Below are positions 1-64,000 of a DNA stretch of 64,000 bases, piece after piece. The notes beneath the pieces are model-generated. The model did no database searches, had not been told where the DNA came from, and saw only the letters and a list, made by a program, of their open reading frames with translations. How positions within the stretch are numbered: the stretch's first letter is position 1; each line of letters begins with the position of its first letter. Made by a program: the position numbers and the translations under genes. This DNA is from an uncultured Methanosarcinales archaeon (GTDB lineage Archaea; Nanobdellota; Nanobdellia; Woesearchaeales; UBA583), in the NCBI GenBank assembly GCA_964429995.1, contig CAYSDY010000002.1, positions 110,361 through 174,360 on the forward strand. Reading direction: 5' to 3'.

Positions 1-1208
1 TAATAATGTGTATCAAATAATCCATAATCACTGTAATTCATGTTTAGATTTGTCAATAAGCCAAGTTCTACAATGTATTCATCATCTCCAGAAATAATTG
101 GCAGTGCATTAGAAACATTAGCGATAATTGATTTGCTTTCAGTTTTATTGCTACTAGAATTTAAGGTAACGTTAATTGTGTATGACCCTTGCTGATTGTA
201 CATTAGTTTAGTAGATGTAAAAGTGCCTGTGTTTAAGTTACTAGAATTGCTTATGTATCCATCTCCCCAATTAATAGTTAAATTGTATTCAAAAGAACTA
301 TTATAATTAAAACTTATATTTAATGTTAACGATTTACCTTCAAATAAACTTTGATTAGGTCCAATACTCAAATTTAATGTTTCATTGTAAGAATCTGTGT
401 TTACATAATTGTTTGTTAACGGCAAATAATCATATACTTCTGTCCATAAATCAATCTTATGAGCACTTTCTCCAATTCCATCTAAATTAGTGTCATTTCC
501 GTTATAATCTGACCAAAAATTACCACCTATATGTGTACCATTAATTATGTTATTAGTTAGAAACTTTGTAGTATTAAAATGATTATTTAAATTCCCATTG
601 AATATTATATTATAAGAACAATTAAACTTATTATTATATATGATATTGTTAGAAGAAGGATCCCCCATAAAATCAACAAATTCTATTCCAGTTCCAACTG
701 CTGAATCAAAAATAGAATCTTTTACAGTAACATTATCACTCCCTTCAAATAAGATACCCCAATCCATGTCATAAAAAGAATTATTTTCAATGATATGATT
801 ATCTCCATTAACTTTTATTGAAGTTCTAATGTTATTGAAAGTAGAATTTTGAATTTGTACATTCTGATCACTTGGGTTTCTTATATAAATTCCTAAATTT
901 GTAAAATCTTCAAAAATACAATTTTTGATTGTTATATTAGAATGTTCTATCCATAAGCCTTCGTTTGCCATTCCATTTTTTAAAGTAGATCCATTACAAT
1001 CTAAAAAAATATTATCATTAGAAGTTATGAACCCAACAGCAGGAGATCCCATATTTAATGTGTAAATTCCGTTACATAAAACAGTATCTGAATTTAGATA
1101 ATTTGGATTAGTTAGGTCAGGAACTAAACAACTATGTGTTATTCTAATGTTAAAAATAAAAATCAAAAATAAAAGTATCAGGATTTTAAATTTATTTTTA
1201 GTTGCCAT
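1..1208 (-). CDS. Secreted parallel beta-helix repeat protein (NosD/pectate-lyase-like), N-terminal signal peptide; C-terminus truncated by window edge
   Basis: ATG at 1208 (minus). My own translation gives MATKNKFKILILLFLIFIFNIRITHSC..., a signal peptide followed by repeated N/G/I-rich beta-helix-like repeats (NITIKNCIFEDF, NVTVKDSIFDS) with no stop codon to position 1. Absent from the ORF track because it runs off the window. Confidence 0.5.
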   Translation of the reverse strand, partial: MATKNKFKILILLFLIFIFNIRITHSCLVPDLTNPNYLNSDTVLCNGIYTLNMGSPAVGFITSNDNIFLDCNGSTLKNGMANEGLWIEHSNITIKNCIFEDFTNLGIYIRNPSDQNVQIQNSTFNNIRTSIKVNGDNHIIENNSFYDMDWGILFEGSDNVTVKDSIFDSAVGTGIEFVDFMGDPSSNNIIYNNKFNCSYNIIFNGNLNNHFNTTKFLTNNIINGTHIGGNFWSDYNGNDTNLDGIGESAHKIDLWTEVYDYLPLTNNYVNTDSYNETLNLSIGPNQSLFEGKSLTLNISFNYNSSFEYNLTINWGDGYISNSSNLNTGTFTSTKLMYNQQGSYTINVTLNSSSNKTESKSIIANVSNALPIISGDDEYIVELGLLTNLNMNYSDYGLFDTHY

Positions 1209-1222
1209 TTTATTTTGAGAAA

Positions 1223-4200
1223 TTAACATTCTCCTTCATTATATTTTGTGATTCCTGCCTTATTTGCAAGACAACTATTTGGATAAGTTTTCTTATTGGC
1301 ACAAACAGGTTCGTAATCAGAAGAACATAGAACATTCTTTGAATAATCTGTGGAGTCGTTGCTAAAAATGTTTTTTATCCATCGTTCAATTTTTCTAAAA
1401 ACACTAGGTTCTAAATTAGTGATTTTGATTTTTCCTTCTGTAAATTTTAAGTAAAAAGTTTGTCCAGGATTTTTGGATAAGATAATTTCTTCAAGTATTT
1501 CTTGATTTATTTCTATTAGTATTTGTGCATTTTGCGAATGGTCTTCTTGAATGATTCCAGTGCTTATATCAATATTTAATTTTTCTATACTTAAATCTGT
1601 TCTAATTCCGTTAATGTTGATGATGTTTTTTGTTTTTAGAAAATTAACCAGATCATCATAACTTGAGATATAATAATCTGCTATTTGAATGTAGGTTATA
1701 TTTTCTAAAGATTTATTCAATAAGTGTTGACTGATGATTTCTGATAAATCTTCTTTACTTAAATTAGTTTTTTTACTTTGGTTTTTATCTAGTATTATTT
1801 CAAAATCATAATCTTTTTTATCACACATTTTTTTAAGGATGAAATAGCTTGCTTCTAATTCTTGATGATTTAGAACCTTATCGTTCTTTGATTTAATATT
1901 TCTATTTCTGGAAATTGATTTTAATTTTTCTAAGCTGGAATCTTTAGAAATAATAGTGTAATTTTTATTTTTGTAATATGAATCTGATAAATATGTATTT
2001 TTAATTGATTCAAAATAACTGCAATCTAATTTAAGGCTTTTAAAATCAGTTGCCTTTAAACTGATACCTATATTTTTTTTTATATCGTTAAATTTAATAG
2101 AATCGAATAAAATTTCTATTCTTTTATAGGTTGGTTGTGTAATGTTTAATTCTTTTACAGGCTCTGGTGTGATTGCAAACATTCTTACATATCTTTGGTA
2201 AGTAATCATTTTAAGTTCACAGTCATATGAGTTTTTTGAACATTCTAAGGCAAGAATTTGGTTTTTATTAGGATTAATATCAATTGCAACAATATTTTTA
2301 TTGTTTGTTACATTGTATACTAAATCTATTCTTTTTAAAGCAAAATCATAATAATAAATACTGCTATTTAATGTTTTATTATCAATTTCTATTTCTCCTA
2401 AAGAAAAAAACATACCTTTTGGAATATTATTAGAATCTAGTTTGTAATCAAATCTTAAATCATATATTCTTCCTTTTGGTATTGTAAATTCAAAAGTTGA
2501 ATTAATTGGATATTTATTTAAAATATTTTTATCGTTTTTAATTATTTGAACAATAGCCCCAGAACTTGAAGATCCGTGTGTTGTTAATGCTATATATTTT
2601 CCGTCGTTAGAATATGCAACATAAGCAGGATTATAATAAGATCCCTTTGTAGATAAAACATCAAATACAAAGGTTTTATTTGTGCTATTATTTATGCCCA
2701 TGTAGTTATGATAAACTAAAGAATGTGTATTAGATGATATGTATGATGATGGGTCAATTCCTACTTGTTTAGACATTATATAAGATTCTTTTGAATCAGC
2801 AGGATTTCTCATTAAATATTGTTGACAATTTGGAACATTAGTTCCAAAATAACTATGATTTGAGTATAATTCGTAATATTTGTCTAAATATTCCTGTTCA
2901 TTAATTCCGTAATAATATTTTGCTCCCATTAATTCGGATTCTTTAAAATAAATCCATTCTGCTGAGTTAACAGAAGATAGTTGTTTATTAGGGGAAATAG
3001 ATTCTAAATTTACATTTAATGTGGGGAAAAATCTTATTTTAAACAAATCCAATTTAGTTTGTGGGTCTTTTTCTTTACTTACAAAATAAATATTTTTACT
3101 TGCATCTTTTGACCAGCCAGTTAGAAATTGTTTTGTATAATCGGGAATGTAAAAAAGAGCATTTCTTATAAAATTAAAACTATTACTATTTTCGTTAAAA
3201 TTCATTAAGTGATACAATAGGCTTTTATCTATTTGGGAATTACTATTAGATGCTACACCATAGATAAAAGAATTTCCATCAGGTGAAAAATAACCGCAAG
3301 TATCTCTTTGTGAATTTCCACTGTCTAAAACTCTTATAGACTTAACGTTGTAGCTAAAATTATTATTGAAAAATAAACTTATATTTTTAGATTTTTTATC
3401 TTCAAATTCATCTTTTATTGAATCTTTTGATACACATTGTCCATTTTTCCAAATTTTATTATTTAATACAGAACATGCTTTATGTAAATTTGATTCGTAA
3501 CATGTATCAAAAAAAGCGTCCCAAATAAAATTATTTTCTTTACAATCTTCTTCATCTTCTAAGTCAAAACATTCGTCTAAAGAATCAGACCAATACAAAT
3601 CATCATTTAAACATTCTGCTTGTTCTATTGATTCAGCACAAACTCCATAAGAAGAAACAAATAATCCATCTTCATCACAACATTCATCTTCACTTTCAAC
3701 ACACATTCCTAAATTTTCACAAAAGAAAAGATCTTCAGACATACATTCATAAACATCTTCCGATTCAATACAATCTCCATCTAAATAAAATGCTTCCTGT
3801 TCAATACATTCCATTTCAAAATCTGATTCATAACATGAATCAGTTATAATACTCCAAAAATTTCCTTCAATTAAACATTCTGCTTCATTTTCTGTTTCGG
3901 CACAATATTCTTCATCTTCAACCCAAAAGCCATTTTTCCAGTTTGTACATTCAAATTCATTATATTCTACACCTTCAGAAATACAATATCCATCTTCCCA
4001 AATTCCACCTGTTTCTTCACAATATCCCTGTTCAAACGAAACACATTCATCTTCTTGGTTTAAAATTCCTGAACAATAATCATCTGTATCATATTGACAA
4101 AGACCAATTTCAAAACAGGTTGCTTGTTCTAAATCTATGCATTCATCTAATTCATCAATATACATTTGTTCTTCATATTCACAACATTCAGGAGTAGAAC

Positions 4201-4657
4201 CTCTGATTAAGCTGTCATCAATAAACATGTCACAATTTTCAATCATGTAATCTGCAAATACTTCCCAGCAGAAATCATTCATTTCATCTTCATATTCATA
4301 AACGCAGATATCACCGTAATAATCTTCATTTTCTTCAACACATTCTTGTCCATTGCTATATTCTGGAAATTCTGCCAGACAATCATTTTCGTATTCCTCT
4401 TTATGTTCATTTAAACATTCCCAAGAATATATTGAATCACCAAGTGGAAATTCTTCTAGACACATATTTTTTAATTCATCTGCAAAATCATTTTCGCAGA
4501 CTTCCTGACAAGCTAATTGATGGAAAAAAGTTCCATTAACAAAATTAGCAAAAATTAAAATATTAATAAAAAGAATTAAGATTTTATTAATATTAACGTA
4601 TCTTTTAAATTCAATTATATCTTTTTTTGAATTATATTTTTTTAATGAATTACTCAT
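1223..4657 (-). CDS. Large membrane-anchored/secreted protein: Cys-rich acidic tandem repeat region, PD40/TolB-like beta-propeller repeats, C-terminal Kazal-type inhibitor-like domain
   Basis: 1144-aa ORF. N-terminal signal anchor ILILFINILIFANFV. About 60 Cys in D/E-rich repeats (ECxxE...C). FSPDGNSF and YSNDGKYIAL PD40-like motifs. C-terminal CSSDYEPVCANKKTYPNSCLANKAGITKYNEGEC matches the Kazal Cys/Tyr spacing. Confidence 0.6.
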   Translation of the reverse strand: MSNSLKKYNSKKDIIEFKRYVNINKILILFINILIFANFVNGTFFHQLACQEVCENDFADELKNMCLEEFPLGDSIYSWECLNEHKEEYENDCLAEFPEYSNGQECVEENEDYYGDICVYEYEDEMNDFCWEVFADYMIENCDMFIDDSLIRGSTPECCEYEEQMYIDELDECIDLEQATCFEIGLCQYDTDDYCSGILNQEDECVSFEQGYCEETGGIWEDGYCISEGVEYNEFECTNWKNGFWVEDEEYCAETENEAECLIEGNFWSIITDSCYESDFEMECIEQEAFYLDGDCIESEDVYECMSEDLFFCENLGMCVESEDECCDEDGLFVSSYGVCAESIEQAECLNDDLYWSDSLDECFDLEDEEDCKENNFIWDAFFDTCYESNLHKACSVLNNKIWKNGQCVSKDSIKDEFEDKKSKNISLFFNNNFSYNVKSIRVLDSGNSQRDTCGYFSPDGNSFIYGVASNSNSQIDKSLLYHLMNFNENSNSFNFIRNALFYIPDYTKQFLTGWSKDASKNIYFVSKEKDPQTKLDLFKIRFFPTLNVNLESISPNKQLSSVNSAEWIYFKESELMGAKYYYGINEQEYLDKYYELYSNHSYFGTNVPNCQQYLMRNPADSKESYIMSKQVGIDPSSYISSNTHSLVYHNYMGINNSTNKTFVFDVLSTKGSYYNPAYVAYSNDGKYIALTTHGSSSSGAIVQIIKNDKNILNKYPINSTFEFTIPKGRIYDLRFDYKLDSNNIPKGMFFSLGEIEIDNKTLNSSIYYYDFALKRIDLVYNVTNNKNIVAIDINPNKNQILALECSKNSYDCELKMITYQRYVRMFAITPEPVKELNITQPTYKRIEILFDSIKFNDIKKNIGISLKATDFKSLKLDCSYFESIKNTYLSDSYYKNKNYTIISKDSSLEKLKSISRNRNIKSKNDKVLNHQELEASYFILKKMCDKKDYDFEIILDKNQSKKTNLSKEDLSEIISQHLLNKSLENITYIQIADYYISSYDDLVNFLKTKNIININGIRTDLSIEKLNIDISTGIIQEDHSQNAQILIEINQEILEEIILSKNPGQTFYLKFTEGKIKITNLEPSVFRKIERWIKNIFSNDSTDYSKNVLCSSDYEPVCANKKTYPNSCLANKAGITKYNEGEC

Positions 4658-4780
4658 ATAGATGATTTTATGTTAGTAAATTTATAAGCTTTTTTATATG
4701 CAGACTTTAAAGTCTTATTTTGTTTAATGATTTTTTGGTACTGTACTTTTACTGACTATAGTTAAATTAACTTTTTTAAT

Positions 4781-4812
4781 AAAAATCCCCGTCATTCATG
4801 GCGGGGATTTTT
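4781..4812. promoter_or_regulatory. GC-rich perfect hairpin (11-bp stem aaaaatccccg/cggggattttt, 10-nt loop) in divergent intergenic region
   Basis: Seen directly in sequence. It is the only GC-rich palindrome in an otherwise AT-rich spacer between divergent genes 1223..4657(-) and 4916..5548(+). Confidence 0.3.
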
Positions 4813-4915
4813 ACTTAATGAGCAAATAGAAAAAGAGTTTGAAATAAGAATTTATAGATAAAATTAAACAATAAATTTATAAATACCGGTAAATAGGTAT
4901 GATTATACTTAAAAT

Positions 4916-5548
4916 ATGGTAAAGCTACTTACAGAAAAACAATTGAATATCTTCAAGGTTTTTAGAGAAAATATTTTCAAAGAATATACCTATAATGAAT
5001 TAAAAGAAAAACTAGATGAAAAATCCAATAGTTTTTTAATATCTTCTTTAAAAAAAATTAAAGAAATGGATTTAATTATAGATCAAAAAATTAATAATTC
5101 TAAAATTTATTATTTAAATTTAGAAAATGATTTAGTTTTTGATTATATTGAACTTATAAATTACGATTTTTATAAATCAAATACATTAAAAAAAATAATT
5201 AATTTATTAAAAAATCAATTAGATACTCAACTATATTCATACTCAATTGTAATATTTGGATCTTTTGCAATAGATAAAGAGAAAAAAAACTCAGATTTAG
5301 ATATTGCAATTTTTATTGAAGATGAGAGAAATAGAGAATTTATTGAAAATAGTTTTAAATCAATTAAACTAAAATCATTAATTGAATTAGATTTACATGT
5401 AATTTCAAAAAAAGAATTTTTAAAGATGTTAAAAGTTGATTATTCTAATTTGGGTAAACTAATTTATCAAAAACATAAATGTATTTATAATACGAAATTA
5501 TTTTATAAAATATTAAAAGAAGGAGATAAAAATGGATTTAGAATATAA
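4916..5548 (+). CDS. Nucleotidyltransferase (minimal Pol-beta-type NTase, MNT-like) with N-terminal wHTH-like region
   Basis: IFGSFAIDKEKKNSDLDIAIF matches the GS...D.D signature of minimal nucleotidyltransferases. The downstream gene overlaps by 17 nt. Confidence 0.6.
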   Translation: MVKLLTEKQLNIFKVFRENIFKEYTYNELKEKLDEKSNSFLISSLKKIKEMDLIIDQKINNSKIYYLNLENDLVFDYIELINYDFYKSNTLKKIINLLKNQLDTQLYSYSIVIFGSFAIDKEKKNSDLDIAIFIEDERNREFIENSFKSIKLKSLIELDLHVISKKEFLKMLKVDYSNLGKLIYQKHKCIYNTKLFYKILKEGDKNGFRI

Positions 5549-5648
5549 AACCTATATTGAAAGAGCAGAAAATGAAATAGAACTTGCAGAGATTATATTA
5601 GAGATTTCAACAAATTCTAATAAAAAAGAAGAATTTAATTTATTATAG
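5532..5648 (+). pseudogene. Truncated HEPN-like fragment (38 codons) overlapping the NTase gene, a degraded MNT/HEPN toxin-antitoxin partner
   Basis: MDLEYKTYIERAENEIELAEIILEISTNSNKKEEFNLL*. It resembles the first helix of HEPN proteins but lacks the Rx4-6H motif and is far too short. Confidence 0.3.
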
Positions 5649-5661
5649 TAAAAAGAATATT

Positions 5662-5701
5662 GCAAATTTACCAATTATTGTGCATTTAAGTAATTTCTTT
5701 T
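5662..5701. repeat. Copy 1 of ~40-nt imperfect direct repeat (core tttaccaatWattgtgcatt ... aatttctttt)
   Basis: Matches 36990..37030. The 20-nt core is 19/20 identical and is followed by an identical aatttctttt. Both copies sit in convergent 3-prime intergenic regions. Confidence 0.5.
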
Positions 5702-5712
5702 GCTATTAACTA

Positions 5713-6276
5713 TCAATCAGCATAAATAGTTTCTTCATCATATTTATTATATATATGATTCATATTGTTTAAACTTTTTAACTGAATTTTTTCATTATTT
5801 ATTTCAACAATACTTATTGATGTTGGATCTAATACAATATTTTTTGTTTTTTCAGGTTCGATCTCTAATGTTTTTGAAATGAAAAACTTCATAATATTCC
5901 CATGAGAAACAACAAATACTTTTTTAAGATTCATAGATATTAATTTATTCCAAAAAATATTAGCTCTTTCTAAATCTTCTTCAATTCTATTCGATCTTGT
6001 ACCTTCTTTAGGAGCACCTCCGACAATTAATCTATGTATCTCTTGAAGTTCATTTGTTATTTTAAGCTCTGGTTTATTGATATTTTGTAATTGAATTTCT
6101 TTTGCTGTTAGTTGAGCTCTTTCTAAATCAGATGATATAATTAAATCAATTTTTTCATTTTTTAAACTTTCTGCTAATAGATTTATTTGTTTTTTACCAT
6201 TCTCAGTAAGAATTGGAGGTTTATTTGGGTCTAAATTGGCTTCTGTTTCTGCATGTCTAATTAAATATATTTCCAT
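5713..6276 (-). CDS. Histidine phosphatase family protein (phosphoglycerate-mutase-like)
   Basis: N-terminal LIRHAETEAN (RHG-type catalytic His motif) and later SHGN. Last gene of the tightly packed minus-strand operon, 1 nt after the upstream stop. Confidence 0.7.
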   Translation of the reverse strand: MEIYLIRHAETEANLDPNKPPILTENGKKQINLLAESLKNEKIDLIISSDLERAQLTAKEIQLQNINKPELKITNELQEIHRLIVGGAPKEGTRSNRIEEDLERANIFWNKLISMNLKKVFVVSHGNIMKFFISKTLEIEPEKTKNIVLDPTSISIVEINNEKIQLKSLNNMNHIYNKYDEETIYAD

Positions 6277-6277
6277 T

Positions 6278-6850
6278 TTACTTAGTTAAAATATCATAAA
6301 TATTCTTCTCTAGTTCTTCTTTAACATTATCAAAAGAATGATTAGTATTCATATAATTAATATTTATTTCTAAGTTTTTAGCTATTTCTTTTGAATAATT
6401 TTGAAATTTTTCTTTATCATTTGTTCCTTGATAAATAACTATATCTTTGTTTTTCAAATGATTGATGTCAAACACTACATCTTCTAACTTCAACAAACCT
6501 AAATCTGTATTCATTATGTTAGATATAGTTGAATTTCCAATAATTATAGGAGATGCCAAAAATATATATTTATCAAAATTAATATTGGTTAATAAAGAAA
6601 TAACTCCACCAAAGCTTTTACATATTGTAAAAATATGTTTATAGTTTTTTTCTTCTTTTTTTAATTCTAAATTAATTAATGAAACAAGCTTATCAAATGT
6701 TGTATTTTCAAAATCACAAATAACCTCTATAACATCAAACTTATCTTCAAATGTTTCTATTTCAAATAATGAATCAAACTTTTTTTTAGATGCACCTGAA
6801 AAAAACACTATTAAAGATTCATTTCTATTATCAATTATTTTATTTATCAT
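6278..6850 (-). CDS. Small alpha/beta-hydrolase-like protein (putative Ser-Asp-His)
   Basis: LIVFFSGA, CKSFGG (nucleophile-elbow-like), QGTNDK and NHSF motifs. I prefer the internal ATG at 6850 (11-nt overlap with the upstream gene) over the longest ORF start at 6928. Confidence 0.45.
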   Translation of the reverse strand: MINKIIDNRNESLIVFFSGASKKKFDSLFEIETFEDKFDVIEVICDFENTTFDKLVSLINLELKKEEKNYKHIFTICKSFGGVISLLTNINFDKYIFLASPIIIGNSTISNIMNTDLGLLKLEDVVFDINHLKNKDIVIYQGTNDKEKFQNYSKEIAKNLEININYMNTNHSFDNVKEELEKNIYDILTK

Positions 6851-7880
6851 TTTTATTATACATACATAATAAGTTTCCTTTATATAATTCTCCAGTTTCC
6901 CAATATGAATAAGCTCTACAACCTCCACATAATTGAATTAATTCACAATCTTTACAATTACCTTCAAATTTCCTATTCCTCATGATATTATAATCTTTAG
7001 AATTGTTCCAAATATCAATTATAGAAGTAGTATTAGTATCACCAATTATAATATCATTTAACATAGGACAGAATGCTACATTACCATCATTATTAAAATA
7101 CATATAACTAATTCCAACACTACAACCTGCATACAAATTAAAAGTACCATAATTGTCTTTAATATTTTGTAATAATGATTTATTTGCAGCTAATGCCAAT
7201 GGATCTCCAGAGAAATAATGAATATTATATTTTTCAGAATATTTTGGAAGTTGTTCTAATATTTTAAAATATTCTTTTTTATCTACGAATAATTCTTTTT
7301 CATTAAGATTGGCATATCCCATATAAATACATCCTCTCAATCCAACTTCATCTGCACCTAAATCTTTTGCAAATTTAAAGAAATCTTCAATGTCATCTTT
7401 ATTAATATTCATTATTGTAAGTCTTAAAACAAATGGAATATTTAACAACACACAGTTTTGAGATGCTTCTACTACCTTATCATATGATAATTTATTTTGT
7501 CTAATATAATTATGAGTTTCTTTTTTATAGCTATCTAAAGAGAATTGTATTCTATCCAAACCTATTTCTTTTAATTTTTTTAATTTTTCTAAATTACAAA
7601 AATATGCATTTGAAACCAATATTATTTTCATTTTAGTATTTTTCTTAATAAATTCAATAATTTCATATAAATAAGGATATAGTAATGGCTCTCCACCCCC
7701 TAATTCTATCCATTCAACTTCATCTCCCCAGTTTGTATTTATTTGGGTTAAGATATCTATTACTTTTTCTTTTGAGATATGATTATTCTCATCAACTCTT
7801 CCTCTACAATGTAAACATCTAAAATTACATTTTCCTGTTAAATCAATATGTATTATTTTCGGTTTAAATTTTAAGTTCAT
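6840..7880 (-). CDS. Radical SAM enzyme with C-terminal SPASM/twitch-like Cys-rich domain
   Basis: CNFRCLHC (CX3CX2C) near the N-terminus. C-terminal CKDCELIQLCGGCRAYSYWE Cys cluster. The ATG at 7880 forms an ATGA overlap with the upstream stop; an alternative ATG lies at 7943. Confidence 0.8.
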   Translation of the reverse strand: MNLKFKPKIIHIDLTGKCNFRCLHCRGRVDENNHISKEKVIDILTQINTNWGDEVEWIELGGGEPLLYPYLYEIIEFIKKNTKMKIILVSNAYFCNLEKLKKLKEIGLDRIQFSLDSYKKETHNYIRQNKLSYDKVVEASQNCVLLNIPFVLRLTIMNINKDDIEDFFKFAKDLGADEVGLRGCIYMGYANLNEKELFVDKKEYFKILEQLPKYSEKYNIHYFSGDPLALAANKSLLQNIKDNYGTFNLYAGCSVGISYMYFNNDGNVAFCPMLNDIIIGDTNTTSIIDIWNNSKDYNIMRNRKFEGNCKDCELIQLCGGCRAYSYWETGELYKGNLLCMYNKNDK

Positions 7881-8626
7881 TTTTTTAATGTTGTTATTGC
7901 CCTTGGTTGTAATATATATATATTTCCATGATATATTGTCCATTCAATATCCTGTGGATATTTAAATATAGACACTATTTGTTTACCAATTTCAGCTAAT
8001 TCATAAATTTGATTTTTAGATAAAATATTTTTATTTCTACCATACATATGTCTAATATTATCAGAGTTAATTAAATATGTATCTGCAATTGTATTACCTG
8101 AAACTAATGCGTCACATGTTCCTGCTTTTACTTCTAATAACATCTCTTCTTTTTTTGACATTGGACTTTGTGTAAACAATGTTCCTGAAAAATTGCCTTT
8201 CAAAAACTCTTGTATGATTACAGCGAATGACAAATTATCAATATTTATTGATAAAGCTAAAGCATAGTCTTGTAATCTTTCTGATTTAGAAGAATTCCAG
8301 CAAGAAATGATACTTGATGCAATATTTTCCACTTTAACATTTAACAACGATTCAAATTGACCGGGGAAAGCATATTTATTTCCATCTTCTAGATTGGAAG
8401 ATGACCTCACAGCATAATTTTTTTCATGATTTACAAATGAATTAAATGTTTTATCTTGTTTTAATAATTTTTCTAATTCTTCTATATTTGGATTTTGCTG
8501 TCTAATAGTATCTGAGATTACAATTCCTTTTGGGACTAAAATATTATGTTTTATTATTTGTGATAAATTAAATGCTTTATTTCCGTATAAATTTCTATCG
8601 TGAATCCTTGCCAAACCATCTATCAT
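7877..8626 (-). CDS. PEP-utilizing enzyme N-terminal ATP-binding domain protein (PPDK_N / PEP synthase / rifampicin phosphotransferase-like), stand-alone
   Basis: YGNKAFNLSQI and YAVRSSSNLEDG correspond to the GGKAANL and AVRSSA.AED motifs of PPDK_N. ATGA overlap at both ends. Confidence 0.65.
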   Translation of the reverse strand: MIDGLARIHDRNLYGNKAFNLSQIIKHNILVPKGIVISDTIRQQNPNIEELEKLLKQDKTFNSFVNHEKNYAVRSSSNLEDGNKYAFPGQFESLLNVKVENIASSIISCWNSSKSERLQDYALALSINIDNLSFAVIIQEFLKGNFSGTLFTQSPMSKKEEMLLEVKAGTCDALVSGNTIADTYLINSDNIRHMYGRNKNILSKNQIYELAEIGKQIVSIFKYPQDIEWTIYHGNIYILQPRAITTLKK

Positions 8627-9630
8627 TTTCTTTTAATTTTTGCTTCTCCAATATTTTCATCAAAGTTAACTTTTATACTAATAATATCATCATCTTGTAT
8701 TTTTTCAGTTCCTTTATTATTATACAATTCAGTTCCAACTATACAAGGGATGTCTAATTCTCTAGAAACAACTGCTGCATGACAAGTTATTGAACCAGTA
8801 TCAGTAATTATTCCGCCTGCTTTTGTCATTAAACTTGTTAATTGAGGATCTGTTCTTGGTGCAACAAGTATATCACCTTTATTAAAATTCATATTTTTTA
8901 AATCATCTCTAATAGTTATAGGGTCAAACTTTGTTAGTATTTTAGCAATTCCTTCTATTTCCCCTTCTGATGCAGGAATTCCATTTATTATTTGTTCCAA
9001 ATTAGTTTGTTTAGAAAAAATTAAAGCAGCTTGCATATAATCTAATTTAATTTTTTGATTAAATCTGTCTACTAAATTATTTTGATAACTATTAATTGGG
9101 TCAACTAATCTTATATAGCTATTCTTATGTCCTCTAATTACAATATTATGAGTAGGATAGCTAGTTGGGTAATTAATTTCAACTAATATTGGTAATCCTT
9201 TCTCAACAAATGGATGCAAATCGTCATATTCAAAAGGCCCATTTATTATATTAAAATTTTCACTATTTGATAATTCATCTATATATGGCAAAAATTCATT
9301 CATAAAATCATCAAATAAATCATGTGGGAAAAATATAGGATTTGGTTTTCTTGGGCCCTCCATTAACATAGTTACACGATATCCATTATCAATAGCATAT
9401 TTAGCAAGTTTGGGATAACTTCCATATTCTCCAAACCCTCCTTCCCAAAATCTAATGATTCTATGTATTTCCATTTCTTTTTCTTCTGTTAATGGATATT
9501 TCTCAGGTTCAAAATAATTAAACATCATTAATGCACTTGCAGCTATGCAAGTAGTTGGAGTAGTTTGTAAATAACTATTAACAGCTAATTTTATACTTTT
9601 TCTTTGTAAATAATTATATTTATCTTCCAT
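8623..9630 (-). CDS. Fusion: papain-fold C39-like cysteine peptidase domain + PEP-utilizing enzyme mobile (phosphohistidine swivel) domain
   Basis: N-terminus has QTTPTTCIAASALMMF, then HNIVIRGH...RLVDPI (Cys-His-Asp pattern of C39 double-glycine peptidases). C-terminus has TGSITCHAAVVSRELDIPCIVGT, the phosphohistidine swivel signature. Confidence 0.55.
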   Translation of the reverse strand: MEDKYNYLQRKSIKLAVNSYLQTTPTTCIAASALMMFNYFEPEKYPLTEEKEMEIHRIIRFWEGGFGEYGSYPKLAKYAIDNGYRVTMLMEGPRKPNPIFFPHDLFDDFMNEFLPYIDELSNSENFNIINGPFEYDDLHPFVEKGLPILVEINYPTSYPTHNIVIRGHKNSYIRLVDPINSYQNNLVDRFNQKIKLDYMQAALIFSKQTNLEQIINGIPASEGEIEGIAKILTKFDPITIRDDLKNMNFNKGDILVAPRTDPQLTSLMTKAGGIITDTGSITCHAAVVSRELDIPCIVGTELYNNKGTEKIQDDDIISIKVNFDENIGEAKIKRK

Positions 9631-10549
9631 CTTCCTTTGTTAAATCTAGTAGTAAATCTTGTTTTATATCTAAAGCATAATTTGCATTATTAACTAAATG
9701 ATTATTACTTTTTGCTTTTAATTTTAAAAAAATTGATTCTCTAAATAATACATCTAAAACACCGAATTCAACTTTGTATCTTTTTTGAGGTTCTTCATAT
9801 CCTCCCCAATGTGACATTCTATGTAATAATCTAATACTTTCTTCTAATTCGGGATGTTTATTAGCAATATTTTCAATTAATGTTTGATATCTTTCAACTT
9901 TTTTATTTTGGTTAGCTTGCACTCTTTCTAATAATGAGAAATCATAGTCTAATTCAAAAGTATTTAATTCTAAATGAGCTAAGTCAATATTAGAATATGT
10001 AAATTCATTTGCAAATTCAGTAATATTTTTGTTTCCATTTCTTACTTGATAAACATAATTTACTAATTGAATTTCAAAACTACTAATTGGAGGGATAACT
10101 ATTTTCTCAGCTGTATCTAATAATTCTTTTCGAATTTTTTCTATTCTTGGCTCTAATCCTTCAGAAACATAAACCCTTAATCTACAATCATTAAATATAA
10201 ATTGTTTTAAGTAAGTCTCCCAATTGTCTTCACTACTTAGAATAACATCCCAATTTTGTGCTAATTGAAATAAAGAATTATCATGTTGATACCAACTAGA
10301 AATATATTTATTAAAAAAGTCTAAATCTGAACATTCATCTCTTTCTTTTCTAATTTGTTTCATAGAATTTGCAAATAAATTTCCAGAGTGTTCAGATTTT
10401 AGTATTAAATTTCTTAACTCAATTAAATCCATGCCTAAATCTTTCAAACTAGAATTTACAACATTATTTATTATCTCACGATTATAGCTTTGTAACCAAA
10501 ATAAATAATCCCTTTCAAATTGAAAGGGCACAGTTAATTTTTGAATCAT
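9620..10549 (-). CDS. Hypothetical protein, co-operonic with the peptide-modification genes
   Basis: 309-aa ORF with no motif I recognise. Its ATG overlaps the stop of the upstream 37-aa ORF (ATGA). Confidence 0.45.
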   Translation of the reverse strand: MIQKLTVPFQFERDYLFWLQSYNREIINNVVNSSLKDLGMDLIELRNLILKSEHSGNLFANSMKQIRKERDECSDLDFFNKYISSWYQHDNSLFQLAQNWDVILSSEDNWETYLKQFIFNDCRLRVYVSEGLEPRIEKIRKELLDTAEKIVIPPISSFEIQLVNYVYQVRNGNKNITEFANEFTYSNIDLAHLELNTFELDYDFSLLERVQANQNKKVERYQTLIENIANKHPELEESIRLLHRMSHWGGYEEPQKRYKVEFGVLDVLFRESIFLKLKAKSNNHLVNNANYALDIKQDLLLDLTKEDGR

Positions 10550-10659
10550 TTTATTCTTCTTTTACTTCTTGTGATTTTTTGTGATTCTTTTATATCAGCT
10601 TTGATACCACCATAAGCAACGCATGCTAGTTGCCATAAAACTTTTTCTGTATTTTCCAT
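10546..10659 (-). CDS. Candidate precursor peptide (37 aa) with double-glycine motif
   Basis: My translation is MENTEKVLWQLACVAYGGIKADIKESQKITRSKRRIK*. The N-terminal half is hydrophobic/acidic and ends in GG. The C-terminal half is strongly cationic. Stop TGA overlaps the ATG of the next gene. A TATA-like tttataaaaat lies about 45 nt upstream. Confidence 0.35.
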   Translation of the reverse strand: MENTEKVLWQLACVAYGGIKADIKESQKITRSKRRIK

Positions 10660-10820
10660 TTTGAAGTATAACAAGATTTACTTGTTATGTATTTATGATT
10701 TTTATTTTTATAAATGTTACGATATTACTCGAAGTTAATAACATTAAAATTTATAAACTTTTGTTTATGTCACTACTAATTACTAAAACTTAAATAGTTT
10801 GAACTTTTAGAATATTATAG
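10660..10820. promoter_or_regulatory. Divergent promoter region (TATA-like boxes on both strands) between the peptide operon and integrase
   Basis: AT-rich 160-nt spacer with tttataaa-type boxes at about 10702..10713 (reading minus) and 10748..10757. Confidence 0.3.
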
Positions 10821-11948
10821 ATGCAGTTTATAGAATCATACAAATTTAAGCATAAAGATTGGAATCAAACAAAAATTAGAGTTTTGATTCACATGGTAAG
10901 AAATTTTGAACCTGAAAATCATAGACTATTTGCTCAAATGCTTTCAATGTTAGAACCTGAAAGCTCAAAGAAAATATTTGAAGAAATAAAAAATATGGGA
11001 GAGTATTTCAAAAGAATTATTGATATTGCAAATGTCGAAGATGAGAAGAATAATTTAGTTGAACAAATTTTAGCTTCAAAAAATGATTCAACAATTAATT
11101 CCACTGAAAGTTATGATGTATTGAGTATGTATAATAAATATAAAGAATCATTTTCTGAGTGGATGTTTACAAATAGAACTAAAAGGTATGCTACAAGTAC
11201 TGTAAATGAATGTTCTAAATTGTTTGCATGTGATGTTAAGAATATTTTAGATATTAGAAGAGAGATTGTAAATAATAAAAGCTTACCTCCTAGAACTAAT
11301 AATGCTTTTAGAGCTTTTTTGAATTTTGTAGAAGAAAAGACTCCAATTAGTCCGATTTTACTAAATGATTTAAGAGTATATATTAAAGGTGGTGTTGGAG
11401 AACATGTTGACAAGAGAGTTCCAACTAAGGAAGAAATTTTAAGATCAATTCAAACAATTAAAAGAGATTATTCCAATAACGATTTAATGCTTTATTATTT
11501 TTTATTTGAGTCAGGATGTAGATTTGAGGAACTTAAGAAAGTTATCTTAGAATTTGATTTTGATAAGTTTGTTGAAGGAGATGATTTTTCTTACTATAAA
11601 TTGTTTTGGAGAAGAGGAAAGAAGAACTCATTTATATTATTCTTTAGACCTGAAACTATAAAACATATTGTAGATAATTTAAAGATTTATCAAGATAATA
11701 CTTATTTAGAAAGGTTTAAAGATTGGCTTCAAGATAATCAAGATATTGAAAGTTCAAAGTATGTAAGAAAATTTACATTTACAGAAATGATTCATACTAG
11801 TGAGATTGATATAACTATTGCAAATCTGTTTCAGGGAAGAACAACAAAAGGAGACATTGGTGAGAAACATTACTTGGAATATGAAAGATTACTAGTTAAA
11901 TGGTATCCAAAATTTTTACCATTTGCAAAAGAAATTGAAGGTGAGTAA
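10821..11948 (+). CDS. int: Tyrosine recombinase / integrase
   Basis: C-terminal catalytic region has ESGCRFEEL (R) and RKFTFTEMIHTSE ... GRTTKGDIGEKHYLEY (H..R...Y). Paralogous to the integrase at 37283. Confidence 0.75.
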   Translation: MQFIESYKFKHKDWNQTKIRVLIHMVRNFEPENHRLFAQMLSMLEPESSKKIFEEIKNMGEYFKRIIDIANVEDEKNNLVEQILASKNDSTINSTESYDVLSMYNKYKESFSEWMFTNRTKRYATSTVNECSKLFACDVKNILDIRREIVNNKSLPPRTNNAFRAFLNFVEEKTPISPILLNDLRVYIKGGVGEHVDKRVPTKEEILRSIQTIKRDYSNNDLMLYYFLFESGCRFEELKKVILEFDFDKFVEGDDFSYYKLFWRRGKKNSFILFFRPETIKHIVDNLKIYQDNTYLERFKDWLQDNQDIESSKYVRKFTFTEMIHTSEIDITIANLFQGRTTKGDIGEKHYLEYERLLVKWYPKFLPFAKEIEGE

Positions 11949-12005
11949 AAGTCTTTAGAGACAACTTTATAAATAATCTTGTTATGAATATGTTAGGATA
12001 CAAAA

Positions 12006-13031
12006 ATGAAAGATTTAACAATCAAAGATGAAATTACTGAATTTATTATATATAAAGCACCTAATGAAGAAATTAAGGTAGAAGTATTTTTACATAATGA
12101 AACAGTCTGGTTAACGCAAAAAAGAATGTCGGAACTTTTTGATGTTGGAATCCCTGCAATTTCTAAACATTTAGATAATATTTATTCTGAAGGAGAATTA
12201 GATAAAGATTCAACTATTTCCATTTTGGAAACAGTTCAAAAGGAAGGAAATAGAGAAGTTAAAAGAAAACTCGAGTATTATAATTTAGATGTAATTATTG
12301 CAGTTGGTTATAGAGTTAATTCATATAGAGCAACTCAATTTAGAATTTGGGCAACAAAAATACTCAAAGAATACATTATTAAAGGATTTGCAATGGATGA
12401 TAAGAGATTAAAAAATCCTAATAATGTTTTTGGTAAGGATTATTTTGATGAACAATTAGAAAGAATACGAGATATAAGAAGTAGTGAGAGAAGATTCTAC
12501 CAAAAAATAACTGATATCTATTCTCAGTGTAGTGCTGATTATGATTCTAAATCTAAAATTACTGAAGATTTTTTTGCAATAGTTCAAAATAAACTACATT
12601 ATGCAATCTCTGGAAAAACAGCTGCAGAAATTATATATTCTAGAGCAAATAGTAAAGAACAAAATATGGGACTTACTTCTTGGAAAAATTCTCCTAAAGG
12701 AAAGATTAGAAAAACTGATATTAGTATTGCAAAGAATTACCTTAACAATGAAGAATTGGATTCATTAAATAGAATTGTATCAATGTATTTAGATTATGCT
12801 GAAATGCAAGCTAAAAAGCAAAATATAATGTATATGAAAGATTGGGTTAATAAATTAAATGCTTTTTTAAAATTTAATGAAAGGGAAATCTTACAAGATT
12901 TGGGCAAAGTTACTTCTGAGATTGCTAAAGAGTTTGCAGAAACAGAATTTGAAAAATATCGTATCATTCAGGATAGATTATTTAAGAGTGATTTTGATAA
13001 GTTAATTGAAAAAAGTAGAGATATAAAATAA
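12006..13031 (+). CDS. RhuM family virulence/cell-filamentation-like protein
   Basis: ETVWLTQKRMSELFDV, YYNLDVIIAVGYRVNS, ATQFRIWATKILKEYIIKGFAMDD are the characteristic RhuM blocks. RhuM genes are commonly RM-associated. Confidence 0.75.
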   Translation: MKDLTIKDEITEFIIYKAPNEEIKVEVFLHNETVWLTQKRMSELFDVGIPAISKHLDNIYSEGELDKDSTISILETVQKEGNREVKRKLEYYNLDVIIAVGYRVNSYRATQFRIWATKILKEYIIKGFAMDDKRLKNPNNVFGKDYFDEQLERIRDIRSSERRFYQKITDIYSQCSADYDSKSKITEDFFAIVQNKLHYAISGKTAAEIIYSRANSKEQNMGLTSWKNSPKGKIRKTDISIAKNYLNNEELDSLNRIVSMYLDYAEMQAKKQNIMYMKDWVNKLNAFLKFNEREILQDLGKVTSEIAKEFAETEFEKYRIIQDRLFKSDFDKLIEKSRDIK

Positions 13032-13953
13032 ATATTTTCAACATTGAATTTATGTTACCATGCTATATTGTAATAAGTTTTAGATAATTTATTTTTTTAT
13101 AAATTGTAATTTTTTATTTTTTAGTTGTTAATTAATGAATTTTGTTTGTTTGTGAATGTTTTTAGTGATTTTTTTTATTTTGCTAATTTTTTTTATCTCT
13201 ATGGAAGTTAATCGCCCCAAAAAGATTAGTTTTTATGTGGGTGTATTTTTGATGTTTTTTGAGGTGGGTTTGTTAATACATATATATGAAATTTTTGGAT
13301 TTTTGTGACAAAAGGAAAAGTTCATTTTTCTATTGATTTTTTAATTAAAAATTCAATTTGAAAAAATCTAAGTTTTTATTTGTTTTTTCAAGAAGTTATT
13401 AGGCATTAGTAATGTTAATTGCTATTTTTGGTGATTTTTTTTGAATTTATAGTGGCGTCTAGAAATAAGAGATAATTTTAAAATATATAAAATCGCCACT
13501 ATATGCCAAAAATGATATTTACTAGTATTTTTGAGTTTCTTAAAAATACTATTTAAATAGCATTTTTACTATATATGAATTTGAGTTTGGAAGCTTTCAG
13601 TTGTTTTCCCACCAAAATAGTTTTTTTTATGAGTTGGTTTTTTCTGTTTTTTGGATGTTTGCTCTGAGTATACATACTAAATCTGAAAATCGTGTTTTTA
13701 AATTATGGTTTTTTGGGATTGAAATAAAATTTTGTGAATAAAACAAAAGTTTGAAATTAGCTTCAAATTGAAGAGTTTTTGGTATTTTATGATAAGTTGT
13801 AGGTCAATTGAGAGTTTGTATTGAATTTTTAGGTTTGAAGTGGGTTAATTTGGGAATTGAAGTTAATAAAAAACTATTTATTTGCTGTCTTTAGTTATAA
13901 TAAGTAATAAAGTATTTAAATAAACTTAATTAAAAATTATTATATAATAAAAA

Positions 13954-16500
13954 ATGGCTAAAAAAAAAGTAAAACTTATTCCAGTCAAAGAAAAAACTAG
14001 TACTGATGATTTTAAAGATCAAGTTAAACAATATACTCATCAAGAATCTAAAAGGATTAATAACCCTCCTATTGGTTTAGTTACAGCAGAAACTGATAGT
14101 TTGAATGGAGTTAAAAAATATGAATATGATCCACATTTAAATCCTCAATTAGTTTGGGCTGGAAAGAAAGAAGGAATTAGTTTTGAAGTTGATACCGTTT
14201 CTCTTCATGTTCATGAAAGAATAGATCCATTATCTATTATTGAGAATGTGAAGAAAAGTGATGGTGAGATACAATTTTCTCTTTTCCATTATTTTGAAAA
14301 TGATAACAGACCTATAAGAGAAGCGATTGAATTTTATAAACACGAACAAAACTGGTCAAATAGATTAATTGCAGGAGATTCTTTGATTGTAATGAATTCT
14401 CTTCTTGAAAAAGAAGGAATGACTAGAAAAGTTCAGATGATTTACATTGATCCACCTTATGGAATTACTTATGGTTCTAATTTTCAACCATTTGTTAATA
14501 AACGAGATGTGAAAGATAGAAAAGATGAAGATTTAACTCAAGAGCCAGAAATGATTAAAGCATTTAGAGACACTTGGGAATTAGGGATTCATTCGTATTT
14601 AAGTTATTTAAGAGATAGATTAAAACTCTCAAAAGATTTATTGACTGATAGCGGAAGTTGTTTTGTTCAAATTTCTGATGAAAACTTACATCATGTAAGA
14701 GAAATAATGGATGAAGTTTTTGGTCCTGAGAATTTTGTTAGTCTGATTGCTTTTAAAAAAGGATTAGGATATTCTGAGAAATTTATTCCTTCTGTTTATG
14801 ATTATTTAATTGTTTATGCAAAGGATAAGACTCAGCAAAAATATAGAAAACCTCTTGTTTTTGATGACGAAGAGAATTTTATTACTTTTGGTTGGATTGA
14901 ATTACCTAATGGTGAAAGAAGAAGAGTTTCTAAAAAAAACGATTTTGTTAATGATAAATTTGTAACTAAAGGGAGATTATTTCAAACATCAACTTTAGTT
15001 TCTAAAGGTTCTGCTAAAGAATCACAAGAATATGAAATGGAAGGAACAAGATATTTCCCTTCGACAGGAACACATTGGAAAACAAAATGTCCTGAAGGAT
15101 TAAATAATTTGAAAAGTAAAAATCGTTTAATTGGCGTGAATAAAACTCTTGCTTTTGTAAGATTTAAAGAGGATTTCCCATATAAAATACCAACTAATGT
15201 TTGGGATGATACATTACAAAGTACATTTTCCTCTGATAAAGTCTATGTTGTACAAACTAATACTAAAGTTATTCAAAGATGTATTCTTATGACAACCGAC
15301 CCAGGAGATTTAGTATTAGATCCTACTTGTGGAAGTGGAACTACTGCATTTGTTGCAGAACAATGGGGAAGAAGATGGATAACTTGCGATACATCGAGAG
15401 TTGCTACAACACTAGCAAAACAAAGATTAATGACATCTATTTTTGATTATTATGAATTAGCTCATCAAAATGAAGGGATTAAATCTGGTTTCAAATACAA
15501 AACTGTTCCACATATTACTTTAGGTTCGATTGCAAATAACGAGCCAACAAATGAAGAAACTTTATACGACCAACCTTTTATTGACAAAAAGCGTAGAAGA
15601 GTTACTGGTCCTTTTACCTTAGAAGCTGTTCCATCTCAGAGAGTAACAAGTTTTGAAGATGTTGAACAAGCAATACAAGAACCTGATATGACAATTGCTC
15701 GTTCTGGAGAAACAATGAAACAGAACGATTGGATTGATGAAATGCTTGCAACAGGAATAAGAGGAAAAGCAGGACAAAAAATTGAATTTGTAAGAATAGA
15801 AACTCTTGGTGGAACAAGATGGGTTCATGCAGAAGCAGAGACTAAAGACGGACAAAAAGTAGTTATTTCTTTTGGTCCCCAATATGCACCATTAGAACAA
15901 AGGCAAGTAGAATTGGCAATTGAAGAATCTCAATCATTAGTTCCAAAACCAAAAATGATTATTTTTGCGTCATTCCAATTTGATCCTGAAGCAGCCAAAG
16001 ATATAGATGAGTTAAAATGGCCTGGAGTCAATATTCTAAAAGTTCAGATGAATACTGATCTCTTAACAAACGACTTAAAGAAAAAGCGTTCAAGTAGTGA
16101 ATCCTTCTGGTTAATGGGACAACCAGATATAGAAGTTAAAAAACAAAACGATAAATATGTTGTAGAAGTAAATGGATTTGATTATTATAACACAAAAACT
16201 GGTGAAATCGAATCTGGAGATTCTTCAAAAATTGCAATGTGGGAATTGGATACTGATTATGATGGAAGAAGTCTTTATCCAAGACAAGTGTTTTTTCCAA
16301 TGGCTGGAAGTGGAGAAGGTTGGGATAAACTCGCAAAAAACATTAAAGCAGTTATTGATGAAGAACTAATTGAACAATATAAAGGAAATATTTCAATCCC
16401 TTTCAAACTTGGTCCAAATAAAAGAATAGCTGTAAAAATTATTGATGATAGGGGAATCGAATCTTTAAAGATTGTGGAGATTAAAGATGGAAACAACTAA
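13954..16500 (+). CDS. mod: Type III restriction-modification system methyltransferase (Mod), N6-adenine/N4-cytosine class
   Basis: DPPYGITYG (motif IV) precedes LDPTCGSGTTAFVAEQWGRRWITCD (motif I), the beta-class order. 848 aa, with a long C-terminal extension. Confidence 0.85.
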   Translation: MAKKKVKLIPVKEKTSTDDFKDQVKQYTHQESKRINNPPIGLVTAETDSLNGVKKYEYDPHLNPQLVWAGKKEGISFEVDTVSLHVHERIDPLSIIENVKKSDGEIQFSLFHYFENDNRPIREAIEFYKHEQNWSNRLIAGDSLIVMNSLLEKEGMTRKVQMIYIDPPYGITYGSNFQPFVNKRDVKDRKDEDLTQEPEMIKAFRDTWELGIHSYLSYLRDRLKLSKDLLTDSGSCFVQISDENLHHVREIMDEVFGPENFVSLIAFKKGLGYSEKFIPSVYDYLIVYAKDKTQQKYRKPLVFDDEENFITFGWIELPNGERRRVSKKNDFVNDKFVTKGRLFQTSTLVSKGSAKESQEYEMEGTRYFPSTGTHWKTKCPEGLNNLKSKNRLIGVNKTLAFVRFKEDFPYKIPTNVWDDTLQSTFSSDKVYVVQTNTKVIQRCILMTTDPGDLVLDPTCGSGTTAFVAEQWGRRWITCDTSRVATTLAKQRLMTSIFDYYELAHQNEGIKSGFKYKTVPHITLGSIANNEPTNEETLYDQPFIDKKRRRVTGPFTLEAVPSQRVTSFEDVEQAIQEPDMTIARSGETMKQNDWIDEMLATGIRGKAGQKIEFVRIETLGGTRWVHAEAETKDGQKVVISFGPQYAPLEQRQVELAIEESQSLVPKPKMIIFASFQFDPEAAKDIDELKWPGVNILKVQMNTDLLTNDLKKKRSSSESFWLMGQPDIEVKKQNDKYVVEVNGFDYYNTKTGEIESGDSSKIAMWELDTDYDGRSLYPRQVFFPMAGSGEGWDKLAKNIKAVIDEELIEQYKGNISIPFKLGPNKRIAVKIIDDRGIESLKIVEIKDGNN

Positions 16501-19288
16501 TCATTTAATCATAAACAGCCCTTATGAAAAACCACAAAAACATCTAAAGTATTTAAGGGAAATTAGAAAATTTGAATTGGTTGAAGGAAGAAGACCTGCG
16601 GGCTATGTTGTTGCTTCAGAACATTCTAAGAGTTTTGATGATCCCGGTATTTTTGTTGAGTTAGAACTCGCAAATAGAATAAGAGAAAGAGTTCAAAAAT
16701 GGAAAGACAATAATTATCCCGGAATTTCATCAATAACTAAAGATTTACTTGAACATTGGAAAAATCAAGATAGAAATTTAAGGTTCTTTTTTTGTCAGAT
16801 TGAAGCAATTGAAACTTTAATTTGGTTAATCGAAGCTCCTGAAAGTGAGAAACAAGGAATTGAAATTCCGTTTGATGGGGGAGATATTCAAAGAATATGC
16901 TCCAAGATGGCAACTGGAACAGGAAAAACAATAGTTATGGCTATGTTAATTGCATACAACATAATAAATAAAGTTACTTATTCAAAAGATACACGATTCT
17001 CAAAAAATGTTCTTGTTGTTGCTCCAGGATTAACTGTAAAAAGTAGACTTCAAGTTTTACTTCCTGATGCTGATGATAATTATTATGAAGCATTTGATAT
17101 TGTACCGCAAGATTTGTATGATAAACTAAGACAAGGAAGAGTCAAGATAATTAACTGGCATTCTCTTGATTGGGATACTCAGGATAGAATTAACAAAAAA
17201 ATTGAGAATGGAACTCTTAGAACTGTTGATAAAAGAAAGAAAATTGAAATTAGTGATGAAGCATATATAAAAAATGTATTGGAAGAGTTGTCTGATGCAA
17301 AAAAAATTTTGGTTATTAATGACGAAGCACATCATGCTTGGCGAATTAATCCTGAAGCAAAAGGAAAATATCAACGAATTGGTGAAGATAAAGACAGTGC
17401 TGAAGAAGCAACAATTTGGATAAGTGGATTGGATAAAATAAATAAATCTAGAGGAATTATCCAATGTCATGATTTTTCTGCAACTCCTTTTTATCCTTCT
17501 GGTAAAAAAGTAGGGGAAGATCAGCTTTTTACATGGATTGTTAGTGATTTTGGACTAAATGATGCAATAGAGTCGGGACTAGTAAAAACTCCTAGAGTGG
17601 TTATTCGTGATGATGGAAAACTCGACAAAAAAATGAAATCTCGTTTTTACCATATTTATATGGATCCAACTGTTAAAAGTGATTTAAACAGAAGTGTTGA
17701 AGCAGAAGTTCCTCTTCCTGATTTAATTGTACAAGCTTATTATCATTTAGGAAAAGATTGGTTAGAAACACTAAAACTATGGAATAGTTCAAATCCTCCG
17801 TCTGAAGTTCCTCCAGTTATGATTACAGTTTGTAATAGAACCGAAACTGCTGCAAGAGTTGAAAATGCTTTTTTGAAAGGTAAAATAAAGATTGATGAAT
17901 TAAAAGATTCAAGTAAAACCTTGAGAATTGATTCAAAAATTTTATCTGAAGCTGAAACTAAAAAAAACACCACTGAGATTAATTCAGAAAATAAGCTATC
18001 TAAAGAAAAACAAGCAGAATTATTAAGACAGCAAGTTGATACTGTTGGAAAAAAAGGAATGCCTGGAGAACAAATCCAAAATGTAATTTCTGTTGGGATG
18101 TTATCTGAAGGTTGGGATGCAAAAACAGTAACTCATATCATGGGTCTGAGAGCATTTTCAAGTCAGTTATTATGTGAGCAAGTAGTCGGAAGAGGATTAA
18201 GAAGAGTCTCTTATGAAGTTGATGAAGAAACAGGACTATACAAACCCGAATATGTAAATATTTTCGGCGTTCCTTTTACATTCTTACCACACGAGGGCGG
18301 AGAAGATACTCCTCCGGAGCCACCTAAACCAAGAACTAGAATTTTTGTTGATGATATCAAAAAAGAACATGAAATAAAATGGCCCAACATAATTAGAATT
18401 AATCATGTATATTCTTCACAACTTCATTTAGATATGAAAAATGTTAAGAGAATAGAATTAAGACCAGAAGATACTCCTTTCAGAAGTGAACTTGCTCCTT
18501 TTTTGGAAGGAAAACCTGATAGCACCAAACTAAGTGAGATAAATCTGAGCGATGAAAAAATTGAAGAAATGTTAAAAGTCTTAAGGAAACAAAGACTTAT
18601 TTTTGAAATTGCAAGAGATATTTTTGATCAAGTAAAACCCAATTGGTCTGGCAAAAGGGAACATTTACTTATTCAAATAGTAAAAATTGTAGAAGATTTC
18701 ATAAATTCTAACAGGTTGATAATTAAAGGAGAAATCTATAAAGAGGATTTGAAAAAAAGATTATTAATTCTTCTTAATATGAATAAAATAGTACAACATT
18801 TATTTAATGCAATTAGATTTGAAAATACTGAAGAATTAGTTCCTATATATGATAAGGAAAAACCTATAAAATCAACTGCAAATATGATGACTTGGTACAC
18901 GACAAAACCTTGTGAACTTAATAGAAAATCACATATAAGTCACACAATATTTGATAGTACTTGGGAAGCAACAGAAGCATTTGAATTAGACAGAAATGAA
19001 AATATTGAGTCTTGGGCAAAAAATGATCATCTGAATTTTTATGTTAATTATGTATTTAATGGAGTTATTCATAAATATTATCCTGATTTCTTGATAAAAT
19101 TAAGAAATGGTAAAATGTTAGTATTAGAAGTAAAAGGATTAGATAGTCAACAGAATAAAACAAAAAGAGAATATTTCAAAGAATGGATAGATGCAGTAAA
19201 TAATGATGGTCGTTTTGGAGTTTGGGAATTTGATGTTTCTTTTAGACCTGCAGACATAAAAGACATTTTACAAAAACATTCTAAATAA
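16487..19288 (+). CDS. res: Type III restriction enzyme Res subunit (SF2 helicase + PD-(D/E)xK endonuclease)
   Basis: MATGTGKT (motif I), LVINDEAHHAW (DEAH), SEGWDAKTV...QVVGRGLRR (motif VI), C-terminal PDFLIKL...LVLEVKG. ATG at 16487 overlaps Mod by 14 nt. The ORF track's 16472 start is TTG. Confidence 0.85.
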   Translation: METTNHLIINSPYEKPQKHLKYLREIRKFELVEGRRPAGYVVASEHSKSFDDPGIFVELELANRIRERVQKWKDNNYPGISSITKDLLEHWKNQDRNLRFFFCQIEAIETLIWLIEAPESEKQGIEIPFDGGDIQRICSKMATGTGKTIVMAMLIAYNIINKVTYSKDTRFSKNVLVVAPGLTVKSRLQVLLPDADDNYYEAFDIVPQDLYDKLRQGRVKIINWHSLDWDTQDRINKKIENGTLRTVDKRKKIEISDEAYIKNVLEELSDAKKILVINDEAHHAWRINPEAKGKYQRIGEDKDSAEEATIWISGLDKINKSRGIIQCHDFSATPFYPSGKKVGEDQLFTWIVSDFGLNDAIESGLVKTPRVVIRDDGKLDKKMKSRFYHIYMDPTVKSDLNRSVEAEVPLPDLIVQAYYHLGKDWLETLKLWNSSNPPSEVPPVMITVCNRTETAARVENAFLKGKIKIDELKDSSKTLRIDSKILSEAETKKNTTEINSENKLSKEKQAELLRQQVDTVGKKGMPGEQIQNVISVGMLSEGWDAKTVTHIMGLRAFSSQLLCEQVVGRGLRRVSYEVDEETGLYKPEYVNIFGVPFTFLPHEGGEDTPPEPPKPRTRIFVDDIKKEHEIKWPNIIRINHVYSSQLHLDMKNVKRIELRPEDTPFRSELAPFLEGKPDSTKLSEINLSDEKIEEMLKVLRKQRLIFEIARDIFDQVKPNWSGKREHLLIQIVKIVEDFINSNRLIIKGEIYKEDLKKRLLILLNMNKIVQHLFNAIRFENTEELVPIYDKEKPIKSTANMMTWYTTKPCELNRKSHISHTIFDSTWEATEAFELDRNENIESWAKNDHLNFYVNYVFNGVIHKYYPDFLIKLRNGKMLVLEVKGLDSQQNKTKREYFKEWIDAVNNDGRFGVWEFDVSFRPADIKDILQKHSK

Positions 19289-19310
19289 TTCCATTTTGGG
19301 TATAAAATGA

Positions 19311-19394
19311 ATGTAACTACAATGTAACTGAGGGAGTTATAACTTCTCTTTAATTCATTTAAAAGATGCTTTTAGATGTAATTACAATGTAACT
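19311..19394. repeat. Two 19-nt direct repeats (atgtaaYtacaatgtaact) 65 nt apart, each an internal duplication of aatgtaact
   Basis: Units at 19311..19329 and 19376..19394, 18/19 identical. They lie in the convergent intergenic region between res and the gene 19393..20037. Confidence 0.45.
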
Positions 19395-20037
19395 AACAAT
19401 AATCTAAATACAAATTTCCAAAATCAGTAACTCTATTGTTTTCATCTAATATTCCCATTTCCTTACATTTTTTCAAAACTTTATAGACATACTTTTTATC
19501 TTTAGGATATGTTAATACATATTTATTCATGTTAATCTTTTCATTCCAACCAGGTTCAATTCCTTTTCTAAATCCTTCAAGTATTTCTCTTTCTTTGGGA
19601 TGTAAGTCTATTTTTATTATTGGAAATGTTTCTGCAACATTATCGTGACTTAAAAAAGTTAATTTGTATATGTCAGAATTTCTTATATATGATATTAAGG
19701 TTAATATGCTTCCAATTCTTTTATATCCTGCTGAAATTTCAAAATGGAATTTCACATTAGGAAACTGCTTTTTAATGTTATCTAATTCTGTTATTATTTG
19801 TTTTCCAATGTTGTATGTTGATTGCCATGAATCAATTTGAAGCCATCTTTTATATTCATAATTAGTTCCATCATATTTAGAATAAAATGTTTGATCTTGC
19901 TTTGGACCATTCTTTCCTTTATAACAAAATCCGAAATTTTCGGTATTCTCAACTAATGCTAATACACCATCATATTTTTTTTGATGAGGATAATTTAAAC
20001 TTTTCCCAGACCCAATTGCAGTTACATAAAACTTCAT
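19393..20037 (-). CDS. Hypothetical protein
   Basis: 214-aa ORF with ATG start and no recognisable motif. Confidence 0.4.
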   Translation of the reverse strand: MKFYVTAIGSGKSLNYPHQKKYDGVLALVENTENFGFCYKGKNGPKQDQTFYSKYDGTNYEYKRWLQIDSWQSTYNIGKQIITELDNIKKQFPNVKFHFEISAGYKRIGSILTLISYIRNSDIYKLTFLSHDNVAETFPIIKIDLHPKEREILEGFRKGIEPGWNEKINMNKYVLTYPKDKKYVYKVLKKCKEMGILDENNRVTDFGNLYLDYC

Positions 20038-20122
20038 AATTCTATCTAATTTAACACATTTTATATATTTTTCGCTTTATCTAAGAAGAATTACTTATAA
20101 AGTTTTAAAGATATTAGTATTT

Positions 20123-20434
20123 ATGGTAAAAACTAAACCAACAAAAGTTACAAGAACTGTAGATGAAGTTCTAGATGGAGATACTTTTAGAGTTAAAACA
20201 AAAGTTAATGGATCTAATTATATTAGATTAGAAGATATAGATACTCCTGAAAAAGGTGAAAGAGGTTACTCTCAAGCAAAACAAGCTTTGAAAAAACAAA
20301 TTGAAGGCAAAAAAGTTACAATAACAACTTCAACTAAATGTCATTTTGGAAGACCTCTTGCAAAAGTCACACAAAATAGAACAAATGTCAGTAAAAGTAT
20401 GGATAAATTTTCAAAAAAAGGAGGTAAAAAATAA
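20123..20434 (+). CDS. Minimal staphylococcal-nuclease (SNase/thermonuclease)-like protein
   Basis: LDGDTFRV, IRLEDIDTPE and HFGRPLAKV match the SNase Ca-binding and catalytic positions (D21, D40, T41, E43, R87 equivalents). Confidence 0.55.
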   Translation: MVKTKPTKVTRTVDEVLDGDTFRVKTKVNGSNYIRLEDIDTPEKGERGYSQAKQALKKQIEGKKVTITTSTKCHFGRPLAKVTQNRTNVSKSMDKFSKKGGKK

Positions 20435-20534
20435 TAGTTTTTTACACATTAACAATATTTATTTCAATTTTTTAATAATTTGGGATAAAAATTGTTAATG
20501 TTATTTATAAAAAACAATCGATTCATAATTAAAA

Positions 20535-21797
20535 ATGATAGAAATAATATTATTAATTGTACTTATTGTGTTAGTTTTATTTTTAATATTTAAGAAAAAT
20601 AATTCTAATTCAAATACAGCAGATGTTGAAAAGTTCTCAGGAATGATTGAAGGTCAACTAAAGACTCAACCAGATTTAGTATCAAGTAAGATTGGAGAAG
20701 TTTTACAAACTAAATTTGGTGAATTTAAGGATAACTTATATAAGAATAATCAAGAACAGGTTAAAGAGTTTGGAGAGCTTAAAACAAATTTAAGTAAATC
20801 ATTAGGAGAAAATACTGAAAAATTAACTTTAGGTTTAAATACATTTAAAGAAACCTTCAAAAAAGATGTTAACAATGATTTTGAGAAACTAAATAAAACT
20901 GTTGAAGATAAATTGGATAAAATATCTAATAAAGTAATGGAAAATTTAAATGATAATTTCGAGAAAACAAATAAAACATTTTTGGATGTTATGAAAAGAT
21001 TAGAAATAATTGATAGCGCACAACAACAAATGCAAAAATTATCTACTGATGTTGTTTCATTAAACGATGTACTAAATGATAAAAAAACAAGAGGGATTTT
21101 TGGTGAAGTTCAATTAAATCAAATATTATATAGAATATTTGGTGAAGGAAATAAAGGAAAAACTTATGATATTCAACATAAATTTGATACTGGTGCTCAA
21201 TCTGATGCAGTTCTATTATTGCCTGAACCATTTAAGAAATTAGCAATTGATTCAAAATTTCCTTTAGAGAATTATAAAAAAAGTTTAGATAAAAGTTTAT
21301 CCTCACAAGAGATTGAACAATATAAAAAATTATTCAAGCAAGATTTAAAAAAACATATTGATGATATTGCATCTAAATATATAATTCAAAGTGAAACAGC
21401 TGATCAAGCTGTTATGTTTTTACCTGCAGAATCAATTTTTGCAGAAATCCAAGCATTTTATGAAGATGTTGTAACATATAGTCAAAAGAAAAGAGTTTGG
21501 TTAGTATCTCCAACTACTCTTATGGCTGTATTAACTTCAATCCAAATAATGTTAAAAGATGCAGAAAGAAGCAAATACACTCAAATTATTCAAGAACAAT
21601 TAATTAAATTATCTGAAGAATTTTCAAGATATAAAATTAGATGGGATAGATTAAGTAAAGATATTGAGAAAGTTAGTAATGATGTAAGAGACATAAATAC
21701 TACAACTACTAAGATTAGTACAAAATTTGAACAAATCTCAAATGTAGAAGTTGAAGATGAAAAATTATTAGAGGAGGTTTTACCTTTATCTAAATAA
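20535..21797 (+). CDS. rmuC: DNA recombination protein RmuC family
   Basis: N-terminal TM, coiled coil, then RGIFGEVQLNQIL, IDSKFP, VMFLPAESIFAE and LVSPTTLMAVL blocks typical of RmuC. Confidence 0.65.
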   Translation: MIEIILLIVLIVLVLFLIFKKNNSNSNTADVEKFSGMIEGQLKTQPDLVSSKIGEVLQTKFGEFKDNLYKNNQEQVKEFGELKTNLSKSLGENTEKLTLGLNTFKETFKKDVNNDFEKLNKTVEDKLDKISNKVMENLNDNFEKTNKTFLDVMKRLEIIDSAQQQMQKLSTDVVSLNDVLNDKKTRGIFGEVQLNQILYRIFGEGNKGKTYDIQHKFDTGAQSDAVLLLPEPFKKLAIDSKFPLENYKKSLDKSLSSQEIEQYKKLFKQDLKKHIDDIASKYIIQSETADQAVMFLPAESIFAEIQAFYEDVVTYSQKKRVWLVSPTTLMAVLTSIQIMLKDAERSKYTQIIQEQLIKLSEEFSRYKIRWDRLSKDIEKVSNDVRDINTTTTKISTKFEQISNVEVEDEKLLEEVLPLSK

Positions 21798-21867
21798 ATT
21801 GCTTTTTAATAAAGTATTTAAACAAATGATTTGAGGAATTAATAAGATATTAAAAGTTAAAAATAAA

Positions 21868-23283
21868 ATGAAAAAGTTTGATTTAAATATAGAAAAAGTG
21901 CTAGAAGATTGGGAAGTTTATCATGCAACAAGAGAAATTATTGCTAATGCACTAGATGAACAAGCATTAACAAATTCTTCTGAAATAAAAATTTTTAAAG
22001 AAAATGATAAATGGCATATAAGAGATTTTGGTAGAGGAATAAAATATGAACATTTAACTCAAAATGAATCTGATGAAAAACTTAAATTTCCCGAAAAAGT
22101 AATTGGAAAATTTGGAGTTGGATTGAAAGATGCTTTTGCAACTTTTGATAGGAAAAATATTAAAGTTTTAATAAAATCTAAATATAGTGATATTACTTTA
22201 GGAAAATCTTCCAAAAAGGACTTTGAAGATATCATGACATTACATGCTTTAGTTTCAGTACCATCTAACCCATCCATGAATGGAACAGATTTTATACTTG
22301 ATGGAATTAAGGATGAAGATATTGAATTAGCTAAAGAGTTTTTTTTAAAGTTTTCAAATGAAACAGAGTTAGAAAAAACCCAGTATGGTTCAGTACTGAA
22401 AAAACATTCTACTGGAAAAATTTATATCAATGGTCTAAGAGTTGCTGAAGAAGAGAATTTTCTTTTTTCATATAATATTACTTCTATAACTACAAAAATT
22501 AAAAAGTCTTTAAATAGAGAAAGAACTAATGTAGGAAGGAGTGCTTATACTGATAGAGTTAAATCAATTTTATTAGAATGTGAAGAATTTAAAGTTGCAG
22601 AAACATTAGTTAATGATTTGGAGAAATTTGAATTAGGAGAATCACATGATGAACTTAGTTGGATTGATGTATCAGTTCATGCTTGTAAATTATTAAATTC
22701 AAAAGATAAAGTTATATTTTTAACTCCTTATGATTTGTCAGAAAATCAAACAATGGTAGATAGAGCAAAGAGAGACAATATAAGAATTGTAACTATTCCT
22801 GAGAATGTGAAATATAAAATAAGGGGACAAGAGGATACAGAAGGAAATATAATAAGAGATATTGATGAATATGCTTCTGAATGGAATAATAGTTTTGAAT
22901 TTTCTTTTATAGATGAAAAACTATTATCTAATAATGAAAAAGAAATATTTTCAAAGAAGAATGAGATTTTTGAATTAATTGGGGGGAAACCTAAAAAAAT
23001 TAAAAATATTTTAATTTCAGAAACAATGAGATTAGAATCTCAAGGATATCAGGAAGCAGTTGGATTATGGGAAGAACATGAAGGAAGAATTATTATTAGA
23101 AGAGACCAATTAAGTGATTTAAGTTCCTTTGCAGGAGTTCTTTTGCATGAAACTGCTCATGCTATCTGTGGGTATTCAGATATAACTATTGAATTTGAAA
23201 ACCAATTGACTTCTTTACTTGGAATAATTGCTGAAAAAAAAATAAAAAAATCTTTTTGGAGGATATTCAAAAATGATAACTAA
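21868..23283 (+). CDS. GHKL-type ATPase (MORC/HATPase-like Bergerat fold) fused to C-terminal HExxH metallopeptidase-like domain
   Basis: EIIANALDE (N-box), IRDFGRGI (G1 box), and C-terminal LLHETAHAICG (HExxH, ImmA/IrrE-like). Confidence 0.5.
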   Translation: MKKFDLNIEKVLEDWEVYHATREIIANALDEQALTNSSEIKIFKENDKWHIRDFGRGIKYEHLTQNESDEKLKFPEKVIGKFGVGLKDAFATFDRKNIKVLIKSKYSDITLGKSSKKDFEDIMTLHALVSVPSNPSMNGTDFILDGIKDEDIELAKEFFLKFSNETELEKTQYGSVLKKHSTGKIYINGLRVAEEENFLFSYNITSITTKIKKSLNRERTNVGRSAYTDRVKSILLECEEFKVAETLVNDLEKFELGESHDELSWIDVSVHACKLLNSKDKVIFLTPYDLSENQTMVDRAKRDNIRIVTIPENVKYKIRGQEDTEGNIIRDIDEYASEWNNSFEFSFIDEKLLSNNEKEIFSKKNEIFELIGGKPKKIKNILISETMRLESQGYQEAVGLWEEHEGRIIIRRDQLSDLSSFAGVLLHETAHAICGYSDITIEFENQLTSLLGIIAEKKIKKSFWRIFKNDN

Positions 23284-24691
23284 AGCAAAATCAATTGAAG
23301 AATTATATGAAGAAACAAAAAACTATGACCTAGTTATTACTAATGATGCACCTTTGAATACGGCATTAAACAAAACTGTAAATAAACCAATGCTTGGTTC
23401 TTTTGCTTTGACTTCTAAATTAATTGGTTCCAAATATTCCGATTACTTGTTTGAAGAAGAACAACTAGATTTTCCAGAATTAGTTTTAAAAATTCAAAAA
23501 GAATTCAAAATAAATCTAAAAGAAGCTTTGTACTACATAAAAAATATAATGACTGTTTGGCAACATACAGGAAGTTTAGAAGAAAGTAAAAAATATCTAT
23601 CTAACAAAGAAAAAGATATAGTTAAAGTATTAGAAAAATTACCTACATATCAATTATCTATGCAAAGTATGAATTTAACTTTTTTAGATAAAACTAATAT
23701 CGCAACAATTGGAAAAGAAATTTTTAATGAATTAGATAAAAAAGTTTTAACTCTTCCTACAACTCAAATATCTACATTTACAGATAGAGAACATAAACTT
23801 GATACTATTTATCTTTTTAATTCTCAAAATGAAATTATAAATAGAGTTATTTCTATGATTAACAAAGATAATCAAAATGGAATTGCTATAGTTCTAAATA
23901 TTGAAAGTGATTATTTACCTCTAATTAAAGCAAGATTAATTAACAATGGAATTGAATTAAATGAAAAATTATTCTTATTTCAAGAATTTAGAACAAGAGA
24001 ATACTTGTCCATTATAGAAACATTCTACTCAATGCATAATATTTATACAAAAGAATTAACACCAATTGGAAATATATTTAATATTGATATTGACTCTTCT
24101 TTAGAAAATGCTTTATTTTTAGAATTATGTAAAGTAGATAAGAATGCTCAAAAGTTATTCAACTTATTACAAAATTTGAAAAAGAAAAGCTTCGGTGAAT
24201 TAGTTAAAGAACTTGAAAAGTATGATTTAAGATTACCTAAAGAATTTGTTGATGTTTTGTTTAAATTAGAATTATATAACACTCAAATAACTAAAAATAA
24301 ATTTTTAGAGTTGAAATATTTTATTGAAAATTTTGAACAAGAAATTGAGACAAATAAAATAGGAGTATTATTAATTGATGCAAAGAATTCAACTTATGTT
24401 AATAGAGATATTATTTTTTATTTAGGAATGGATTATTCTTGGACTAAAACAATTGAAGATGCTAAGTATATTGACAAAAAACAAGAACTTGAAAAAAATA
24501 TTAAAAAGTTTGAGATATTAATTCAGCAAGGAAAAGAAAGATTTTTCTTTATCCCAAAATATACTTCTGGAACAGATACAATTCCTCCCTTTTATTTTAA
24601 TTTTATATATGAAACTAATGTCGAAAATATTCTTCTAAGGTTTTTGATATTAAAGAAATTATTAACAAGAAGGAAATACAAGAATTTGTAA
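23273..24691 (+). CDS. Hypothetical protein, probably the N-terminal (inactivated helicase-like) part of an AddB-like protein whose nuclease domain is in the next reading frame
   Basis: 472 aa with no Walker motifs. Its frame ends 2 nt before an open frame that carries the nuclease N-terminal Cys motif, across a T5 homopolymer at 24641..24645. Confidence 0.4.
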   Translation: MITKAKSIEELYEETKNYDLVITNDAPLNTALNKTVNKPMLGSFALTSKLIGSKYSDYLFEEEQLDFPELVLKIQKEFKINLKEALYYIKNIMTVWQHTGSLEESKKYLSNKEKDIVKVLEKLPTYQLSMQSMNLTFLDKTNIATIGKEIFNELDKKVLTLPTTQISTFTDREHKLDTIYLFNSQNEIINRVISMINKDNQNGIAIVLNIESDYLPLIKARLINNGIELNEKLFLFQEFRTREYLSIIETFYSMHNIYTKELTPIGNIFNIDIDSSLENALFLELCKVDKNAQKLFNLLQNLKKKSFGELVKELEKYDLRLPKEFVDVLFKLELYNTQITKNKFLELKYFIENFEQEIETNKIGVLLIDAKNSTYVNRDIIFYLGMDYSWTKTIEDAKYIDKKQELEKNIKKFEILIQQGKERFFFIPKYTSGTDTIPPFYFNFIYETNVENILLRFLILKKLLTRRKYKNL

Positions 24692-24693
24692 AT

Positions 24694-25917
24694 AATCCTG
24701 TAACTAAATCTGCTGAAATAAAAATAAAAGAAACTATTTCAAATACAGCCTTAAACAATTTTTTATTATGTCCAAAAAAATATTCATACTCAACTTTAGT
24801 TTCAAATCTAGATAAAGAAGTATTTTTAAGAGGAAATTTAGTTCATGCATTTGCAGAATTCTATGTTAATAATCAAGAATTTGTAAAAAGTAAAGAGATT
24901 GAAGAATTTGTTGATATTATTATGAATAACTTAAAATTAATGTCTAATCCTTTTCAAAATAGTATTTTAAAAACTAAAATAAGATTTGCATGTATTGCAA
25001 TTGTTGATTTTATTGATAATCTTAAAATTGACGAAAGTCTTAGTTTTGAATCGTTTAAAGAAATTTCTAGAAAGAATGAAGAGAATGTATTTGCAAAGCA
25101 TTATTCTAAATCAATGGATAAACCTAATGCGGAATTAGAGTTCAAAGATAATGAATTAAAATTACATGGACTAATAGATTTAGCAGTAAATCAAGAATTA
25201 ATTATAGATTATAAAACCTCTAAAGATAGGAAAAAAGTAATTGATATTGTAAGAAATGCAAGTTTGAGAAACATTTCAGATAAATGTGATTTTCAACCTT
25301 TAGTTTATCTTTCAATATTTAGGAAAATAACTCCCAATAAAAAAATTCAATTTTGGTATAATTTTCCTATGACAGATATTTATGAAAAGATTGTAGGTAT
25401 TGAATTAGAAGAAGATAATAATGTTAAAGTTCATTATATTCCAACTTCATTTATAGATTATATTGTTTCAAAAGACTTTTATGATTATTTTAACGAAACA
25501 GCTCCAAAATATGCTGAACCGATATTGAGTTTAGTAGAAGATTTCTCTTATTTCAAAGATAAAGAAATCCCCGAAGAATTATTAGAAGAGTCAGATCAAG
25601 TCTCAGAATTATTATTTGAAGATTTTAATCAATATTTGATTTCATTAGGACTTAAAGATAATAAAACAAATAGCGGGAATGTATTAAAAGTTTTAAAAAA
25701 TGTATTTGCATTTAAAGTAGGACAACAATACAAACAAAAAGAAGTTTTCTTTTTCAAAGATGATTTAGATAACTTTGAAGAATATGTAAATCAAAGTATT
25801 AACAAAATGAATGAATACATTAAATCTAATTTCCCTTATGAACCAATAGATGGCGAAAACACTTGTAATAATTGTGATTTCAAAAAGCTATGTTTAAAGA
25901 GGTATGAGGTAAAATAA
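24694..25917 (+). CDS. PD-(D/E)xK nuclease with Fe-S Cys ligands (Cas4/AddB nuclease-domain-like); reading frame open upstream of first ATG (24922), likely frameshifted continuation of 23273..24691
   Basis: Upstream in-frame region has LNNFLLCPKKYSY (N-terminal Cys motif). Core has GLIDLAVNQELIIDYKTSK. C-terminus has CNNCDFKKLC (CX2CX5C). There is no ATG/GTG/TTG between the stop at 24616 and 24922. Confidence 0.5.
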   Translation, partial: NPVTKSAEIKIKETISNTALNNFLLCPKKYSYSTLVSNLDKEVFLRGNLVHAFAEFYVNNQEFVKSKEIEEFVDIIMNNLKLMSNPFQNSILKTKIRFACIAIVDFIDNLKIDESLSFESFKEISRKNEENVFAKHYSKSMDKPNAELEFKDNELKLHGLIDLAVNQELIIDYKTSKDRKKVIDIVRNASLRNISDKCDFQPLVYLSIFRKITPNKKIQFWYNFPMTDIYEKIVGIELEEDNNVKVHYIPTSFIDYIVSKDFYDYFNETAPKYAEPILSLVEDFSYFKDKEIPEELLEESDQVSELLFEDFNQYLISLGLKDNKTNSGNVLKVLKNVFAFKVGQQYKQKEVFFFKDDLDNFEEYVNQSINKMNEYIKSNFPYEPIDGENTCNNCDFKKLCLKRYEVK

Positions 25918-25918
25918 A

Positions 25919-26410
25919 ATGACAATTCAAAAAAAACTTAAAACAATGAATAAGGAAGAGTTAATTTTAGTTATTAATGATTTATTAAAATATAATTCTG
26001 AAAATAGAAAGTATTTAAATTTAAGATTATCTGATGAAATTGATTTTAAAAAATTATCAGAAGAATCAAAAATAAAAATTAAAAATTGTTTTTCAGATTT
26101 TAAAGCAGATATTAGAAGAAGTAAAAAGATACTTAGCGATTATAATAAATTAAATCCTCCTATTGATTTGTATTTAGATTTATTCTTATTCTACTTAGAA
26201 TATGGAATTAAATATGGACAACATAGAGATATGTATTCAAGCTTCTATTATAGCTTTGAAATAATGTTTGAAAAGTTTCTTGATTTAATTAAAAATGATT
26301 CAATTTTAGTTTCAAAGTATAAATCAAAGTTAGAAAAGATTGTTGATAATTCTCAACCAGGTTATGGACATTACGATACTCTTTCAGAATTAATGGAGGT
26401 TATAAAATAA
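25919..26410 (+). CDS. Hypothetical small protein
   Basis: 163 aa, with 1-nt gaps to both neighbours. Confidence 0.4.
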   Translation: MTIQKKLKTMNKEELILVINDLLKYNSENRKYLNLRLSDEIDFKKLSEESKIKIKNCFSDFKADIRRSKKILSDYNKLNPPIDLYLDLFLFYLEYGIKYGQHRDMYSSFYYSFEIMFEKFLDLIKNDSILVSKYKSKLEKIVDNSQPGYGHYDTLSELMEVIK

Positions 26411-26411
26411 A

Positions 26412-29243
26412 ATGGGAGCAAATACAAAACAAGATGCAGTAATTAAAAGTACAGATGGAATTTATATTGTAGATGCAGGAGCAGGAACGGGTAAGACATA
26501 TTCAATTACACAGAGATATTTAGAAATATTAAACAAAGGAGTTAATCCTAAAGATATTTTTTTAGTTACATTTACCAGAAATGCATCAACTCATATGAAG
26601 GAAAAAGTAATTTCTAAAGCTGATCCAAAAATAGCAACAGAGATAATAGATGCTCCAATACAAAACTTTGATTCTTTTTGTTTTAAAATTGTTTCAAAAT
26701 ATGGTTTGAATGCACCAAAGATATTAGGAATTGAAGATAATCTTTCAGGATATAAATTAATATCTCAGTCAGTTATACAAAAAAGAATATTTAATAAATT
26801 CTTTAATCAATTCTTAGAAGATAATCAAGATAAATATCAAAAATTATTAGTTTCAATATCAAATCAATTAGAAATACATTCTTTAATTGAGACATTATTA
26901 TCTAAAGGGATTTATCCTACAAAAACAGGATGGTTTTTAGATGCTGAAGATAAACTTAAAGGAGATTATAAATTATTTGCAGAACATTTTAATAAAATAA
27001 ATGAACCTGGAATTGGTGCTAAAGGACCAACTCAATCAGATTTATTAAGTAAGATGAAAACTAGGATTTCATCTAAAAGCTTTTTAGATATACCTGAGAC
27101 TATAGAAACTGAAAAACAAGTAAATCCTAAGTTGATAGATGATATATTTTATGATGATAGGGGAGAAATTATTGAATTTATTCATCATGTATTTATTGAT
27201 TACATTGAATATATGATTAAAGAAAATTCTATGACATTTTCATTAATTGCTATGTTTGCATTTTTAATTTTGTATAATGAAGATGAAGTAAGAAATATTA
27301 ATTCATTCGATTATATTATGGTTGATGAATTTCAAGATACTAATGAAATGCAATTTATGTTAATTCTTCTTTTATTAAAGAAACCTAATCTTTGCGCTGT
27401 TGGTGATTGGAAACAAGGTATTTATGGATTTAGAAATGCTACAATAAGTAATATTAGAGAGTTCAATACTAAGATTGAAAGATATAAAAATCAGTTAAAC
27501 AAAGAAAAGATAAGAATTTCATTTGATGTTTCTCAAATAACACCTCTTGATTTTGATGTAAATTATAGAAGTTCTCAAAAAATTTTAACTTTTTCTGAAA
27601 GGAGTTTAATTACAAAAGCAAGTAAGAATGAAACTATTGATATAGAAGATATTCAAAAAGATATTGTTTCCTTGAAAAGTAATTTTGAATATGATGAATG
27701 TAGTGAGATTAAGTACTATGAAGCAATTGACAAAGAAACTGAAATTAATTATATATTAGAAAAGATTCAAAATTTAGTAGGCAAGAAGACAATAAAATAT
27801 TTTGATTCAGAGATAAAAGAGTACAAAGAAAGATTTATTGATTTTAATGACATTGTAATTCTTTCAAGAACTAGGACTTTTGGCTTAGAAGTTCAAAAAA
27901 AAGCTAACGAATATAATATTCCTGCAGTTTATGAAGGAGGAATTAAACTATTTGAAGAAGAACCTTCAATTTTGCTTCTTGCTTGGTTAAAACTTTTATT
28001 ATATAAAAATAAAAGAGAAGCATGGATACCAATTCTTGAAAAAGAAAGTTATTCATATGCTCAGATTAAATATATTCTAGATAATAAAGAGTATCCTAAA
28101 GAGATTCTTGAATTTAGAGAACATTTGTTGAAAAATAGAAAGATAATAAACTATATTATTGATGAAATATTGAAAAGATATAATTTTACAGGTCCAGTTT
28201 CAAATGCAATGCTCAATATTTTAGATCAAATATTCCATTCAACTTTGATGTCAATAAGTGATTTAATTGTGTTCATTGAAGAAAATATTGAAAATGGGGA
28301 AACATACAATATTGAAATGGAAGGCTCGACTAATTCAATTAAAATTCAAACAATACATGGTTCAAAAGGATTAGAATATCCTATTGTGTTTGTTGTTAAT
28401 TGTAATCTTTCGAATTTCCCAAGTACAATCTCGGATAGTAACTCTTTAACATTTAACGAGATAGTAGGAATAAGAAATAAGAAGTTTTATTCTACTGAAC
28501 ATGAGTTTGTATTTGATAATTGGAAAACTGAACTTGCAAACATGGGATTATTTTCAGATATGGATGAAGAAAGAAGATTATTGTATGTTGCAATAACTAG
28601 AGCAATGTATGATGTTTATTTTACAGCTCACAGACCCTCCGAATTCTTCAATGAACTTTCAGGAGAAGAAAAAGAAGTTATTGAAGAGACTAAGATTGAA
28701 AAATTAAATTTAGTTGAAAAGCAAGAATCATCGACACTAAAAATTAATACTGTTATTGAGGCTAAAAATAAAGTACTAGGTGTTCATGATTTAATGAATT
28801 TTAAAGAGGGACAAAAAGGAAGAGGTATGGAATTTGGAACGATTATACATAAGCTTGCATTTAGATATATTAAAGGATTAAAGATAAGTTCTATTGATAA
28901 TGAATTTAAGCAAGACTTTGAGAATATTAAATCTTTTGTTGATACTGAGTTGAAATATGGGAAGCTTATGCCTGAGATTGATTGTTCTTTACCTATTGAT
29001 GGAACTTTAATTAGAGGAATAATAGATTTAGTTGTAGAGTTTGATAATAGAATTGAGATAATTGATTGGAAAACTGATTTAGTAAAAGATAATATTGAAG
29101 AATATTCTAAGCAATTATCTATTTATTATTATGTATTGAAGGCTATTTATCCTGATAAAGAGATTGTTTGTAAAATCTTTTGGACTTGTAAGGCGCAAGT
29201 TGATGTAGTTAAAGTTGTTGAATTAGGGGTGGTGATAGAGTAA
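26412..29243 (+). CDS. UvrD/PcrA-like SF1 helicase with C-terminal PD-(D/E)xK nuclease domain (AddA/RecB-like)
   Basis: VDAGAGTGKTYS (motif I), VDEFQDTN (motif II), IHGSKGLEYPIVFVV and LLYVAITRA (V/VI). C-terminal GIIDLVVEFDNRIEIIDWKTD is the nuclease motif. Confidence 0.8.
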   Translation: MGANTKQDAVIKSTDGIYIVDAGAGTGKTYSITQRYLEILNKGVNPKDIFLVTFTRNASTHMKEKVISKADPKIATEIIDAPIQNFDSFCFKIVSKYGLNAPKILGIEDNLSGYKLISQSVIQKRIFNKFFNQFLEDNQDKYQKLLVSISNQLEIHSLIETLLSKGIYPTKTGWFLDAEDKLKGDYKLFAEHFNKINEPGIGAKGPTQSDLLSKMKTRISSKSFLDIPETIETEKQVNPKLIDDIFYDDRGEIIEFIHHVFIDYIEYMIKENSMTFSLIAMFAFLILYNEDEVRNINSFDYIMVDEFQDTNEMQFMLILLLLKKPNLCAVGDWKQGIYGFRNATISNIREFNTKIERYKNQLNKEKIRISFDVSQITPLDFDVNYRSSQKILTFSERSLITKASKNETIDIEDIQKDIVSLKSNFEYDECSEIKYYEAIDKETEINYILEKIQNLVGKKTIKYFDSEIKEYKERFIDFNDIVILSRTRTFGLEVQKKANEYNIPAVYEGGIKLFEEEPSILLLAWLKLLLYKNKREAWIPILEKESYSYAQIKYILDNKEYPKEILEFREHLLKNRKIINYIIDEILKRYNFTGPVSNAMLNILDQIFHSTLMSISDLIVFIEENIENGETYNIEMEGSTNSIKIQTIHGSKGLEYPIVFVVNCNLSNFPSTISDSNSLTFNEIVGIRNKKFYSTEHEFVFDNWKTELANMGLFSDMDEERRLLYVAITRAMYDVYFTAHRPSEFFNELSGEEKEVIEETKIEKLNLVEKQESSTLKINTVIEAKNKVLGVHDLMNFKEGQKGRGMEFGTIIHKLAFRYIKGLKISSIDNEFKQDFENIKSFVDTELKYGKLMPEIDCSLPIDGTLIRGIIDLVVEFDNRIEIIDWKTDLVKDNIEEYSKQLSIYYYVLKAIYPDKEIVCKIFWTCKAQVDVVKVVELGVVIE

Positions 29244-29244
29244 G

Positions 29245-30693
29245 ATGATTGACTATAATAAAATAGAAACTATATTACAAACTTCAAAAGCTTTTGAGTT
29301 AATCAGAGTAAAGAATTTGCCTGAAATTCTTTCATTTTTATATAAAGAATTTAAGGAAGATAGTAATAGTACTTTAAAGTATGAAGAAGCCATAACTAAA
29401 CTTTCTAATTATTTAGATATATTGGAAAGTGAAAATGAAAATGATTTTTTAATTAGTAATTTTGAAAAAGCAAGAAAAGTATTAGACAAATGGTGTAAAA
29501 AAGAATTTTTGGTAAGGACTGAAGATTCTAAAGGTAATTGGAATATTTCTTTAACTCCTGAAACTAATAAAGTTATCTTGTGGATTGAAGATTTAGAAGA
29601 AAAAGATTTTATAGGTACTGAATCAAGGTTTCAACTTATATTTAATCAACTAAAAGATATAATTGAAAAAAGTACTTTAGATCCTGTTGAAAGAATAAAA
29701 CAATTAGAAGAAAGAAAAACTGAAATAGAAATAGAAATTCAAAATGTAAAAAATGGAATAATAAATCCTGTTGAGAATTATTTAATTCAAGAGATGTATG
29801 AAAATGTATTAAAAAATGCTAGAAGTTTAGTTTCTGATTTTTCAGAAGTTGAAAAAAATTTTAAAGAAATTATAAGTAAAATATATGAAGACCAAATTAG
29901 TCAAAAATATTCTAAAGGTTCAATTGTTATTAATACTTTTAATTCATTGGAAGCATTAAAAGAAAAAGATCAAGGAAAAAGTTTCTATGGATTTTGGCAA
30001 ATTTTATTTAATCAAAATGGTTCATCTCAATTAGATAAGTTAATTGGAGAAGTTCATTTAATTTTAGATGACAAGAAAATAAAAAATAAAGATTTCTTTT
30101 TAGAAGATCTTAGATTTCAATTACATGAAGCAGGGAAGAAAGTAATTGCTACAAATATTCTTTTAGCCGAAAGATTAAATAGGTTAGTAAACAACGAAAA
30201 TTTAAAAGAAAGTAAAAAAATATTTGAGACAATTAATGAGATTAAAAAATTAATGATTCAAAATGTTAATAATTCAAATAATATAAATAATTTAATGTGT
30301 ATAGAATTAAATCCTGAATTTAATTTTCCATTTGAAAGAAATCTTTTAGAATTAAGTTTTAAATCAAATATTAAAGAAATTATTTTACCTGAAATTAAAA
30401 TTAATCTGGAAGATATAAGTGAATTATTTTCATATGTTCCTGTAAATGAAACTGAGTTAAAAAATAGAATATTGGAACAAATAAAGGATAATAAAGAAAT
30501 TTCATTAGGGGAATTAACAAAGAATATCCCTATAGAGAAAGGAGTTGAAGAAATTTTAAAATATTATAGTTTAGCTTTAAATGATTTACAAAAGTTTTCA
30601 AATATTGATAATATTAATAAGGAGATAATTACTTTTGATTATAATAAACAAATAGGGTTAGAGGTACCTAAAATTATATTTACTAAAAATTAA
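29245..30693 (+). CDS. jetA: Wadjet JetA-like (MksF-like kleisin-type) protein
   Basis: 482 aa. It is the first of four overlapping genes whose sizes and order (482/196/1131/384 aa) match JetA/B/C/D. It has a coiled-coil middle and no catalytic motifs, as expected. Confidence 0.5.
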   Translation: MIDYNKIETILQTSKAFELIRVKNLPEILSFLYKEFKEDSNSTLKYEEAITKLSNYLDILESENENDFLISNFEKARKVLDKWCKKEFLVRTEDSKGNWNISLTPETNKVILWIEDLEEKDFIGTESRFQLIFNQLKDIIEKSTLDPVERIKQLEERKTEIEIEIQNVKNGIINPVENYLIQEMYENVLKNARSLVSDFSEVEKNFKEIISKIYEDQISQKYSKGSIVINTFNSLEALKEKDQGKSFYGFWQILFNQNGSSQLDKLIGEVHLILDDKKIKNKDFFLEDLRFQLHEAGKKVIATNILLAERLNRLVNNENLKESKKIFETINEIKKLMIQNVNNSNNINNLMCIELNPEFNFPFERNLLELSFKSNIKEIILPEIKINLEDISELFSYVPVNETELKNRILEQIKDNKEISLGELTKNIPIEKGVEEILKYYSLALNDLQKFSNIDNINKEIITFDYNKQIGLEVPKIIFTKN

Positions 30694-30694
30694 A

Positions 30695-31285
30695 ATGGAA
30701 AATAATGATACTAATTATGATGAAAAATCTATATATTCTGAAACTCTAATAAAATTACTTAAAGGTATTTTGTATAATGATGATGTTAATGCCTGGGATA
30801 ATTTAAGAATTTTTCAAAAAGATATAAGAAATTATTTTTTAAAAATAAATCTTGAATTAATTATTGATGAAGATAAAGGTTTTGCTTTTTTAAAACAAAT
30901 TGAAAATGATGAAAATAAAAATAATTTGCCAAAATTAATTAATAAAACTTCTTTAGGCTATGATTTAACTTGTTTTTTAGTAATATTGAGAGAATGGTTA
31001 GAAGATTTTAAGAAAAATTCAGCAAATTTATCAACTTTATATATTTCTGAAGAAGATATAAAGGAAAGAATCGAGTATTTTTTTAAACATAATACTGATG
31101 GTTTGCAATTAATTAAAAGAATTAAACATTTAATAAAAGAAACAATAAAATTAGGATTTATAAAAGAAATTAATAATTCAATAGAATTAAAATATGAAGT
31201 AAAAAGAAGTCTAGAAGCTAAAGTCAATGTTGATTTTCTAGAAAATTTTAAGGAGGAATTAGAGAAGAATGGAACTGAAAATTAA
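30695..31285 (+). CDS. jetB: Wadjet JetB-like (MksE-like) protein
   Basis: 196-aa acidic protein. N-terminal LIKLLKGILYNDDVNAWDNL...EDKGFAFLKQ resembles the conserved JetB/DUF4194 block. 1-nt gap to jetA and overlap with jetC. Confidence 0.5.
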   Translation: MENNDTNYDEKSIYSETLIKLLKGILYNDDVNAWDNLRIFQKDIRNYFLKINLELIIDEDKGFAFLKQIENDENKNNLPKLINKTSLGYDLTCFLVILREWLEDFKKNSANLSTLYISEEDIKERIEYFFKHNTDGLQLIKRIKHLIKETIKLGFIKEINNSIELKYEVKRSLEAKVNVDFLENFKEELEKNGTEN

Positions 31286-34200
31286 AGAATATGATGATTC
31301 CATTAGTGGTTTCAGATTAAATTTTATTGAAGTATATAATTGGGGTTTATTTCATGGAAATGTTCAAAGAATTAATCCTAATAGTAAAAGTTCAATTTTA
31401 TTGGGAGAAAATGGAGCAGGTAAGACAACATTAGTAGATGCAATTCAAACTATATTAGTTCCAAACAAATTAAGAGCATATAATCAATCTTCAGGAGCAG
31501 AGAATAAAAAAGATAGAAATGAGATTACATATATTCAAGGAAAATATGGAGAAATTAAAAATAATGAAACTGATAATAGTATAACTGAACAGTTTCTAAG
31601 AACTGAAAAAGGTGAGATATATTCTGTACTTCTGGCTTCTTTCTCAAATTTAGATAAAAAAGAAATATATACTTTAATTCAAATATTATGGTTTGGAAAA
31701 AATGGAATAAAAAAATTATATATTGTTTCAAATAAAGAATTAACTATTGATAATGATATTAGACCTTTTAATAATGATGCTAAATGGAGAAGAGATTTTC
31801 AAAAAGAATATGAGAAAAATCTAGTTTTATTTGAATTAGATAACTCTGGAAAATATTTTCATTTAATTCAAAAAATATTTGGATTAAGATCTGAAAAAGC
31901 TTTGAGTTTATTTTCAAAAACTATAGGAATAAAAGTTTTAGGTAGTCTAGATGAATTTATTAAGAATGAAATGATTGAAGATTATAACACAGAAGAAGAA
32001 TTTAGAGAATTGCATAAACATTATTTATCTTTATTATCTATTCATAAATCTATTCAAAAAGCGAAAAAACAAATTCTATTGTTAAAACCAATATTTGAAG
32101 AAAATAATGAACTTGAAAAAATAAATACTGAATTAAATAAAGTTCTTTTAATTGAAGAAAATATTGAACTATATTTTCAAAAGATTAAACTGGCAAAATT
32201 AATTGAAAATTCTGAATTAATAAATAAAGAAATTGTTAAAATTAAAATAGAGGTTAATAATATTATAGAAAGAATTAATAAATTTAAATTAAAAGAAAAA
32301 GAATTAGAAACAATGATTAATTCAGATGAACAAGGCAAATTAATAATTAATATTGATTCTCGAATTGAGAGTTTAAAAATAGAACAAAAAAAAGTACATT
32401 TTAAACATCAATCTTATATAGAACTTTGTGATCTTGTTGGAATAAATATTAATAATCTAAATGAAGAAAAATTTATTATTAATAATAATAAAATAAAACA
32501 AGAAATTGTTTTAGTAAATTCAGAATATGAGAAGAAAAAAGAAGAATGGGCTGATAAAAGAAATGAAGTTGAAAATTTAAGTACAAATATTAAAGATATT
32601 AGTGAAGAATTAAGTTCATTAGAAAACAGAAAAAACAAAATTGATTATAATTTGATAAAAGTTAGACATAAAATAATAACAGAATTAGGATTAAAAGAAT
32701 TAGAAATACCATTTGTTGGAGAATTAATTAAAGTAAAAGATTCGGAAAAAGATTGGGAGAAAGCAATTGAAATTGCATTAAGAAGTTTTGCTTTAAAACT
32801 AATAGTTCCTGAGAAACATTATTCAAAAGTAAATAAATATATAAAAACAACATTTTTAAACGAAAAAATTTCATATTACAAAGTTAATGATAATTTTATA
32901 ACTAATATTGAAGAACATGATAAAACTAAGTTTTTAATAAATAAAGTTGAAATCAAGGATGATACGCAATATTTTAATTGGATAAAATATAATATTTCTA
33001 GATACTATAATTACATTTGTACTGAAAATTTAGAAGAATTTGAGAAAGAGGATAAGGCAATAACTAAAGAAGGATTATTAAGAGATTATAATAAACATCA
33101 AAAAGATGACCGTAAAAATTTATTTGATAAAAGTAAATTTATATTGGGATGGAATAATGAAGATTTACTTAAAATTAAAAAAAACGAATTAGAATTTATA
33201 CGGAACCAACAAAAATTATTGAAAAGTGAAGAAATTGATTTTAAGAATCAATTATTAGCATTGGAAAATAAAAAAGAAACATTAAACGATTTAATTAAAT
33301 ATGATAATTATGAAATAGTTGATTTTAATTCAATTCTTATTGAGATTAGTAATTTAGAAAAAAATAAATTAAAAGTACAAAAGAATAATTCGAAAATAGA
33401 TGATTTTCAAAATCAATTAGAAAAAACTAAAGAAAAAATTGAAATAAATGATAAAAATAGAATAGATAAATTAAGTAAACAAAAGAACTTTGAAGATAAT
33501 TTAAATTTAATAAATGAAAAAATTGAATCAATTAAAATAATAGTTGAAAATTCTAAGTTAAATTTTGATATAGAAAAACTAATTGAAGAATTTTTAGAGA
33601 TTAATATTCTCAATTGGAATTTAAATAATTTTGAATCAAATCAAAGATTTGAAGAAAAGAAAATACAGCATTTAAAAGAAAAATTAAGAGAAGAAATAGA
33701 TAATAAATCTAAAAAAATTTTAGAATTAATGTCTGAATATAGAAATCCTAAAGATCAAAAAATACATGAGGATTTTCCAGAATGGATTGGTGAAAATAGT
33801 TTTCTTTCGATTAAAGTTGATTATTTATATGAATATATTGATAAATATAAAAAAATTGAATGTGAAGAATTGCCTGATGCAGAAGAACAATTTGAGAGAA
33901 TATTTGAAGAATCTATAATCTTTAAAATGGCTGATTTTCAAGAAGAATTGGAAAAAAGAAGAAAAAAAATAATAGAGAGTATTAGAGAATTAAATTTATC
34001 ATTAGAAAAAATAGATTTTACTTCATTTCCACAAACTTATATTAAAATAAATGAAGAGACAACCAACAATGAGTATATAAAAAAATTTAGAGAAGAACTT
34101 AGAGATTGGAAACCTAATGCAGGAGGTTTAAGTAGAGGTTACAATAAAGATGCATATGAAGAAAGCTTTAATAAAATTAAAATGTTAATAAATAAATTAT

Positions 34201-34664
34201 CAACTAATGATAATTATAGAAAATTTGTTATGAATGTTAAAAATTGGTTTACATTTTCAGTAAATGAATATTGTAGAGATGATAATTATTTAAGAAGGGT
34301 ATATCAAAGTACTAGTGAACTTTCAGGAGGAGAGAAAGCTCAATTAACATATGCAATATTAGGAGCTTCATTATCATATCAATTTAACATTGAGAAAGGT
34401 ATTAAATCTCAAAATTCATTTCGTTTTGTAATAGTAGATGAAGCATTTAGTAAACTTGATAATATTAAATCTAAATATTTGATGGAATTAATTAAAAAAT
34501 TACATTTACAAGTTTTAATAGTTACTCCTAATGAAAAGATGCATGTCGCTCAAGATTATGTTCAAAATGTTCATTATATAAATAAAAATGATAATATTTC
34601 CACTATAATGAATATGCCATATATTGAATTTGATAAATTAATAAATAAAAATGAAAATCTCTGA
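31269..34664 (+). CDS. jetC: Wadjet JetC-like SMC-family ATPase (MksB-like)
   Basis: N-terminal LLGENGAGKTTL (Walker A). About 800 aa of K/E-rich coiled coil. C-terminal LSGGEKAQLTYAILGA (ABC signature) and FRFVIVDEAFSKLD (Walker B). Confidence 0.75.
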   Translation: MELKIKEYDDSISGFRLNFIEVYNWGLFHGNVQRINPNSKSSILLGENGAGKTTLVDAIQTILVPNKLRAYNQSSGAENKKDRNEITYIQGKYGEIKNNETDNSITEQFLRTEKGEIYSVLLASFSNLDKKEIYTLIQILWFGKNGIKKLYIVSNKELTIDNDIRPFNNDAKWRRDFQKEYEKNLVLFELDNSGKYFHLIQKIFGLRSEKALSLFSKTIGIKVLGSLDEFIKNEMIEDYNTEEEFRELHKHYLSLLSIHKSIQKAKKQILLLKPIFEENNELEKINTELNKVLLIEENIELYFQKIKLAKLIENSELINKEIVKIKIEVNNIIERINKFKLKEKELETMINSDEQGKLIINIDSRIESLKIEQKKVHFKHQSYIELCDLVGININNLNEEKFIINNNKIKQEIVLVNSEYEKKKEEWADKRNEVENLSTNIKDISEELSSLENRKNKIDYNLIKVRHKIITELGLKELEIPFVGELIKVKDSEKDWEKAIEIALRSFALKLIVPEKHYSKVNKYIKTTFLNEKISYYKVNDNFITNIEEHDKTKFLINKVEIKDDTQYFNWIKYNISRYYNYICTENLEEFEKEDKAITKEGLLRDYNKHQKDDRKNLFDKSKFILGWNNEDLLKIKKNELEFIRNQQKLLKSEEIDFKNQLLALENKKETLNDLIKYDNYEIVDFNSILIEISNLEKNKLKVQKNNSKIDDFQNQLEKTKEKIEINDKNRIDKLSKQKNFEDNLNLINEKIESIKIIVENSKLNFDIEKLIEEFLEINILNWNLNNFESNQRFEEKKIQHLKEKLREEIDNKSKKILELMSEYRNPKDQKIHEDFPEWIGENSFLSIKVDYLYEYIDKYKKIECEELPDAEEQFERIFEESIIFKMADFQEELEKRRKKIIESIRELNLSLEKIDFTSFPQTYIKINEETTNNEYIKKFREELRDWKPNAGGLSRGYNKDAYEESFNKIKMLINKLSTNDNYRKFVMNVKNWFTFSVNEYCRDDNYLRRVYQSTSELSGGEKAQLTYAILGASLSYQFNIEKGIKSQNSFRFVIVDEAFSKLDNIKSKYLMELIKKLHLQVLIVTPNEKMHVAQDYVQNVHYINKNDNISTIMNMPYIEFDKLINKNENL

Positions 34665-35805
34665 GAAAATAATTAATACTAGTAAGAATAAATATTTGGA
34701 CTTTTTAAAAAGTATTATATTAAAAGATGAGAATTTTTTCCCATTAAGATTAAGAATAAAATTGCCACATCCAAAAAATAATTATTTAGAATTTTATGAG
34801 ACAATGAAGGAAATAAATTCCAAATCAAAAGAATCAATAAAATATGGTTATTTAATTTCTTTTAATCCTGGAATAAAAACTAGAGATGCAGGGACTCAAG
34901 ATATTCCTAATTCAGTTTTTTTTGAATCTGAAAAAGATTATTTATCATTTTTAAATAAAGAACAGGAAGTTAATCAATTTAAAAAAGATTTTAAGTTAAT
35001 TTTAACAAAGTATCCTGAATTGAAATCATGGATTGAAAGATTTCCAATTAAAATAATTAATTCAGCAGGATTATGGCATGATATATTGAAGGTCTGTGAT
35101 TATTTTTATTTGAACCCTAAACCTAATTTATATATTAGGGAATTGCCAATACAAGTTCATACTAAATTTATTGAAAATAATGAAGCAATAATTAGAGAAT
35201 TGTTAGACATATTAATTAGTAATGAAATTAACTCTTTAGAATTTGATTTTAAAAAAAGATTTAACTTAAAGTATGATCAATTTTTAATCAGAGTTAAAGT
35301 TTTGGATAAGAACATACTTTTGAAAAATAATTTGAATAACTCTTTTTTAGATTTTAGTTTACCACTAGATTTATTTGAGAAATTAAATTTAAATGTTGAT
35401 AAAGTATTTATTGTTGAAAATAAGATGAATTTTTTAACTTTCCCAAATATTGAAAATTCAATAATCATATCAGGTTCAGGGAATGGAGTCAATATTTTAA
35501 AGAATTCTTCTTGGCTTAATGAAAAACAAATTTATTATTGGGGTGATATAGATTCTCATGGTTTTGCAATTCTTTCAAGTTTTAAAAAATATTTCTCAAA
35601 TATAAAATCATTATTTATGGATTTTAAAACATATGATACATTTAAAGAGTTTGAAGTAAAAGGAGAAAAAACAGTTCAAGAAACTTTTTCTAATTTAACT
35701 GATGAAGAATTAAAAGTATTTAATTATGTTCATAGTAATAATTTAAGATTAGAGCAAGAAAGAATTTCTCAAGAATATATTATTAATAATTTGAAAAATG
35801 AATAA
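34651..35805 (+). CDS. jetD: Wadjet JetD-like protein with C-terminal Toprim domain (MksG-like)
   Basis: 384 aa. VFIVENKMNF (Toprim Glu) and YYWGDIDSHGFAI (DxD) lie in the C-terminal half. Overlaps jetC by 14 nt. Confidence 0.6.
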   Translation: MKISEKIINTSKNKYLDFLKSIILKDENFFPLRLRIKLPHPKNNYLEFYETMKEINSKSKESIKYGYLISFNPGIKTRDAGTQDIPNSVFFESEKDYLSFLNKEQEVNQFKKDFKLILTKYPELKSWIERFPIKIINSAGLWHDILKVCDYFYLNPKPNLYIRELPIQVHTKFIENNEAIIRELLDILISNEINSLEFDFKKRFNLKYDQFLIRVKVLDKNILLKNNLNNSFLDFSLPLDLFEKLNLNVDKVFIVENKMNFLTFPNIENSIIISGSGNGVNILKNSSWLNEKQIYYWGDIDSHGFAILSSFKKYFSNIKSLFMDFKTYDTFKEFEVKGEKTVQETFSNLTDEELKVFNYVHSNNLRLEQERISQEYIINNLKNE

Positions 35806-36958
35806 ACAACAACTATACCTAAAAAAGATTGAAAATGATGTTAATGAGAAAATATATGATTTGTTAATTCAACATCTAAAAGATGTTCATAAAGTACTTC
35901 CTAGAACTGATGATAATAAAGATTATTTAAGAGAGTTAAATAAACATCTATTCAAAGCATTAGAAGATTTAAAACAAACAAATAGATTTAACTACTTACA
36001 AAACTATAGACACTCAATTCTTATTATAAATACTATTCTTAGCTATAAACCTGATGAGAAACATCTAAAAGAAGTTAAGCTTTCAATATTAAATAGATTT
36101 TCCTCAGATATTATTTACGATAAAAAAGAGAAGATTCCATTAAAGTCTCAAATGACTGAACTTAGAATTACTTATGATACTAGCTATTTAATCTATCTTT
36201 TAGAAAAAGTTTTCATACCAAAAGAGATGTGGGATAAGGCAATGTATTGTTTAATTGCAATAGAATTAGTAGAACCAGATCATAACGATATTGATAAATT
36301 TAAAGAAATAATCACAAAACATCTAAAAAAAGAAGAATTAAAATATAAAGAATTTGAAGAACCTAAAGACTATATTATTCTTTTAGATACAAATATTATT
36401 TTAAATAAAGTATTATATGATGTTGGAGAATATAAAATATCTCATAACAAATTAGAAGAGTATAACTCTTTGATGGAAAAATGGGGAAATAACAATAAGT
36501 TTGTAATAACTAACTCTATAAAAGAAGAGTTAGACAAACAAATTAAATTTTCAATTGATACAGTAAACGATGTTTGTTCTAAGTTTAAACATTTTAATAA
36601 AAATGAAATTATTACAACACTTGAAAAGAGGTTTAATAATTTAATAAAAAAATATGCAATTGCAATAGAAGATAAACAATATGATTTAACAAATATTGAA
36701 AAATTCTACTCAAATTACTTAGGAAACTTATATGAAATAACTTTAGATAAAATCGAAAACAAGAAGTTATCTAAAAAATTAAAAAAACTCTCAGATAGGG
36801 AAGGTTTGCTTCCAGAAATAGGAGATCTGAAACTTTTAGCAGATGCAATTGAACTTAAGAAATCTAATTCAAAGGTAGCAATACTTTCAAATGATAAAGA
36901 CTTGTATTTATTTAATGAACAATTAGAAAAAGAATTTGGAATAAGAATTTACAAATAG
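35798..36958 (+). CDS. PIN-domain nuclease with long N-terminal helical extension, translationally coupled to jetD
   Basis: C-terminal domain has YIILLDTNIIL, KEELD, LLADAIE and LSNDKDL, the four acidic positions of PIN domains. Its ATG overlaps the jetD stop by 8 nt. Confidence 0.55.
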   Translation: MNKQQLYLKKIENDVNEKIYDLLIQHLKDVHKVLPRTDDNKDYLRELNKHLFKALEDLKQTNRFNYLQNYRHSILIINTILSYKPDEKHLKEVKLSILNRFSSDIIYDKKEKIPLKSQMTELRITYDTSYLIYLLEKVFIPKEMWDKAMYCLIAIELVEPDHNDIDKFKEIITKHLKKEELKYKEFEEPKDYIILLDTNIILNKVLYDVGEYKISHNKLEEYNSLMEKWGNNNKFVITNSIKEELDKQIKFSIDTVNDVCSKFKHFNKNEIITTLEKRFNNLIKKYAIAIEDKQYDLTNIEKFYSNYLGNLYEITLDKIENKKLSKKLKKLSDREGLLPEIGDLKLLADAIELKKSNSKVAILSNDKDLYLFNEQLEKEFGIRIYK

Positions 36959-36989
36959 GATTCAAAACTCTAACAAATAACAACCTAAA

Positions 36990-37030
36990 GCACTTTTACC
37001 AATAATTGTGCATTCTAAAAATTTCTTTTT
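36990..37030. repeat. Copy 2 of ~40-nt imperfect direct repeat (see 5662..5701)
   Basis: gcacttttaccaataattgtgcattctaaaaatttctttttt here versus gcaaatttaccaattattgtgcatttaagtaatttcttttg there. Confidence 0.5.
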
Positions 37031-37282
37031 TAGTAAGTCTGGATTTATTCCCTTAGCAGAAACTCTAAAACTTTCAAATTTATCATTTAAGAGAAATTTT
37101 CCTCTCTTCTCAGATTCAAATTCCACATATCTTGTCGTTTTCATAATATTTCTAAAAATTTGGTTATTTTTAACACTTTGCAAAGACCATCAACCTAAAT
37201 TTGAGCCACTTATAGCCAAGATAATGAGAGAAATATTTCAGAACAAGTCTTAGTCTTAAAATGTCAAAAAAGTCTTCAAATA

Positions 37283-38203
37283 TCAATGTTTAATCACCTC
37301 TAACACTTTTTCATATTCTTTTACTGCAATCTCTTTTTTGTTTAAATAATGAGTCATTCCAACATTTTTTGAAGTTGACCTTCCAGATATGAAGTTTGCT
37401 ATTTCAATTGCAACTCCTGCTTTAACCATTAAAGTAAATGAATACTTTCTTAGATATTTTAAATGAACTATTTTCTTATTATCTTGAGTATGATCTACAA
37501 ATCTATTGAAGTATGTTTTATCAAATTTGCCAATATGTTTTTTTAATTCATTATATAATTCTAATGTGAAGAATAAATAATAAGATGATTTCTGACCTCT
37601 TAAATAGAAATTATTGTAAGTAACTATGCCGTTTTCATGTATTTCTATGTTTTTTTCATCAAAATTTTCAAAGAAATGTTTAACTTCTGTTGTCCTAGCT
37701 GTTGTTTCAATATAGAATCTATATAATAAATAATGTAATCGATCATACTTAGAGACTTCTTTTACAGAGTTTTTAATTTCCAAACATGTTGGAATATAAG
37801 TATCAATATGAACTTCATTGTGAATTTTAATTCTTCTTCGGATATTTTCAATTATATCTAAGTCTAATATATCAAACTCTTCTAAGTAATTCAGCCATAC
37901 TCTAATTGCAACTCCTCCTTGTCTTTTGTTAATTTTTTCAAGAGCAATAGCATTTTTAATCTCTTCAATAGTATTAACACCAATCTCTTCAAACAATTTA
38001 GTTAGACAATTAAAAACAGATACTGCGTAAGTTCTTGTGAACTTTTTTAAAGTATATACTTTATATTCATTTTTTGTCTTAAAGTATATACTTTTTAATT
38101 TTATAAAATTTTGATTTTTTGGCGTAAAATTTTCTAGATTTCGAGAAATTTGCTGTTGATTAGAAATTTGAGAGGAGGCGTATTTGCCCCCTAGAGACGC
38201 CAA
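37283..38203 (-). CDS. int: Tyrosine recombinase / integrase (second paralog); reading frame is open through the adjacent tRNA-Ser gene, start undefined
   Basis: C-terminal RKYSFTLMVKAG...GRSTSKNVGMTHYLN (H..R...Y) and IETTARTTEV (R). The ORF track's longest frame (37283..38326) begins at a TTG inside the tRNA duplicate and reads through the tRNA. There is no ATG/GTG/TTG downstream of the tRNA until about residue 98. Relative to int 10821, the protein lacks about 60 N-terminal residues. Confidence 0.65.
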   Translation of the reverse strand: MASLGGKYASSQISNQQQISRNLENFTPKNQNFIKLKSIYFKTKNEYKVYTLKKFTRTYAVSVFNCLTKLFEEIGVNTIEEIKNAIALEKINKRQGGVAIRVWLNYLEEFDILDLDIIENIRRRIKIHNEVHIDTYIPTCLEIKNSVKEVSKYDRLHYLLYRFYIETTARTTEVKHFFENFDEKNIEIHENGIVTYNNFYLRGQKSSYYLFFTLELYNELKKHIGKFDKTYFNRFVDHTQDNKKIVHLKYLRKYSFTLMVKAGVAIEIANFISGRSTSKNVGMTHYLNKKEIAVKEYEKVLEVIKH

Positions 38204-38279
38204 GACAGGGATTTGAACCCTGAATTCCGAAGGAACTACATTAGCAGTGTAGCGCAATACCGAGTTATGCGATCTTGGC
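38198..38279 (-). tRNA. tRNA-Ser (anticodon GCU), no encoded CCA
   Basis: Minus-strand sequence gccaaga..ctaca-ctGCTaa-tgtag, long variable arm ttccttcggaatt, T-arm cagggttcaaatccctg, acceptor tcttggc plus discriminator g. The 7-bp acceptor and 5-bp anticodon stems pair perfectly. Confidence 0.8.
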
Positions 38280-38308
38280 ATTAGGTCTCTTTTTTTAGTC
38301 GCCGCCGG

Positions 38309-38348
38309 ATTAGCAGTGCTGCGCAATACCGAGTTATGCGACCTTGGC
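38309..38348 (-). repeat. Tandem partial duplicate of tRNA-Ser 5-prime half (acceptor/D-arm/anticodon loop, ~40 nt, 3 mismatches)
   Basis: Reads gccaaggtcgcataactcggtattgcgcagcactgctaat on the minus strand, versus gccaagatcgcataactcggtattgcgctacactgctaat in the tRNA. It lies 29 nt upstream of the tRNA 5-prime end. It is a likely att remnant. Confidence 0.55.
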
Positions 38349-38447
38349 TTTATAATATTTGTTTATAGTATTTCATTTATAATATTTTTGTTTTTGTTTT
38401 ATGGATAAATCTAAAGTTTTATAAATGAGATTTATTTTCCTTTTATT

Positions 38448-38615
38448 ATGGCTGATATTAAATATGATGAGTATGGAAATAAACTTGTCAATGATTTTGG
38501 AAGTGTAACATTTAAATGTCCAAAATGTGGAGAAGTTGAAATTTCAAGAAGCAGAAAAGCAAGAGAACTTGTAAAAGAGTATACTTGTCCTAAATGTGGA
38601 TTTATAGGTCCTTAA
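38448..38615 (+). CDS. Small zinc-ribbon protein (two CPKCG pairs), 55 aa
   Basis: My translation is MADIKYDEYGNKLVNDFGSVTFKCPKCGEVEISRSRKARELVKEYTCPKCGFIGP*. Too short for the ORF track. Compact intergenic placement ahead of the PPIase gene. Confidence 0.45.
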   Translation: MADIKYDEYGNKLVNDFGSVTFKCPKCGEVEISRSRKARELVKEYTCPKCGFIGP

Positions 38616-38628
38616 ATATTTTTTTCAA

Positions 38629-39279
38629 ATGGTTGTAAAGAAAGATTCTTTTTTTAGCAAACCTTATGTGTTGTTATCTTTGTTTTTGTTGATTTTATGT
38701 GTTTTATCTCTTTGGTTTGTATTTTCTCAAATTAGCAATTTAAATGTAAAAATGGAAAAAAATGATAATTATGAAAGTAATCCTACTGTTGTTTTTGATA
38801 CAAATTTTGGTATTATAAAGCTTGAGGTTTTTTTGAATGAAAGTCCAGTTACAGCAGGTAATTTTATTAATCTTGTAAAAACTGGTTTTTATGATGGAGT
38901 TAAATTTCATAGGGTTATTAATGGTTTTATGATTCAATCAGGTGATCCTTTGTCTAAGAATGACTCTTTGAAGAGCAGATGGGGAACTGGTGGAAGTGAA
39001 AATATAGAAGATGAATTTATAAGTGGACTTTCAAATGTTAGAGGAACTATTGCTATGGCAAATACTGGTAAAAAAAATAGTGGATCTTCTCAATTTTTTA
39101 TAAATCTTGTAAATAATACAGGTCTTGATTGGGATAAGGAACCTTTAACAAGTAAACATCCAGTTTTTGGAAAAGTTATTGAAGGAATGGATGTTGTTGA
39201 TAAGATTGCACTTGTAAGTACTGGTTCAGGCAATATGCCTTTAAATCCGGTTATTATTCAAAAAGCTTATATTGATTAA
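38629..39279 (+). CDS. Cyclophilin-type peptidyl-prolyl cis-trans isomerase with N-terminal membrane anchor
   Basis: FYDGVKFHRVINGFMIQSGDP and GTIAMANTG...SQFFINL blocks are typical of cyclophilins. N-terminal TM LLSLFLLILCVLSLWFVF. Confidence 0.85.
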   Translation: MVVKKDSFFSKPYVLLSLFLLILCVLSLWFVFSQISNLNVKMEKNDNYESNPTVVFDTNFGIIKLEVFLNESPVTAGNFINLVKTGFYDGVKFHRVINGFMIQSGDPLSKNDSLKSRWGTGGSENIEDEFISGLSNVRGTIAMANTGKKNSGSSQFFINLVNNTGLDWDKEPLTSKHPVFGKVIEGMDVVDKIALVSTGSGNMPLNPVIIQKAYID

Positions 39280-39294
39280 TTTATTTTATTTTTT

Positions 39295-40299
39295 ATGAAT
39301 TCTAGTGAAAAATTAAGTTTACCTGAAAATATTGTTTCTGAATTGAAAAAAAAGCAGTATGGAGTGTATAATCATTCTGCTGTTCAGATATGCACATGGA
39401 ATAAAAAAGCCCTTATTGAAGGGGGAACATGTTATAAAGAGAAGTTTTATGGTGTTGATTGTCATTCATGCATGCAGTTTTCTCCTGTTGCTATGTGGTG
39501 TCAGCAGAATTGTACTTTTTGCTGGAGACCAATGGAGTATATGAAAAATATAACTATAAAGTATGATGATGTTGATGCTCCAAATCAAATTGTTGATAAT
39601 CTTGTTGTTTTAAGACAAAAGCTTGTTTCTGGTTTTAAAGGAAATTCTAAAATAAGTATGGAAAAATGGAATGAATCTTTAGTACCAACACATTATGCAA
39701 TTTCACTTTCAGGAGAACCTACATTATATCCTAGACTTAATGAGATGGTAATGTATCTTAAATCTTTAGAAAGAACTAAAACAATTTTTATAGTTTCAAA
39801 TGGCCAGGAACCTGAATATTTTAAAAACCTTATAAATGATGAAAAATCAATGCCAACACAACTTTATCTTTCAATAGATGCACCTACCAAAGCTCTTTTT
39901 AAGAAGATAAATTGTCCTGTTTATCCTGATGGCTGGGAAAGACTTAACATGACTTTATCTTATTTTAGCAAGATTAAAACAAGAAGGGTTTTTAGGATGA
40001 CACAGATTAAAGGGCTTAATGATGTTGATGAACTTATTGATGATTATAATAAAATGATTGAACTTGGAAAACCTGATATAATAGAGGTTAAGGCATATAT
40101 GCATATTGGTTGTAGTAGGAATAGACATACTAAGGATCAAATGCCTTTTCTGGATGATGTTGAGCGGTTTGCAAGAAAACTTGAAGCTTCTAATCCTAAT
40201 TATACTATAATGGATGTTATGGAAGAATCAAGAATAGTTGTAATGTTAAGAATTGATTCTGCGTATACTCTAAAAATTCAAAAGTATGAAAATCAGTAA
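39295..40299 (+). CDS. taw1: tRNA 4-demethylwyosine synthase Taw1/TYW1-like radical SAM enzyme
   Basis: QICTWNKKALIEGGTCYKEKFYGVDCHSCMQFSPV and CQQNCTFCWRP (radical SAM CX3CX2C) are characteristic of archaeal Taw1. Confidence 0.75.
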   Translation: MNSSEKLSLPENIVSELKKKQYGVYNHSAVQICTWNKKALIEGGTCYKEKFYGVDCHSCMQFSPVAMWCQQNCTFCWRPMEYMKNITIKYDDVDAPNQIVDNLVVLRQKLVSGFKGNSKISMEKWNESLVPTHYAISLSGEPTLYPRLNEMVMYLKSLERTKTIFIVSNGQEPEYFKNLINDEKSMPTQLYLSIDAPTKALFKKINCPVYPDGWERLNMTLSYFSKIKTRRVFRMTQIKGLNDVDELIDDYNKMIELGKPDIIEVKAYMHIGCSRNRHTKDQMPFLDDVERFARKLEASNPNYTIMDVMEESRIVVMLRIDSAYTLKIQKYENQ

Positions 40300-40403
40300 T
40301 TAGAGTATATGTTATTGAGAATTTTGAAAAACCCTAAAATTCTCAGAAGAGTGTTATCAAAAAACTCTTATAAGTCCTAATGGAACAAGTTCAATTCTAA
40401 ATT

Positions 40404-40540
40404 TATTCCTTTGAATACTCCACTGCTCTGTGCTTTAATATTCAAAGGAATGATCAAAAATTGCAATAAAAAAAATTGAGTGATAAATACCCCATCATTT
40501 ATTCATAGGAATAACTCAAATTTTGTAATTTTTGTTTTAT
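40404..40540 (+). repeat. ~135-nt structured intergenic element, copy A (12-bp perfect stem ttcctttgaata/tattcaaaggaa + conserved ~95-nt tail)
   Basis: Matches 45647..45768. Stem sequences are identical, loops differ (20 nt vs 11 nt). The tail tgatYaaaaattgcaRtaaaaaaaaWtgagtgataaatRccccatcatttat...gRataaYtcaaattttgtRatttttgttttat is more than 90% identical. Confidence 0.6.
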
Positions 40541-40645
40541 AGGTTTTTTACAACCCTCTATTAAAAATTAATTTTAAAAATATGTTATATTTTTACTGTT
40601 AAGTTTAAACATTTATTTAAAATATTTTTTTATACTTTCTTATCT

Positions 40646-43537
40646 ATGAGATATTACAAGACAGGTATTTGCGTTTTATTGTTTTTTTTTGTTTTTTGCA
40701 ATGTTGTTTTTGGTGTTGGCGTCTTTGAAAATGGACGATATGTTTATTATACTAATAATTCACAACCACAGATAAGTATTAATATTACTGCTGGCAATGA
40801 AAGGCTTTTTATTGATAAAGGAGTTTTTTCATCTGATAATTTTGAAAAAGTTTATATTATACCTTCAGAGGATAGATATTTACCTTTATTTGCAAGTGGT
40901 AGTTATAATTTTTTACTTGATTTTGGAATTTCAAACATGAATAATCCTAAATTTAAATTGTTTGTTTATGATATGTCTAACAATCAGGTTGTTCCTAAGG
41001 GAGATTCTGTTGATTTTTCTTTAGTTTATGATAATGTGTCTCCTTTTATGACTTATTTTTTGAATGATATCAAAAAGAGTTCTAAACTAATGTTTAAGTT
41101 TAATGAGAGAATTTCTGAGCTTAAGGTTTCTTTTGATGGTCTTGGAACAATAAGATATAACAATATAGAGTACAATAATGTTTTGCTCAATGATATAATT
41201 TCAATTGATGTATCGAGTCTTAATTTTAAGAAGGATTTGTATGATATAACAATAGAATATGTAGATCTTGCTGGGAATGTTGTTGTTGAAACAAAAACAG
41301 TTTATGTTGGTCTTGAAGATCTTAAGGTTGAACTTCTTACAGTTAATGAGGATTCTTCTTTAAAGTATAATTATGATTCAAAATACCCATCTTTTTTTAA
41401 CAAAACAATATATTCTTCTTCTTCTGATTTTTTAATTAAAATAAAGACCAATAAAAATGCAAACTGTTTTTTTAGTTCTTCTTCTTATCAATTTAAAGAA
41501 TTTTATGCTCTTAATGATAAAAAATTAATGGAAAGCGATTCTGAAAATTTGACACATAGTGTAAGTGTTGGAAAGTTGGATGAGAAAATATGGATAGCTT
41601 GTCAGAATACTTATTATGAGAGTGAAATTGTTTATCTTAGTGCGGTTATGGGACTTGGAAATACTTTAATAAATATTGAAAAGTATGATCCATTAACTTT
41701 ATCTATTATTGATTTTGAACCAACAGGATTAGTTACAAATAATCCATTTTCTGTTTTGGCAAATACTGATAATCGTGCTATTTGTAATTATAGAATAGAT
41801 GATGCTGAACTTTTAATGATGGATACTTTAAATTTTACATCTTTTAAAAAAGAGAATGTTCAAACTACTGTTGGTACTCATGAACTGTATTTTGAATGTT
41901 TTGATGTTTTGGGCAGAAAGGCTGTAAAGAATACAAATATTCAGGTTGATCCTAATAGAGGAGTAAGTATTGTTAGTTATTCTCCTAAATATGTTGCAAA
42001 GACTTCTTCAGATATAGAGCTTACATTAAGTGAATCTAATAATGATATAAAATGCCGTTATAGTAAGACACAAAAAAGTAAGAGTAGTTTTTTAACATTG
42101 CCTTTGATATCTAATGGAGTGGGTAATAAGAGAAGTTTTTTACTTAGTGGCCTTGTTTCTGGAAATAATACAGTTTATATATATTGTAGCAAAAATGATG
42201 AGATTAGCGAGGATGTGATATCAATTATATATGATGATAAAGGGATGATGATTGATAATCTTAAATTTATTAATGGAAAGTATAAAAGTGATTATCTTGG
42301 TAGTTCTTTAGAACTTGAATTAGATTTTGATTTATCATCTCTTGTTCCTGTTTCTAAATATACTTTAACTGTTGTTTACAAGGATGATGATAATTATAGT
42401 AAAACTTATTCTGGTAGCAAACCATTATATCTAAAAAGAGATCTTAATGATTCTTTAAAGGTTGTTCTTGTTGCTGATAATGGTTTAACTACTGTTACAA
42501 AAGAGAAGATGATAAAGTTTGATATGGATCCTCCGGTTGTTGAGATAATTAATGTGCTTCAGGGAAAAAAGATTACATGTACAGATCCATTAAGTGGTTG
42601 TGCGTTGATATATTATGGATTTTCAAAAACGGATTTTGATTGTTTGCCAAATAAAATATATGCTAATTCCTCAGATGTGATCAATGTTGCTGGTCAGGTT
42701 TACATGTGTGCTCAGGCTTTTGATTATGTAGGATTATCTTCTAAAGTAACAGTTCTTGTTGGTGATTATAAGCCAAAAGAGGAAGAAAAGAATACTACAG
42801 TTGTTGATAATAAAAAGGATGATAAAAAAACAGATACTGATGATAAAAAGGTTACAGAACCTGAAAATCCATTTAAGAATATAGATGAAGATGATAATAC
42901 ATCTGATGAAAATAATACTGGAATGATAATAGGTGCTGTTATTTTATTGTTTGCAACTGTTGGTGGAGGAGGTTATTATGCATATAAAAAAGGATATCTA
43001 AACAAGGAGCTTGAAAAATTAGGAATAAAAACACATATGCAGAATTCTGGCAATGATTCTTTAATGCAGAATAATTCATCATCAGCAGGAAAAAATAATG
43101 GAATGATTTATGATTCATCTTCTATGCCTTATAGTAACAGGAAAGTTTCATCTTATGATTCTGGTGCTGAATATGATAAGCATATAAACAAAATAAATAG
43201 TTTTATTGATTCAAAGATTAGTGAGACATCTAATGTATTTGCTGAATTTGATGAAAAGAAAAAAAAGAAGGATGATGATAAGGATTCTGATTTTGATCAA
43301 AAAACTCTTATATCAAAAAAGAAATCTAAATCAAATATTATTGAAGAAGAGGATTTTGATGAATTTTACAAAGCAAGCAAGGAAATAGAAAAAAACATAC
43401 AAATGGATGACATAAAAGATCAAGCTACATCATTTGAGGAATATTATAAAAACAAAAAAAAAGACAAATCAGAATTAAAAGATAAGGATATTAAAAATAA
43501 GGATTCTAATAAAAAGGATGATGAAAAGAGTAAGTAA
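40646..43537 (+). CDS. Large cell-surface protein (signal peptide, Ig/beta-sandwich-like repeats, C-terminal TM anchor and K/D/E-rich cytoplasmic tail); S-layer/adhesin candidate
   Basis: N-terminal ICVLLFFFVFCNVVFG signal. C-terminal GMIIGAVILLFATVGGGGYYAYKKG TM followed by a lysine/aspartate-rich tail. Confidence 0.6.
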   Translation: MRYYKTGICVLLFFFVFCNVVFGVGVFENGRYVYYTNNSQPQISINITAGNERLFIDKGVFSSDNFEKVYIIPSEDRYLPLFASGSYNFLLDFGISNMNNPKFKLFVYDMSNNQVVPKGDSVDFSLVYDNVSPFMTYFLNDIKKSSKLMFKFNERISELKVSFDGLGTIRYNNIEYNNVLLNDIISIDVSSLNFKKDLYDITIEYVDLAGNVVVETKTVYVGLEDLKVELLTVNEDSSLKYNYDSKYPSFFNKTIYSSSSDFLIKIKTNKNANCFFSSSSYQFKEFYALNDKKLMESDSENLTHSVSVGKLDEKIWIACQNTYYESEIVYLSAVMGLGNTLINIEKYDPLTLSIIDFEPTGLVTNNPFSVLANTDNRAICNYRIDDAELLMMDTLNFTSFKKENVQTTVGTHELYFECFDVLGRKAVKNTNIQVDPNRGVSIVSYSPKYVAKTSSDIELTLSESNNDIKCRYSKTQKSKSSFLTLPLISNGVGNKRSFLLSGLVSGNNTVYIYCSKNDEISEDVISIIYDDKGMMIDNLKFINGKYKSDYLGSSLELELDFDLSSLVPVSKYTLTVVYKDDDNYSKTYSGSKPLYLKRDLNDSLKVVLVADNGLTTVTKEKMIKFDMDPPVVEIINVLQGKKITCTDPLSGCALIYYGFSKTDFDCLPNKIYANSSDVINVAGQVYMCAQAFDYVGLSSKVTVLVGDYKPKEEEKNTTVVDNKKDDKKTDTDDKKVTEPENPFKNIDEDDNTSDENNTGMIIGAVILLFATVGGGGYYAYKKGYLNKELEKLGIKTHMQNSGNDSLMQNNSSSAGKNNGMIYDSSSMPYSNRKVSSYDSGAEYDKHINKINSFIDSKISETSNVFAEFDEKKKKKDDDKDSDFDQKTLISKKKSKSNIIEEEDFDEFYKASKEIEKNIQMDDIKDQATSFEEYYKNKKKDKSELKDKDIKNKDSNKKDDEKSK

Positions 43538-43582
43538 GGTTTTATTTATCTAAGTTTTCTTTTAAAAGGAAATTCTTTTTAA

Positions 43583-44284
43583 ATGAAACATAGTTTTATA
43601 TTTTTAATGAATAAAAAGAAAGGTTTTTTGGATTACCTTAAAAGGTTCTGGAAATATTTATGGCATGATGATTCTTTGGGTTCTTATGTCTTAAATTTTA
43701 TTTTTGCATTTATTTTTATAAAATATCTGTTCTTTCCTACAATTGGTTTTTTACTTAACAATGATTATCCTATGGTTGCAATTGTTTCAGGTAGTATGGA
43801 ACATAAAATAGTTAATCATAATGTGTGTGATAAAAATGTTGTTGATACGCAAAATAAAAACCTTAATTTTGATGAATGGTGGAGTTTGTGTGGTACATAT
43901 TATGAAAAGATTAACATAACAAAAGCTGACTTTAAAGATTTTGATTATTCAGGTGGGCTTAATATAGGAGATATGATGGTTTTGTATGGAAAAGATCCTA
44001 AAAACATAGAAGTTGGAGAAATACTTGTATTTATTCCACAAGATAGGAATTTTTTTGTGCAAAAAGGTCCAGTTATACACAGAGTGGTTGATAAATGGGA
44101 AAATGAGAATGATGGTAAGTTTTATTTTGCAACTAAAGGGGATCATAATTCTGAAATATTTAAAGATTTTGAAAATAATATATCATCTGATAATGTGATT
44201 GCTGTTGGAGTTGTAAGAATTCCTTATATGGGATATGTAAAGATTATGTTTACAAAATTGGTATCTTATGTGACTGGTGGTTAG
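43583..44284 (+). CDS. Signal peptidase I (S26 family, archaeal Sec11-type)
   Basis: VAIVSGSMEH (box B Ser), GDMMVLYG (box C), IHRVV and TKGDHN (box D/E). Confidence 0.65.
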   Translation: MKHSFIFLMNKKKGFLDYLKRFWKYLWHDDSLGSYVLNFIFAFIFIKYLFFPTIGFLLNNDYPMVAIVSGSMEHKIVNHNVCDKNVVDTQNKNLNFDEWWSLCGTYYEKINITKADFKDFDYSGGLNIGDMMVLYGKDPKNIEVGEILVFIPQDRNFFVQKGPVIHRVVDKWENENDGKFYFATKGDHNSEIFKDFENNISSDNVIAVGVVRIPYMGYVKIMFTKLVSYVTGG

Positions 44285-44288
44285 GCAA

Positions 44289-45623
44289 ATGATTGAATCA
44301 AAACTTAGAAGTGTTGTTTTAGGAAGGATTAAAACGGATGAGTCTGAACATGCTTTTATTACATCTTGTGTTGAATCTGTTATTAAAAATCTTACAACTT
44401 GTGCTGAAAAATTAAATATTGACTGTAATTTTTTTGTTGGTGGTAGTTTTGGAAAGAATACTTATCTTAAGAATAATTCAGATGTTGATGTCTTTGCAAG
44501 GTTTTCTTTATCATATGATGATGATAAACTTAATGTTTATCTTGAAAAAATTTTAGAATTGGCTGGATATGATTATAAAAAACTTAAAGGATCAAGAGAT
44601 TATTTTGCTTTTTCTTTAAAGAATGGTAAAATTAGTCTTGATTTTGAGATAGTTCCTAATAGGTTTATTTTGTCTGCGGATAAGGCATTAAATACTACTG
44701 ATGTTTCTCCTTTTCATGTTGAGTTCATAAAAAAGATAGCTAAAAAAAATCCTTCTGTTTGCGATGAGATAAGACTTGCAAAACAGTTTTTTAAATCAAA
44801 AAAGTTATATGGTGCTGAGAGTTATATTAAAGGGTTTTCAGGTCATGTTATAGATATTATGATAAGTTATTATGGTAGTCTTGAAAACTTGCTAAATGAT
44901 GCTAAAACATGGGGAGAAGAAAAATTGATCGACATTAACAATGAATATGGATGTATTGATAAGGCAAAAGATTTTATGGGTAAATGTGGTAAATCATCAA
45001 GACTTATAGTTGTTGATCCTGTCTTAAAAGAGCGTAATGCAGCAAAATCGTTAAGTGATGATAATTATGCAAGATTCATTTTGATTGCAAATTTTATTTT
45101 GGAATTAAAAGAATCAGATTTTATAATAAATGATGTAGAAATCTTAGACTTATTTAAAAGTGCAAAAAAATTTGCAGAATCAAATGGTATGTTTTTTCTT
45201 TCGTATATTGTATCAGTTGATATGAAAGGAAATAGTTGTGATATTGTTGGGTCAAAACTTTTAAAATTACATGGAAAACTTAAAAAGTATTATGAATCGT
45301 ATGATTTTTTTTCATTAAAGGATACTTTTTCAGTAGAACTTAAAAGATCTAATCAGGCTTTAATGGTATTTTTTTTTGAATATTCTAAATTGTCTGACCT
45401 AAAAAAGGTTATAGGTCCTTATGTTCATATGAAAGATAGTGTTGCAAATTTTATAAAAGATAAAAAATTTTATTTTGTTGAAGATTTTAGAGTTTACTCG
45501 TATCAGAAGAGAGATAAGTGCAAACTTAAGGATATTGCTTTTGTTGATGCTTTAAAAATGGAAAAACTTTTAGGTAAGGATATGAGTTTTGTTTCAAAAG
45601 TTAGATTTTATTCTAATCTTTAA
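44289..45623 (+). CDS. cca: CCA-adding enzyme (archaeal class I tRNA nucleotidyltransferase)
   Basis: FFVGGSFGKNTYLKNNSDVDVFARF (G[GS]x9-13Dx[DE] Pol-beta NTase motif) in a ~445-aa protein. I prefer the ATG at 44289; the ORF track's 44277 start is GTG. Confidence 0.6.
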   Translation: MIESKLRSVVLGRIKTDESEHAFITSCVESVIKNLTTCAEKLNIDCNFFVGGSFGKNTYLKNNSDVDVFARFSLSYDDDKLNVYLEKILELAGYDYKKLKGSRDYFAFSLKNGKISLDFEIVPNRFILSADKALNTTDVSPFHVEFIKKIAKKNPSVCDEIRLAKQFFKSKKLYGAESYIKGFSGHVIDIMISYYGSLENLLNDAKTWGEEKLIDINNEYGCIDKAKDFMGKCGKSSRLIVVDPVLKERNAAKSLSDDNYARFILIANFILELKESDFIINDVEILDLFKSAKKFAESNGMFFLSYIVSVDMKGNSCDIVGSKLLKLHGKLKKYYESYDFFSLKDTFSVELKRSNQALMVFFFEYSKLSDLKKVIGPYVHMKDSVANFIKDKKFYFVEDFRVYSYQKRDKCKLKDIAFVDALKMEKLLGKDMSFVSKVRFYSNL

Positions 45624-45646
45624 AGTTATATTTTAGGTTTATGTTT

Positions 45647-45768
45647 TATTCCTTTGAATAAATGAATACTTCAAAGGAATGATTAAAAATTGCAGTAAAA
45701 AAAAATGAGTGATAAATGCCCCATCATTTATGGCTGGGATAATTCAAATTTTGTGATTTTTGTTTTAT
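45647..45768 (+). repeat. Structured intergenic element, copy B; overlaps the last 13 codons of smc
   Basis: See 40404..40540. It lies between the convergent cca and smc genes. Confidence 0.6.
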
Positions 45769-48700
45769 TATCTTCTTTTTCTATATAATCACTCATGTTT
45801 CTTAAATCAAGACTTACTACATCACTTATCTTGTATTTATCCATTGTAACTCCATATATTATCTCTGCACTTTGTATTAAGTGTTCACTATGGCTTACAA
45901 CTATGTATTGTGCGTATTTGGAATATTGTCGTATTAGTTTTCCTAATTTTTCTGCATTCATTATGTCAAGTGCAGCATCTACTTCATCAAATATGTAAAA
46001 ACTTGCAGGATTGAATTCTTGTACTGCAAATATGAAAGCTATTGCTGTAATTGTTTTTTCTCCACCTGATAATGATTTTATATCAAGATAATTTTTTTGT
46101 GTAAGCCTTACTCTTATATCTACTCCATTGTTAAATATGTCGTTTTCGTTTTCAAGTATTAACTCAACTTCTCCTTTTGTTGATAGTGTTGAAAATACTT
46201 CTATAAAATTCTTTTTTAGTTTATTGAAAGTTTCTAAGAATTTTTCTTTCTTTTTTACATCCATTTCTGCTATAAGTTTTAATATATCTTCTTTTTCTAT
46301 GTTTAATGATTCTCTTTTTTCTAATAAATTATTAAATTCTTCGTATAGCATGTCATAAACTTCAATCGCTTTAAGATTGATTGAACCAAATGAATTTATT
46401 TTTGATTTTATATTGTTTACCTTGTTTTGTAATTCTTTTATATTTAATTCGTTGTTGTTTAGTTCTTTTTCGACATCTGTTATCAATTCTTCTATTTTAT
46501 TATGTCCTATTTGATTTCCATCAGATCCTGTCATTATGAACTCGCTCTTTATTTCTTCATATACAAGATCAAGTTCTTCATTTAATGTTTCGTTTAATGT
46601 ATTAAATTCAGATAATGAATAATTTAGTGTTGCAATATCTGTTTTGATTTTTTCAAATTTGGAATATTCTTTGTCGTATTCTTCTTCCAATTTTTTTCTT
46701 GATGATTTTAAATCATCTCTTTGTTGAATAAATTCTTTATAATTTTTTGATAATTCTTTTTCTTTTTTTTGGTTTGTTTTTAATTCTTCTGATAATTCTT
46801 TATCTTTTTGTGATAATTCTTCTAACTTTTCCTTAAATTCTTTTATTGCAATTTCAGATTCTTTTGCTATTTTATGTAAATTGTTTATATCAGGTGTTAA
46901 AACATTTTTTATCTGTATATTGTGACTGTCTATTGAAAGATTGATTTTTGCTAAATTTTCTTTTAAAGAGTCTCTTTCTTTTTCCATAAGATTAATTGTT
47001 TCTATTATGTCTGCCTGTTGGTTTGAATTGAATTTAAATTTGTTTTTTTCAGTGTTTAATTCTTCTATTTCTTTTGTTAACAAATCTATGTCTTTATCTA
47101 TTTTTTTTATACTATTTTCTATGACTACTTTGTCTGAAAGTATGTTATTTATCAATTCGTGGATTTCCTTATCACTTGAATTTATTGAGAGTATTTTTTC
47201 AATTTTACTTATTTCTCCTTCAAGTTCTGCTTTTTCCTGTCTTAGCGAGTATAGTTTTTCTTCACTATTCTTTTTTTCTTCTTTTAATATATCAATACTT
47301 GAAGATACAGAACTAATTTTATTTTCAAGTGCCTGCATTTTTTCTTCAAGCACATCGTCTTTAAAGATACCCATACTTGTGTTTTTTGATTTAAAACCAC
47401 CAGTCATTGCACCGGATTTTGATACTATATCGCCATCAAGTGTAACCATTTTATATGTACCTATTCCTATTTGTTTTGAATCTTCTATTCTTTCTATTAC
47501 TATTGAATCAGCAAAAATTAAATGAAATATGTTTTCGTATTTTGGATCGTATTTTACAAGGTTTAATGCATAATCTATTACTCCTTTCTTGTTTAATACT
47601 GATTCATCAAGTTTGAATTTTTTGTGTATTTGATTTAAAGGTAAAAATGTTGCATTTCCTATTCTGTTGTCTTTAAGATAATTAATGTATTTTACAGCTG
47701 TTGCATCATTTTCTACTACTATGTTAAATAGATTTTTGCCTGCAATTGTTTCCATTGCCATTGCATATTTTTCTGTAACGCTTGCAAGTTCTGCAACAGT
47801 ACCACATATTGAATTATCTTTATTTTTTAGTTTTATAATTGTGTCTACTGCTTTGTTTGTCATCATTATTTCTTTTGAACTTTCAAGTCTTATCTTTAAT
47901 TTTGAGTGTTTTTCTATTAATTCTGAATATTCATTTAAAAGATTGTTTAATTTTGCACTTGCTTGTGAGTTATTGCTTGCTGTTTGAGATATTTCAATTA
48001 TTGCTTTTTTTAATTTTGTTCTATACTGTTCAAGTATCTTTATTTGTTCTTTATTTTCTATATTGCTTTTTTCTATTTTATTAAGATCGTTTTCAAGATG
48101 TTCTATTTTTGTGTTTAATTTTTCTATTTGGATTTGGTTTTCCTGCTTTATCTGATTTTTGTTGTACTTTTTTGAATTTAAATCTTCTATTTGTTGTTCT
48201 ATCTCATCAATTTTTTTTAAACTTTCAGTTGAAAGGCCTTTTTTTTGTTCTGATAATTTTAATTCTGCTGTTCTTATTTTTTTTTCAATTTCTGATTTTT
48301 CATTAATAAGATCTGTAATCTTTTCATTTATAGCTTTTATTTCTGAATTATTGTTTTTTATATTTTCACTTATTTCAATATTTTTTGTTTTTATTTCCTC
48401 TATTTGTTTTTTTAATTCTGCTTTTTTTTCGTTAACTTTTTGTATTTCACCTTCAAGATAAGTTATTTTATTTGTTACTTCTATAAAATCTTGGTGTGAT
48501 TTTATTTCTATGCTTTTTTCAAGATTTTCAAGCATAAAATCTATTTTTGATTCTTCCTTTTCAAGAGTTTCAAGTTGATGTTTTGATTTTTCAAGTATTT
48601 TTTCGTTTGAACTTAATTCTTCTGTTTTTTTATCTTTTAGTTGTTTGTTTCGTAAAAGTTTTGATTTTATTAAAAGAAGATTGTTAAATCTTAATTCTGC

Positions 48701-49363
48701 TTTTGCCTGATTATATTTTTCAGCAAGTTCTTTTTCTGATTTTAATTCTTTTATGTATTTTGTCTTTTCAGCAAGAAGAAGATCTGCTTCTTTTAGATCT
48801 ATTTCAACTTTTTCAAGTTTTGATAATGAATTTTGCCTTTTTTCTTCGTAATTTGAAATGTTGGAAATTTCTTCTATTAGTTCACGCCTTTCATTTGGGG
48901 TCATGTTAACTATCTTATTAATGTCTCCTTGAAGGATTATGTTGTATCCATCTGGATTAATTGATGCATTTTTTAAGATTTCAAGTATTTCTGTTCTTGT
49001 TGCTTTTTTATCGTTTATATAGTACATAGATGAACCTAATTTGTTTACTATTCTACTTATTTTAATTTCATCACAATCAATGTTTAAAAGTTCCTTGTTC
49101 TCATTTGAAAGAAAGATTGCAACTTCTGCTTCTTTTGATGGTTTTGATGTTTTACCTCCATTAAATACAAGATTTCCAAGTTTGTCAGCCCTTAAACCTT
49201 TAGATGACATTCTTCCTAATACAAAACAAAGTGCATCAAAAACATTAGATTTTCCAGATCCATTGGCTCCAACTATTGTGTTAAAACCTTCTTCAAAATT
49301 AAGTACTGTAGGATTAGCAAAAGATTTGAATCCTTTAAGTTTTAAACGTTTAATTCTACTCAT
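45728..49363 (-). CDS. smc: Chromosome segregation protein SMC
   Basis: N-terminal FKSFANPTVLNFEEGFNTIVGANGSGKSNVFDA. Long coiled coils with a hinge. C-terminal LSGGEKTITAIAFIFAVQ and IFDEVDAALD. Confidence 0.85.
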   Translation of the reverse strand: MSRIKRLKLKGFKSFANPTVLNFEEGFNTIVGANGSGKSNVFDALCFVLGRMSSKGLRADKLGNLVFNGGKTSKPSKEAEVAIFLSNENKELLNIDCDEIKISRIVNKLGSSMYYINDKKATRTEILEILKNASINPDGYNIILQGDINKIVNMTPNERRELIEEISNISNYEEKRQNSLSKLEKVEIDLKEADLLLAEKTKYIKELKSEKELAEKYNQAKAELRFNNLLLIKSKLLRNKQLKDKKTEELSSNEKILEKSKHQLETLEKEESKIDFMLENLEKSIEIKSHQDFIEVTNKITYLEGEIQKVNEKKAELKKQIEEIKTKNIEISENIKNNNSEIKAINEKITDLINEKSEIEKKIRTAELKLSEQKKGLSTESLKKIDEIEQQIEDLNSKKYNKNQIKQENQIQIEKLNTKIEHLENDLNKIEKSNIENKEQIKILEQYRTKLKKAIIEISQTASNNSQASAKLNNLLNEYSELIEKHSKLKIRLESSKEIMMTNKAVDTIIKLKNKDNSICGTVAELASVTEKYAMAMETIAGKNLFNIVVENDATAVKYINYLKDNRIGNATFLPLNQIHKKFKLDESVLNKKGVIDYALNLVKYDPKYENIFHLIFADSIVIERIEDSKQIGIGTYKMVTLDGDIVSKSGAMTGGFKSKNTSMGIFKDDVLEEKMQALENKISSVSSSIDILKEEKKNSEEKLYSLRQEKAELEGEISKIEKILSINSSDKEIHELINNILSDKVVIENSIKKIDKDIDLLTKEIEELNTEKNKFKFNSNQQADIIETINLMEKERDSLKENLAKINLSIDSHNIQIKNVLTPDINNLHKIAKESEIAIKEFKEKLEELSQKDKELSEELKTNQKKEKELSKNYKEFIQQRDDLKSSRKKLEEEYDKEYSKFEKIKTDIATLNYSLSEFNTLNETLNEELDLVYEEIKSEFIMTGSDGNQIGHNKIEELITDVEKELNNNELNIKELQNKVNNIKSKINSFGSINLKAIEVYDMLYEEFNNLLEKRESLNIEKEDILKLIAEMDVKKKEKFLETFNKLKKNFIEVFSTLSTKGEVELILENENDIFNNGVDIRVRLTQKNYLDIKSLSGGEKTITAIAFIFAVQEFNPASFYIFDEVDAALDIMNAEKLGKLIRQYSKYAQYIVVSHSEHLIQSAEIIYGVTMDKYKISDVVSLDLRNMSDYIEKEDNKTKITKFELSQP

Positions 49364-49447
49364 TATTAATAAGAAATATTTAAAAAAAAACTTTTAAATG
49401 TTTGTTGTAAAGTTTAGTAGTAAGAGTTGATAATTTTATAAAAAACA

Positions 49448-49888
49448 TCATTTGTTAAGGAATCCTTCTATTATTTTTTCTAAATCGTTTATAATTTCTT
49501 TTTTTATCTTTGTAATTTCATCTCTTGTTATAAAATTTAATGGTTCCCATAAATCAATGTATCTTTCAAGTTTTGCAACTTCATCATGACTCGCCATTAT
49601 TTTTATTTGTTTTACCATCTTGCTTTCAAAATCCTTAACATTTTTAATTTCGCTTTTTATTTCTTTTACATCGTTTTTTATTTCTTTTATCTGTTGAAAT
49701 ATTTTTTTGAAATTATCTATTGCATTATGATCTAAAAGTTCTATTTTTTCATTGATTGTATCTAATGAATTTTCTATGTCTTTTTGTCTTTCAACTACTG
49801 TTAATATTGCTTTAGAATGAGTATCTACTGTTTCCTGAAACTGTTTCTGCTTTATTTCATCCGAGTTTCCAAAAAGGTTGCTGCTCAT
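49448..49888 (-). CDS. Hypothetical coiled-coil protein
   Basis: 146 aa, ATG start, no motif recognised. Confidence 0.4.
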   Translation of the reverse strand: MSSNLFGNSDEIKQKQFQETVDTHSKAILTVVERQKDIENSLDTINEKIELLDHNAIDNFKKIFQQIKEIKNDVKEIKSEIKNVKDFESKMVKQIKIMASHDEVAKLERYIDLWEPLNFITRDEITKIKKEIINDLEKIIEGFLNK

Positions 49889-49892
49889 TTTT

Positions 49893-51149
49893 TTATTTGA
49901 TCATTTCCTTATATATTTTTATTAGTTTTTCAGCTGGAAAATCCCATGAAAATCTATAAAAATTATTGTGTGCATTTTCTCTTATGTGTTGGTGTAAATC
50001 TTCATATCTTATAAGTGAAATCATTTGATTGGCCATTTCATCAGTATCCCAAAAATCAACTTTAAATGAATGTGTAAGTACTTCTGATATGCCAGATTGT
50101 TTGGATATTATTGTTGGTGTTCCTTTAGCAACAGCCTCAAGAGGTACTATTCCAAAAGGCTCTGATACTGATGGCATTACAAATATGTCTGCTAATGAAA
50201 AAAACATGTCCGCTTCATTCCTACTGTATTTTCTTCCAAGAAGGTATATATTGTTTTTTATGCCATATTCATCACAAAGACTTTTTATTCTTGGTAATAA
50301 GTCACCTTCTCCTGCTACTATAAACTTTGTGTCTTTTTCGTATTCTAATACTTTTTTGGCTGCTCTTATGAAAAATTCTGGACCTTTTTGAGTTGTGATT
50401 CTTCCTGCAAATAGTACTATCTTGTTTTTATTCCCATAATTTTTTCCACTTAATTCTGGTTCAAGATCACTAATACCTCCGTTATGGATTACTCTTATTT
50501 TGTCTGGATTTACATGATAGCAATCAACAAGTTTGTGTTTTACAAAATTACTTACAGCAACAAGAATGTCGCAATTAGCAAAACCTTCCTGTTCTATTTT
50601 AAATATTTCATCATCTCCACCCATATTTCCTGTCTTGTCAAGCTCAGTTATGTGTACATGAAGAATTACAGGTTTGCCAGTTAATTTTTTAAGTATTAAT
50701 GCTGCCGGAATACTTGTCCAATCGTGTGCATGAATTATGTCAAATTTTTCATCCTTGTATATTTCTGCAACTCTTTTGGCATAAAGATATACTTCTTCAA
50801 GCAGGTTATCTCCATAAAGTTTTCCTATATCTTTTTTTGTATTGCCGTTTTCTTTTTTTTGTAACTCCCTTATTCTTGCTGAGTATTTTTCGTATGTATC
50901 ATATGCTTTTATGGTACTGAAAACTCTTCTAAAATTGAGACTAAACTGTACATGTTTTCCAAAAGAATGTGCAGACTGTATTTTTAATTTTTCAAATCTT
51001 GTTTCTTCCTGTGCTGGACCATATGGCATTACATAGGTTATATCAAGTGTCTCGTTTTTGCAAAGGGAACGTGTGAGTTCGTAACATGCTATTCCTAAAC
51101 CCCCTGCAAAGTGAGGTGGAAATTCCCATCCGAGCATTAAAATTTTCAT
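49893..51149 (-). CDS. Glycogen-synthase-like retaining glycosyltransferase (GT4/GT5 clade)
   Basis: MKILMLGWEFPPHFAGGLG N-terminus, as in archaeal/bacterial glycogen synthases. C-terminal EPFGIVPLEAVAKGTPTI (E-x7-E). Confidence 0.65.
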   Translation of the reverse strand: MKILMLGWEFPPHFAGGLGIACYELTRSLCKNETLDITYVMPYGPAQEETRFEKLKIQSAHSFGKHVQFSLNFRRVFSTIKAYDTYEKYSARIRELQKKENGNTKKDIGKLYGDNLLEEVYLYAKRVAEIYKDEKFDIIHAHDWTSIPAALILKKLTGKPVILHVHITELDKTGNMGGDDEIFKIEQEGFANCDILVAVSNFVKHKLVDCYHVNPDKIRVIHNGGISDLEPELSGKNYGNKNKIVLFAGRITTQKGPEFFIRAAKKVLEYEKDTKFIVAGEGDLLPRIKSLCDEYGIKNNIYLLGRKYSRNEADMFFSLADIFVMPSVSEPFGIVPLEAVAKGTPTIISKQSGISEVLTHSFKVDFWDTDEMANQMISLIRYEDLHQHIRENAHNNFYRFSWDFPAEKLIKIYKEMIK

Positions 51150-51247
51150 CTAATAAAAAATAAGTTCCTTGTTTTATACAATTTCGTTTTTACTGCATTA
51201 AGGTAAAAAGTTTTAATTAAATGTTAATGGTAATAAAAAAATAATAT

Positions 51248-52852
51248 ATGAATTCTTTGTCTTATAATATGCAACATGATATACCTTTGTTTGAAGTGTC
51301 TTTTGAGGTGTGCAATAAGGTTGGTGGGATAAATACTGTTGTCAAATCCAAGCTTTCTTATGCGATAAAACATTTTAAAAATTATTTTTGTTTGGGTCCT
51401 TATACTTTTAAAAATGAGGAATTTGTGGAAAAGGATATTCCTAAAAAATTTATTGATGCAAGTGAATCATTAAAACAAAAAGGAATAATTATTCATTATG
51501 GTCTATGGAATTATGCAGATGTTTCTGCAAATGTTATTCTTGTTGAATATATGGGATATTCTTCTCATATTAACGAAATAAAATCAGATATCTGGGACAT
51601 TGGAAAGGTTGATTCTCTTAATTCTGACTGGTATGATTTTGATGAAGTTATGCTTTGGTCTTGGTGTTGTGGTATTGTTATTTCTGAATTGTCTAAGAAT
51701 TTTGATTCAAAAGTTTTAGTTCATGCCCATGAGTGGATGAGTGGTGGTTGTATATTTTATCTTAAAAAAGTTAAATCTTTGCAGTTTCGTACAATTTTTA
51801 CAACTCATGCAACTATGCTTGGAAGATCAATATGTGGACATGGTGAGAATCTTTACGATCTTATAGAAACGATAGATGTTGATGATTTTGCAAAAAAAAT
51901 GGGAGTTAGCATAAAACAGCAGACAGAAAAAGCTCTTGCTAATATTTCGGATTGTTTTACAACAGTTTCTGATCTTACTGGAAATGAAGCTGAACATTTT
52001 TACATGAAAAAACCAGATTTTATACTATATAATGGATTTGATAACAACAATTTTCATGCTTTAAAAAATATTGAGCTATTTTTTAAATATTCACAGAATA
52101 AATTAAAATATGCGTTGTATAATGTTTTTTCTCCTTTTTATGAATTTGATATCAATAAATGTAAAATTTATTATACTTCAGGGCGTAATGAGTTAAGAGA
52201 TAAAGGTTTTGATATATACATAAGAGCTTTGGGGCGTCTTAACGAATTGCTTAAAAAAAATAAATCAGACAAGAAGGTTATAAATTTGTTTCTTGTTAGC
52301 ATGGGTAATTTTCCAGTATTGAAAAATCCTTATGCAGTTCCATTATCTACTCATGATGTTGGAATGTCAAATGAGTATATTGAATTAATGTTTAAATGTG
52401 GTCTTCTTAATGGACCTTATGATAATGTTAAGGTTTTGCTTGTACCTAATATGCTTAATGGATTGGATGGATATTTTAACATGGATTATTATGATGTTGT
52501 TTCTGGAACAGATTTAGGAATTTTTCCATCTTTTTATGAACCTTGGGGGTATACACCACTTGAGAGCATAAATTATGCTGTACCGTGCGTGACTACAAAC
52601 CTTTCCGGTTTTGGTCAGTATATATACGATAATTTTTCGTCTAATGAGTCTGTTCAAATTCTTAACAGAAAAAATGTTGATGATGAATTTGTGATTGATG
52701 AGTTGGTTGATATAATGTTTTTTAATTTGAACAAGGATTCAAAAAAAAATATTGAATTTAAAGAGAATGCAAGAAAATTTTCAAAAAATTTTACATGGGA
52801 CAAATTTTATGAGAATTATCTTAATGCTTATGATTATGTTCTTAAAAAGTAA
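51248..52852 (+). CDS. Eukaryote-type (GT3 family) glycogen-synthase-like glycosyltransferase
   Basis: LFEVSFEVCNKVGGINTVVKSK closely matches the GT3 N-terminal block (FEV.WEV.NKVGGIYTV..TK). C-terminal FPSFYEPWGYTPLES (E-x7-E). Confidence 0.55.
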   Translation: MNSLSYNMQHDIPLFEVSFEVCNKVGGINTVVKSKLSYAIKHFKNYFCLGPYTFKNEEFVEKDIPKKFIDASESLKQKGIIIHYGLWNYADVSANVILVEYMGYSSHINEIKSDIWDIGKVDSLNSDWYDFDEVMLWSWCCGIVISELSKNFDSKVLVHAHEWMSGGCIFYLKKVKSLQFRTIFTTHATMLGRSICGHGENLYDLIETIDVDDFAKKMGVSIKQQTEKALANISDCFTTVSDLTGNEAEHFYMKKPDFILYNGFDNNNFHALKNIELFFKYSQNKLKYALYNVFSPFYEFDINKCKIYYTSGRNELRDKGFDIYIRALGRLNELLKKNKSDKKVINLFLVSMGNFPVLKNPYAVPLSTHDVGMSNEYIELMFKCGLLNGPYDNVKVLLVPNMLNGLDGYFNMDYYDVVSGTDLGIFPSFYEPWGYTPLESINYAVPCVTTNLSGFGQYIYDNFSSNESVQILNRKNVDDEFVIDELVDIMFFNLNKDSKKNIEFKENARKFSKNFTWDKFYENYLNAYDYVLKK

Positions 52853-52906
52853 ATTTTTTTTAAAATCAAAAATTTTATTAATATGACTGTTCATTAATTG
52901 TTAATA

Positions 52907-53452
52907 GTGGTAAAAATTACATTGTTTGGCTTAGCAGGAACCGGAACTTCTACAATAGGAAAGATGATTGCATCTACTTGTGGTTATGATTTTTTTTCAG
53001 GCGGATTGATGTTTAGGGATATGGCAAAGCAAAAGAATATGGATTTGTATGAATTTAGTGAGCTTTGTGCTAAAGATAAAAAGTATGACATAGAACTTGA
53101 TAAAAAAATTAAACAGTATGGAATTGATAATGATAATTTTGTTTTTGAGAGTAGAATATGTTGGTATTTTATTCCTGATTCTATAAAAATAAAACTTTCA
53201 TGTGATGATAACATAAGATTTGAACGAATATCAAAAAGAGATCAAAAGGATTTAGGATATGTAATAACTAAGACAAAAGAGCGTGAGTTATCTGAAAGAG
53301 ATAGATATATGAGATATTATGGGCTTGAAGATTATGATTCAAATTTACATTTTGATATTGTTGTTGATACAAGTTATAAAACAGAAGATGAAATATTAAG
53401 AATACTTGTAAGATTTATTGAATCTTATCAAAAAAAGAGATCAAGGATTTAA
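52907..53452 (+). CDS. cmk: Cytidylate (CMP) kinase, archaeal type
   Basis: VKITLFGLAGTGTSTIGK P-loop at the N-terminus, about 180 aa. I prefer the GTG start at 52907; the ORF track's 52898 is TTG, and there is no in-frame ATG. Confidence 0.55.
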   Translation: MVKITLFGLAGTGTSTIGKMIASTCGYDFFSGGLMFRDMAKQKNMDLYEFSELCAKDKKYDIELDKKIKQYGIDNDNFVFESRICWYFIPDSIKIKLSCDDNIRFERISKRDQKDLGYVITKTKERELSERDRYMRYYGLEDYDSNLHFDIVVDTSYKTEDEILRILVRFIESYQKKRSRI

Positions 53453-54051
53453 AAAAAGATGAAGTTTGATATCAAATGAAGATCAATAAGGCTTAATATA
53501 GTTCCAAACATTACAAGCATCATTATTATTGGAATCATCATCACTATCAGTATTTGAGGAAGAGAGTATTGATATACAGCAGAAATTGATACGAACATTG
53601 TTACAAGAAAGTACATTAAGAATGCTATTACAAAAAAAGATGCAAGTCTTAAACTAAATGTTGATATAAGACCAATCATGTACATTATAATGGCATAAAC
53701 TATTCCTGTATGAAATCCAACAGAAATCAATGGTTTTACTTTTTTGTGTTTATTCAATAACTCTGCAACAATTCCAAAAAATCCATAAAGAGCATATATT
53801 TTTATGTTGAATACAAAAGGGTATATCATCAAAAATCCAAAAAAAACTTGTGGATTTATTTCTCTGCTACCAAAAGAAATATTATCTGTAAATAGTGTTA
53901 TTAGAAAAACTACCAAAACTATTATGTAGTTAAGGAACAATGTGCTTAAAAAAATTTCTTCAAGGCTTTTTTCACGTGAAACCTTTTTCATGGTTTCTTT
54001 ATCAAATGCCATTATTTTTAATCCGTTTATGACTGAATCTGTAAGATACAT
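53449..54051 (-). CDS. Polytopic membrane protein, unknown function
   Basis: 200 aa with about 5 hydrophobic segments. Confidence 0.45.
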   Translation of the reverse strand: MYLTDSVINGLKIMAFDKETMKKVSREKSLEEIFLSTLFLNYIIVLVVFLITLFTDNISFGSREINPQVFFGFLMIYPFVFNIKIYALYGFFGIVAELLNKHKKVKPLISVGFHTGIVYAIIMYMIGLISTFSLRLASFFVIAFLMYFLVTMFVSISAVYQYSLPQILIVMMIPIIMMLVMFGTILSLIDLHLISNFIFF

Positions 54052-54117
54052 AAAACGTATAGGGTATTTTTTTATATAAATTTTATTTGCTATTTATAAA
54101 TTGTAAAAATGTAAAAC

Positions 54118-55413
54118 TTAAAATTTAATGTTCAATATAAAGCTTCCTTTGATCTTTGTTGTTTGTTTTTTAATATCGTCTATTTTGTTTTTTATGATTT
54201 TTAATGTTTTTTGATATTCATTATTTATTTCATCTTTTTTTGACTTTATAATTTCAATAGAATTATTCTTTATTAAATTTAGCCTGTTGTCTATTTTTTT
54301 TAACTTGTCTTCTAATTCAAGTATATTTTTTTGGTTTTTTGGGTTTAGATTTGTCTTGGTTATTTTTATTTCAATATTTGAGATTTCTTTTATAATTTGA
54401 TTTAATTCATATTTTTTTTCTTTTAAAGCTTCATTTATTTTGTTTTTTTGAATTTTAGAATCTTCTTGCTGTGTTTTTGATGTTTTTTCTAGTTCCTCTA
54501 ATTTGTCTTTGTATTCAAAGATGTCTTTTTCTTTTTTTGTTATTTTTTTGTCAATGTTTGCAATTTTTGATTCTAACCTTAGTATGTTATATTTTATATT
54601 GCAGAATCTTGTCCAGTATATTAGTCCTAAAGTTATTATGAATAATGGCCAGGAAAAAATAATCTTTTTTTTACCCATTCTGCTTTTTATTTTTAATTCT
54701 TTTATGTATTCATGCAATTCTTTTTTTCTAAATTCATATTCTTTTTTTTCTTTTTCTAATTTATCTATTATGTCACGTAATTCTTCATTCTCAGGGTTTA
54801 AGAAACTTGTTTGATTTAAAGATTTTTCAAGATTTTCAATAGTAATGGTTAAATTATTCTTTTTTTTGTTTAGTTCTTCTATTGATTTTAGAAAAGGTTT
54901 TGATATTAGCAGGTTTTCATTTTTAAGTTGTTTTAGTTCTTCAGAAACTATGTTTTTTTCATCGTTAAGTTTTGATATTTCACTTTTTTCTATTGCTTGT
55001 GCGCTTTGTTCATATGAGTTTAGCATATTTATCAGTTTTTGTATTGAATCGTTAGAACTTATGGTTTTTAATATGTTTTCCAGTATATCCATTTGGCTTG
55101 TTATTTCTGTAAATTCATAGTCATTGCTTTTAGGTTTTTGAAAATCATTTTTGTTTTTACTAAAATTTTCTTCAATTATTCTTTTAACTGTTTCAATATT
55201 TTCTATAGTTTTAAATGTTTTAACAATTTTAGGTTTTGTTGAATTGTTTAGTGTTGATATTATTTTTTCATTTGACTCTGTTATGTTTGCATAAGATGGT
55301 TTGATATTTTCTATTTGCAATAAAAGATCATTGTCTATGATTATAAGGGATATTTCATCATTCTGCCCTGAAAATATCAAGTTATCTTTTATGAAGAATT
55401 TTTTTTCATTCAT
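54118..55413 (-). CDS. Coiled-coil protein with one internal TM segment
   Basis: 431 aa, K/E/N-rich heptad-like sequence, TM IIFSWPLFIITLGLIYW. Confidence 0.45.
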   Translation of the reverse strand: MNEKKFFIKDNLIFSGQNDEISLIIIDNDLLLQIENIKPSYANITESNEKIISTLNNSTKPKIVKTFKTIENIETVKRIIEENFSKNKNDFQKPKSNDYEFTEITSQMDILENILKTISSNDSIQKLINMLNSYEQSAQAIEKSEISKLNDEKNIVSEELKQLKNENLLISKPFLKSIEELNKKKNNLTITIENLEKSLNQTSFLNPENEELRDIIDKLEKEKKEYEFRKKELHEYIKELKIKSRMGKKKIIFSWPLFIITLGLIYWTRFCNIKYNILRLESKIANIDKKITKKEKDIFEYKDKLEELEKTSKTQQEDSKIQKNKINEALKEKKYELNQIIKEISNIEIKITKTNLNPKNQKNILELEDKLKKIDNRLNLIKNNSIEIIKSKKDEINNEYQKTLKIIKNKIDDIKKQTTKIKGSFILNIKF

Positions 55414-55477
55414 TTTTTATGTTTATTACTATGTATAAATAGATAATCTTTTTAAATTTTTCTTGTTTTTCATTTGT

Positions 55478-56689
55478 ATGGGAAGTCTTGAGATTTTCAA
55501 GATGATTTTAGAATTTGGTGGATTACCTTTGCTGTTTTTACTATTGTTAGTTGAAGGAAATCCTATTACAGGATCATTTATACCTGGTCAGACACTTCTT
55601 ATTTTTACAGGATTTATGGTTAGTACGTTTAGGTTTACAAGTGTTTATTGGCTTATATTCATATCTTTTCTTGCAGGTTTTTTAGGTGATTTGATAGGTT
55701 ATTTTTTAGGTGTCAAACTGGGACATAATGGTCTTAAAAAATTTGGTGTTGATTCTAATGGAAGCATGTACAAATCTTCGTGTTCGTTCTTTAAAAAATA
55801 TGGTTCATTATCAATAGTACTTGGAAGAGAGTTTAATATTACTCGTGCGTTTGTTCCATTTTTTGCAGGTTGTTTTAAAATGTCAAAATATAAATTTGCA
55901 TTCGTTGCTTTTGTTTCAAATGTCATATGGAGTGTTCTATCAGTCTTGCTTGGCTATTATTTTGGTTATATAATAGTTAACAATTTTGATATGCTTTTCT
56001 TTTTTATGTTGTTTTTATCATTGTACATTTTTCTTCTTGTTTTTACATACAAATCATTTATAGCTTTTTCAAATGCAAACAAGGAACTTATTCATAAATT
56101 TTCGTTGCATAATATGATATTTGCATGGATACTTGTTTTATGTTTTATATTGTTGTTATTTATTAAGAGATGGAACATGCATATTCTTTTTAACGATTAT
56201 TTTGCATTTTTTCTTTTTCCTGAACTTTTTTATCTTGGGTTTTTACTTTCAAGAACAATGTTGTTTTTGTTTATATCGTTTTTCTTTTTTGTTTTTATTG
56301 TTACAAGAAAGTATAGGTTAGCATTAGTTTTTTTTTGGAGTCTTGTATTTAGTCTTTTCTATGCTCTTATTTTAAATTTTTTGCTGATAAAATTTTTTGG
56401 ACTCATAATGTATTATTCTGTTCTTGTGTTTTGTATTTTGATATTTTATATATGGATTTTTATGAAATCTTATAATATTACTTTAAAAAAATATTACTTT
56501 ATCAATACAGTGTTTGTTTTATTGCTTTTGTTTTTTATTTTTATCAAATTCTCTATCACTTCTAACATGTATGTTTTATTGTTATCTTTCATATTTTCTG
56601 CTATATTTTGTGAATTTCTTTTGATACTTTCAAATTATCAGGTTTTAGATAAAGTTTTATCATCAACTAGATGGTCTGATGAATTATGA
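55478..56689 (+). CDS. DedA/SNARE-associated (TVP38/TMEM64) family membrane protein with extended C-terminal TM region
   Basis: LLLLVEGNPITGSFIPGQTLLIFTGF matches the DedA core motif. First ATG is at 55478; the ORF track's 55463 is TTG. Confidence 0.55.
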   Translation: MGSLEIFKMILEFGGLPLLFLLLLVEGNPITGSFIPGQTLLIFTGFMVSTFRFTSVYWLIFISFLAGFLGDLIGYFLGVKLGHNGLKKFGVDSNGSMYKSSCSFFKKYGSLSIVLGREFNITRAFVPFFAGCFKMSKYKFAFVAFVSNVIWSVLSVLLGYYFGYIIVNNFDMLFFFMLFLSLYIFLLVFTYKSFIAFSNANKELIHKFSLHNMIFAWILVLCFILLLFIKRWNMHILFNDYFAFFLFPELFYLGFLLSRTMLFLFISFFFFVFIVTRKYRLALVFFWSLVFSLFYALILNFLLIKFFGLIMYYSVLVFCILIFYIWIFMKSYNITLKKYYFINTVFVLLLLFFIFIKFSITSNMYVLLLSFIFSAIFCEFLLILSNYQVLDKVLSSTRWSDEL

Positions 56690-56750
56690 TTTATTACTTT
56701 AAAAAAGTGGCAAATAAATATATACTGTGTTTAGTGTATAATATTTTATA

Positions 56751-57800
56751 ATGGGCTTAAGTTTTATTGAGTTTTTGTTTGGTGGAGGGAAAAAGGTTAA
56801 AAACAATGTTTCTGTGATGAATCAGGCTATGGGAAACAATGGCATGCCTGTTCCTAATCCATCAGTAAATCAGAATGCAGGTTCTCCTGTTAGTTCAGAA
56901 GTTTTGCAATTTCAGGATCAAAGAACTGCAGTACAGTCACAGATGCCTGCTAATATGCAACAGATGCCTGCAGGGCAAGGAAGTTTTTATCCTAATAATT
57001 CGCAATTCCAAAGTGGAATTGATCTTTCAAAAATACATGATGACATTAAAGAAGTAAGTGATAATGTGATAAATCTTACTACTGAGATAAAAGATATGCA
57101 AAATAGCATATCAGGAATTGATAATAGGGTTAAAGAACTTGAAAATTCTAATAAGACTGTTGATGGAAAACTTAAGGATATGGATTCAAGTATGAATAAA
57201 TTTCTTTCTTTGTATGAAATAGTCAATAGCCAATACAATCCTTTTGTTGATTCAGAATCGATTATTAAACCAGCTAAGGAAATAGTTATTTCAAACGATG
57301 GTTCAAGTGTTGTTGTAAATGATTCGCATTCAAAAGGTAATAAGGATGCTGAAAAGGTTTTAGATTTGAAATCTTCTGATGTAAGATTTGGCTCTGATGG
57401 TAAAAGGATTGATTCATTGTTAGAACTTGATACTTTAAACATTGAAGAAGCAGCACATGATGCTGTTCCTTTAACAAAATTGAAAAGCAATACTAATTCG
57501 TTGGTTGTAATACTTAGCTGGCTTGAGTATCTTGTTAAAAGATCTGGGCTTGAAGAAACAAAAAATATATTAAGATATTATACGGAAACATTGAAATGGA
57601 TAACTCCTGAAGTTTATTTTGACCTTGACAAGTTTTTAAGAGGTATGGATGATATATCTGAGTCTAGTAAAAGAGAAAAACTTGGTGTTAAAGACCATAT
57701 AGTATCTCTTTATTTCATAAGTAAGCTTAATGAAAAGAAACTTGATGACAGATTGACTGTTGCAGTGTTAAAAATTATAAAAGATTCTCAAAATGAATAA
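56751..57800 (+). CDS. Archaellum FlaC/D/E (ArlC/D/E)-domain-like protein
   Basis: Q/N/P-rich N-terminus and coiled coil. C-terminal LSWLEYLVKRSGLEETKNILRYYTETLKWITPEVYFDLDKFLRG resembles the conserved FlaD/E block. Confidence 0.4.
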   Translation: MGLSFIEFLFGGGKKVKNNVSVMNQAMGNNGMPVPNPSVNQNAGSPVSSEVLQFQDQRTAVQSQMPANMQQMPAGQGSFYPNNSQFQSGIDLSKIHDDIKEVSDNVINLTTEIKDMQNSISGIDNRVKELENSNKTVDGKLKDMDSSMNKFLSLYEIVNSQYNPFVDSESIIKPAKEIVISNDGSSVVVNDSHSKGNKDAEKVLDLKSSDVRFGSDGKRIDSLLELDTLNIEEAAHDAVPLTKLKSNTNSLVVILSWLEYLVKRSGLEETKNILRYYTETLKWITPEVYFDLDKFLRGMDDISESSKREKLGVKDHIVSLYFISKLNEKKLDDRLTVAVLKIIKDSQNE

Positions 57801-58263
57801 TATCTTTTTTTCTAAGAAGGGATCAGGAGAAGCTGTAAGTACTCTTATAATGTTTATAGCTGTTGTTAGTATCACTACTGGTTTAGTTATTGCTTTTTTC
57901 AATTATACTCAGAATACTCAACATTCTTTTGATATGCAAAACAAACTTACTAATAATAAACTGAAAACATCAATTACTGTAACTAATGTACACTATGATG
58001 AACTATCTTTATCATTAAGGGTTTATGTAAAAAATATAGGTCAGACTAATCTTGATACATCTAAATTTGATGTGTTTTTTAATAATGAATTTATTGGTAA
58101 TTTTTCGGCTTTAAATCCTGTAAACTTGTCTGAAGATTTAAGATTGCTTATTCCTTATCAGACGGTTACTCTTGTATTTAATCAGACTCCTGATTTAGGT
58201 ACAAATCAGATTAAGGTTTTGACAGAGTATGGAGTAGGAGATCAAGTATCGTTTAATCATTAA
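57793..58263 (+). CDS. Archaeal pilin/FlaG-like protein with class III (type IV pilin-like) signal peptide
   Basis: N-terminal KKGSGEAVSTLIMFIAVVSITTGLVIAFF followed by a beta-rich domain. Confidence 0.4.
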   Translation: MNNIFFSKKGSGEAVSTLIMFIAVVSITTGLVIAFFNYTQNTQHSFDMQNKLTNNKLKTSITVTNVHYDELSLSLRVYVKNIGQTNLDTSKFDVFFNNEFIGNFSALNPVNLSEDLRLLIPYQTVTLVFNQTPDLGTNQIKVLTEYGVGDQVSFNH

Positions 58264-58264
58264 A

Positions 58265-59659
58265 ATGAGTGGGTTATCTTCTTTTATTGGGTTTACTTTT
58301 GCTTTTTTTGTCATAGTCATGGTTTTTTTTAGTGTTTTTTATACTTATGAAAATCAATTAAAGCTTGAATATTCAACACTTAAGCGAATGGAGGAGAATA
58401 AGATGAATATAGATGATTTTTCGATTGGAATTGATTCATATTCTTATTCATCTGGCAGGTTAAAATTCGTATTTTCAAATAAGGGAATGAAAAATCTTAA
58501 ATTTGCTGATGATAAATCAGTTTATTGTTTTGAAATGTTTGATAATGATAAAATAAAATCTTTATCTGATTTATCTTTTGTGCCATTTAATTATTCATTA
58601 GCAGGAAATTATAACATGATTACTCCAAAAGAGTTGATGAGTGTATCTGTTTTTTATCCTGATTTTGAACATACAAACAAAACATTAAAATTTATTTCAT
58701 GTTATGGTAATAAATTTAGTTATATGATTGATTCATCAAAACACAATTGGTTATTGCCAGAATTTTTGCAAAGGAGCACTTTTGTTGTTGAAAATTCTAA
58801 AAGTTCATATTCTTTTAACGAAACTTATTATTACAATATAACAGAAGAAGATTTTGATTTTACTAAAAACATAACAGATCTGGTTTTGGTTTATCCGCTT
58901 TTAGATAGTCTTGTTCTTGATTTAACACTTGATGAATACAGACAGGATCTAATTGATTATACAGGAAAATCAAACGTATATCTTGGAAATGGTATAAATA
59001 ATGAGATTTCTGATCCTGTCTCTGAATCAGGGGTTCTATTTGGTGGACTTTTGTTTGATGGGATAAATGATAAAGTTACAGTTATGTCTGAAAATCTTAA
59101 AATTAAGAAAGATTTTTCGTTTTCATTATGGATAAAACCTAAAAGTGATACATTAAGTTCTTGTATATTTAGTGATGATACTGGTAAAAATATGTTATCT
59201 TTACAAAAACAAAATGCTAGTGATTATAATCTAAAAATGGATATGGAATTTTTTTCTTCTTCCTATTCTTTTGAAATATCTAAATTTTTAAAATATGATA
59301 AATGGAGCATGATAACTGTTGTAAGAAATGATGACAAACTAAAGTTTTACATAGATGGAAAATATTTAGAGGAACTTTCTATATCAAATGATGAGATAAA
59401 TACAACACAACTTGTAAAAAATATTGCAGGACTTAATAATTCAGAGTTTTATAAAGGAATTATGGATGAAATTAAACTTTACAATGTTGCACTTAATGAG
59501 GATGAAATAAAAATGCTGTTTTCAAATCAAGAGGTTTTTAGAGAAATGCCTTATAAAATTGAAGGATATTCTTATGAAAATAAAACAGCATTAATAAGTT
59601 TTAATGTTTTGTTTTTAGATCCTTATGGATCAGTGTCTTATAGTATGTATTATGGATAA
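58265..59659 (+). CDS. Membrane-anchored protein with C-terminal concanavalin/LamG-like domain (FlaF-like neighbourhood)
   Basis: N-terminal TM. LFGGLLFDGINDKVTV...FSFSLWIKP...KFYIDGKYLEE follows the LamG pattern. Confidence 0.4.
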   Translation: MSGLSSFIGFTFAFFVIVMVFFSVFYTYENQLKLEYSTLKRMEENKMNIDDFSIGIDSYSYSSGRLKFVFSNKGMKNLKFADDKSVYCFEMFDNDKIKSLSDLSFVPFNYSLAGNYNMITPKELMSVSVFYPDFEHTNKTLKFISCYGNKFSYMIDSSKHNWLLPEFLQRSTFVVENSKSSYSFNETYYYNITEEDFDFTKNITDLVLVYPLLDSLVLDLTLDEYRQDLIDYTGKSNVYLGNGINNEISDPVSESGVLFGGLLFDGINDKVTVMSENLKIKKDFSFSLWIKPKSDTLSSCIFSDDTGKNMLSLQKQNASDYNLKMDMEFFSSSYSFEISKFLKYDKWSMITVVRNDDKLKFYIDGKYLEELSISNDEINTTQLVKNIAGLNNSEFYKGIMDEIKLYNVALNEDEIKMLFSNQEVFREMPYKIEGYSYENKTALISFNVLFLDPYGSVSYSMYYG

Positions 59660-59777
59660 ACATAGTATATATTTAATATTTAAAGTCATTATATTTTGAT
59701 TTATTACTGTTTAAAAAATATTTTCTTCCTGTTAAGTATTTACAATTTATTTTAATTGTTATAAAATAATAATTAGT

Positions 59778-61907
59778 ATGTTTAGGTATCATTTGATAGA
59801 TGATTTTGACTTTAATGGAAAAGTTACAGGTTTAAGAGTTGATATAAATTCTCCTTTAAAAGATGGAAAAGTTATTTTGAACGAAAGAATAAGAGAACAT
59901 GCAAAAACAATTCTTGAACTTTCTGAAAAAGGAGCAAAAGTGGTTATTTTGGCTCATCAGGGAAGAAAGGGGGATGATGATTGTATAAGTTTGAAACAAC
60001 ATGCATTATTGATAGAAAAACAGATAGGTAAGAAAGTTAAATTTGTAGAAGACATATCCTCTAAGAAAGTTGCTCCTGAAATAAAAAAAATGAAAAATTC
60101 TGAAATTTTATTACTTGAAAATCTTCGTTTTTATGATGATGAGGAATCTTTTGATAATAAAAATAACAGTGTTTTAGTATTAGAGGAATTATTTGATATT
60201 TATGTTAATGATGCATTTTCTGTGGCACATAGATCTCAGACATCAATTGTTGGTTTTACGAAAATTCCTTTGGTTGCAGGAAGAGTTATGCAAAAGGAAA
60301 TTGAAGGATTAAATAATATTCTTGAAGTTAGAAGTCCATCAATATATATTCTTGGTGGAGCAAAACCAGATGACCTTATAGATATTATAGATTATGGACT
60401 TTCTAATAATCGTGTTGATTATGTTCTGCTTACAGGTGTTATTTCTGAAATAGCATTTCTTGCACAAGGTGTTGATATAGGAATTAAAAAGAAATTTCTT
60501 GAGGATAAAGGATATCTTTTAAGTTTTGATAAAGTTAAACTACTTATGGAAAAATATCATGATAAGATAGTTTTGCCCAAGGATTATGCTGTTTTTGATG
60601 GTAAAGAAAGGATTGATATTGCTATTGGTTGTGATGATTTTTCATCTTTGTCTAAAAAATACATGATTCAGGATATAGGTAAGAAAACTGTTGATTATTT
60701 TTATCATTTTTTAAAAGATGCTCAGTCGGTTTATCTTAAGGGTCCTGCAGGAAATTTTGAGGATTTAAATTTTGAGTATGGAACAAGGGAAATATTTTCA
60801 ATGTTAAGTAAAATATCAGCTTTTAAATATATGGGTGGAGGTCATAGTGTTACTGCTCTTGAAAGATATGGTTTTTTAAATAGTTTTTCATATATAAGTC
60901 TTGCAGGAGGTGCTCTTGTAAGGTTTCTTAGTGGCAAAAAACTTGTGGGTATTGAGGCTTTAGAGAAAAGTTTTGTAAAAGATGAAAAACATTATGAGGA
61001 TTTTTTGGTTGTAGGATCTAATACTCTTGATATAGGAATAAATGTGCCTGAAAATTTTAGTCAACTTCATCTTGGTGATAAGATAAAGATAGAAGAAGAT
61101 TTTAAGCAGTCTGTTGGTGGTGGTGGAGTAAATGTTGCAATATGCCTTAGTAGGCTTGGAGCAAAAGTTGCATATCTTGGAAAATTATCATATGAAAACA
61201 AAGATAAGATAAAAGAAGTGCTTGATAAGGATAAGGTTGCAATGGTTGATTCAAAGATATCTAAAAAACCTTGTGCTAAATCGGTTCTTATAGATACAAA
61301 AGATAATGATAGGATAATTTTAACATATAGAGGACAAAACTCATATCTAAAATCATCAGATTTTGATTTATCAGTTATTAATGCAAAAAATTATTATTTT
61401 TCATCTCTTAGCGATGATAGTTTTAAGACTCTTATGGATATTGCAAAGGATATAAAAGATAAAAAACCATCATCACTTTTATGTTTCAATCTGTCATCAT
61501 ACATAATAAAAACAGAATTATCATTGAATTTGCTTGTTAAAAAGTGTGATATAGTAATACTTAATTATGAGGAAGCTCAGGAGTTTACAAACAAAATTAC
61601 AATTAGTGATTGTCTAAAAAGTTTAAGGGAAAAATGTCAAAAACTTGTAGTTATAACTGATGCTGCAAACGGTGCTTATGCTTATGATGGTGAAAAAGAA
61701 TATTATGCTAAGGCTGTAAAACCAGATAAAATAGTTGATACAACTGGGGCAGGAGATGGATTTGCTGGAACTTTTTTTTATTTTTATGTTAAAGGATTTG
61801 GAATAAAAAAATCTTTAGAATTTGCTGCAAAAAACGCAGCATCTGTAATTTCATACAAAGGTTCACAGTATGGGCTTTTATATTATGATGATATAAAAAA
61901 AAACTGA
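59778..61907 (+). CDS. Fusion protein: phosphoglycerate kinase (N, ~410 aa) + PfkB/ribokinase-family sugar kinase (C, ~290 aa)
   Basis: PGK part: GLRVDINSPL, ILAHQGRKG, LLLENLRFYDDEE, GGGHSVTALE. PfkB part: GGGGVNVAICLSRLGAKVAYLGKL and DTTGAGDGFAG (anion-hole GAGD). Confidence 0.75.
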   Translation: MFRYHLIDDFDFNGKVTGLRVDINSPLKDGKVILNERIREHAKTILELSEKGAKVVILAHQGRKGDDDCISLKQHALLIEKQIGKKVKFVEDISSKKVAPEIKKMKNSEILLLENLRFYDDEESFDNKNNSVLVLEELFDIYVNDAFSVAHRSQTSIVGFTKIPLVAGRVMQKEIEGLNNILEVRSPSIYILGGAKPDDLIDIIDYGLSNNRVDYVLLTGVISEIAFLAQGVDIGIKKKFLEDKGYLLSFDKVKLLMEKYHDKIVLPKDYAVFDGKERIDIAIGCDDFSSLSKKYMIQDIGKKTVDYFYHFLKDAQSVYLKGPAGNFEDLNFEYGTREIFSMLSKISAFKYMGGGHSVTALERYGFLNSFSYISLAGGALVRFLSGKKLVGIEALEKSFVKDEKHYEDFLVVGSNTLDIGINVPENFSQLHLGDKIKIEEDFKQSVGGGGVNVAICLSRLGAKVAYLGKLSYENKDKIKEVLDKDKVAMVDSKISKKPCAKSVLIDTKDNDRIILTYRGQNSYLKSSDFDLSVINAKNYYFSSLSDDSFKTLMDIAKDIKDKKPSSLLCFNLSSYIIKTELSLNLLVKKCDIVILNYEEAQEFTNKITISDCLKSLREKCQKLVVITDAANGAYAYDGEKEYYAKAVKPDKIVDTTGAGDGFAGTFFYFYVKGFGIKKSLEFAAKNAASVISYKGSQYGLLYYDDIKKN

Positions 61908-62006
61908 TGTTTAATATTTGATGTTTTTAGGATAATTAATTTTTTATTTTTGATACGTATTTTGTTTTTTAGTAATCTTTATATAATATTTATTATTTGA
62001 AATATT

Positions 62007-63224
62007 ATGGATACTGAAAATATACCTGTTCAACCCACCATAAATATGGGTATTGTTGGACATGTTGATCATGGAAAAACATCTATTACAAAAATATTAA
62101 GTGGGAAATGGACTGATACTCATTCTGAGGAAAAAAAAAGAGGTATAACAATAAAGCTTGGATATACCAACTTTGTCATCTATTCTGATGGCAAAGAATA
62201 TTCGTTAAAAGAAAGTGATTCATTTAAGCCTGTAAGGAAAATATCAATAGTTGATGCACCAGGTCATGAATCTTTTATGGCAACAATGATATCAGGTGCT
62301 GCTATTATGGATTATGCACTTCTTGTTATTGCAGCAAATGAAAAATGTCCTCAACCACAGACAATAGAACATCTTAAAACTTTAGAAATTTCAGGTATTG
62401 AAAAGGTTATAGTTATACAAAATAAGGTGGATCTTGTAACAAAAGATTCTGCAATTGAAAATTATAGGCAGATAAAAGCTTTTCTTAAAGGAACAATTGC
62501 AGAAAATTCGCCAATAATTCCGTTTTCTGCACAATATGGGTCAAATGTTAATGTTTTACTTAATAAAATATATAATTATTTTGGTATAATTAAAAGAGAT
62601 GAAAAGGATTTACACCCATTAATGCATATAATCAGGTCTTTTGATATAAATAAACCAGGAGATGATTTTAGAAAACTTAAAGGAGGTGTTATAGGTGGTG
62701 CTATAACAAAAGGAATTCTTAAAATAGGAGATGAAATTGAAATTAAACCTGGTTTACAGATCGTAAGAGATGGACGTGTAACATTTAAACCTGTAATTGC
62801 AAAAGTGTGTGCAATACGGTCTGATTCAGAAAACCTATCTACTGCAGGACCAGGAGGAAGTATTGCAATAATGACAGGTCTTGATCCAACAGTTACTAAA
62901 ACTGATTCTTTGGTTGGTCAAATGGCAAGCATTAAAGGATATCTTCCAGAACCATTGATGACTCTTAAATTTAAAAACTTTTTTTTTGATAAAGTTATTA
63001 CATCTTCAAAAGATTATGATGTTAAATCGTTTGTGCAAAATGAACCATTGATGTTGATAGTTAATTCACTTACAACCGTAGGAAGTGTGTTTAAGGCTAA
63101 TCCTAACAGTACAGAAGTAAAATTAAGAAAACCAGTAATGGCATTTGAGGGTGATAGAGTAGTTGTTTTTAAAAGATTTGATAATAACAAATGGAGAATA
63201 ATAGGGCATGGTCTTATAGAATAA
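62007..63224 (+). CDS. eif2g: Translation initiation factor aIF2 gamma subunit
   Basis: NMGIVGHVDHGKTS (G1), DAPGHE (G3), NKVD (G4), Zn-knuckle region; archaeal-type. Confidence 0.9.
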   Translation: MDTENIPVQPTINMGIVGHVDHGKTSITKILSGKWTDTHSEEKKRGITIKLGYTNFVIYSDGKEYSLKESDSFKPVRKISIVDAPGHESFMATMISGAAIMDYALLVIAANEKCPQPQTIEHLKTLEISGIEKVIVIQNKVDLVTKDSAIENYRQIKAFLKGTIAENSPIIPFSAQYGSNVNVLLNKIYNYFGIIKRDEKDLHPLMHIIRSFDINKPGDDFRKLKGGVIGGAITKGILKIGDEIEIKPGLQIVRDGRVTFKPVIAKVCAIRSDSENLSTAGPGGSIAIMTGLDPTVTKTDSLVGQMASIKGYLPEPLMTLKFKNFFFDKVITSSKDYDVKSFVQNEPLMLIVNSLTTVGSVFKANPNSTEVKLRKPVMAFEGDRVVVFKRFDNNKWRIIGHGLIE

Positions 63225-63230
63225 AAAAAG

Positions 63231-64000
63231 ATGGATGATGAAAAGTTAGACATTGAATTGCTCTTAAAACTTGGAAAATTTACATATGATTTAAGACAAG
63301 GTGTGATGGTTTTACTAAAAGAAGGAGTTTTATATTCGCAGGTTATTGATTATTTGGAAAAGTCTGTTTTTGATAATGGATATTTGCCAGCATTTCCTGC
63401 AACAGTTTGTGTTAATGATGTTACAGCTCATTTTACTGTTTTTGATGAAAATTTTGCTTTTAAAAATCAGGATGTTGTAAAAGTTGATTTTGGAGTTTCA
63501 TACGATGGTTATGTAACAGATAATGCATTTACATGTGAGATTGGCAGTAATAAATATGATAAATTATTAAAAGCTAATAAAGATGCATTATATAGTGTAC
63601 TTAAGTTTGCAAAAACAGATATTGCAGTAAAAGAGATAGGAAAAATTGTTAATGATATTGCAGAACAAAACGGTTTTAAAACTATACATAATTTATCTGG
63701 ACATCAGATAAAAAGATATGATCTTCATGCTGGTTTAAATATACCTAATTACGATAATTCATCTAATCAAAAGATAGAAAATGGTATGGAACTTGCAATT
63801 GAACCTTTTTTTACAACAGGAGAACCACTTGTAAAATCCTATGGAAAATCTAACATACTGATTCTACTTAATCCTTTAAAAAACACAAGAGATATTATTG
63901 CAAAAAAAATACTTTTACACATTAGAAAAAAATATCCTAAATTACCTTTTTCAAAAAGATGGCTTTTAGATGATGTTTGTTTAAATTTTAATATAAATGA
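63231..64000 (+). CDS. map: Methionine aminopeptidase (type 2, archaeal), 3-prime truncated by window edge
   Basis: My translation from ATG 63231 is MDDEKLDIELLLKLGKFTYD...PATVCVNDVTAHFTV...KVDFGVSYDGYVTDNAFT...LSGHQIKRYDLHAG, the MetAP metal-ligand blocks. Confidence 0.8.
   Translation, partial: MDDEKLDIELLLKLGKFTYDLRQGVMVLLKEGVLYSQVIDYLEKSVFDNGYLPAFPATVCVNDVTAHFTVFDENFAFKNQDVVKVDFGVSYDGYVTDNAFTCEIGSNKYDKLLKANKDALYSVLKFAKTDIAVKEIGKIVNDIAEQNGFKTIHNLSGHQIKRYDLHAGLNIPNYDNSSNQKIENGMELAIEPFFTTGEPLVKSYGKSNILILLNPLKNTRDIIAKKILLHIRKKYPKLPFSKRWLLDDVCLNFNIN

What the first reader, a model, noticed from the sequence alone, without database searches (positions are those of the whole stretch)
29245..35805. 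Complete Wadjet (JetABCD / MksFEBG-like) condensin-type anti-plasmid system in an archaeal mobile island
Four overlapping genes of 482/196/1131/384 aa in canonical order.

- JetC has Walker A (GENGAGKTT), an extensive coiled coil, the ABC signature (LSGGEKAQ) and Walker B (IVDEAFSKLD).
- JetD has the Toprim Glu and DxD (IVENK, WGDIDSHG).
- JetB has its conserved N-terminal block.

Wadjet is mainly known from bacteria, with only scattered archaeal instances. Here it sits on an integrative element in a probable DPANN archaeon, implying horizontal acquisition.
Basis: partly seen in the sequence, partly recalled or inferred. Interest (0 to 1): 0.65.

Follow-up and report, generated by a model that had tools for sequence, protein, structure and literature searches.

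The report
Type I Wadjet in DPANN archaeon
This is a complete, intact-looking copy of the known anti-plasmid system Wadjet (JetABCD), sitting in a defence-gene island of an uncultured DPANN (Woesearchaeota-like) archaeon; it is an unusual host for a well-understood system, not a new kind of system.

Summary
Four co-directional ORFs lie at exactly the stated coordinates (482/196/1131/384 aa). They match the type I Wadjet profiles over their full length: JetA1 4e-105, JetB1 4e-50, JetC1 2e-267, JetD1 7e-133. The ATPase motifs of JetC and the Toprim Glu and DxD of JetD are intact. JetC's only matches among solved structures are JetC chains, not SMC or Rad50, and the genome has its own hinge-bearing SMC 11 kb away.

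The host is archaeal (archaellum genes, aIF2-gamma, Taw1, class I CCA enzyme). aIF2-gamma places it in Woesearchaeota/Nanoarchaeota, i.e. DPANN.

The operon lies in a region of about 27.5 kb bounded by two inward-facing archaeal-type integrases. The right edge is a tRNA-Ser gene with a duplicated 5' half. No flanking att pair or empty site was found, so mobility is plausible but not shown.

The nearest JetC relatives are at most 39% identical, and every named one is bacterial. That is consistent with an old horizontal acquisition.

The neighbouring AddAB-like helicase-nuclease genes and the PIN_12 gene are independent modules. Their relatives elsewhere lack Wadjet.

Wadjet in archaea is already in the literature. 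Verdict: a new member of a known kind, of modest interest.

The parts
29245..30693 (+). jetA: kleisin-like subunit (DUF3375), 482 aa
   Evidence: PADLOC JetA1 3.9e-105, residues 2-481 on profile positions 2-489 of 489. Pfam DUF3375 3.1e-81.
30695..31285 (+). jetB: KITE / MksE-like subunit (DUF4194), 196 aa
   Evidence: PADLOC JetB1 3.5e-50. Pfam DUF4194 1.2e-30 and MksE 3.1e-10.
31269..34664 (+). jetC: SMC-like ABC ATPase, 1131 aa. Walker A at 46-54 (K52), Q73, signature motif at 1018-1025, Walker B at 1055-1064 (D1057, E1058), H1102.
   Evidence: PADLOC JetC1 2.1e-267 over residues 8-1123. Pfam AAA_29 + SbcC_Walker_B and no SMC_hinge. Among solved structures only JetC chains match: 8as8 5.4e-49 and 8dk2 1e-42. 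The motif residues are invariant in a 24-sequence alignment. Only 24% identical to the host SMC, over the C-terminal ATPase segment.
34651..35805 (+). jetD: nuclease subunit, 384 aa. N-terminal DUF3322 domain plus C-terminal Toprim (JetD_C). Catalytic E256 and D299-x-D301.
   Evidence: PADLOC JetD1 7.1e-133 against JetD2 9.5e-08 and JetD3 2.5e-07. Pfam JetD_C 1e-42 and DUF3322 2.5e-34. It aligns to MksG 8b7f, to JetD(E248A) 8q72 and to JetD 7til. E256 falls on the mutated E248, and GDIDSHG aligns to GDMDSWG.
35798..36958 (+). Context, not a Wadjet subunit: 386-aa gene of a Woesearchaeota/Nanoarchaeia-specific PIN_12-related family. Its start overlaps the end of jetD by 8 nt.
   Evidence: No Pfam, PADLOC or NCBIfam hit for the protein itself. 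It has 30 homologues at up to 90% identity, and four of them carry PF16289 PIN_12. Three relatives (90%, 71% and 51% identical) sit in unrelated contexts without Wadjet.
26412..29243 (+). Context: AddA/RecB-like helicase-nuclease (UvrD domains plus a C-terminal PD-(D/E)XK domain), 943 aa. It ends 1 nt before jetA.
   Evidence: Pfam UvrD-helicase 1.5e-47, UvrD_C and PDDEXK_1. NCBIfam matches below cut-off to AddA, RecB and RecB-like helicase. Ten metagenome relatives of 41-63% identity were found, none next to jet genes.
23273..25917 (+). Context: AddB-like partner gene, split here by a frameshift into a 472-aa ORF (23273-24691) and a 331-aa PD-(D/E)XK ORF (24922-25917).
   Evidence: In seven relatives (L029, L031, L032, L034, L035, L036, L038) one long ORF matches both halves; in the three measured it is 868-915 aa. 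L036 residues 9-471 map to 23273-24634 in one frame, and residues 509-907 map to 24724-25908 in another.
37283..38281 (-). Context: archaeal-type tyrosine integrase (int2). Its reading frame runs through the tRNA-Ser gene.
   Evidence: Pfam Phage_integr_3 2.2e-26. Called as a 332-aa gene in independent contigs. 32% identical to int1.
38196..38280 (-). Context: tRNA-Ser(GCT), the right edge of the island.
   Evidence: ARAGORN. Rfam tRNA, 55.8 bits.
38309..38352 (-). Context: 44-nt copy (91% identical) of the 5' half of tRNA-Ser, 28 nt upstream of the intact gene. Possibly an att remnant.
   Evidence: Repeat family D3. It is the only repeat of the tRNA region anywhere in the window.
10821..11948 (+). 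Context: second archaeal-type integrase (int1), the putative left edge of the island.
   Evidence: Pfam Phage_integr_3 2.2e-24.
13954..19288 (+). Context: type III restriction-modification pair (Mod 848 aa, Res 938 aa) in the same island, with higher GC (0.31).
   Evidence: PADLOC MTase_III 2e-153 and REase_III 2.8e-08. Pfam N6_N4_Mtase and ResIII. GC values.

Best explanation
The locus is a complete type I Wadjet (JetABCD, also called MksBEFG or EptABCD) operon in the chromosome of an uncultured DPANN archaeon of the Woesearchaeota/Nanoarchaeota lineage. It lies inside a tRNA-Ser-linked, integrase-bounded defence island.

**Shown here**
- All four subunit families are present at full length and in canonical order.
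- The catalytic residues are intact.
- The operon is physically linked to archaeal core genes.

**Inferred mechanism, by homology to the characterised bacterial systems**
1. JetC dimers, bridged by the JetA kleisin and JetB KITE dimers, form an SMC-type motor that loads on DNA without sequence preference and extrudes it using ATP.
2. On a small closed circle (up to roughly 50-100 kb in the bacterial systems) extrusion runs out of free DNA and stalls.
3. The stalled complex licenses the JetD Toprim dimer to cut the DNA, linearising the plasmid or circular viral genome.
4. Large chromosomes and linear DNA are spared.

**Also inferred.** The system was acquired horizontally, probably long ago, ultimately from bacteria.
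For: - **ORFs and order:**
- **Full-length type I profile matches:** JetA1 3.9e-105, JetB1 3.5e-50, JetC1 2.1e-267, JetD1 7.1e-133. Type II and III models score at least 100 orders of magnitude worse.
- **Pfam domains:** all above curated cut-offs.
- **JetC identity:** only JetC chains are hit among solved structures. Walker A, Q-loop, signature, Walker B and H-loop residues are invariant in an alignment with 23 homologues.
- **JetD active site:** E256 aligns with the catalytic E248 of E. coli JetD, and the DxD motif is conserved.
- **Separate housekeeping SMC:** a hinge-bearing SMC lies at 45728-49363 and is only 24% identical to JetC, over the C-terminal ATPase segment.
- **Archaeal DPANN host:**
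- **Real sequence:** identical in five independent assemblies.
- **Island context:**
- **Mechanism of the family:** Liu et al. preprint 10.1101/2022.10.04.510915 (circular DNA under about 100 kb is cut, ATP-dependent, all four subunits are needed). Roisne-Hamelin et al. 10.1101/2023.11.03.565488 and PMC10889018. Review PMC10586767.
Against: - No function was tested, and no archaeal Wadjet has been characterised biochemically in the literature I found.
- The proteins are divergent: at most 39% identical to any other JetC in 5.8 billion proteins, and about 26% to the best plasmid-borne copies.
- Two of the closest bacterial relatives (L027, L028) have jetABC with no adjacent jetD. Part of this clade may therefore work without the nuclease.
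- Transfer is not supported by composition. jet GC3 is 0.09-0.14 against 0.14-0.23 for host core genes.
- The island has no demonstrable att pair.
Confidence: 0.85

Rival explanations
1. Wadjet here is one part of a larger co-transcribed 'cut-and-degrade' unit. The upstream AddAB-like helicase-nuclease would destroy the linear DNA that JetD produces. That is a job done by RecBCD or AddAB in bacteria, and archaea generally lack those enzymes. The downstream PIN_12 protein would be a further effector.
For: - Eight ORFs from 23273 to 36958 are separated by 1 nt or overlap, except at the frameshifted AddB junction. There is therefore no room for intergenic promoters.
- The 943-aa protein has the AddA/RecB architecture.
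- JetABCD-cut DNA is fully degraded by RecBCD in vitro (10.1101/2022.10.04.510915).
- One 39%-identical relative (L017) also has a UvrD helicase just upstream of jetA.
Against: - The AddB-like partner is frameshifted in this window.
- Ten relatives of the AddA-like gene have no jet genes nearby, including two with 10 kb of downstream flank. Two of them sit next to type III R-M instead.
- None of the JetC relatives with readable upstream flank (eight bacterial genome loci and four metagenome contigs) carries a homologue of the window's AddA-like, AddB-like, orf163 or PIN genes.
- The L017 helicase is not detectably similar to the window's.
- PIN_12 relatives up to 90% identical occur in unrelated contexts.
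Confidence: 0.1
2. It is a chromosome-organising MksBEF/MukBEF-type condensin rather than a defence system.
For: - JetABC are homologues of MksBEF and MukBEF (Pfam MksE hit and a weak MukB hit).
- The closest relatives L027 and L028 lack an adjacent jetD.
Against: - A full-length JetD with an intact Toprim active site overlaps jetC.
- The genome has its own canonical SMC with a hinge domain.
- The operon sits among R-M, RhuM/PDC-S05 and RmuC genes between two integrases.
Confidence: 0.04
3. The archaeal assignment is an artefact: a bacterial Wadjet fragment joined to archaeal DNA by mis-assembly or mis-binning.
For: All named JetC relatives are bacterial. The source is metagenomic.
Against: - Two of the five independent assemblies (L001, L002) carry the same junctions, from the jet operon through the integrase and tRNA-Ser into aS21, PPIase and Taw1, at 100% identity across the jet genes. 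A third joins jetC-jetD to the integrase.
- The integrases on both sides are archaeal-type.
- Composition is host-like.
- The downstream PIN_12 gene overlapping jetD belongs to a Woesearchaeota/Nanoarchaeia-specific family.
Confidence: 0.02

Closest known systems
E. coli GF4-3 JetABCD (type I Wadjet; PDB 8as8, 8q72)
   Same: - Same four subunits in the same order.
- JetC aligns end to end: residues 14-1122 against 12-1086, E 5.4e-49.
- The JetD Toprim domain aligns, with E256 on E248 and a conserved DxD.
- The presumed mechanism is the same: ATP-driven extrusion, then cleavage of small circular DNA.
   Different: - The host is a DPANN archaeon, not a bacterium.
- Sequence identity is low. The JetD match covers only the C-terminal 210 residues, at E 3.6e-11.
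- The genes here are extremely AT-rich (GC about 0.21).
- No biochemistry exists for this copy.
Corynebacterium glutamicum MksBEFG (MksG nuclease, PDB 8b7f) and Mycobacterium smegmatis EptABCD
   Same: Same system family. MksG is the best solved-structure match for the window's JetD, E 2.4e-14 over residues 147-379.
   Different: These are actinobacterial chromosomal systems, and their gene naming and order conventions differ. Here the system sits in an integrase-bounded archaeal island.
Pseudomonas aeruginosa PA14 JetABCD (PDB 8dk2, 7til)
   Same: JetC and JetD are homologous: 1e-42 and 6.6e-06.
   Different: More distant than the E. coli system, and bacterial.
MukBEF / MksBEF condensins and archaeal/bacterial Smc-ScpAB
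   Same: An SMC-type ATPase with kleisin and KITE partners. The motor principle is loop extrusion.
   Different: - Those complexes have no nuclease subunit and organise chromosomes.
- Smc has a hinge domain that JetC lacks in Pfam terms.
- The host's own Smc is a separate gene at 45728-49363.
Wadjet reported in Ca. Lokiarchaeum ossiferum B36 (Asgard archaeon)
   Same: An archaeal genome carrying a Wadjet system detected with PADLOC or DefenseFinder-type tools (bioRxiv 10.64898/2026.02.13.705702).
   Different: Different archaeal superphylum. I could not compare sequences. No paper in the searched library names Wadjet in Woesearchaeota. The two that mention both Wadjet and Nanoarchaeota did so only in passing where I read them.

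Membership tests
Wadjet type I (JetABCD) | JetA: DUF3375 kleisin-like subunit, full length | tested here: met
   PADLOC JetA1 3.9e-105 covering profile positions 2-489 of 489. Pfam DUF3375 at 274 bits against a cut-off of 28.6.
Wadjet type I (JetABCD) | JetB: DUF4194 / MksE-like KITE subunit | tested here: met
   PADLOC JetB1 3.5e-50. Pfam DUF4194 at 106.8 bits and MksE at 41.1 bits, both above cut-off.
Wadjet type I (JetABCD) | JetC: MukB/MksB-like SMC ATPase with intact Walker A, Q-loop, signature motif, Walker B and H-loop, separated by a long coiled-coil region | tested here: met
   PADLOC JetC1 2.1e-267 over residues 8-1123. Motifs at 46-54, Q73, 1018-1025, 1055-1064 and H1102, invariant in 24 sequences. 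End-to-end alignment to solved JetC chains. The coiled coil itself was not predicted separately.
Wadjet type I (JetABCD) | JetD: N-terminal DUF3322 (CAP-like) domain plus C-terminal Toprim domain with the catalytic Glu and DxD | tested here: met
   PADLOC JetD1 7.1e-133. Pfam DUF3322 2.5e-34 and JetD_C 1e-42. E256 aligns to E248 of E. coli JetD, and D299/D301 to its DxD.
Wadjet type I (JetABCD) | Four genes co-directional and contiguous in the order A-B-C-D | tested here: met
   Spacings are +1, -17 and -14 nt. The same order is seen in bacterial relatives L006-L014 and L017.
Wadjet type I (JetABCD) | Type I rather than type II or III | tested here: met
   Type I models win by very large margins: JetC1 888 bits against JetC2 31 bits, and JetD1 441 bits against JetD2 29.5 and JetD3 28.3. 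JetA and JetB hit only type I models. No tree was built.
Wadjet type I (JetABCD) | ATP-dependent cleavage of small circular DNA, or restriction of plasmids | not testable with these tools
   Needs biochemistry or genetics. Inferred from homology only.
Housekeeping Smc-ScpAB | SMC hinge domain and ScpA/ScpB partners | tested here: not met
   JetC has no SMC_hinge hit, whereas the host Smc (45728-49363) has SMC_hinge at 3.1e-27. The JetC partners are DUF3375 and DUF4194, not ScpAB.
MksBEF / MukBEF condensin (no nuclease) | Three-gene system without a Toprim nuclease subunit | tested here: not met
   jetD is present, overlaps jetC and has an intact active site.
Rad50/SbcC-type or Lamassu (LmuB) SMC-like systems | Best profile or structure matches to Rad50, SbcC or LmuB, with Mre11/SbcD or LmuA partners | tested here: not met
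   There are no LmuB hits in PADLOC, and only JetC chains are found among solved structures at E<=1e-3. No Mre11/SbcD-type neighbour is present.
tRNA-integrating archaeal integrative element (SSV/pNOB8-type integrase) | Tyrosine integrase of the archaeal type next to a tRNA gene | tested here: met
   Phage_integr_3 at 2.2e-26 (37283-38281) abutting and reading through tRNA-Ser. A second integrase lies at 10821-11948.
tRNA-integrating archaeal integrative element (SSV/pNOB8-type integrase) | Direct att repeats (a partial tRNA copy) at both ends of the element | tested here: not met
   The only repeat of the tRNA region is a 44-nt copy of its 5' half, 28 nt away (38309-38352). Nothing is found at the distal end with exact 12-mers or with 22-mers allowing 4 mismatches.
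tRNA-integrating archaeal integrative element (SSV/pNOB8-type integrase) | Evidence of presence/absence polymorphism or excision | tested here: inconclusive
   Every contig recovered with the flanking Taw1 gene carries the island or breaks inside the integrase gene. IMG/VR has no relatives.

The most novel reading that the evidence does not exclude
In this archaeon Wadjet is co-transcribed with a bacterial-type AddAB-like helicase-nuclease immediately upstream and a lineage-specific PIN_12 nuclease immediately downstream. Together they would form a self-contained 'linearise then degrade' module. It would supply the RecBCD/AddAB step that archaea normally lack, and it would let Wadjet work against circular archaeal viruses and plasmids in a reduced DPANN genome.
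Probability: 0.1. Interest if true: 0.6.

Novelty: new member of a known kind. Interest (0 to 1): 0.3.

Why it matters
Wadjet is one of the best-understood SMC-based immune systems, but all of its biochemistry comes from bacteria. A complete and apparently functional copy in a DPANN archaeon extends its documented host range to small-genome, probably symbiotic archaea.

A recent survey describes these lineages as lacking R-M and CRISPR-Cas and favouring compact single-gene defences (bioRxiv 10.1101/2025.04.20.649705). Here a defence island of about 27 kb carries a 6.6-kb Wadjet operon, a type III R-M pair and other defence-type genes.

Many archaeal viruses and plasmids are small circular dsDNA (my own knowledge). 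Wadjet could therefore be antiviral in archaea. This very AT-rich, divergent operon would be a candidate for testing whether the mechanism carries over. It does not change the understanding of how Wadjet works.

Tried and rejected
1. **Naming the organism directly.** The exact-sequence cluster look-up returned no names. I therefore inferred taxonomy from named relatives of aIF2-gamma.

2. **Island boundaries.** Exact 12-mers, and 22-mers with up to 4 mismatches, from the tRNA region found only the local 5'-half duplicate. The repeat finder gave only AT-rich chance matches. tblastn with the N-terminus of int1 found no int(N) fragment.

3. **Empty site.** Look-ups of the flanking Taw1 gene gave only island-bearing contigs, or contigs that break inside the integrase gene.

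4. **The 386-aa gene as a fifth Wadjet gene.** Rejected. Relatives of 51-90% identity lie in unrelated neighbourhoods without Wadjet.

5. **The AddA-like helicase as a conserved Wadjet partner.** Rejected as a general rule. It is kept only as a low-probability local coupling.

6. **Carriage by a virus or plasmid.** IMG/VR has no relative of JetD or the integrase. The plasmid collection holds only bacterial replicons, mostly Ralstonia megaplasmids, at about 26% identity.

7. **Population variation for a selection test.** The jet genes are identical in all assemblies, so nothing could be computed.

8. **Doron et al. 2018.** It could not be read.

Full report
**1.

The ORF listing gives four + strand ORFs at exactly the reported coordinates:

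| Gene | Coordinates | Length |
|---|---|---|
| jetA | 29245-30693 | 482 aa |
| jetB | 30695-31285 | 196 aa |
| jetC | 31269-34664 | 1131 aa |
| jetD | 34651-35805 | 384 aa |

- jetA and jetB are 1 nt apart. jetB/jetC overlap by 17 nt and jetC/jetD by 14 nt.
- All the quoted motifs are present. In JetC: GENGAGKTT at 46-54, LSGGEKAQ at 1018-1025 and IVDEAFSKLD at 1055-1064. In JetD: IVENK at 254-258 and WGDIDSHG at 297-304.
- Wherever five independent assemblies (ENA, Logan, JGI) cover the jet region it is identical base for base. Two of them carry all four genes, called at the same lengths. The ORFs are therefore not assembly artefacts.

**2. It is a type I Wadjet system**

- **PADLOC.** Full-length matches are JetA1 3.9e-105, JetB1 3.5e-50, JetC1 2.1e-267 (residues 8-1123) and JetD1 7.1e-133 (residues 3-383). 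Type II and III models score far lower: JetC2 1.1e-08, JetD2 9.5e-08 and JetD3 2.5e-07.
- **Pfam.** DUF3375, DUF4194 plus MksE, AAA_29 plus SbcC_Walker_B, and DUF3322 plus JetD_C all score above their curated cut-offs.
- **JetC against solved structures.** Only JetC chains match: E. coli GF4-3 8as8 at 5.4e-49 over residues 14-1122, and P. aeruginosa 8dk2 at 1e-42. No SMC, Rad50 or MukB chain reaches 1e-3.
- **JetD against solved structures.** It matches MksG (8b7f), JetD(E248A) (8q72) and JetD (7til). E256 aligns with the mutated catalytic E248, and GDIDSHG aligns with GDMDSWG.
- **JetC active site.** In an alignment with 23 homologues, the Walker A lysine, Q73, the SGG signature, D1057/E1058 and H1102 are invariant.
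- **A separate housekeeping SMC.** The genome has its own hinge-bearing SMC at 45728-49363. It shares only 24% identity with JetC, over the C-terminal ATPase segment.

**3. The host is a DPANN archaeon**

- The same contig carries Taw1, a class I CCA-adding enzyme, archaellum genes (FlaC/D/E and flagellin), aIF2-gamma and aS21.
- The best named relatives of aIF2-gamma are Ca. Woesearchaeota (68%) and Nanoarchaeota/Nanoarchaeia (58-67%). The nearest named hit outside DPANN (Methanomassiliicoccaceae) is about 50%.
- The gene that overlaps the end of jetD belongs to a family whose named members are almost all Woesearchaeota or Nanoarchaeia.

**4. The setting is an integrase-bounded defence island, but mobility is not shown**

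Two Phage_integr_3 integrases face inward. They lie at 10821-11948 (+) and 37283-38281 (-), and are 32% identical to each other.

The right-hand integrase abuts tRNA-Ser(GCT) (38196-38280) and reads through it. A 44-nt copy of the tRNA's 5' half, 91% identical, lies 28 nt further on.

Between the integrases lie:
- RhuM/PDC-S05
- a type III R-M pair with higher GC (0.31)
- a CARF-like gene, an SNase and RmuC
- a HATPase_c_3 protein
- an AddAB-like helicase-nuclease pair
- Wadjet
- a PIN_12-related gene

Evidence for mobility is missing. No distal att copy exists in the window. No island-free allele was recovered. IMG/VR holds no relatives. The region is therefore a tRNA-linked, integrase-bounded defence island, and current mobility is unproven.

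**5. Relatives and origin**

- In a 5.8-billion-protein collection the nearest JetC is 39% identical. Every named hit is bacterial: Sericytochromatia, KSB3/Moduliflexus, Chitinophagaceae, other Bacteroidota, and Bacillota.
- The genome scan returned 11 loci, all bacterial.
- Three of the unnamed nearest hits were looked up. Two contigs are bacterial by their neighbours (SmpB, L33 and SLH in one, PorP in the other); the third, L017, has no diagnostic neighbour genes.
- Plasmid-borne relatives are all bacterial, at about 26% identity.
- The jet genes are at least as AT-rich as the host: GC3 0.09-0.14 against 0.14-0.23.

Horizontal acquisition, ultimately from bacteria, is the simplest reading. 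It is not recent, or else the donor was equally AT-rich. This lineage is also sparsely sampled: its nearest aIF2-gamma is only 69% identical.

Two of the closest relatives (L027, L028) have jetABC with no adjacent jetD.

**6. The neighbouring genes are not Wadjet parts**

From 23273 to 36958 the ORFs are 1 nt apart or overlap, apart from the gap at the frameshifted AddB junction. That suggested a larger operon, so I tested it.

- **AddA/RecB-like gene.** The 943-aa protein has ten metagenome relatives at 41-63% identity. In seven of them one long ORF just upstream (868-915 aa in the three measured) matches both the window's 472-aa and 331-aa ORFs. The AddB-like partner is therefore frameshifted in this window, near 24.62-24.72 kb.
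- **No jet genes near those relatives.** None has jet genes nearby. Two lie beside type III R-M genes.
- **No AddAB or PIN genes near JetC relatives.** None of the JetC relatives with readable upstream flank (eight bacterial genome loci and four metagenome contigs) has homologues of the window's flanking genes.
- **PIN_12-related gene.** The 386-aa gene has relatives at 51-90% identity in unrelated contexts. One is next to a Cas12a CRISPR locus.

These are independent modules that happen to be packed together here. A local functional coupling stays possible. JetABCD-cut DNA is a RecBCD substrate in vitro (10.1101/2022.10.04.510915), and archaea generally lack RecBCD and AddAB (my own knowledge). 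I give this about 10%.

**7. Mechanism (inferred by homology)**

This follows Liu et al., Roisne-Hamelin et al. and Pradhan et al..

1. JetA, JetB and JetC form an SMC motor that extrudes DNA using ATP.
2. On a closed circle of up to roughly 100 kb, extrusion stalls.
3. The stalled complex activates the JetD Toprim dimer to cut at a sequence-independent position.
4. Linear DNA and the large chromosome escape.

What is shown here is that all subunits and catalytic residues are intact. Activity, targets and the size limit in this archaeon are all inferred.

**8. Novelty**

- Reviews state that Wadjet occurs in bacterial and archaeal genomes (PMC10586767).
- A cultured Lokiarchaeon strain is reported to encode it (10.64898/2026.02.13.705702).
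- No paper in the searched library names Wadjet in Woesearchaeota. The two that mention both Wadjet and Nanoarchaeota did so only in passing where I read them.
- One survey describes DPANN as lacking R-M and CRISPR-Cas and favouring compact defences. A multi-gene island of this size is mildly at odds with that picture.

**Verdict.** This is a new member of a known kind. It is well supported and of modest interest.

Noticed in passing
window 23273-25917: The AddB-like nuclease gene next to the AddA-like helicase is split by a frameshift near 24620-24724. The result is a 472-aa ORF and a 331-aa PD-(D/E)XK ORF, where seven relatives have one long ORF (868-915 aa in the three measured). It could be a pseudogene, a sequencing error in an AT-rich run, or programmed frameshifting.
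   Followed up: partly
window 38196-38352: The integrase ORF (37283-38281) starts exactly at the 5' end of tRNA-Ser and reads through the whole tRNA gene. A 44-nt copy of the tRNA's 5' half (91% identical) lies 28 nt upstream. This looks like the scar of an SSV-type integration, or of repeated integrations, but no matching distal att site exists in the window.
   Followed up: partly
L022 1273-6980 (ENA ERZ27249683 k141_427766): A contig with archaeal core genes (ArgRS, HisRS, FEN1) and a 90%-identical copy of the window's PIN_12-related gene carries a Cas12a-Cas4-Cas1-Cas2 (type V-A) locus. That is notable because a recent survey says DPANN archaea lack CRISPR-Cas. I did not verify the contig's taxonomy.
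   Followed up: no
window 35798-36958; L022 10001-11161: The PIN_12-related gene overlaps its upstream neighbour by the same 8 nt in two unrelated contexts: jetD in the window, and a 167-aa gene in L022. Homology begins essentially at its start codon, as if the gene moves as a discrete cassette.
   Followed up: partly
L027 7973-13408; L028 7851-13399: Two of the closest JetC relatives, one in a Sericytochromatia MAG and one on a contig that looks like Bacteroidota, have jetABC but no adjacent jetD. These may be nuclease-less Mks-like variants inside a type I clade, or jetD may be encoded elsewhere.
   Followed up: no
L029 and L035 (metagenome contigs): The AddB-like / small ORF / AddA-like module lies directly downstream of type III R-M genes in two unrelated contigs, and the window's island also holds a type III R-M pair. 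This may be a recurrent R-M plus helicase-nuclease association.
   Followed up: partly
window 21868-23283: A 471-aa protein with a GHKL/HATPase_c_3 (sacsin- or MORC-like) N-terminus overlaps the start of the AddB-like gene by 11 nt. It has no PADLOC hit and its role is unknown.
   Followed up: no
window 59778-61907: A single 709-aa ORF fuses phosphoglycerate kinase (PGK, 2.6e-101) with a PfkB-family sugar kinase (2.5e-47). This is an unusual fusion of glycolytic enzymes.
   Followed up: no
window 6840-9630: A radical SAM/SPASM protein sits next to separate PPDK_N and PEP-utilizer domain proteins, the latter with a weak peptidase C39-like region. This could be a peptide-modification cluster just outside the left integrase.
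   Followed up: no
window 1223-4657 and 40646-43537: Two large ORFs (1144 aa and 963 aa) have no Pfam hit at all.
   Followed up: no

What the first reader, a model, noticed from the sequence alone, without database searches (positions are those of the whole stretch)
37283..38348. Integrase reading frame runs straight through the tRNA-Ser gene: possible SSV-type int(C) fragment or tRNA-overlapping start
The int frame on the minus strand stays open from 38362 to 37283. It includes the whole tRNA (38279-38198) and the tRNA duplicate. The ORF track's start is a TTG inside the duplicate.

Downstream of the tRNA there is no ATG, GTG or TTG in frame until about codon 98. The protein begins about 60 residues later than its paralog at 10821.

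In SSV-type archaeal integrases, attP lies inside int, and integration into a tRNA splits the gene into int(N) and int(C). The int(C) frame then reads out of the tRNA exactly like this. The alternative is an unusual start codon or an int gene whose 5-prime end overlaps the tRNA.
Basis: partly seen in the sequence, partly recalled or inferred. Interest (0 to 1): 0.6.

Follow-up and report, generated by a model that had tools for sequence, protein, structure and literature searches.

The report
Split integrase half beside tRNA-Ser
This is the catalytic back half of a self-splitting ("suicidal", SSV-type) archaeal integrase, left beside a serine tRNA gene when a mobile element entered the chromosome of a small DPANN archaeon; the mechanism is known, but this case lies outside the heat-loving archaea where it was described and has an unexplained extra half-tRNA.

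Summary
On the minus strand the integrase frame is open from 38362 to 37283, through a 40-nt orphan tRNA-Ser 5' half, a 29-nt spacer and the whole tRNA-Ser(GCU). Past the tRNA there is no in-frame ATG/GTG/TTG until TTG 37996, which lies inside conserved sequence.

The protein is a PF16795 integrase whose catalytic domain matches SSV1 Int (E about 2e-26). Un-split relatives have an N-terminal ribbon-helix-helix domain, then a tRNA fragment inside the reading frame, then the core. In one such relative the tRNA 3' end sits 35 codons before the first conserved core motif; here it sits 33 codons before it. The window copy therefore lacks its N-terminal part and is an int(C) fragment.

It sits at the edge of a roughly 26-kb defence island. 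The core is under strong purifying selection (dN/dS 0.04-0.10). A 1.39-kb block (orphan, spacer, tRNA, int(C), small ORF) is 96% identical in a distantly related Woesearchaeota genome, so the module is mobile.

No int(N) partner or second att copy is in the window. The orphan half-tRNA ends exactly where relatives that use a tRNA 5' half as att have their junction. Whether this element carries its own tRNA-Ser is unresolved. Verdict: new member of a known kind.

The parts
38309..38348 (-). Orphan tRNA-Ser(GCU) 5' half (tRNA positions 1-40, acceptor GCCAAGG, anticodon stem CAGCA). Similarity to the tRNA stops just 3' of the anticodon loop. It is probably an attL-type junction.
   Evidence: (D7). 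The same breakpoint occurs in L100 (Ser-UGA), in L099 (Ser-GGA) and inside the intact integrase P0168 (Thr-GGU).
38280..38308 (-). 29-nt spacer 'x' (CCGGCGGCGACTAAAAAAAGAGACCTAAT). Its 5' end is G+C-rich. Orphan start to tRNA start is 69 nt, or 23 codons, so both tRNA pieces are read in one frame.
   Evidence: It is 29/29 identical in L009/L016, the 29-nt counterpart in L001 is about 69% identical, and L015 has none.
38198..38279 (-). Complete tRNA-Ser(GCU), 'type A', the only tRNA in the window. The integrase frame reads through it.
   Evidence: Its 5' half is identical next to this integrase in four hosts: window, HK-STAS-Nano-1, L015 and L013.
38198..38217 (-). T-loop to 3' end of the tRNA (TTCAAATCCCTGTCTTGGCG). 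This is the segment found as a second direct copy in L013 and L014, and is a candidate 3'-type att core.
38099..38197 (-). Linker between the tRNA and the conserved integrase core, 33 codons with no stop and no start codon.
   Evidence: In the intact relative P0013 the tRNA 3' end to 'LKSxYF' spacing is 35 codons.
37286..38098 (-). Integrase core, the int(C) fragment. It runs from the conserved LKSIYF motif to the C-terminus and has all catalytic residues. The stop codon is at 37283-37285.
   Evidence: Pfam PF16795 E = 2e-26. PDB SSV1 Int 3UXU/3VCF/4DKS E about 2e-26. Invariant residues R167, K246, R249, R272, Y283. dN/dS 0.04-0.10.
37994..37996 (-). First canonical in-frame start codon (TTG) downstream of the tRNA. 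It is inside conserved sequence and is not a plausible start.
36962..37183 (-). Small conserved ORF (60-73 aa) directly downstream of int(C). It is the last gene of the 1.39-kb shared module and its function is unknown.
   Evidence: No Pfam or PHROG hit.
12006..36958 (+). Cargo of the island next to int(C): RhuM, type III R-M (methylase plus ResIII), RmuC, PD-(D/E)XK and UvrD/PD-(D/E)XK nucleases, Wadjet JetABCD and a PIN-like 386-aa protein. About 24.7 kb of it is absent from the syntenic locus L015.
10821..11948 (+). Intact paralogous PF16795 integrase (375 aa) at the far side of the island, convergent with int(C). It has its own about 100-aa N-terminal region with no tRNA-like stretch. It is not the int(N) partner.

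Best explanation
The ORF at 37283-38194 is the int(C) fragment of an SSV-type ('suicidal', type I) tyrosine integrase belonging to an integrated element in a DPANN (Woesearchaeota-like) chromosome.

In this integrase family the recombination site attP is a piece of a tRNA gene. It lies inside the integrase reading frame, between a ribbon-helix-helix N-terminal domain and the catalytic core. Recombination with the chromosomal tRNA gene therefore cuts the integrase gene in two. The catalytic part, with no promoter-proximal start codon of its own, is left reading straight out of tRNA sequence. That is what is seen here.

Shown:
- homology to SSV1 Int;
- the missing N-terminal domain;
- the absence of a start codon;
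- a coding-type open linker up to the tRNA;
- the same architecture in relatives, both intact and split;
- mobility of the module between distant hosts.

Inferred:
- int(C) is not translated on its own;
- the partner int(N) and second att lie outside the window or were lost, leaving a defence-gene island fixed next to the tRNA;
- the orphan 5' half-tRNA 69 nt upstream is an attL-type junction made by an integrase of this family that uses the tRNA-Ser 5' half as att.

My preferred reading, with moderate confidence, is that this junction belongs to the present element. The element would then carry the 29-nt spacer and a complete tRNA-Ser(GCU) inside its own integrase frame and would replace the interrupted host gene.
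For: Protein homology:
- Pfam PF16795 E = 2e-26.
- A profile of the family hits only the SSV1 Int catalytic domain in the PDB, E about 2e-26, with R, KxxR, GR and Y aligned.
- phrog_5127 'integrase' aligns only from profile position 123 of 355, whereas the intact paralogue aligns from position 48.
- The review PMC8371274 equates PF16795 with suicidal integrases.

Intact relatives:
- P0013/L004 carries a sense tRNA 3' half in the ORF.
- P0016/L007 carries an antisense 3' half.
- P0168/L101 carries a sense tRNA-Thr 5' half.
- All have an RHH N-domain.

Family survey:
- A T-arm motif lies just upstream of the core in 58 of 95 loci.
- 8 loci from new metagenome contigs, plus L004 and L007, are intact with an N-terminal extension.
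- 32 are open only from the tRNA piece.

This locus:
- No in-frame start between the tRNA and TTG 37996.
- The linker is open in five loci.

Mobility:
- Core dN/dS is 0.04-0.10.
- Between the window and syntenic L015, int(C) has dS 0.48 and 92% aa identity, while host genes have dS 1.2-1.8 and 56-73% aa identity.
- The 1.39-kb block is 96.3% identical in Woesearchaeota HK-STAS-Nano-1. The window's TYW1 has no hit above 67% identity, in a database that does hold that genome's proteins.

Orphan junction:
- L100 and L099 show a tRNA-Ser 5' half, ending after the anticodon loop, fused directly to an int(C) linker.
- The 'type A' tRNA 5' half is identical next to this integrase in four hosts, while the orphans differ.
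Against: - No int(N)-like RHH ORF and no second copy of any tRNA-Ser segment is in the window or in about 10 kb beyond its left end. The split is therefore inferred from one border only.
- No un-split close relative (above 50% identity) was found in any database searched.
- All five close copies are intact and under purifying selection. That could also mean the fragment has a function in place.
- For the sub-hypothesis that the element carries its own tRNA: the complete HK-STAS-Nano-1 chromosome has only two matches to the 5'-half pattern, the orphan and the tRNA. The expected third copy at the far junction is absent or diverged.
- L015, L013 and L003 have the tRNA plus int(C) without an orphan.
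Confidence: 0.82

Rival explanations
1. The gene is complete and functional in place. Translation starts at the ATG that straddles the first nucleotide of the tRNA (38281-38279), or at TTG 38326 in the duplicate, giving a 332-347-aa protein whose N-terminus is encoded by tRNA sequence.
For: The frame is open through the tRNA and the orphan. An ATG or TTG straddling tRNA nucleotide 1 and in frame with the integrase is also present in L009, L001, L015, L003 (an 84-nt tRNA with a different frame in the T arm) and L012 (tRNA-Leu). Gene callers annotate it this way, as in P0001. Core dN/dS is 0.04-0.10.
Against: The tRNA-encoded stretch replaces the RHH domain seen in every intact relative. By general knowledge of tRNA processing, a transcript containing a functional tRNA would be cut by RNase P and tRNase Z, separating the start codon from the body. 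T at position -1 is also seen at tRNA-Ser genes with no integrase directly attached (L013, L014). There are only about three independent cases and the pattern was noticed post hoc. Linker dN/dS is about 0.3 to 1.1.
Confidence: 0.06
2. It is a naturally short integrase that starts near the LKSIYF motif at a non-canonical codon, like the 276-aa homologue P0004 that begins MLKSIYF. The upstream open frame would then be irrelevant.
For: P0004 and P0005 begin with M exactly at this motif. The core is intact and under purifying selection. An AT-rich TATA-like stretch precedes the motif.
Against: The window has AAA-TTA at that position and no ATG/GTG/TTG. P0004 itself is preceded by a 59-codon open linker running back into a tRNA-Ser(GGA) 5' half, so it too looks like an int(C) with a fortuitous ATG. 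The linker stays open in five loci, which is unexpected for a non-coding leader at 30% G+C.
Confidence: 0.07
3. It is a classical (pNOB8- or lambda-type) integrase sitting next to its tRNA att site, and has simply lost its 5' end or start codon by mutation. It would be an ordinary pseudogene, not a product of self-splitting.
For: It is adjacent to a tRNA and an island, as is usual for classical integrases. No int(N) was found.
Against: The domain family is the suicidal one. The loss would have to end exactly at the tRNA in several independent lineages and tRNA types. Intact relatives have the tRNA piece inside the ORF. There are no frameshifts or stops anywhere in about 300 codons.
Confidence: 0.04
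4. This concerns the orphan only. The orphan plus spacer would be the scar of a different, earlier element that used the tRNA-Ser 5' half as att and was later deleted down to 29 nt. The present int(C) would belong to a separate element that used the tRNA 3' end.
For: Both att types exist in the family: 3' repeats in L013 and L014, 5' junctions in L099, L100 and P0168. L015, L003 and L013 have the tRNA plus int(C) without an orphan. There is no third 5'-half copy in the complete HK-STAS-Nano-1 genome.
Against: The spacer is 29/29 identical and the orphan 38/40 identical in two hosts that are only distantly related, while the DNA immediately upstream is unalignable. A chromosomal scar should not travel with the element. 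The 69-nt, in-frame spacing is kept in the 81%-identical lineage L001.
Confidence: 0.35

Closest known systems
SSV1 integrase and the SSV-type (type I, 'suicidal') integrases of Sulfolobales (She et al. 2001-2004; structures 3UXU, 3VCF, 4DKS)
   Same: The catalytic domain is homologous, with R, KxxR, R and Y aligned. The att site is a tRNA gene segment inside the integrase ORF in intact relatives. The gene is left as int(C) next to the tRNA after integration.
   Different: The host is a low-G+C (25%) DPANN archaeon; one carrier, HK-STAS-Nano-1, is a Woesearchaeota MAG. The N-terminal domain of intact relatives is an RHH (CcdA/RHH_3-like) domain. The integrase and tRNA are co-directional here. 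The int(N) partner was not found.
pT26-2 and pTN3 family suicidal integrases of Thermococcales and Archaeoglobales (Badel et al. 2020, PMC7253208; Cossu et al. 2017)
   Same: Same Pfam domain. The att is usually the tRNA 3' end with the T stem-loop as core. The peptide at the int(N)/int(C) junction is the translation of att. Integrated copies are far commoner than intact ones. Chimeras of int(N) and int(C) have been proposed.
   Different: Those integrases were reported mostly at tRNAs without a long variable arm and antiparallel to the tRNA. Here the targets are class II tRNAs (Ser, Leu), and sense, antisense, 3'-half and 5'-half att variants all occur within one family.
[quoted passage not shown]
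   Same: A tRNA 5' segment is used as att. This matches the junctions in L099, L100 and P0168 and the orphan in the window.
   Different: In the window the 5' half is followed not by the integrase linker directly but by 29 nt and a complete second tRNA-Ser. I did not see a description of that arrangement in the two papers consulted.
tRNA-linked genomic or defence islands with a flanking integrase (general bacterial and archaeal pattern; 'gene capture' of She et al. 2001)
   Same: An island of R-M, Wadjet and nuclease genes lies next to a tRNA gene, bounded by integrase genes, and varies between related genomes.
   Different: The bordering integrase is a split fragment rather than an intact gene. 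A second, intact paralogue sits at the other side of the island.

Membership tests
SSV-type (type I, suicidal) archaeal tyrosine integrases | Catalytic domain of the Phage_integr_3 (PF16795) / SSV1 Int type | tested here: met
   Pfam 93 bits against a cut-off of 27. A family profile matches 3UXU/3VCF/4DKS with E about 2e-26. phrog_5127 integrase matches. PF16795 is equated with suicidal integrases in PMC8371274.
SSV-type (type I, suicidal) archaeal tyrosine integrases | Catalytic residues (Arg, Lys-x-x-Arg, Arg, Tyr nucleophile) present | tested here: met
   R167, K246, R249, R272 and Y283 are invariant in 23 sequences. They align with SSV1 RLSE, KYFRK, GR and HY.
SSV-type (type I, suicidal) archaeal tyrosine integrases | attP lies inside the integrase ORF of the un-split gene | tested here: inconclusive
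   The feature is met in relatives of 37-41% identity: L004, L007, L039, L044, L060, L082, L090, L095 and P0168-P0170. No un-split copy of this element or its close clade was found.
SSV-type (type I, suicidal) archaeal tyrosine integrases | Integration into a tRNA gene, with int(C) abutting tRNA/att sequence and in frame with it | tested here: met
   The same holds in L003, L009, L012, L015 and L001.
SSV-type (type I, suicidal) archaeal tyrosine integrases | int(N) plus a second att copy at the other border of the element | tested here: inconclusive
   Neither was found in the window (38 kb on the relevant side), in about 10 kb beyond it (L097), or in the flanks of relatives. The rest of the genome could not be searched, and decayed elements often lack this border.
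Type II (pNOB8- or lambda-type) integrases | The gene stays complete after integration, with its own start codon and N-terminal domain, and att lies outside the ORF | tested here: not met
   No start codon occurs before conserved sequence. About the first 120 profile positions are missing. The tRNA lies in frame.
Split tRNA genes (Nanoarchaeum-type halves joined through complementary G+C-rich leaders) | A 5' half followed by a leader complementary to sequence upstream of a separate 3' half, with the halves forming a valid tRNA | tested here: not met
   The reverse complement of the G+C-rich spacer occurs nowhere else in the window. L001's orphan cannot pair with the adjacent 3' half (by inspection). 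Fold z-scores are -0.9 and -1.3.

The most novel reading that the evidence does not exclude
The element carries a complete tRNA-Ser(GCU) gene inside its own integrase reading frame, in the order RHH domain, tRNA-Ser 5'-half att, 29-nt spacer, full tRNA, linker, core. It would recombine through the 5' half of the host's tRNA-Ser gene. That strands the host 5' half as the orphan and puts the element's tRNA under the host promoter. Once the far junction is lost, the cell would depend on the element-borne tRNA, which would lock the island in place. The integrase would be a chimera of a 5'-att int(N) and a tRNA-linked int(C), of the kind proposed for suicidal integrases.
Probability: 0.4. Interest if true: 0.65.

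Novelty: new member of a known kind. Interest (0 to 1): 0.5.

Why it matters
Self-splitting integrases have been described as a speciality of hyperthermophilic archaea, and their persistence was explained partly by extreme thermostability (PMC7253208, PMC8371274).

Here the same gene architecture is common in DPANN archaea from ordinary environmental metagenomes. Dozens of loci show intact and split copies, and att can be either half of a tRNA in either orientation. The module has recently moved between distantly related hosts and flanks a large defence island.

This widens the host range of the mechanism. It gives a practical rule for annotating DPANN genomes: ORFs 'starting' inside tRNA genes are int(C) stumps that mark island borders. 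If the own-tRNA reading is right, it also offers a new way for an element to make itself indispensable.

Tried and rejected
- **Split-tRNA idea.** I asked whether the orphan 5' half plus the G+C-rich CCGGCGGCGAC is half of a split tRNA gene. No complementary partner is in the window. The orphan of L001 is incompatible with the neighbouring 3' half. Folding is not better than shuffles. Rejected.
- **Orphan as an alternative 5' exon using the downstream 3' half.** The window and L009 orphans could pair using G-U wobbles, but L001's cannot. Rejected.
- **The paralogue at 10821 as source of, or partner for, int(N).** It is on the opposite strand and intact. It has no tRNA-like or G+C-rich stretch, and its N-terminus has no second copy in the window. 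Rejected.
- **Searches for attR.** I searched for 23-nt and 20-nt tRNA 3' patterns with mismatches, ran blastn-short with the whole tRNA, and scanned for G+C-rich islands. The G+C scan found only a terminator-like hairpin at 4784-4809. Nothing was found.
- **Searches for int(N).** tblastn with RHH N-termini and an HMM built from eight of them found nothing below E = 0.6.
- **Search for an episomal copy.** A scan of viral contigs with the tRNA 3' end plus linker start gave 0 hits. An exhaustive HMMER search found no un-split relative above 50% identity. A peptide query across the tRNA-encoded region returned no candidates.
- **Promoter and terminator scanner.** Not used, because it models bacterial sigma-70 signals.
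- **L003 in the dN/dS table.** The L003 pairs used the wrong frame and are ignored.
Full report
**The locus.** The window is about 25% G+C. Its only tRNA is tRNA-Ser(GCU) on the minus strand (ARAGORN 38196-38280; Rfam 38279-38198, 55.8 bits).

Read on the minus strand, the order is as follows:
- host genes: an HVO_2753-type zinc-finger protein, cyclophilin, TYW1 and further on a CCA-adding enzyme;
- a 40-nt copy of tRNA positions 1-40 (38348-38309, 37/40 identical), which stops matching just after the anticodon loop;
- a 29-nt spacer that begins CCGGCGGCGAC (38308-38280);
- the complete tRNA;
- a 33-codon linker;
- an integrase core ending at 37283.

The integrase frame is open from 38362. The in-frame start codons are TTG 38326, ATG 38281, TTG 38257 and TTG 38203, all within tRNA-derived sequence. 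The next is TTG 37996. That codon lies 34 codons inside sequence conserved across homologues.

**What the protein is.** The post-tRNA translation (303 aa) matches Pfam PF16795 (Phage_integr_3) at 93 bits. A profile of 23 family members hits only the SSV1 integrase catalytic domain in the PDB (3UXU, 3VCF, 4DKS; E about 2e-26). The Arg, Lys-x-x-Arg, Gly-Arg and Tyr positions align and are invariant. The review PMC8371274 states that the SSV, pTN3-like and pT26-2-like suicidal integrases are the ones carrying PF16795.

Against the phage integrase profile phrog_5127, the window protein aligns only from position 123 of 355. The intact paralogue at 10821 aligns from position 48. The paralogue alignment begins at residue 35 after the tRNA and residue 102 of the paralogue. 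The catalytic part is thus complete and an N-terminal part is missing.

**What the un-split gene looks like in relatives.** Two database hits of about 40% identity are longer at the N-terminus, P0013 (368 aa) and P0016 (375 aa). Their DNA shows a tRNA 3' half inside the ORF. It is in sense orientation in L004 and antisense in L007, with no complete tRNA there.

In P0013 the tRNA 3' end lies 35 codons before the LKSxYF motif. In the window it lies 33 codons before it.

A metagenome scan with the family alignment gave 80 more loci. A T-arm motif lies within about 450 nt upstream of the core in 58 of 95 loci held, mostly antisense. After removing duplicate sequences the classification was as follows:
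- 10 loci scored as 'intact', with an N-terminal extension of 40 aa or more ahead of the tRNA piece. Two of these (L001, L009) are not truly intact, because their extension is the orphan and tRNA sequence itself. That leaves 8 from new metagenome contigs, plus L004 and L007, which the motif window missed.
- 32 loci have a frame that opens only at or just before the tRNA piece.
- 7 loci are cut by contig ends.

The N-terminal extensions are ribbon-helix-helix domains (CcdA PF07362 and RHH_3 PF12651 above their cut-offs; sequences).

This is the defining architecture of type I integrases as described in PMC7253208: the peptide at the int(N)/int(C) junction is the translation of att. The exhaustive HMMER search added intact examples with a sense T arm (P0170, P0179). 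It also added one with a sense tRNA-Thr 5' half running through the anticodon loop (P0168/L101).

**Is the open frame meaningful?** The linker between the tRNA and the core is 30% G+C and has no stop in the integrase frame in the window, L009, L015 and L001. Shuffles give P = 0.07-0.08 each. The other two frames have 1-3 stops. The unrelated, 63-codon linker of L003 gives P = 0.004. The linker is, or recently was, coding.

Its amino-acid sequence is weakly constrained (dN/dS about 0.3 to 1.1), whereas the core has dN/dS 0.04-0.10. Openness through the G+C-rich tRNA pieces is by itself weak evidence.

**Mobility.** L015 shares the host side with the window (zinc-finger gene, cyclophilin) and the tRNA-int(C) module. 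Host genes have dS 1.2-1.8 and 56-73% aa identity. The integrase core has dS 0.48 and 92% aa identity.

A 1.39-kb block runs from position 5 of the orphan, through the spacer, tRNA and int(C), to the small downstream ORF (38344-36953). It is 96.3% identical in L009/L016, the complete chromosome of Ca. Woesearchaeota HK-STAS-Nano-1 (CP060218.1). Both flanks there are unrelated to the window.

The two hosts are not close. The window's cyclophilin, TYW1, paralogous integrase and PIN-like protein are singletons at 90% identity. Its TYW1 has no hit above 67%, in a database that does contain HK-STAS-Nano-1 proteins. The integration module has therefore moved horizontally and recently, and its low dN/dS is compatible with selection in an active, un-split state.

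Named TYW1 hits are all DPANN (Woesearchaeota, Diapherotrites, Aenigmarchaeota) plus a few other archaea. That is the basis for the host assignment.

**Context.** Between int(C) and the paralogous integrase at 10821 lie:
- RhuM;
- a type III restriction-modification pair;
- RmuC;
- PD-(D/E)XK and UvrD/PD-(D/E)XK nucleases;
- a complete Wadjet system (JetA-D);
- a PIN-like protein.

About 24.7 kb of this region (12072-36794) is replaced in L015 by about 670 bp carrying a small toxin-antitoxin-like pair. HK-STAS-Nano-1 has McrBC and a UvrD nuclease at this position instead. L012 has a Dnd system behind a tRNA-Leu-int(C) junction. These int(C) stumps mark variable defence islands.

**What is missing.** The other border was not found.
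- No copy of the tRNA 3' end (up to 3 mismatches in 23 nt) or of the 5' half exists elsewhere in the window, in about 10 kb beyond its left end (L097), or in the flanks of relatives.
- No RHH ORF is detectable.
- No un-split close relative exists in the protein databases or in the viral contig collection.

The split is thus inferred from one border plus the family pattern.

**The orphan half-tRNA.** Four observations bear on it.
- *The junction type recurs.* L100 has a tRNA-Ser(UGA) 5' half ending just after the anticodon loop, followed directly by a 48-codon linker and int(C) (P0177). L099 has the same arrangement with tRNA-Ser(GGA) and a 59-codon open linker (P0004). The intact P0168 has a tRNA-Thr 5' half at the equivalent place. 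P0004 and P0177 are the nearest clade to the window integrase (48-50% identity). The orphan/spacer boundary therefore looks like a genuine attL made by this family.
- *The spacer travels with the module.* It is 29/29 identical in HK-STAS-Nano-1. The DNA just upstream is unalignable, and the orphan differs only at acceptor positions 3-4.
- *The complete tRNA next to int(C) has an identical 'type A' 5' half in four hosts.* These are the window, HK-STAS-Nano-1, L015 and L013. The orphans (GCCAAGG..CAGCA, GCTGAGG..CAGCA, GCCAAGC..CGAGA) and unlinked native genes (L014, L003) vary. L009's orphan is identical to the 5' half of L001's complete tRNA.
- *Orphan-to-tRNA spacing is 69 nt in both the window lineage and the L001 lineage.* This keeps both pieces in the integrase frame.

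These points favour an element whose integrase frame contains att (the 5' half), the spacer and its own tRNA-Ser. Against this reading:
- the complete HK-STAS-Nano-1 genome has no third match to the 5'-half pattern;
- L015, L013 and L003 lack an orphan, which would then need secondary loss by recombination between the 40-nt repeats;
- direct repeats of the tRNA 3' 20-21 nt in L013 and L014 show that 3'-end recombination also occurs at this tRNA.

I put about 0.4-0.45 on the own-tRNA model and about 0.35 on a scar of a second, deleted element.

**Comparison with what is known.** The mechanism is that of SSV1, pTN3 and pT26-2. The two papers consulted describe suicidal integrases from Sulfolobales, Thermococcales and Archaeoglobales (with Methanosarcinales in brackets) and link them to hyperthermophily. 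Neither mentions DPANN. No paper in the searchable library combines PF16795 or SSV-type integrase with DPANN or Woesearchaeota. That library is incomplete, so this is absence of evidence only.

I file the finding as a new member of a known kind, with a possible variant (an integrase frame containing a whole tRNA gene) left open.

Noticed in passing
window 12006-36958: A defence island with RhuM, a type III R-M pair, RmuC, an HATPase protein, PD-(D/E)XK plus UvrD/PD-(D/E)XK nucleases, a complete Wadjet JetABCD system and a PIN-like 386-aa protein. About 24.7 kb of it is absent from the syntenic locus L015.
   Followed up: partly
window 10821-11948 (+): A second, intact PF16795 integrase (375 aa) at the far side of the island, convergent with int(C). 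It has a roughly 100-aa N-terminal region with no RHH hit and no tRNA-like stretch. Its att site is unknown. P0186 (352 aa), by inspection of its sequence, is nearly identical over most of its length. The L015 contig starts just after the equivalent position.
   Followed up: partly
L013 5217-5331 and L014 4139-4020 (minus): A conserved insert of about 94-100 nt sits directly after a complete tRNA-Ser and is followed by a second copy of the tRNA's last 20-21 nt. It is about 85% identical over its last 70 nt between two genomes. It has a 7-bp hairpin showing compensatory changes (AATTGTG/CACAATT against GTTCGTG/CACGAAC). It may be a miniature or decayed integrative element, or a small RNA.
   Followed up: partly
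window 38082-38093 and 38050-38061 (minus strand): The 12-nt palindrome AAGTATATACTT occurs twice, 32 nt apart, inside the 5' coding part of int(C) (it encodes KSIYF and KVYTL). Both copies are kept in L001, L003 and L015, and one remains in the L013 remnant. It could be a protein-binding site or simply a coding repeat.
   Followed up: no
window 38174-38191 (minus strand), just 3' of the tRNA: A G+C-rich hairpin (GGGGGC..GCCTCC) starts the linker. Different but still paired versions occur in L001 (GATGCCC..GGGCATC), L015 and after the second att copy in L014 (GAGGG..CCCTC). It could be an arm or binding site, or a processing or termination signal.
   Followed up: no
window 38279-38281; L009, L001, L015, L003, L012, L013, L014, L100: Every complete tRNA, or tRNA 5' half, next to these integrases has T at position -1, giving an ATG or TTG that straddles tRNA nucleotide 1. 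Where an integrase follows directly, this codon is in frame with it. The three orphan halves have A at -1. There are too few independent cases to judge.
   Followed up: partly
window 4784-4868 and 36907-36965: A 59-nt direct repeat (83% identical) equals the 3' end of the PIN-like gene. The left copy is a gene fragment preceded by a G+C-rich terminator-like hairpin (AATCCCCG..CGGGGATT) and followed by a nucleotidyltransferase gene. In L001 that nucleotidyltransferase gene lies in one operon with the PIN-like gene. It may be a recombination scar marking an older island border.
   Followed up: partly
L015 and L099 (GCA_964384165.1, CAYLKB01): This MAG is labelled 'uncultured Methanosarcinales archaeon', yet it shares synteny and the integrase module with the window. 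It carries two int(C) stumps, one at tRNA-Ser(GCU) and one at a tRNA-Ser(GGA) 5' half. The label may be a binning or taxonomy error.
   Followed up: no
window 40441-40549 and 45670-45778: A 109-nt direct repeat (76% identical), 5.2 kb apart, on the host side of the tRNA.
   Followed up: no
metagenome loci L023-L077 (many): Many contigs end within 50-300 nt upstream of the integrase core, at or near the tRNA-derived piece. This is as expected if assemblies break where integrated and free forms of an element diverge.
   Followed up: no

Follow-up and report, generated by a model that had tools for sequence, protein, structure and literature searches.

Prokaryotic MITEs are non-autonomous elements derived from insertion sequences (ISs), well-known examples being SM1-SM4 of Sulfolobus and the Correia elements of Neisseria. 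With the repeats described here they share a length of 110-240 nt, the lack of an ORF, imperfect terminal inverted repeats (TIRs), a short A/T target-site duplication (TSD), many copies at ~90% identity, positions between genes or at gene 3' ends, and strong predicted folding; they can also give neighboring genes stop codons or terminator-like T-tracts. Modular extragenic repeats, such as pneumococcal BOX (boxA-B-C) and the enterobacterial BIMEs/REPs, offer a second comparison: they too consist of separable palindromic modules in varied combinations, located between genes and often between convergent ones. Those families are bacterial, however, and have no sequence relation to ours; REPs depend on RAYT (Y1) transposases for their movement, whereas the mobile unit described below has classical TIRs and a TSD. 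A census of MITEs covering DPANN and Woesearchaeal genomes is available, and it reports high MITE densities in a Woesearchaeal genome (PMC11602168).

We analyzed a 64-kb stretch of DNA (the window) that holds two copies of a repeat flanking three genes. The two copies probably (roughly a three-in-four chance) represent a small, non-coding, palindrome-rich family of MITE-like elements in a DPANN archaeon (Woesearchaeota/Nanoarchaeota type) with AT-rich DNA. Its components are a short unit, S, a module, R, and a composite, S::R, in which R is nested inside S. This modularity, the absence of TIRs from R, the lack of a partner IS in ~250 kb and its detection in one uncultured lineage only set the family apart from typical prokaryotic MITEs.

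Module R and the composite element at copy A

Both R copies lie on the plus strand in direct orientation where the earlier note had placed them (copy A, 40402-40540; copy B, 45645-45768), with ~88% identity overall and 88.6% across 105 nt by blastn. Each of three 24-25-nt R probes matches the window twice, compared to 0.00-0.02 matches in shuffled sequence, and the blastn result agrees. There are exactly two R copies in the window, and nhmmer searches with S and R profiles added no diverged ones. R is 124-139 nt long and made of two adjacent palindromes. In copy A, hairpin 1 (40405-40451) is a perfect 13-bp inverted repeat (arms 40405-40417 and 40439-40451) around a 21-nt loop; it is followed by a long imperfect palindrome with a 12-bp outer stem (40455-40466/40523-40534), which contains hairpin 2 (~40482-40503), and by a T-rich end. 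An inverted third copy of the hairpin-1 arm, TTCATAGGAATAA (40500-40517, plus strand), is an alternative partner for the 5' arm of hairpin 1; in copy B this third arm has degenerated. Copy B's own hairpin 1 (45646-45682) has 10 perfect base pairs (45649-45658/45670-45679) around an 11-nt loop, 13 if G-U and flanking pairs are included; it can alternatively be drawn with 12 bp and a 1-nt bulge. The perfect 12-bp stem first described for both copies is thus present in copy A and overstated for copy B; of the loop lengths first given (20 and 11 nt), the second is exact and the first is one short. The tails, described as more than 90% identical, measure ~85-88%.

Copy A is not free-standing. It is the inner module of a 242-nt composite, S::R (40317-40558, plus strand); family similarity extends 85 nt to the left and 18 nt to the right of the element as first delimited, which was correctly located and too short. 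The composite is bounded by 4-bp direct TATT flanks (40313-40316 and 40559-40562), its TSD. The left TIR, GAGAATTTTGAAAAACCCT (40317-40335, plus strand), also forms the 5' arm of a 10-bp terminal hairpin (40316-40325/40336-40345), and the right TIR of S occupies 40542-40558 (GAGGGTTGTAAAAAACC on the minus strand). A third, internal TIR-like motif, GAGTGTTATCAAAAAAC (40349-40365, plus strand), is a possible extra transposase-binding site. The left arm of S (40317-40401, plus strand) recurs elsewhere, without R in two short copies and again in a truncated one (see below). The basic unit S is ~110 nt, with imperfect TIRs of ~19-26 nt (GAGAATTTTGAAAAACCCC ... GGGGTTTTTCGTAACCCTC); a repeat finder returned a 26-nt TIR with 77% complementarity for a short copy and, for the window copy, one of 27 nt with 70%. 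The longest ORFs across the forms of the repeat encode 20-29 amino acids and are unconserved.

The earlier note had treated copy A as the leader or promoter region of the downstream gene for a secreted protein (963 aa). Its upstream position holds, with ~105 nt between the end of copy A and the start codon, but a leader or promoter role is not shown because ~85 nt of non-repeat DNA, A/T-rich and TATA-like, lie between the composite and the gene. The spacer upstream of this gene (346 nt) corresponds to ~100 nt plus the composite; in relatives with the same three genes it is only 117-136 nt and without the repeat.

The ends of S and R recall different types of mobile DNA. In the IS5, IS1031 and IS427 groups of the IS5 family, TIRs start with GA/GAG and duplications are A/T-rich and 3-4 bp long (ISfinder summaries). 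S likewise has ends starting with GAG and a 4-bp, A/T-only duplication, a likeness to that general description only. R has no TIRs, just a short direct repeat (TTTA/TTTAT) at both ends. With no TIRs, a hairpin at its 5' end and a left border (TTTA) that is repeated at its right end, R recalls the PATEs derived from IS200/IS605 and their target-specific insertion without duplication, though this is no more than a resemblance. Unlike PATEs, R has no subterminal 3' hairpin, no TnpA/TnpB gene was seen, and just two insertion contexts are known.

Copies at other loci and the spread of the family

Whether the repeat is limited to two copies, a point raised by the earlier note, is settled by additional copies on other sequences, which bring the family to eight copies at eight loci: copies A and B in the window, one at L020, three on contig L008, and one each on contigs L009 and L011. 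The latter three contigs come from the same metagenome study and may or may not share a genome with the window; tetranucleotide correlation with the window does not discriminate, since a Nitrosopumilus contig with no relation to it gave equally high values. Three further full composites, on L008, L009 and L011 and all in unrelated gene surroundings, came from scanning metagenomes and from searching with the translation of a spurious ORF. The window composite is 91-94% identical to L008 10626-10890 and L009 8823-9090, and it is matched over its full length at L011 ~2196-2440. Both short S copies without R are on L008, and a truncated S::R copy (L020 10140-10232), on the same contig as the window and 3.4 kb to its left, ends the ORF of a neighboring UvrD-like helicase. 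Two of the three metagenome-scan matches are real copies; the third (L010; GC 0.51) is a chance match. An exact-pattern scan with four R and S probes gave no matches in viral contigs, and none was obtained by exact-pattern scan in GTDB species representatives, so that the species, or at least the repeat, is absent from the latter. Contigs of the same species are 100% identical in this region, and the nearest relatives have ~50% protein identity.

Every copy is either intergenic or located at the 3' end of a gene, and assemblies break inside the repeat. Four copies are flanked by TATT/TATT and a fifth, the short copy at L008 5197-5304, by TAAA/TAAA; this change of flank with location fits a target-site duplication. 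In the L011 copy the duplication is disturbed by an adjacent IS. The repeats thus combine short, non-coding forms (~110, 124-139 and 242 nt), TIRs in S and S::R and absent from R alone, a 4-bp TSD, and several copies in unrelated intergenic contexts, which bears out the MITE-like element listed among the first candidate explanations.

S is probably moved by a DDE transposase supplied in trans, and each insertion would make the 4-bp A/T duplication. On this reading, a single R came to lie inside S, after which the composite spread; copy A is the nested R of a composite that landed in the spacer between taw1 and the 963-aa gene. No autonomous partner IS with matching TIRs occurs in the window or the examined loci (~250 kb), which is weak negative evidence because only this much DNA was searched. 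The only transposase seen is a DDE_Tnp_1 protein on L009; the ends of the DDE_Tnp_1 IS on L009 and L011, GGCTCCGTTCGGAGTT, are unrelated to those of S.

Copy B at the smc 3' end

Copy B (45645-45768, plus strand) is a solo R with no S arms, located between the convergent genes cca and smc. As first noted, it overlaps smc: the stop codon and last 13 codons (NKTKITKFELSQP and stop; 45728-45768, minus strand) are encoded by the antisense strand of R. In the nearest relatives, SMC tails extend 4-10 residues past the DY[IVM]D motif and are acidic or Pro-rich. The window SMC has 17 residues past this motif, of which the last 13 are R-encoded and basic, making its tail 6-11 residues longer than those of all close relatives and different in character. 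This suggests that copy B was inserted at smc and that 13 codons and a stop from R took the place of the native tail; copy B also puts oligo-T tracts on both strands between cca and smc. We rejected a reading in which copy B is a composite whose S arms have eroded, because the 85 nt on its left code for the conserved C-terminus of the cca product, where the Pfam domain CAA_C reaches to within 11 residues of the end.

The reverse direction, in which R is native cca/smc spacer DNA (the smc tail and a bidirectional terminator) that S captured once from copy B by template switching or illegitimate recombination at TTTAT microhomology, is unlikely. It would account for the identical position inside S of every R except copy B, for the lack of TIRs, for the same 4-5 nt (TTTA/TTTAT) at both R borders in both contexts, and for the resemblance to a natural terminator of the hairpin and T8-T9 just past the smc stop. 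The R-encoded tail, however, is longer than, and unlike, the tails of close relatives. Moreover, small repeats nested within one another are common in prokaryotes, while a prokaryotic MITE rarely captures host DNA. Insertion of R at smc is thus favored. R lacks TIRs and is known from a single solo copy, so the case for its independent mobility rests on two contexts.

R as an RNA, and the enclosed genes

Two related possibilities give R a function as RNA. In the first, which we consider quite unlikely, R is a TIR-less structured module that is moved or copied differently from its carrier MITE and yields a plus-strand RNA of ~130 nt from the TATA-like box of S. In the second, very unlikely, R is a structured small-RNA gene (~125-140 nt, plus strand) that the MITE merely carries, transcribed from an upstream TATA-like box and terminated at the 3' T-runs. 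TATA-like sequences do precede both copies (CTTATAAG, 40367-40374, inside S before copy A; CTTTAAAG, 45618-45625, before copy B), with R starting ~25-30 nt past them, although such strings are frequent in DNA of 26% GC. Predicted folds of the plus strand are strong (z = -4.1 and -3.0), and copy B folds at -28.8 kcal/mol on the plus strand vs. -19.9 on the minus strand, but a palindrome will give a stable fold on either strand. On the plus strand, the four variable pairs of the 11-bp outer stem are all retained via G-U or G-C; in the rest of the structure, single changes break pairs as often as they produce G-U. Overall, the G-U vs. A-C asymmetry amounts to ~5 to 4 single events, which is not significant, and we rejected it as a sign of a plus-strand RNA.

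Searches for an RNA family point the same way. The whole window gave no meaningful Rfam match at the gathering threshold, and with E values up to 10 the two copies gave only noise-level miRNA and snoRNA matches. Among five close copies, a sample of low power, none of 43 predicted pairs shows compensatory changes, the same as in shuffles, and when relatives and extended loci were searched with a covariance model of R, only the known copies came up. An archaeal C/D-box sRNA was also considered and rejected: the boxes are imperfect on both strands (by eye) and lost in copy B, and Rfam C/D matches to R copies have E values above 3 only. The earlier note had taken a conserved stem with a differing loop to indicate selection on structure. 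This argument is weak because such elements are built from palindromic arms in any case; single changes disrupt pairs about as often as they preserve them, and stem conservation is no greater than palindromy explains.

The block enclosed by the two copies encodes the secreted protein, a signal peptidase and the CCA enzyme. The same trio is conserved without the repeat in relatives (L006, L012, L014/L015 and L016; CCA-enzyme identity ~47-51%), and in L012 smc is two small genes from it, indicating that the neighborhood is ancestral. The block was also thought to be GC-richer than its surroundings, yet its GC content (0.268) equals that of the flanks (0.263 and 0.264). The suggestion that the repeats are att-like recombination sites around a mobile 5-kb cassette, prompted by their direct orientation exactly at both block ends and an integrase gene 2 kb to the left, has next to no chance of being right, because the trio is conserved in repeat-free relatives and the GC content is not distinct, and also in view of the essential cca gene inside, the presence of the repeat at unrelated loci, and an integrase that lies directly beside its own tRNA-Ser site and a separate island of low GC.

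The repeats are therefore a known kind of genomic parasite, a nested and modular MITE, and neither a new RNA gene nor cassette borders. Their main relevance is to annotation, where they are best masked along with other mobile DNA and kept out of calls for RNA genes, promoters or cassette borders; they also explain why assemblies of the source organism break at these sites. If R were transcribed or independently mobile, it would represent a compact mobile RNA or terminator module in archaea; if it both moved separately and were expressed, it would be a MITE-borne small RNA or a portable bidirectional terminator, with the 3' ends of essential genes (smc, the L020 helicase) remodeled in a reduced DPANN genome. 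As it stands, the biological interest is modest: in a small DPANN genome, an active MITE family of nested, modular form alters the final codons of housekeeping genes (smc and the UvrD-like helicase at L020) and places T-tracts, which may act as terminators, between convergent genes.

Copies of the repeat and its modular forms

Reading and aligning both regions confirmed that the window carries two direct copies of one unit, copy A (40402-40540) and copy B (45645-45768), with 88.6% identity over 105 nt (blastn). Each of three 24-25-nt probes, taken from separate stretches of the unit, has exactly two matches across the 64-kb window (shuffles expect 0.00-0.02). Tail identity, put at more than 90% in the earlier note, is somewhat lower in global alignment (85-88%), and the perfect 12-bp stem described for each copy holds for copy A, which has a perfect 13-bp inverted repeat, and not for copy B, where just 10 bp are perfect; the hairpin 1 loops measure 21 nt and 11 nt, respectively.

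When metagenome contigs were scanned for exact matches to a 21-mer, two new copies turned up, on contigs L008 and L009, along with one chance match. In alignment with the window, the similarity of copy A to these copies spans 40317-40558, a 242-nt element, while copy B shares just the inner 124-139 nt of this long form. Two short copies in L008 (blastn) comprise 85-90 nt from the left end of the long form and ~20 nt from its right end, with the originally described unit wholly absent. We name the short form S and the originally described unit R; S::R denotes the long form. A fourth S::R copy, on contig L011, was reached via a protein matching the translated spurious ORF of the repeat. Another S::R copy, which has diverged and is truncated to the left arm of S and the initial 8 nt of R, lies ~3.4 kb left of window base 1 on the same contig, at 10140-10232 of L020, which prolongs the window leftward; this copy contributes the final ~20 codons and the stop codon of a UvrD/PD-(D/E)XK helicase gene. 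This gene and its neighbour are 83-86% identical (DNA) to window 23487-29224, so that the truncated copy, judging from the sequence match, borders an AddAB-like segment of ~5.7 kb that has been duplicated. This brings the total to eight copies, each at its own locus and each either between genes or at a gene 3' end.

Several assemblies break within the repeat (L002 and L005, which overlap the window, start at 40427 and 40535), as expected of independent assemblies of multi-copy DNA. Two other shared break points, at window 48248 (ends of L001 and L005) and 50138 (ends of L003 and L004), lie within two genes, smc and the downstream glycosyltransferase gene.

Source organism and gene neighbourhood

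The nearest CCA enzymes (~47-51% identical) and SMCs (~60-75%) come from MAGs labelled Woesearchaeota or Nanoarchaeota, so the window derives from an AT-rich (26% GC) DPANN archaeon without close sequenced relatives. Contigs identical to the window are present in several metagenomes of one study. The window copies lie among genes for a cyclophilin, a Taw1/Tyw1 radical-SAM enzyme, a 963-aa protein with no family match, archaeal signal peptidase I (TIGR02228, above cut-off), an archaeal class-I CCA-adding enzyme and SMC. An AAA_21 ATPase and RloB gene pair, which resembles an OLD/abortive-infection-like defence pair, adjoins the S::R copy of L011 (300-1959). The CCA enzyme of the window (44289-45623) scores under the NCBIfam cut-off for cca_archaeal (219 vs 281 bits) and also weakly matches SMODS/CBASS-cyclase; these matches probably reflect only the shared nucleotidyltransferase fold of a divergent DPANN CCA enzyme.

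An archaeal-type integrase gene (37283-38203, minus strand) overlaps or abuts tRNA-Ser(GCT) at 38196-38280. A low-GC stretch (0.19-0.23; ~30000-38280) ends at this integrase, and JetC- and JetD-like (Wadjet) genes lie directly to its left (33583-35805, via L001); together they have the look of a defence island integrated at a tRNA gene. Part of the tRNA-Ser gene, 21 nt long, recurs in direct orientation 69 nt away (38252-38272 and 38321-38341), possibly as an att remnant left by integration.

The enclosed genes and the 3' end of smc

The three genes between the window copies (40646-45623) encode a secreted protein without family match, archaeal signal peptidase I and a CCA-adding enzyme. This trio (secreted protein ~960 aa, signal peptidase ~235 aa, cca) is kept in relatives at L006 (5855-10859), L012 (4372-9323), L014/L015 (L014, 4297-9323) and L016, and is conserved across Woesearchaeota/Nanoarchaeota-type MAGs at ~50% protein identity; in L012, smc lies downstream on the opposite strand, two small genes away. 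Neither S nor R is present at these relatives' loci. Their spacers upstream of the trio measure 117-136 nt, and the 346-nt spacer of the window equals a normal ~100 nt plus the 242-nt element and its duplication. Since the trio is conserved in repeat-free relatives and the window spacer is a normal one plus the element, the block is an ancestral gene cluster to which repeats were added later at both borders. The same comparison, proposed as a check on whether the block varies, contradicts recombination sites bounding a cassette, and the block is not GC-richer than its flanks, as had been thought (0.268 vs 0.263 and 0.264).

Copy B covers the stop codon and last 13 codons of smc (minus strand), as previously noted. 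The nearest SMCs have acidic or proline-rich tails that stop 4-10 residues past a DY[IVM]D motif. The window SMC extends 17 residues past it, and the last 13 (NKTKITKFELSQP) are R read antisense; this frame (KTKITKFEL...) is also open in nested copies of R. Because the tail is longer than those of relatives and its last 13 residues are R-encoded, R would have arrived at the smc 3' end, taking the native tail's place and giving copy B. That R was native to the cca/smc spacer and was captured once by S seems unlikely. Between cca and smc, R may terminate transcription from both sides: the minus strand past the new stop carries hairpin 2 and then a T9 tract, the + strand of copy B ends in T5/T4 tracts, and oligo-T has a known role in archaeal transcription termination.

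Palindromy of R and mobile-element hallmarks

In R, hairpin 1 precedes a long imperfect palindrome (outer 11-12-bp stem, 10-bp inner stem and hairpin 2), and the hairpin-1 arm occurs inside the module a third time, inverted. R has no terminal inverted repeats; its borders in both contexts are TTTA(T) on the left and TTTTAT on the right. Predicted folding of the + strand is stronger than that of shuffles (z -4.1 and -3.0) and, in copy B, than that of the minus strand as well; in the outer stem, all four variable pairs stay paired via G-U or G-C. Compensatory changes affect 0 of 43 pairs, a value equal to the shuffle control, and outside the outer stem A-C changes, which break a pair, occur about as often as G-U changes. 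An Rfam search of the repeat returned nothing, and a covariance model of R found no counterpart in relatives or extended loci. These results show palindromy and give no sign of the selection on structure read from the differing loops, and they speak against a small non-coding RNA family.

The ends of S and S::R are imperfect terminal inverted repeats (TIRs), GAGAATTTTGAAAAACCCC and GGGGTTTTTCGTAACCCTC, with arms of 26 nt at 77% and 27 nt at 70% complementarity (repeat finder); motif search also detected them, together with a third TIR-like motif inside S. Each intact copy has equal 4-nt flanks on both sides (TATT/TATT four times, TAAA/TAAA once). Because both sides change together in the TAAA copy, which a fixed element terminus would not predict, we read the flanks as a target-site duplication. 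A partner IS with ends like S was not found in the sequence available. A ~1-kb IS that encodes a DDE_Tnp_1 transposase and has the terminal repeats GGCTCCGTTCGGAGTT occurs on L009 (1-~981) and L011 (~2441-2557), in the latter against the left end of the S::R copy with only TTA between; the ends of this IS bear no relation to the TIRs of S.

The GAG ends and 4-bp A/T duplication of S presumably resemble those of IS5-family elements, and we take the modular S, S::R and R organisation to be akin to that of BOX, BIME and other mosaic repeats. With their TIRs, flanking duplication, size and lack of a conserved ORF, S and S::R fit the usual definition of a MITE. The earlier observation thus stands and its interpretation is partly supported, in the MITE-like option, to which the eight copies also lend support. 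By the features tested the repeat works like a prokaryotic MITE, and high MITE densities are already on record in a Woesearchaeal genome (PMC11602168).
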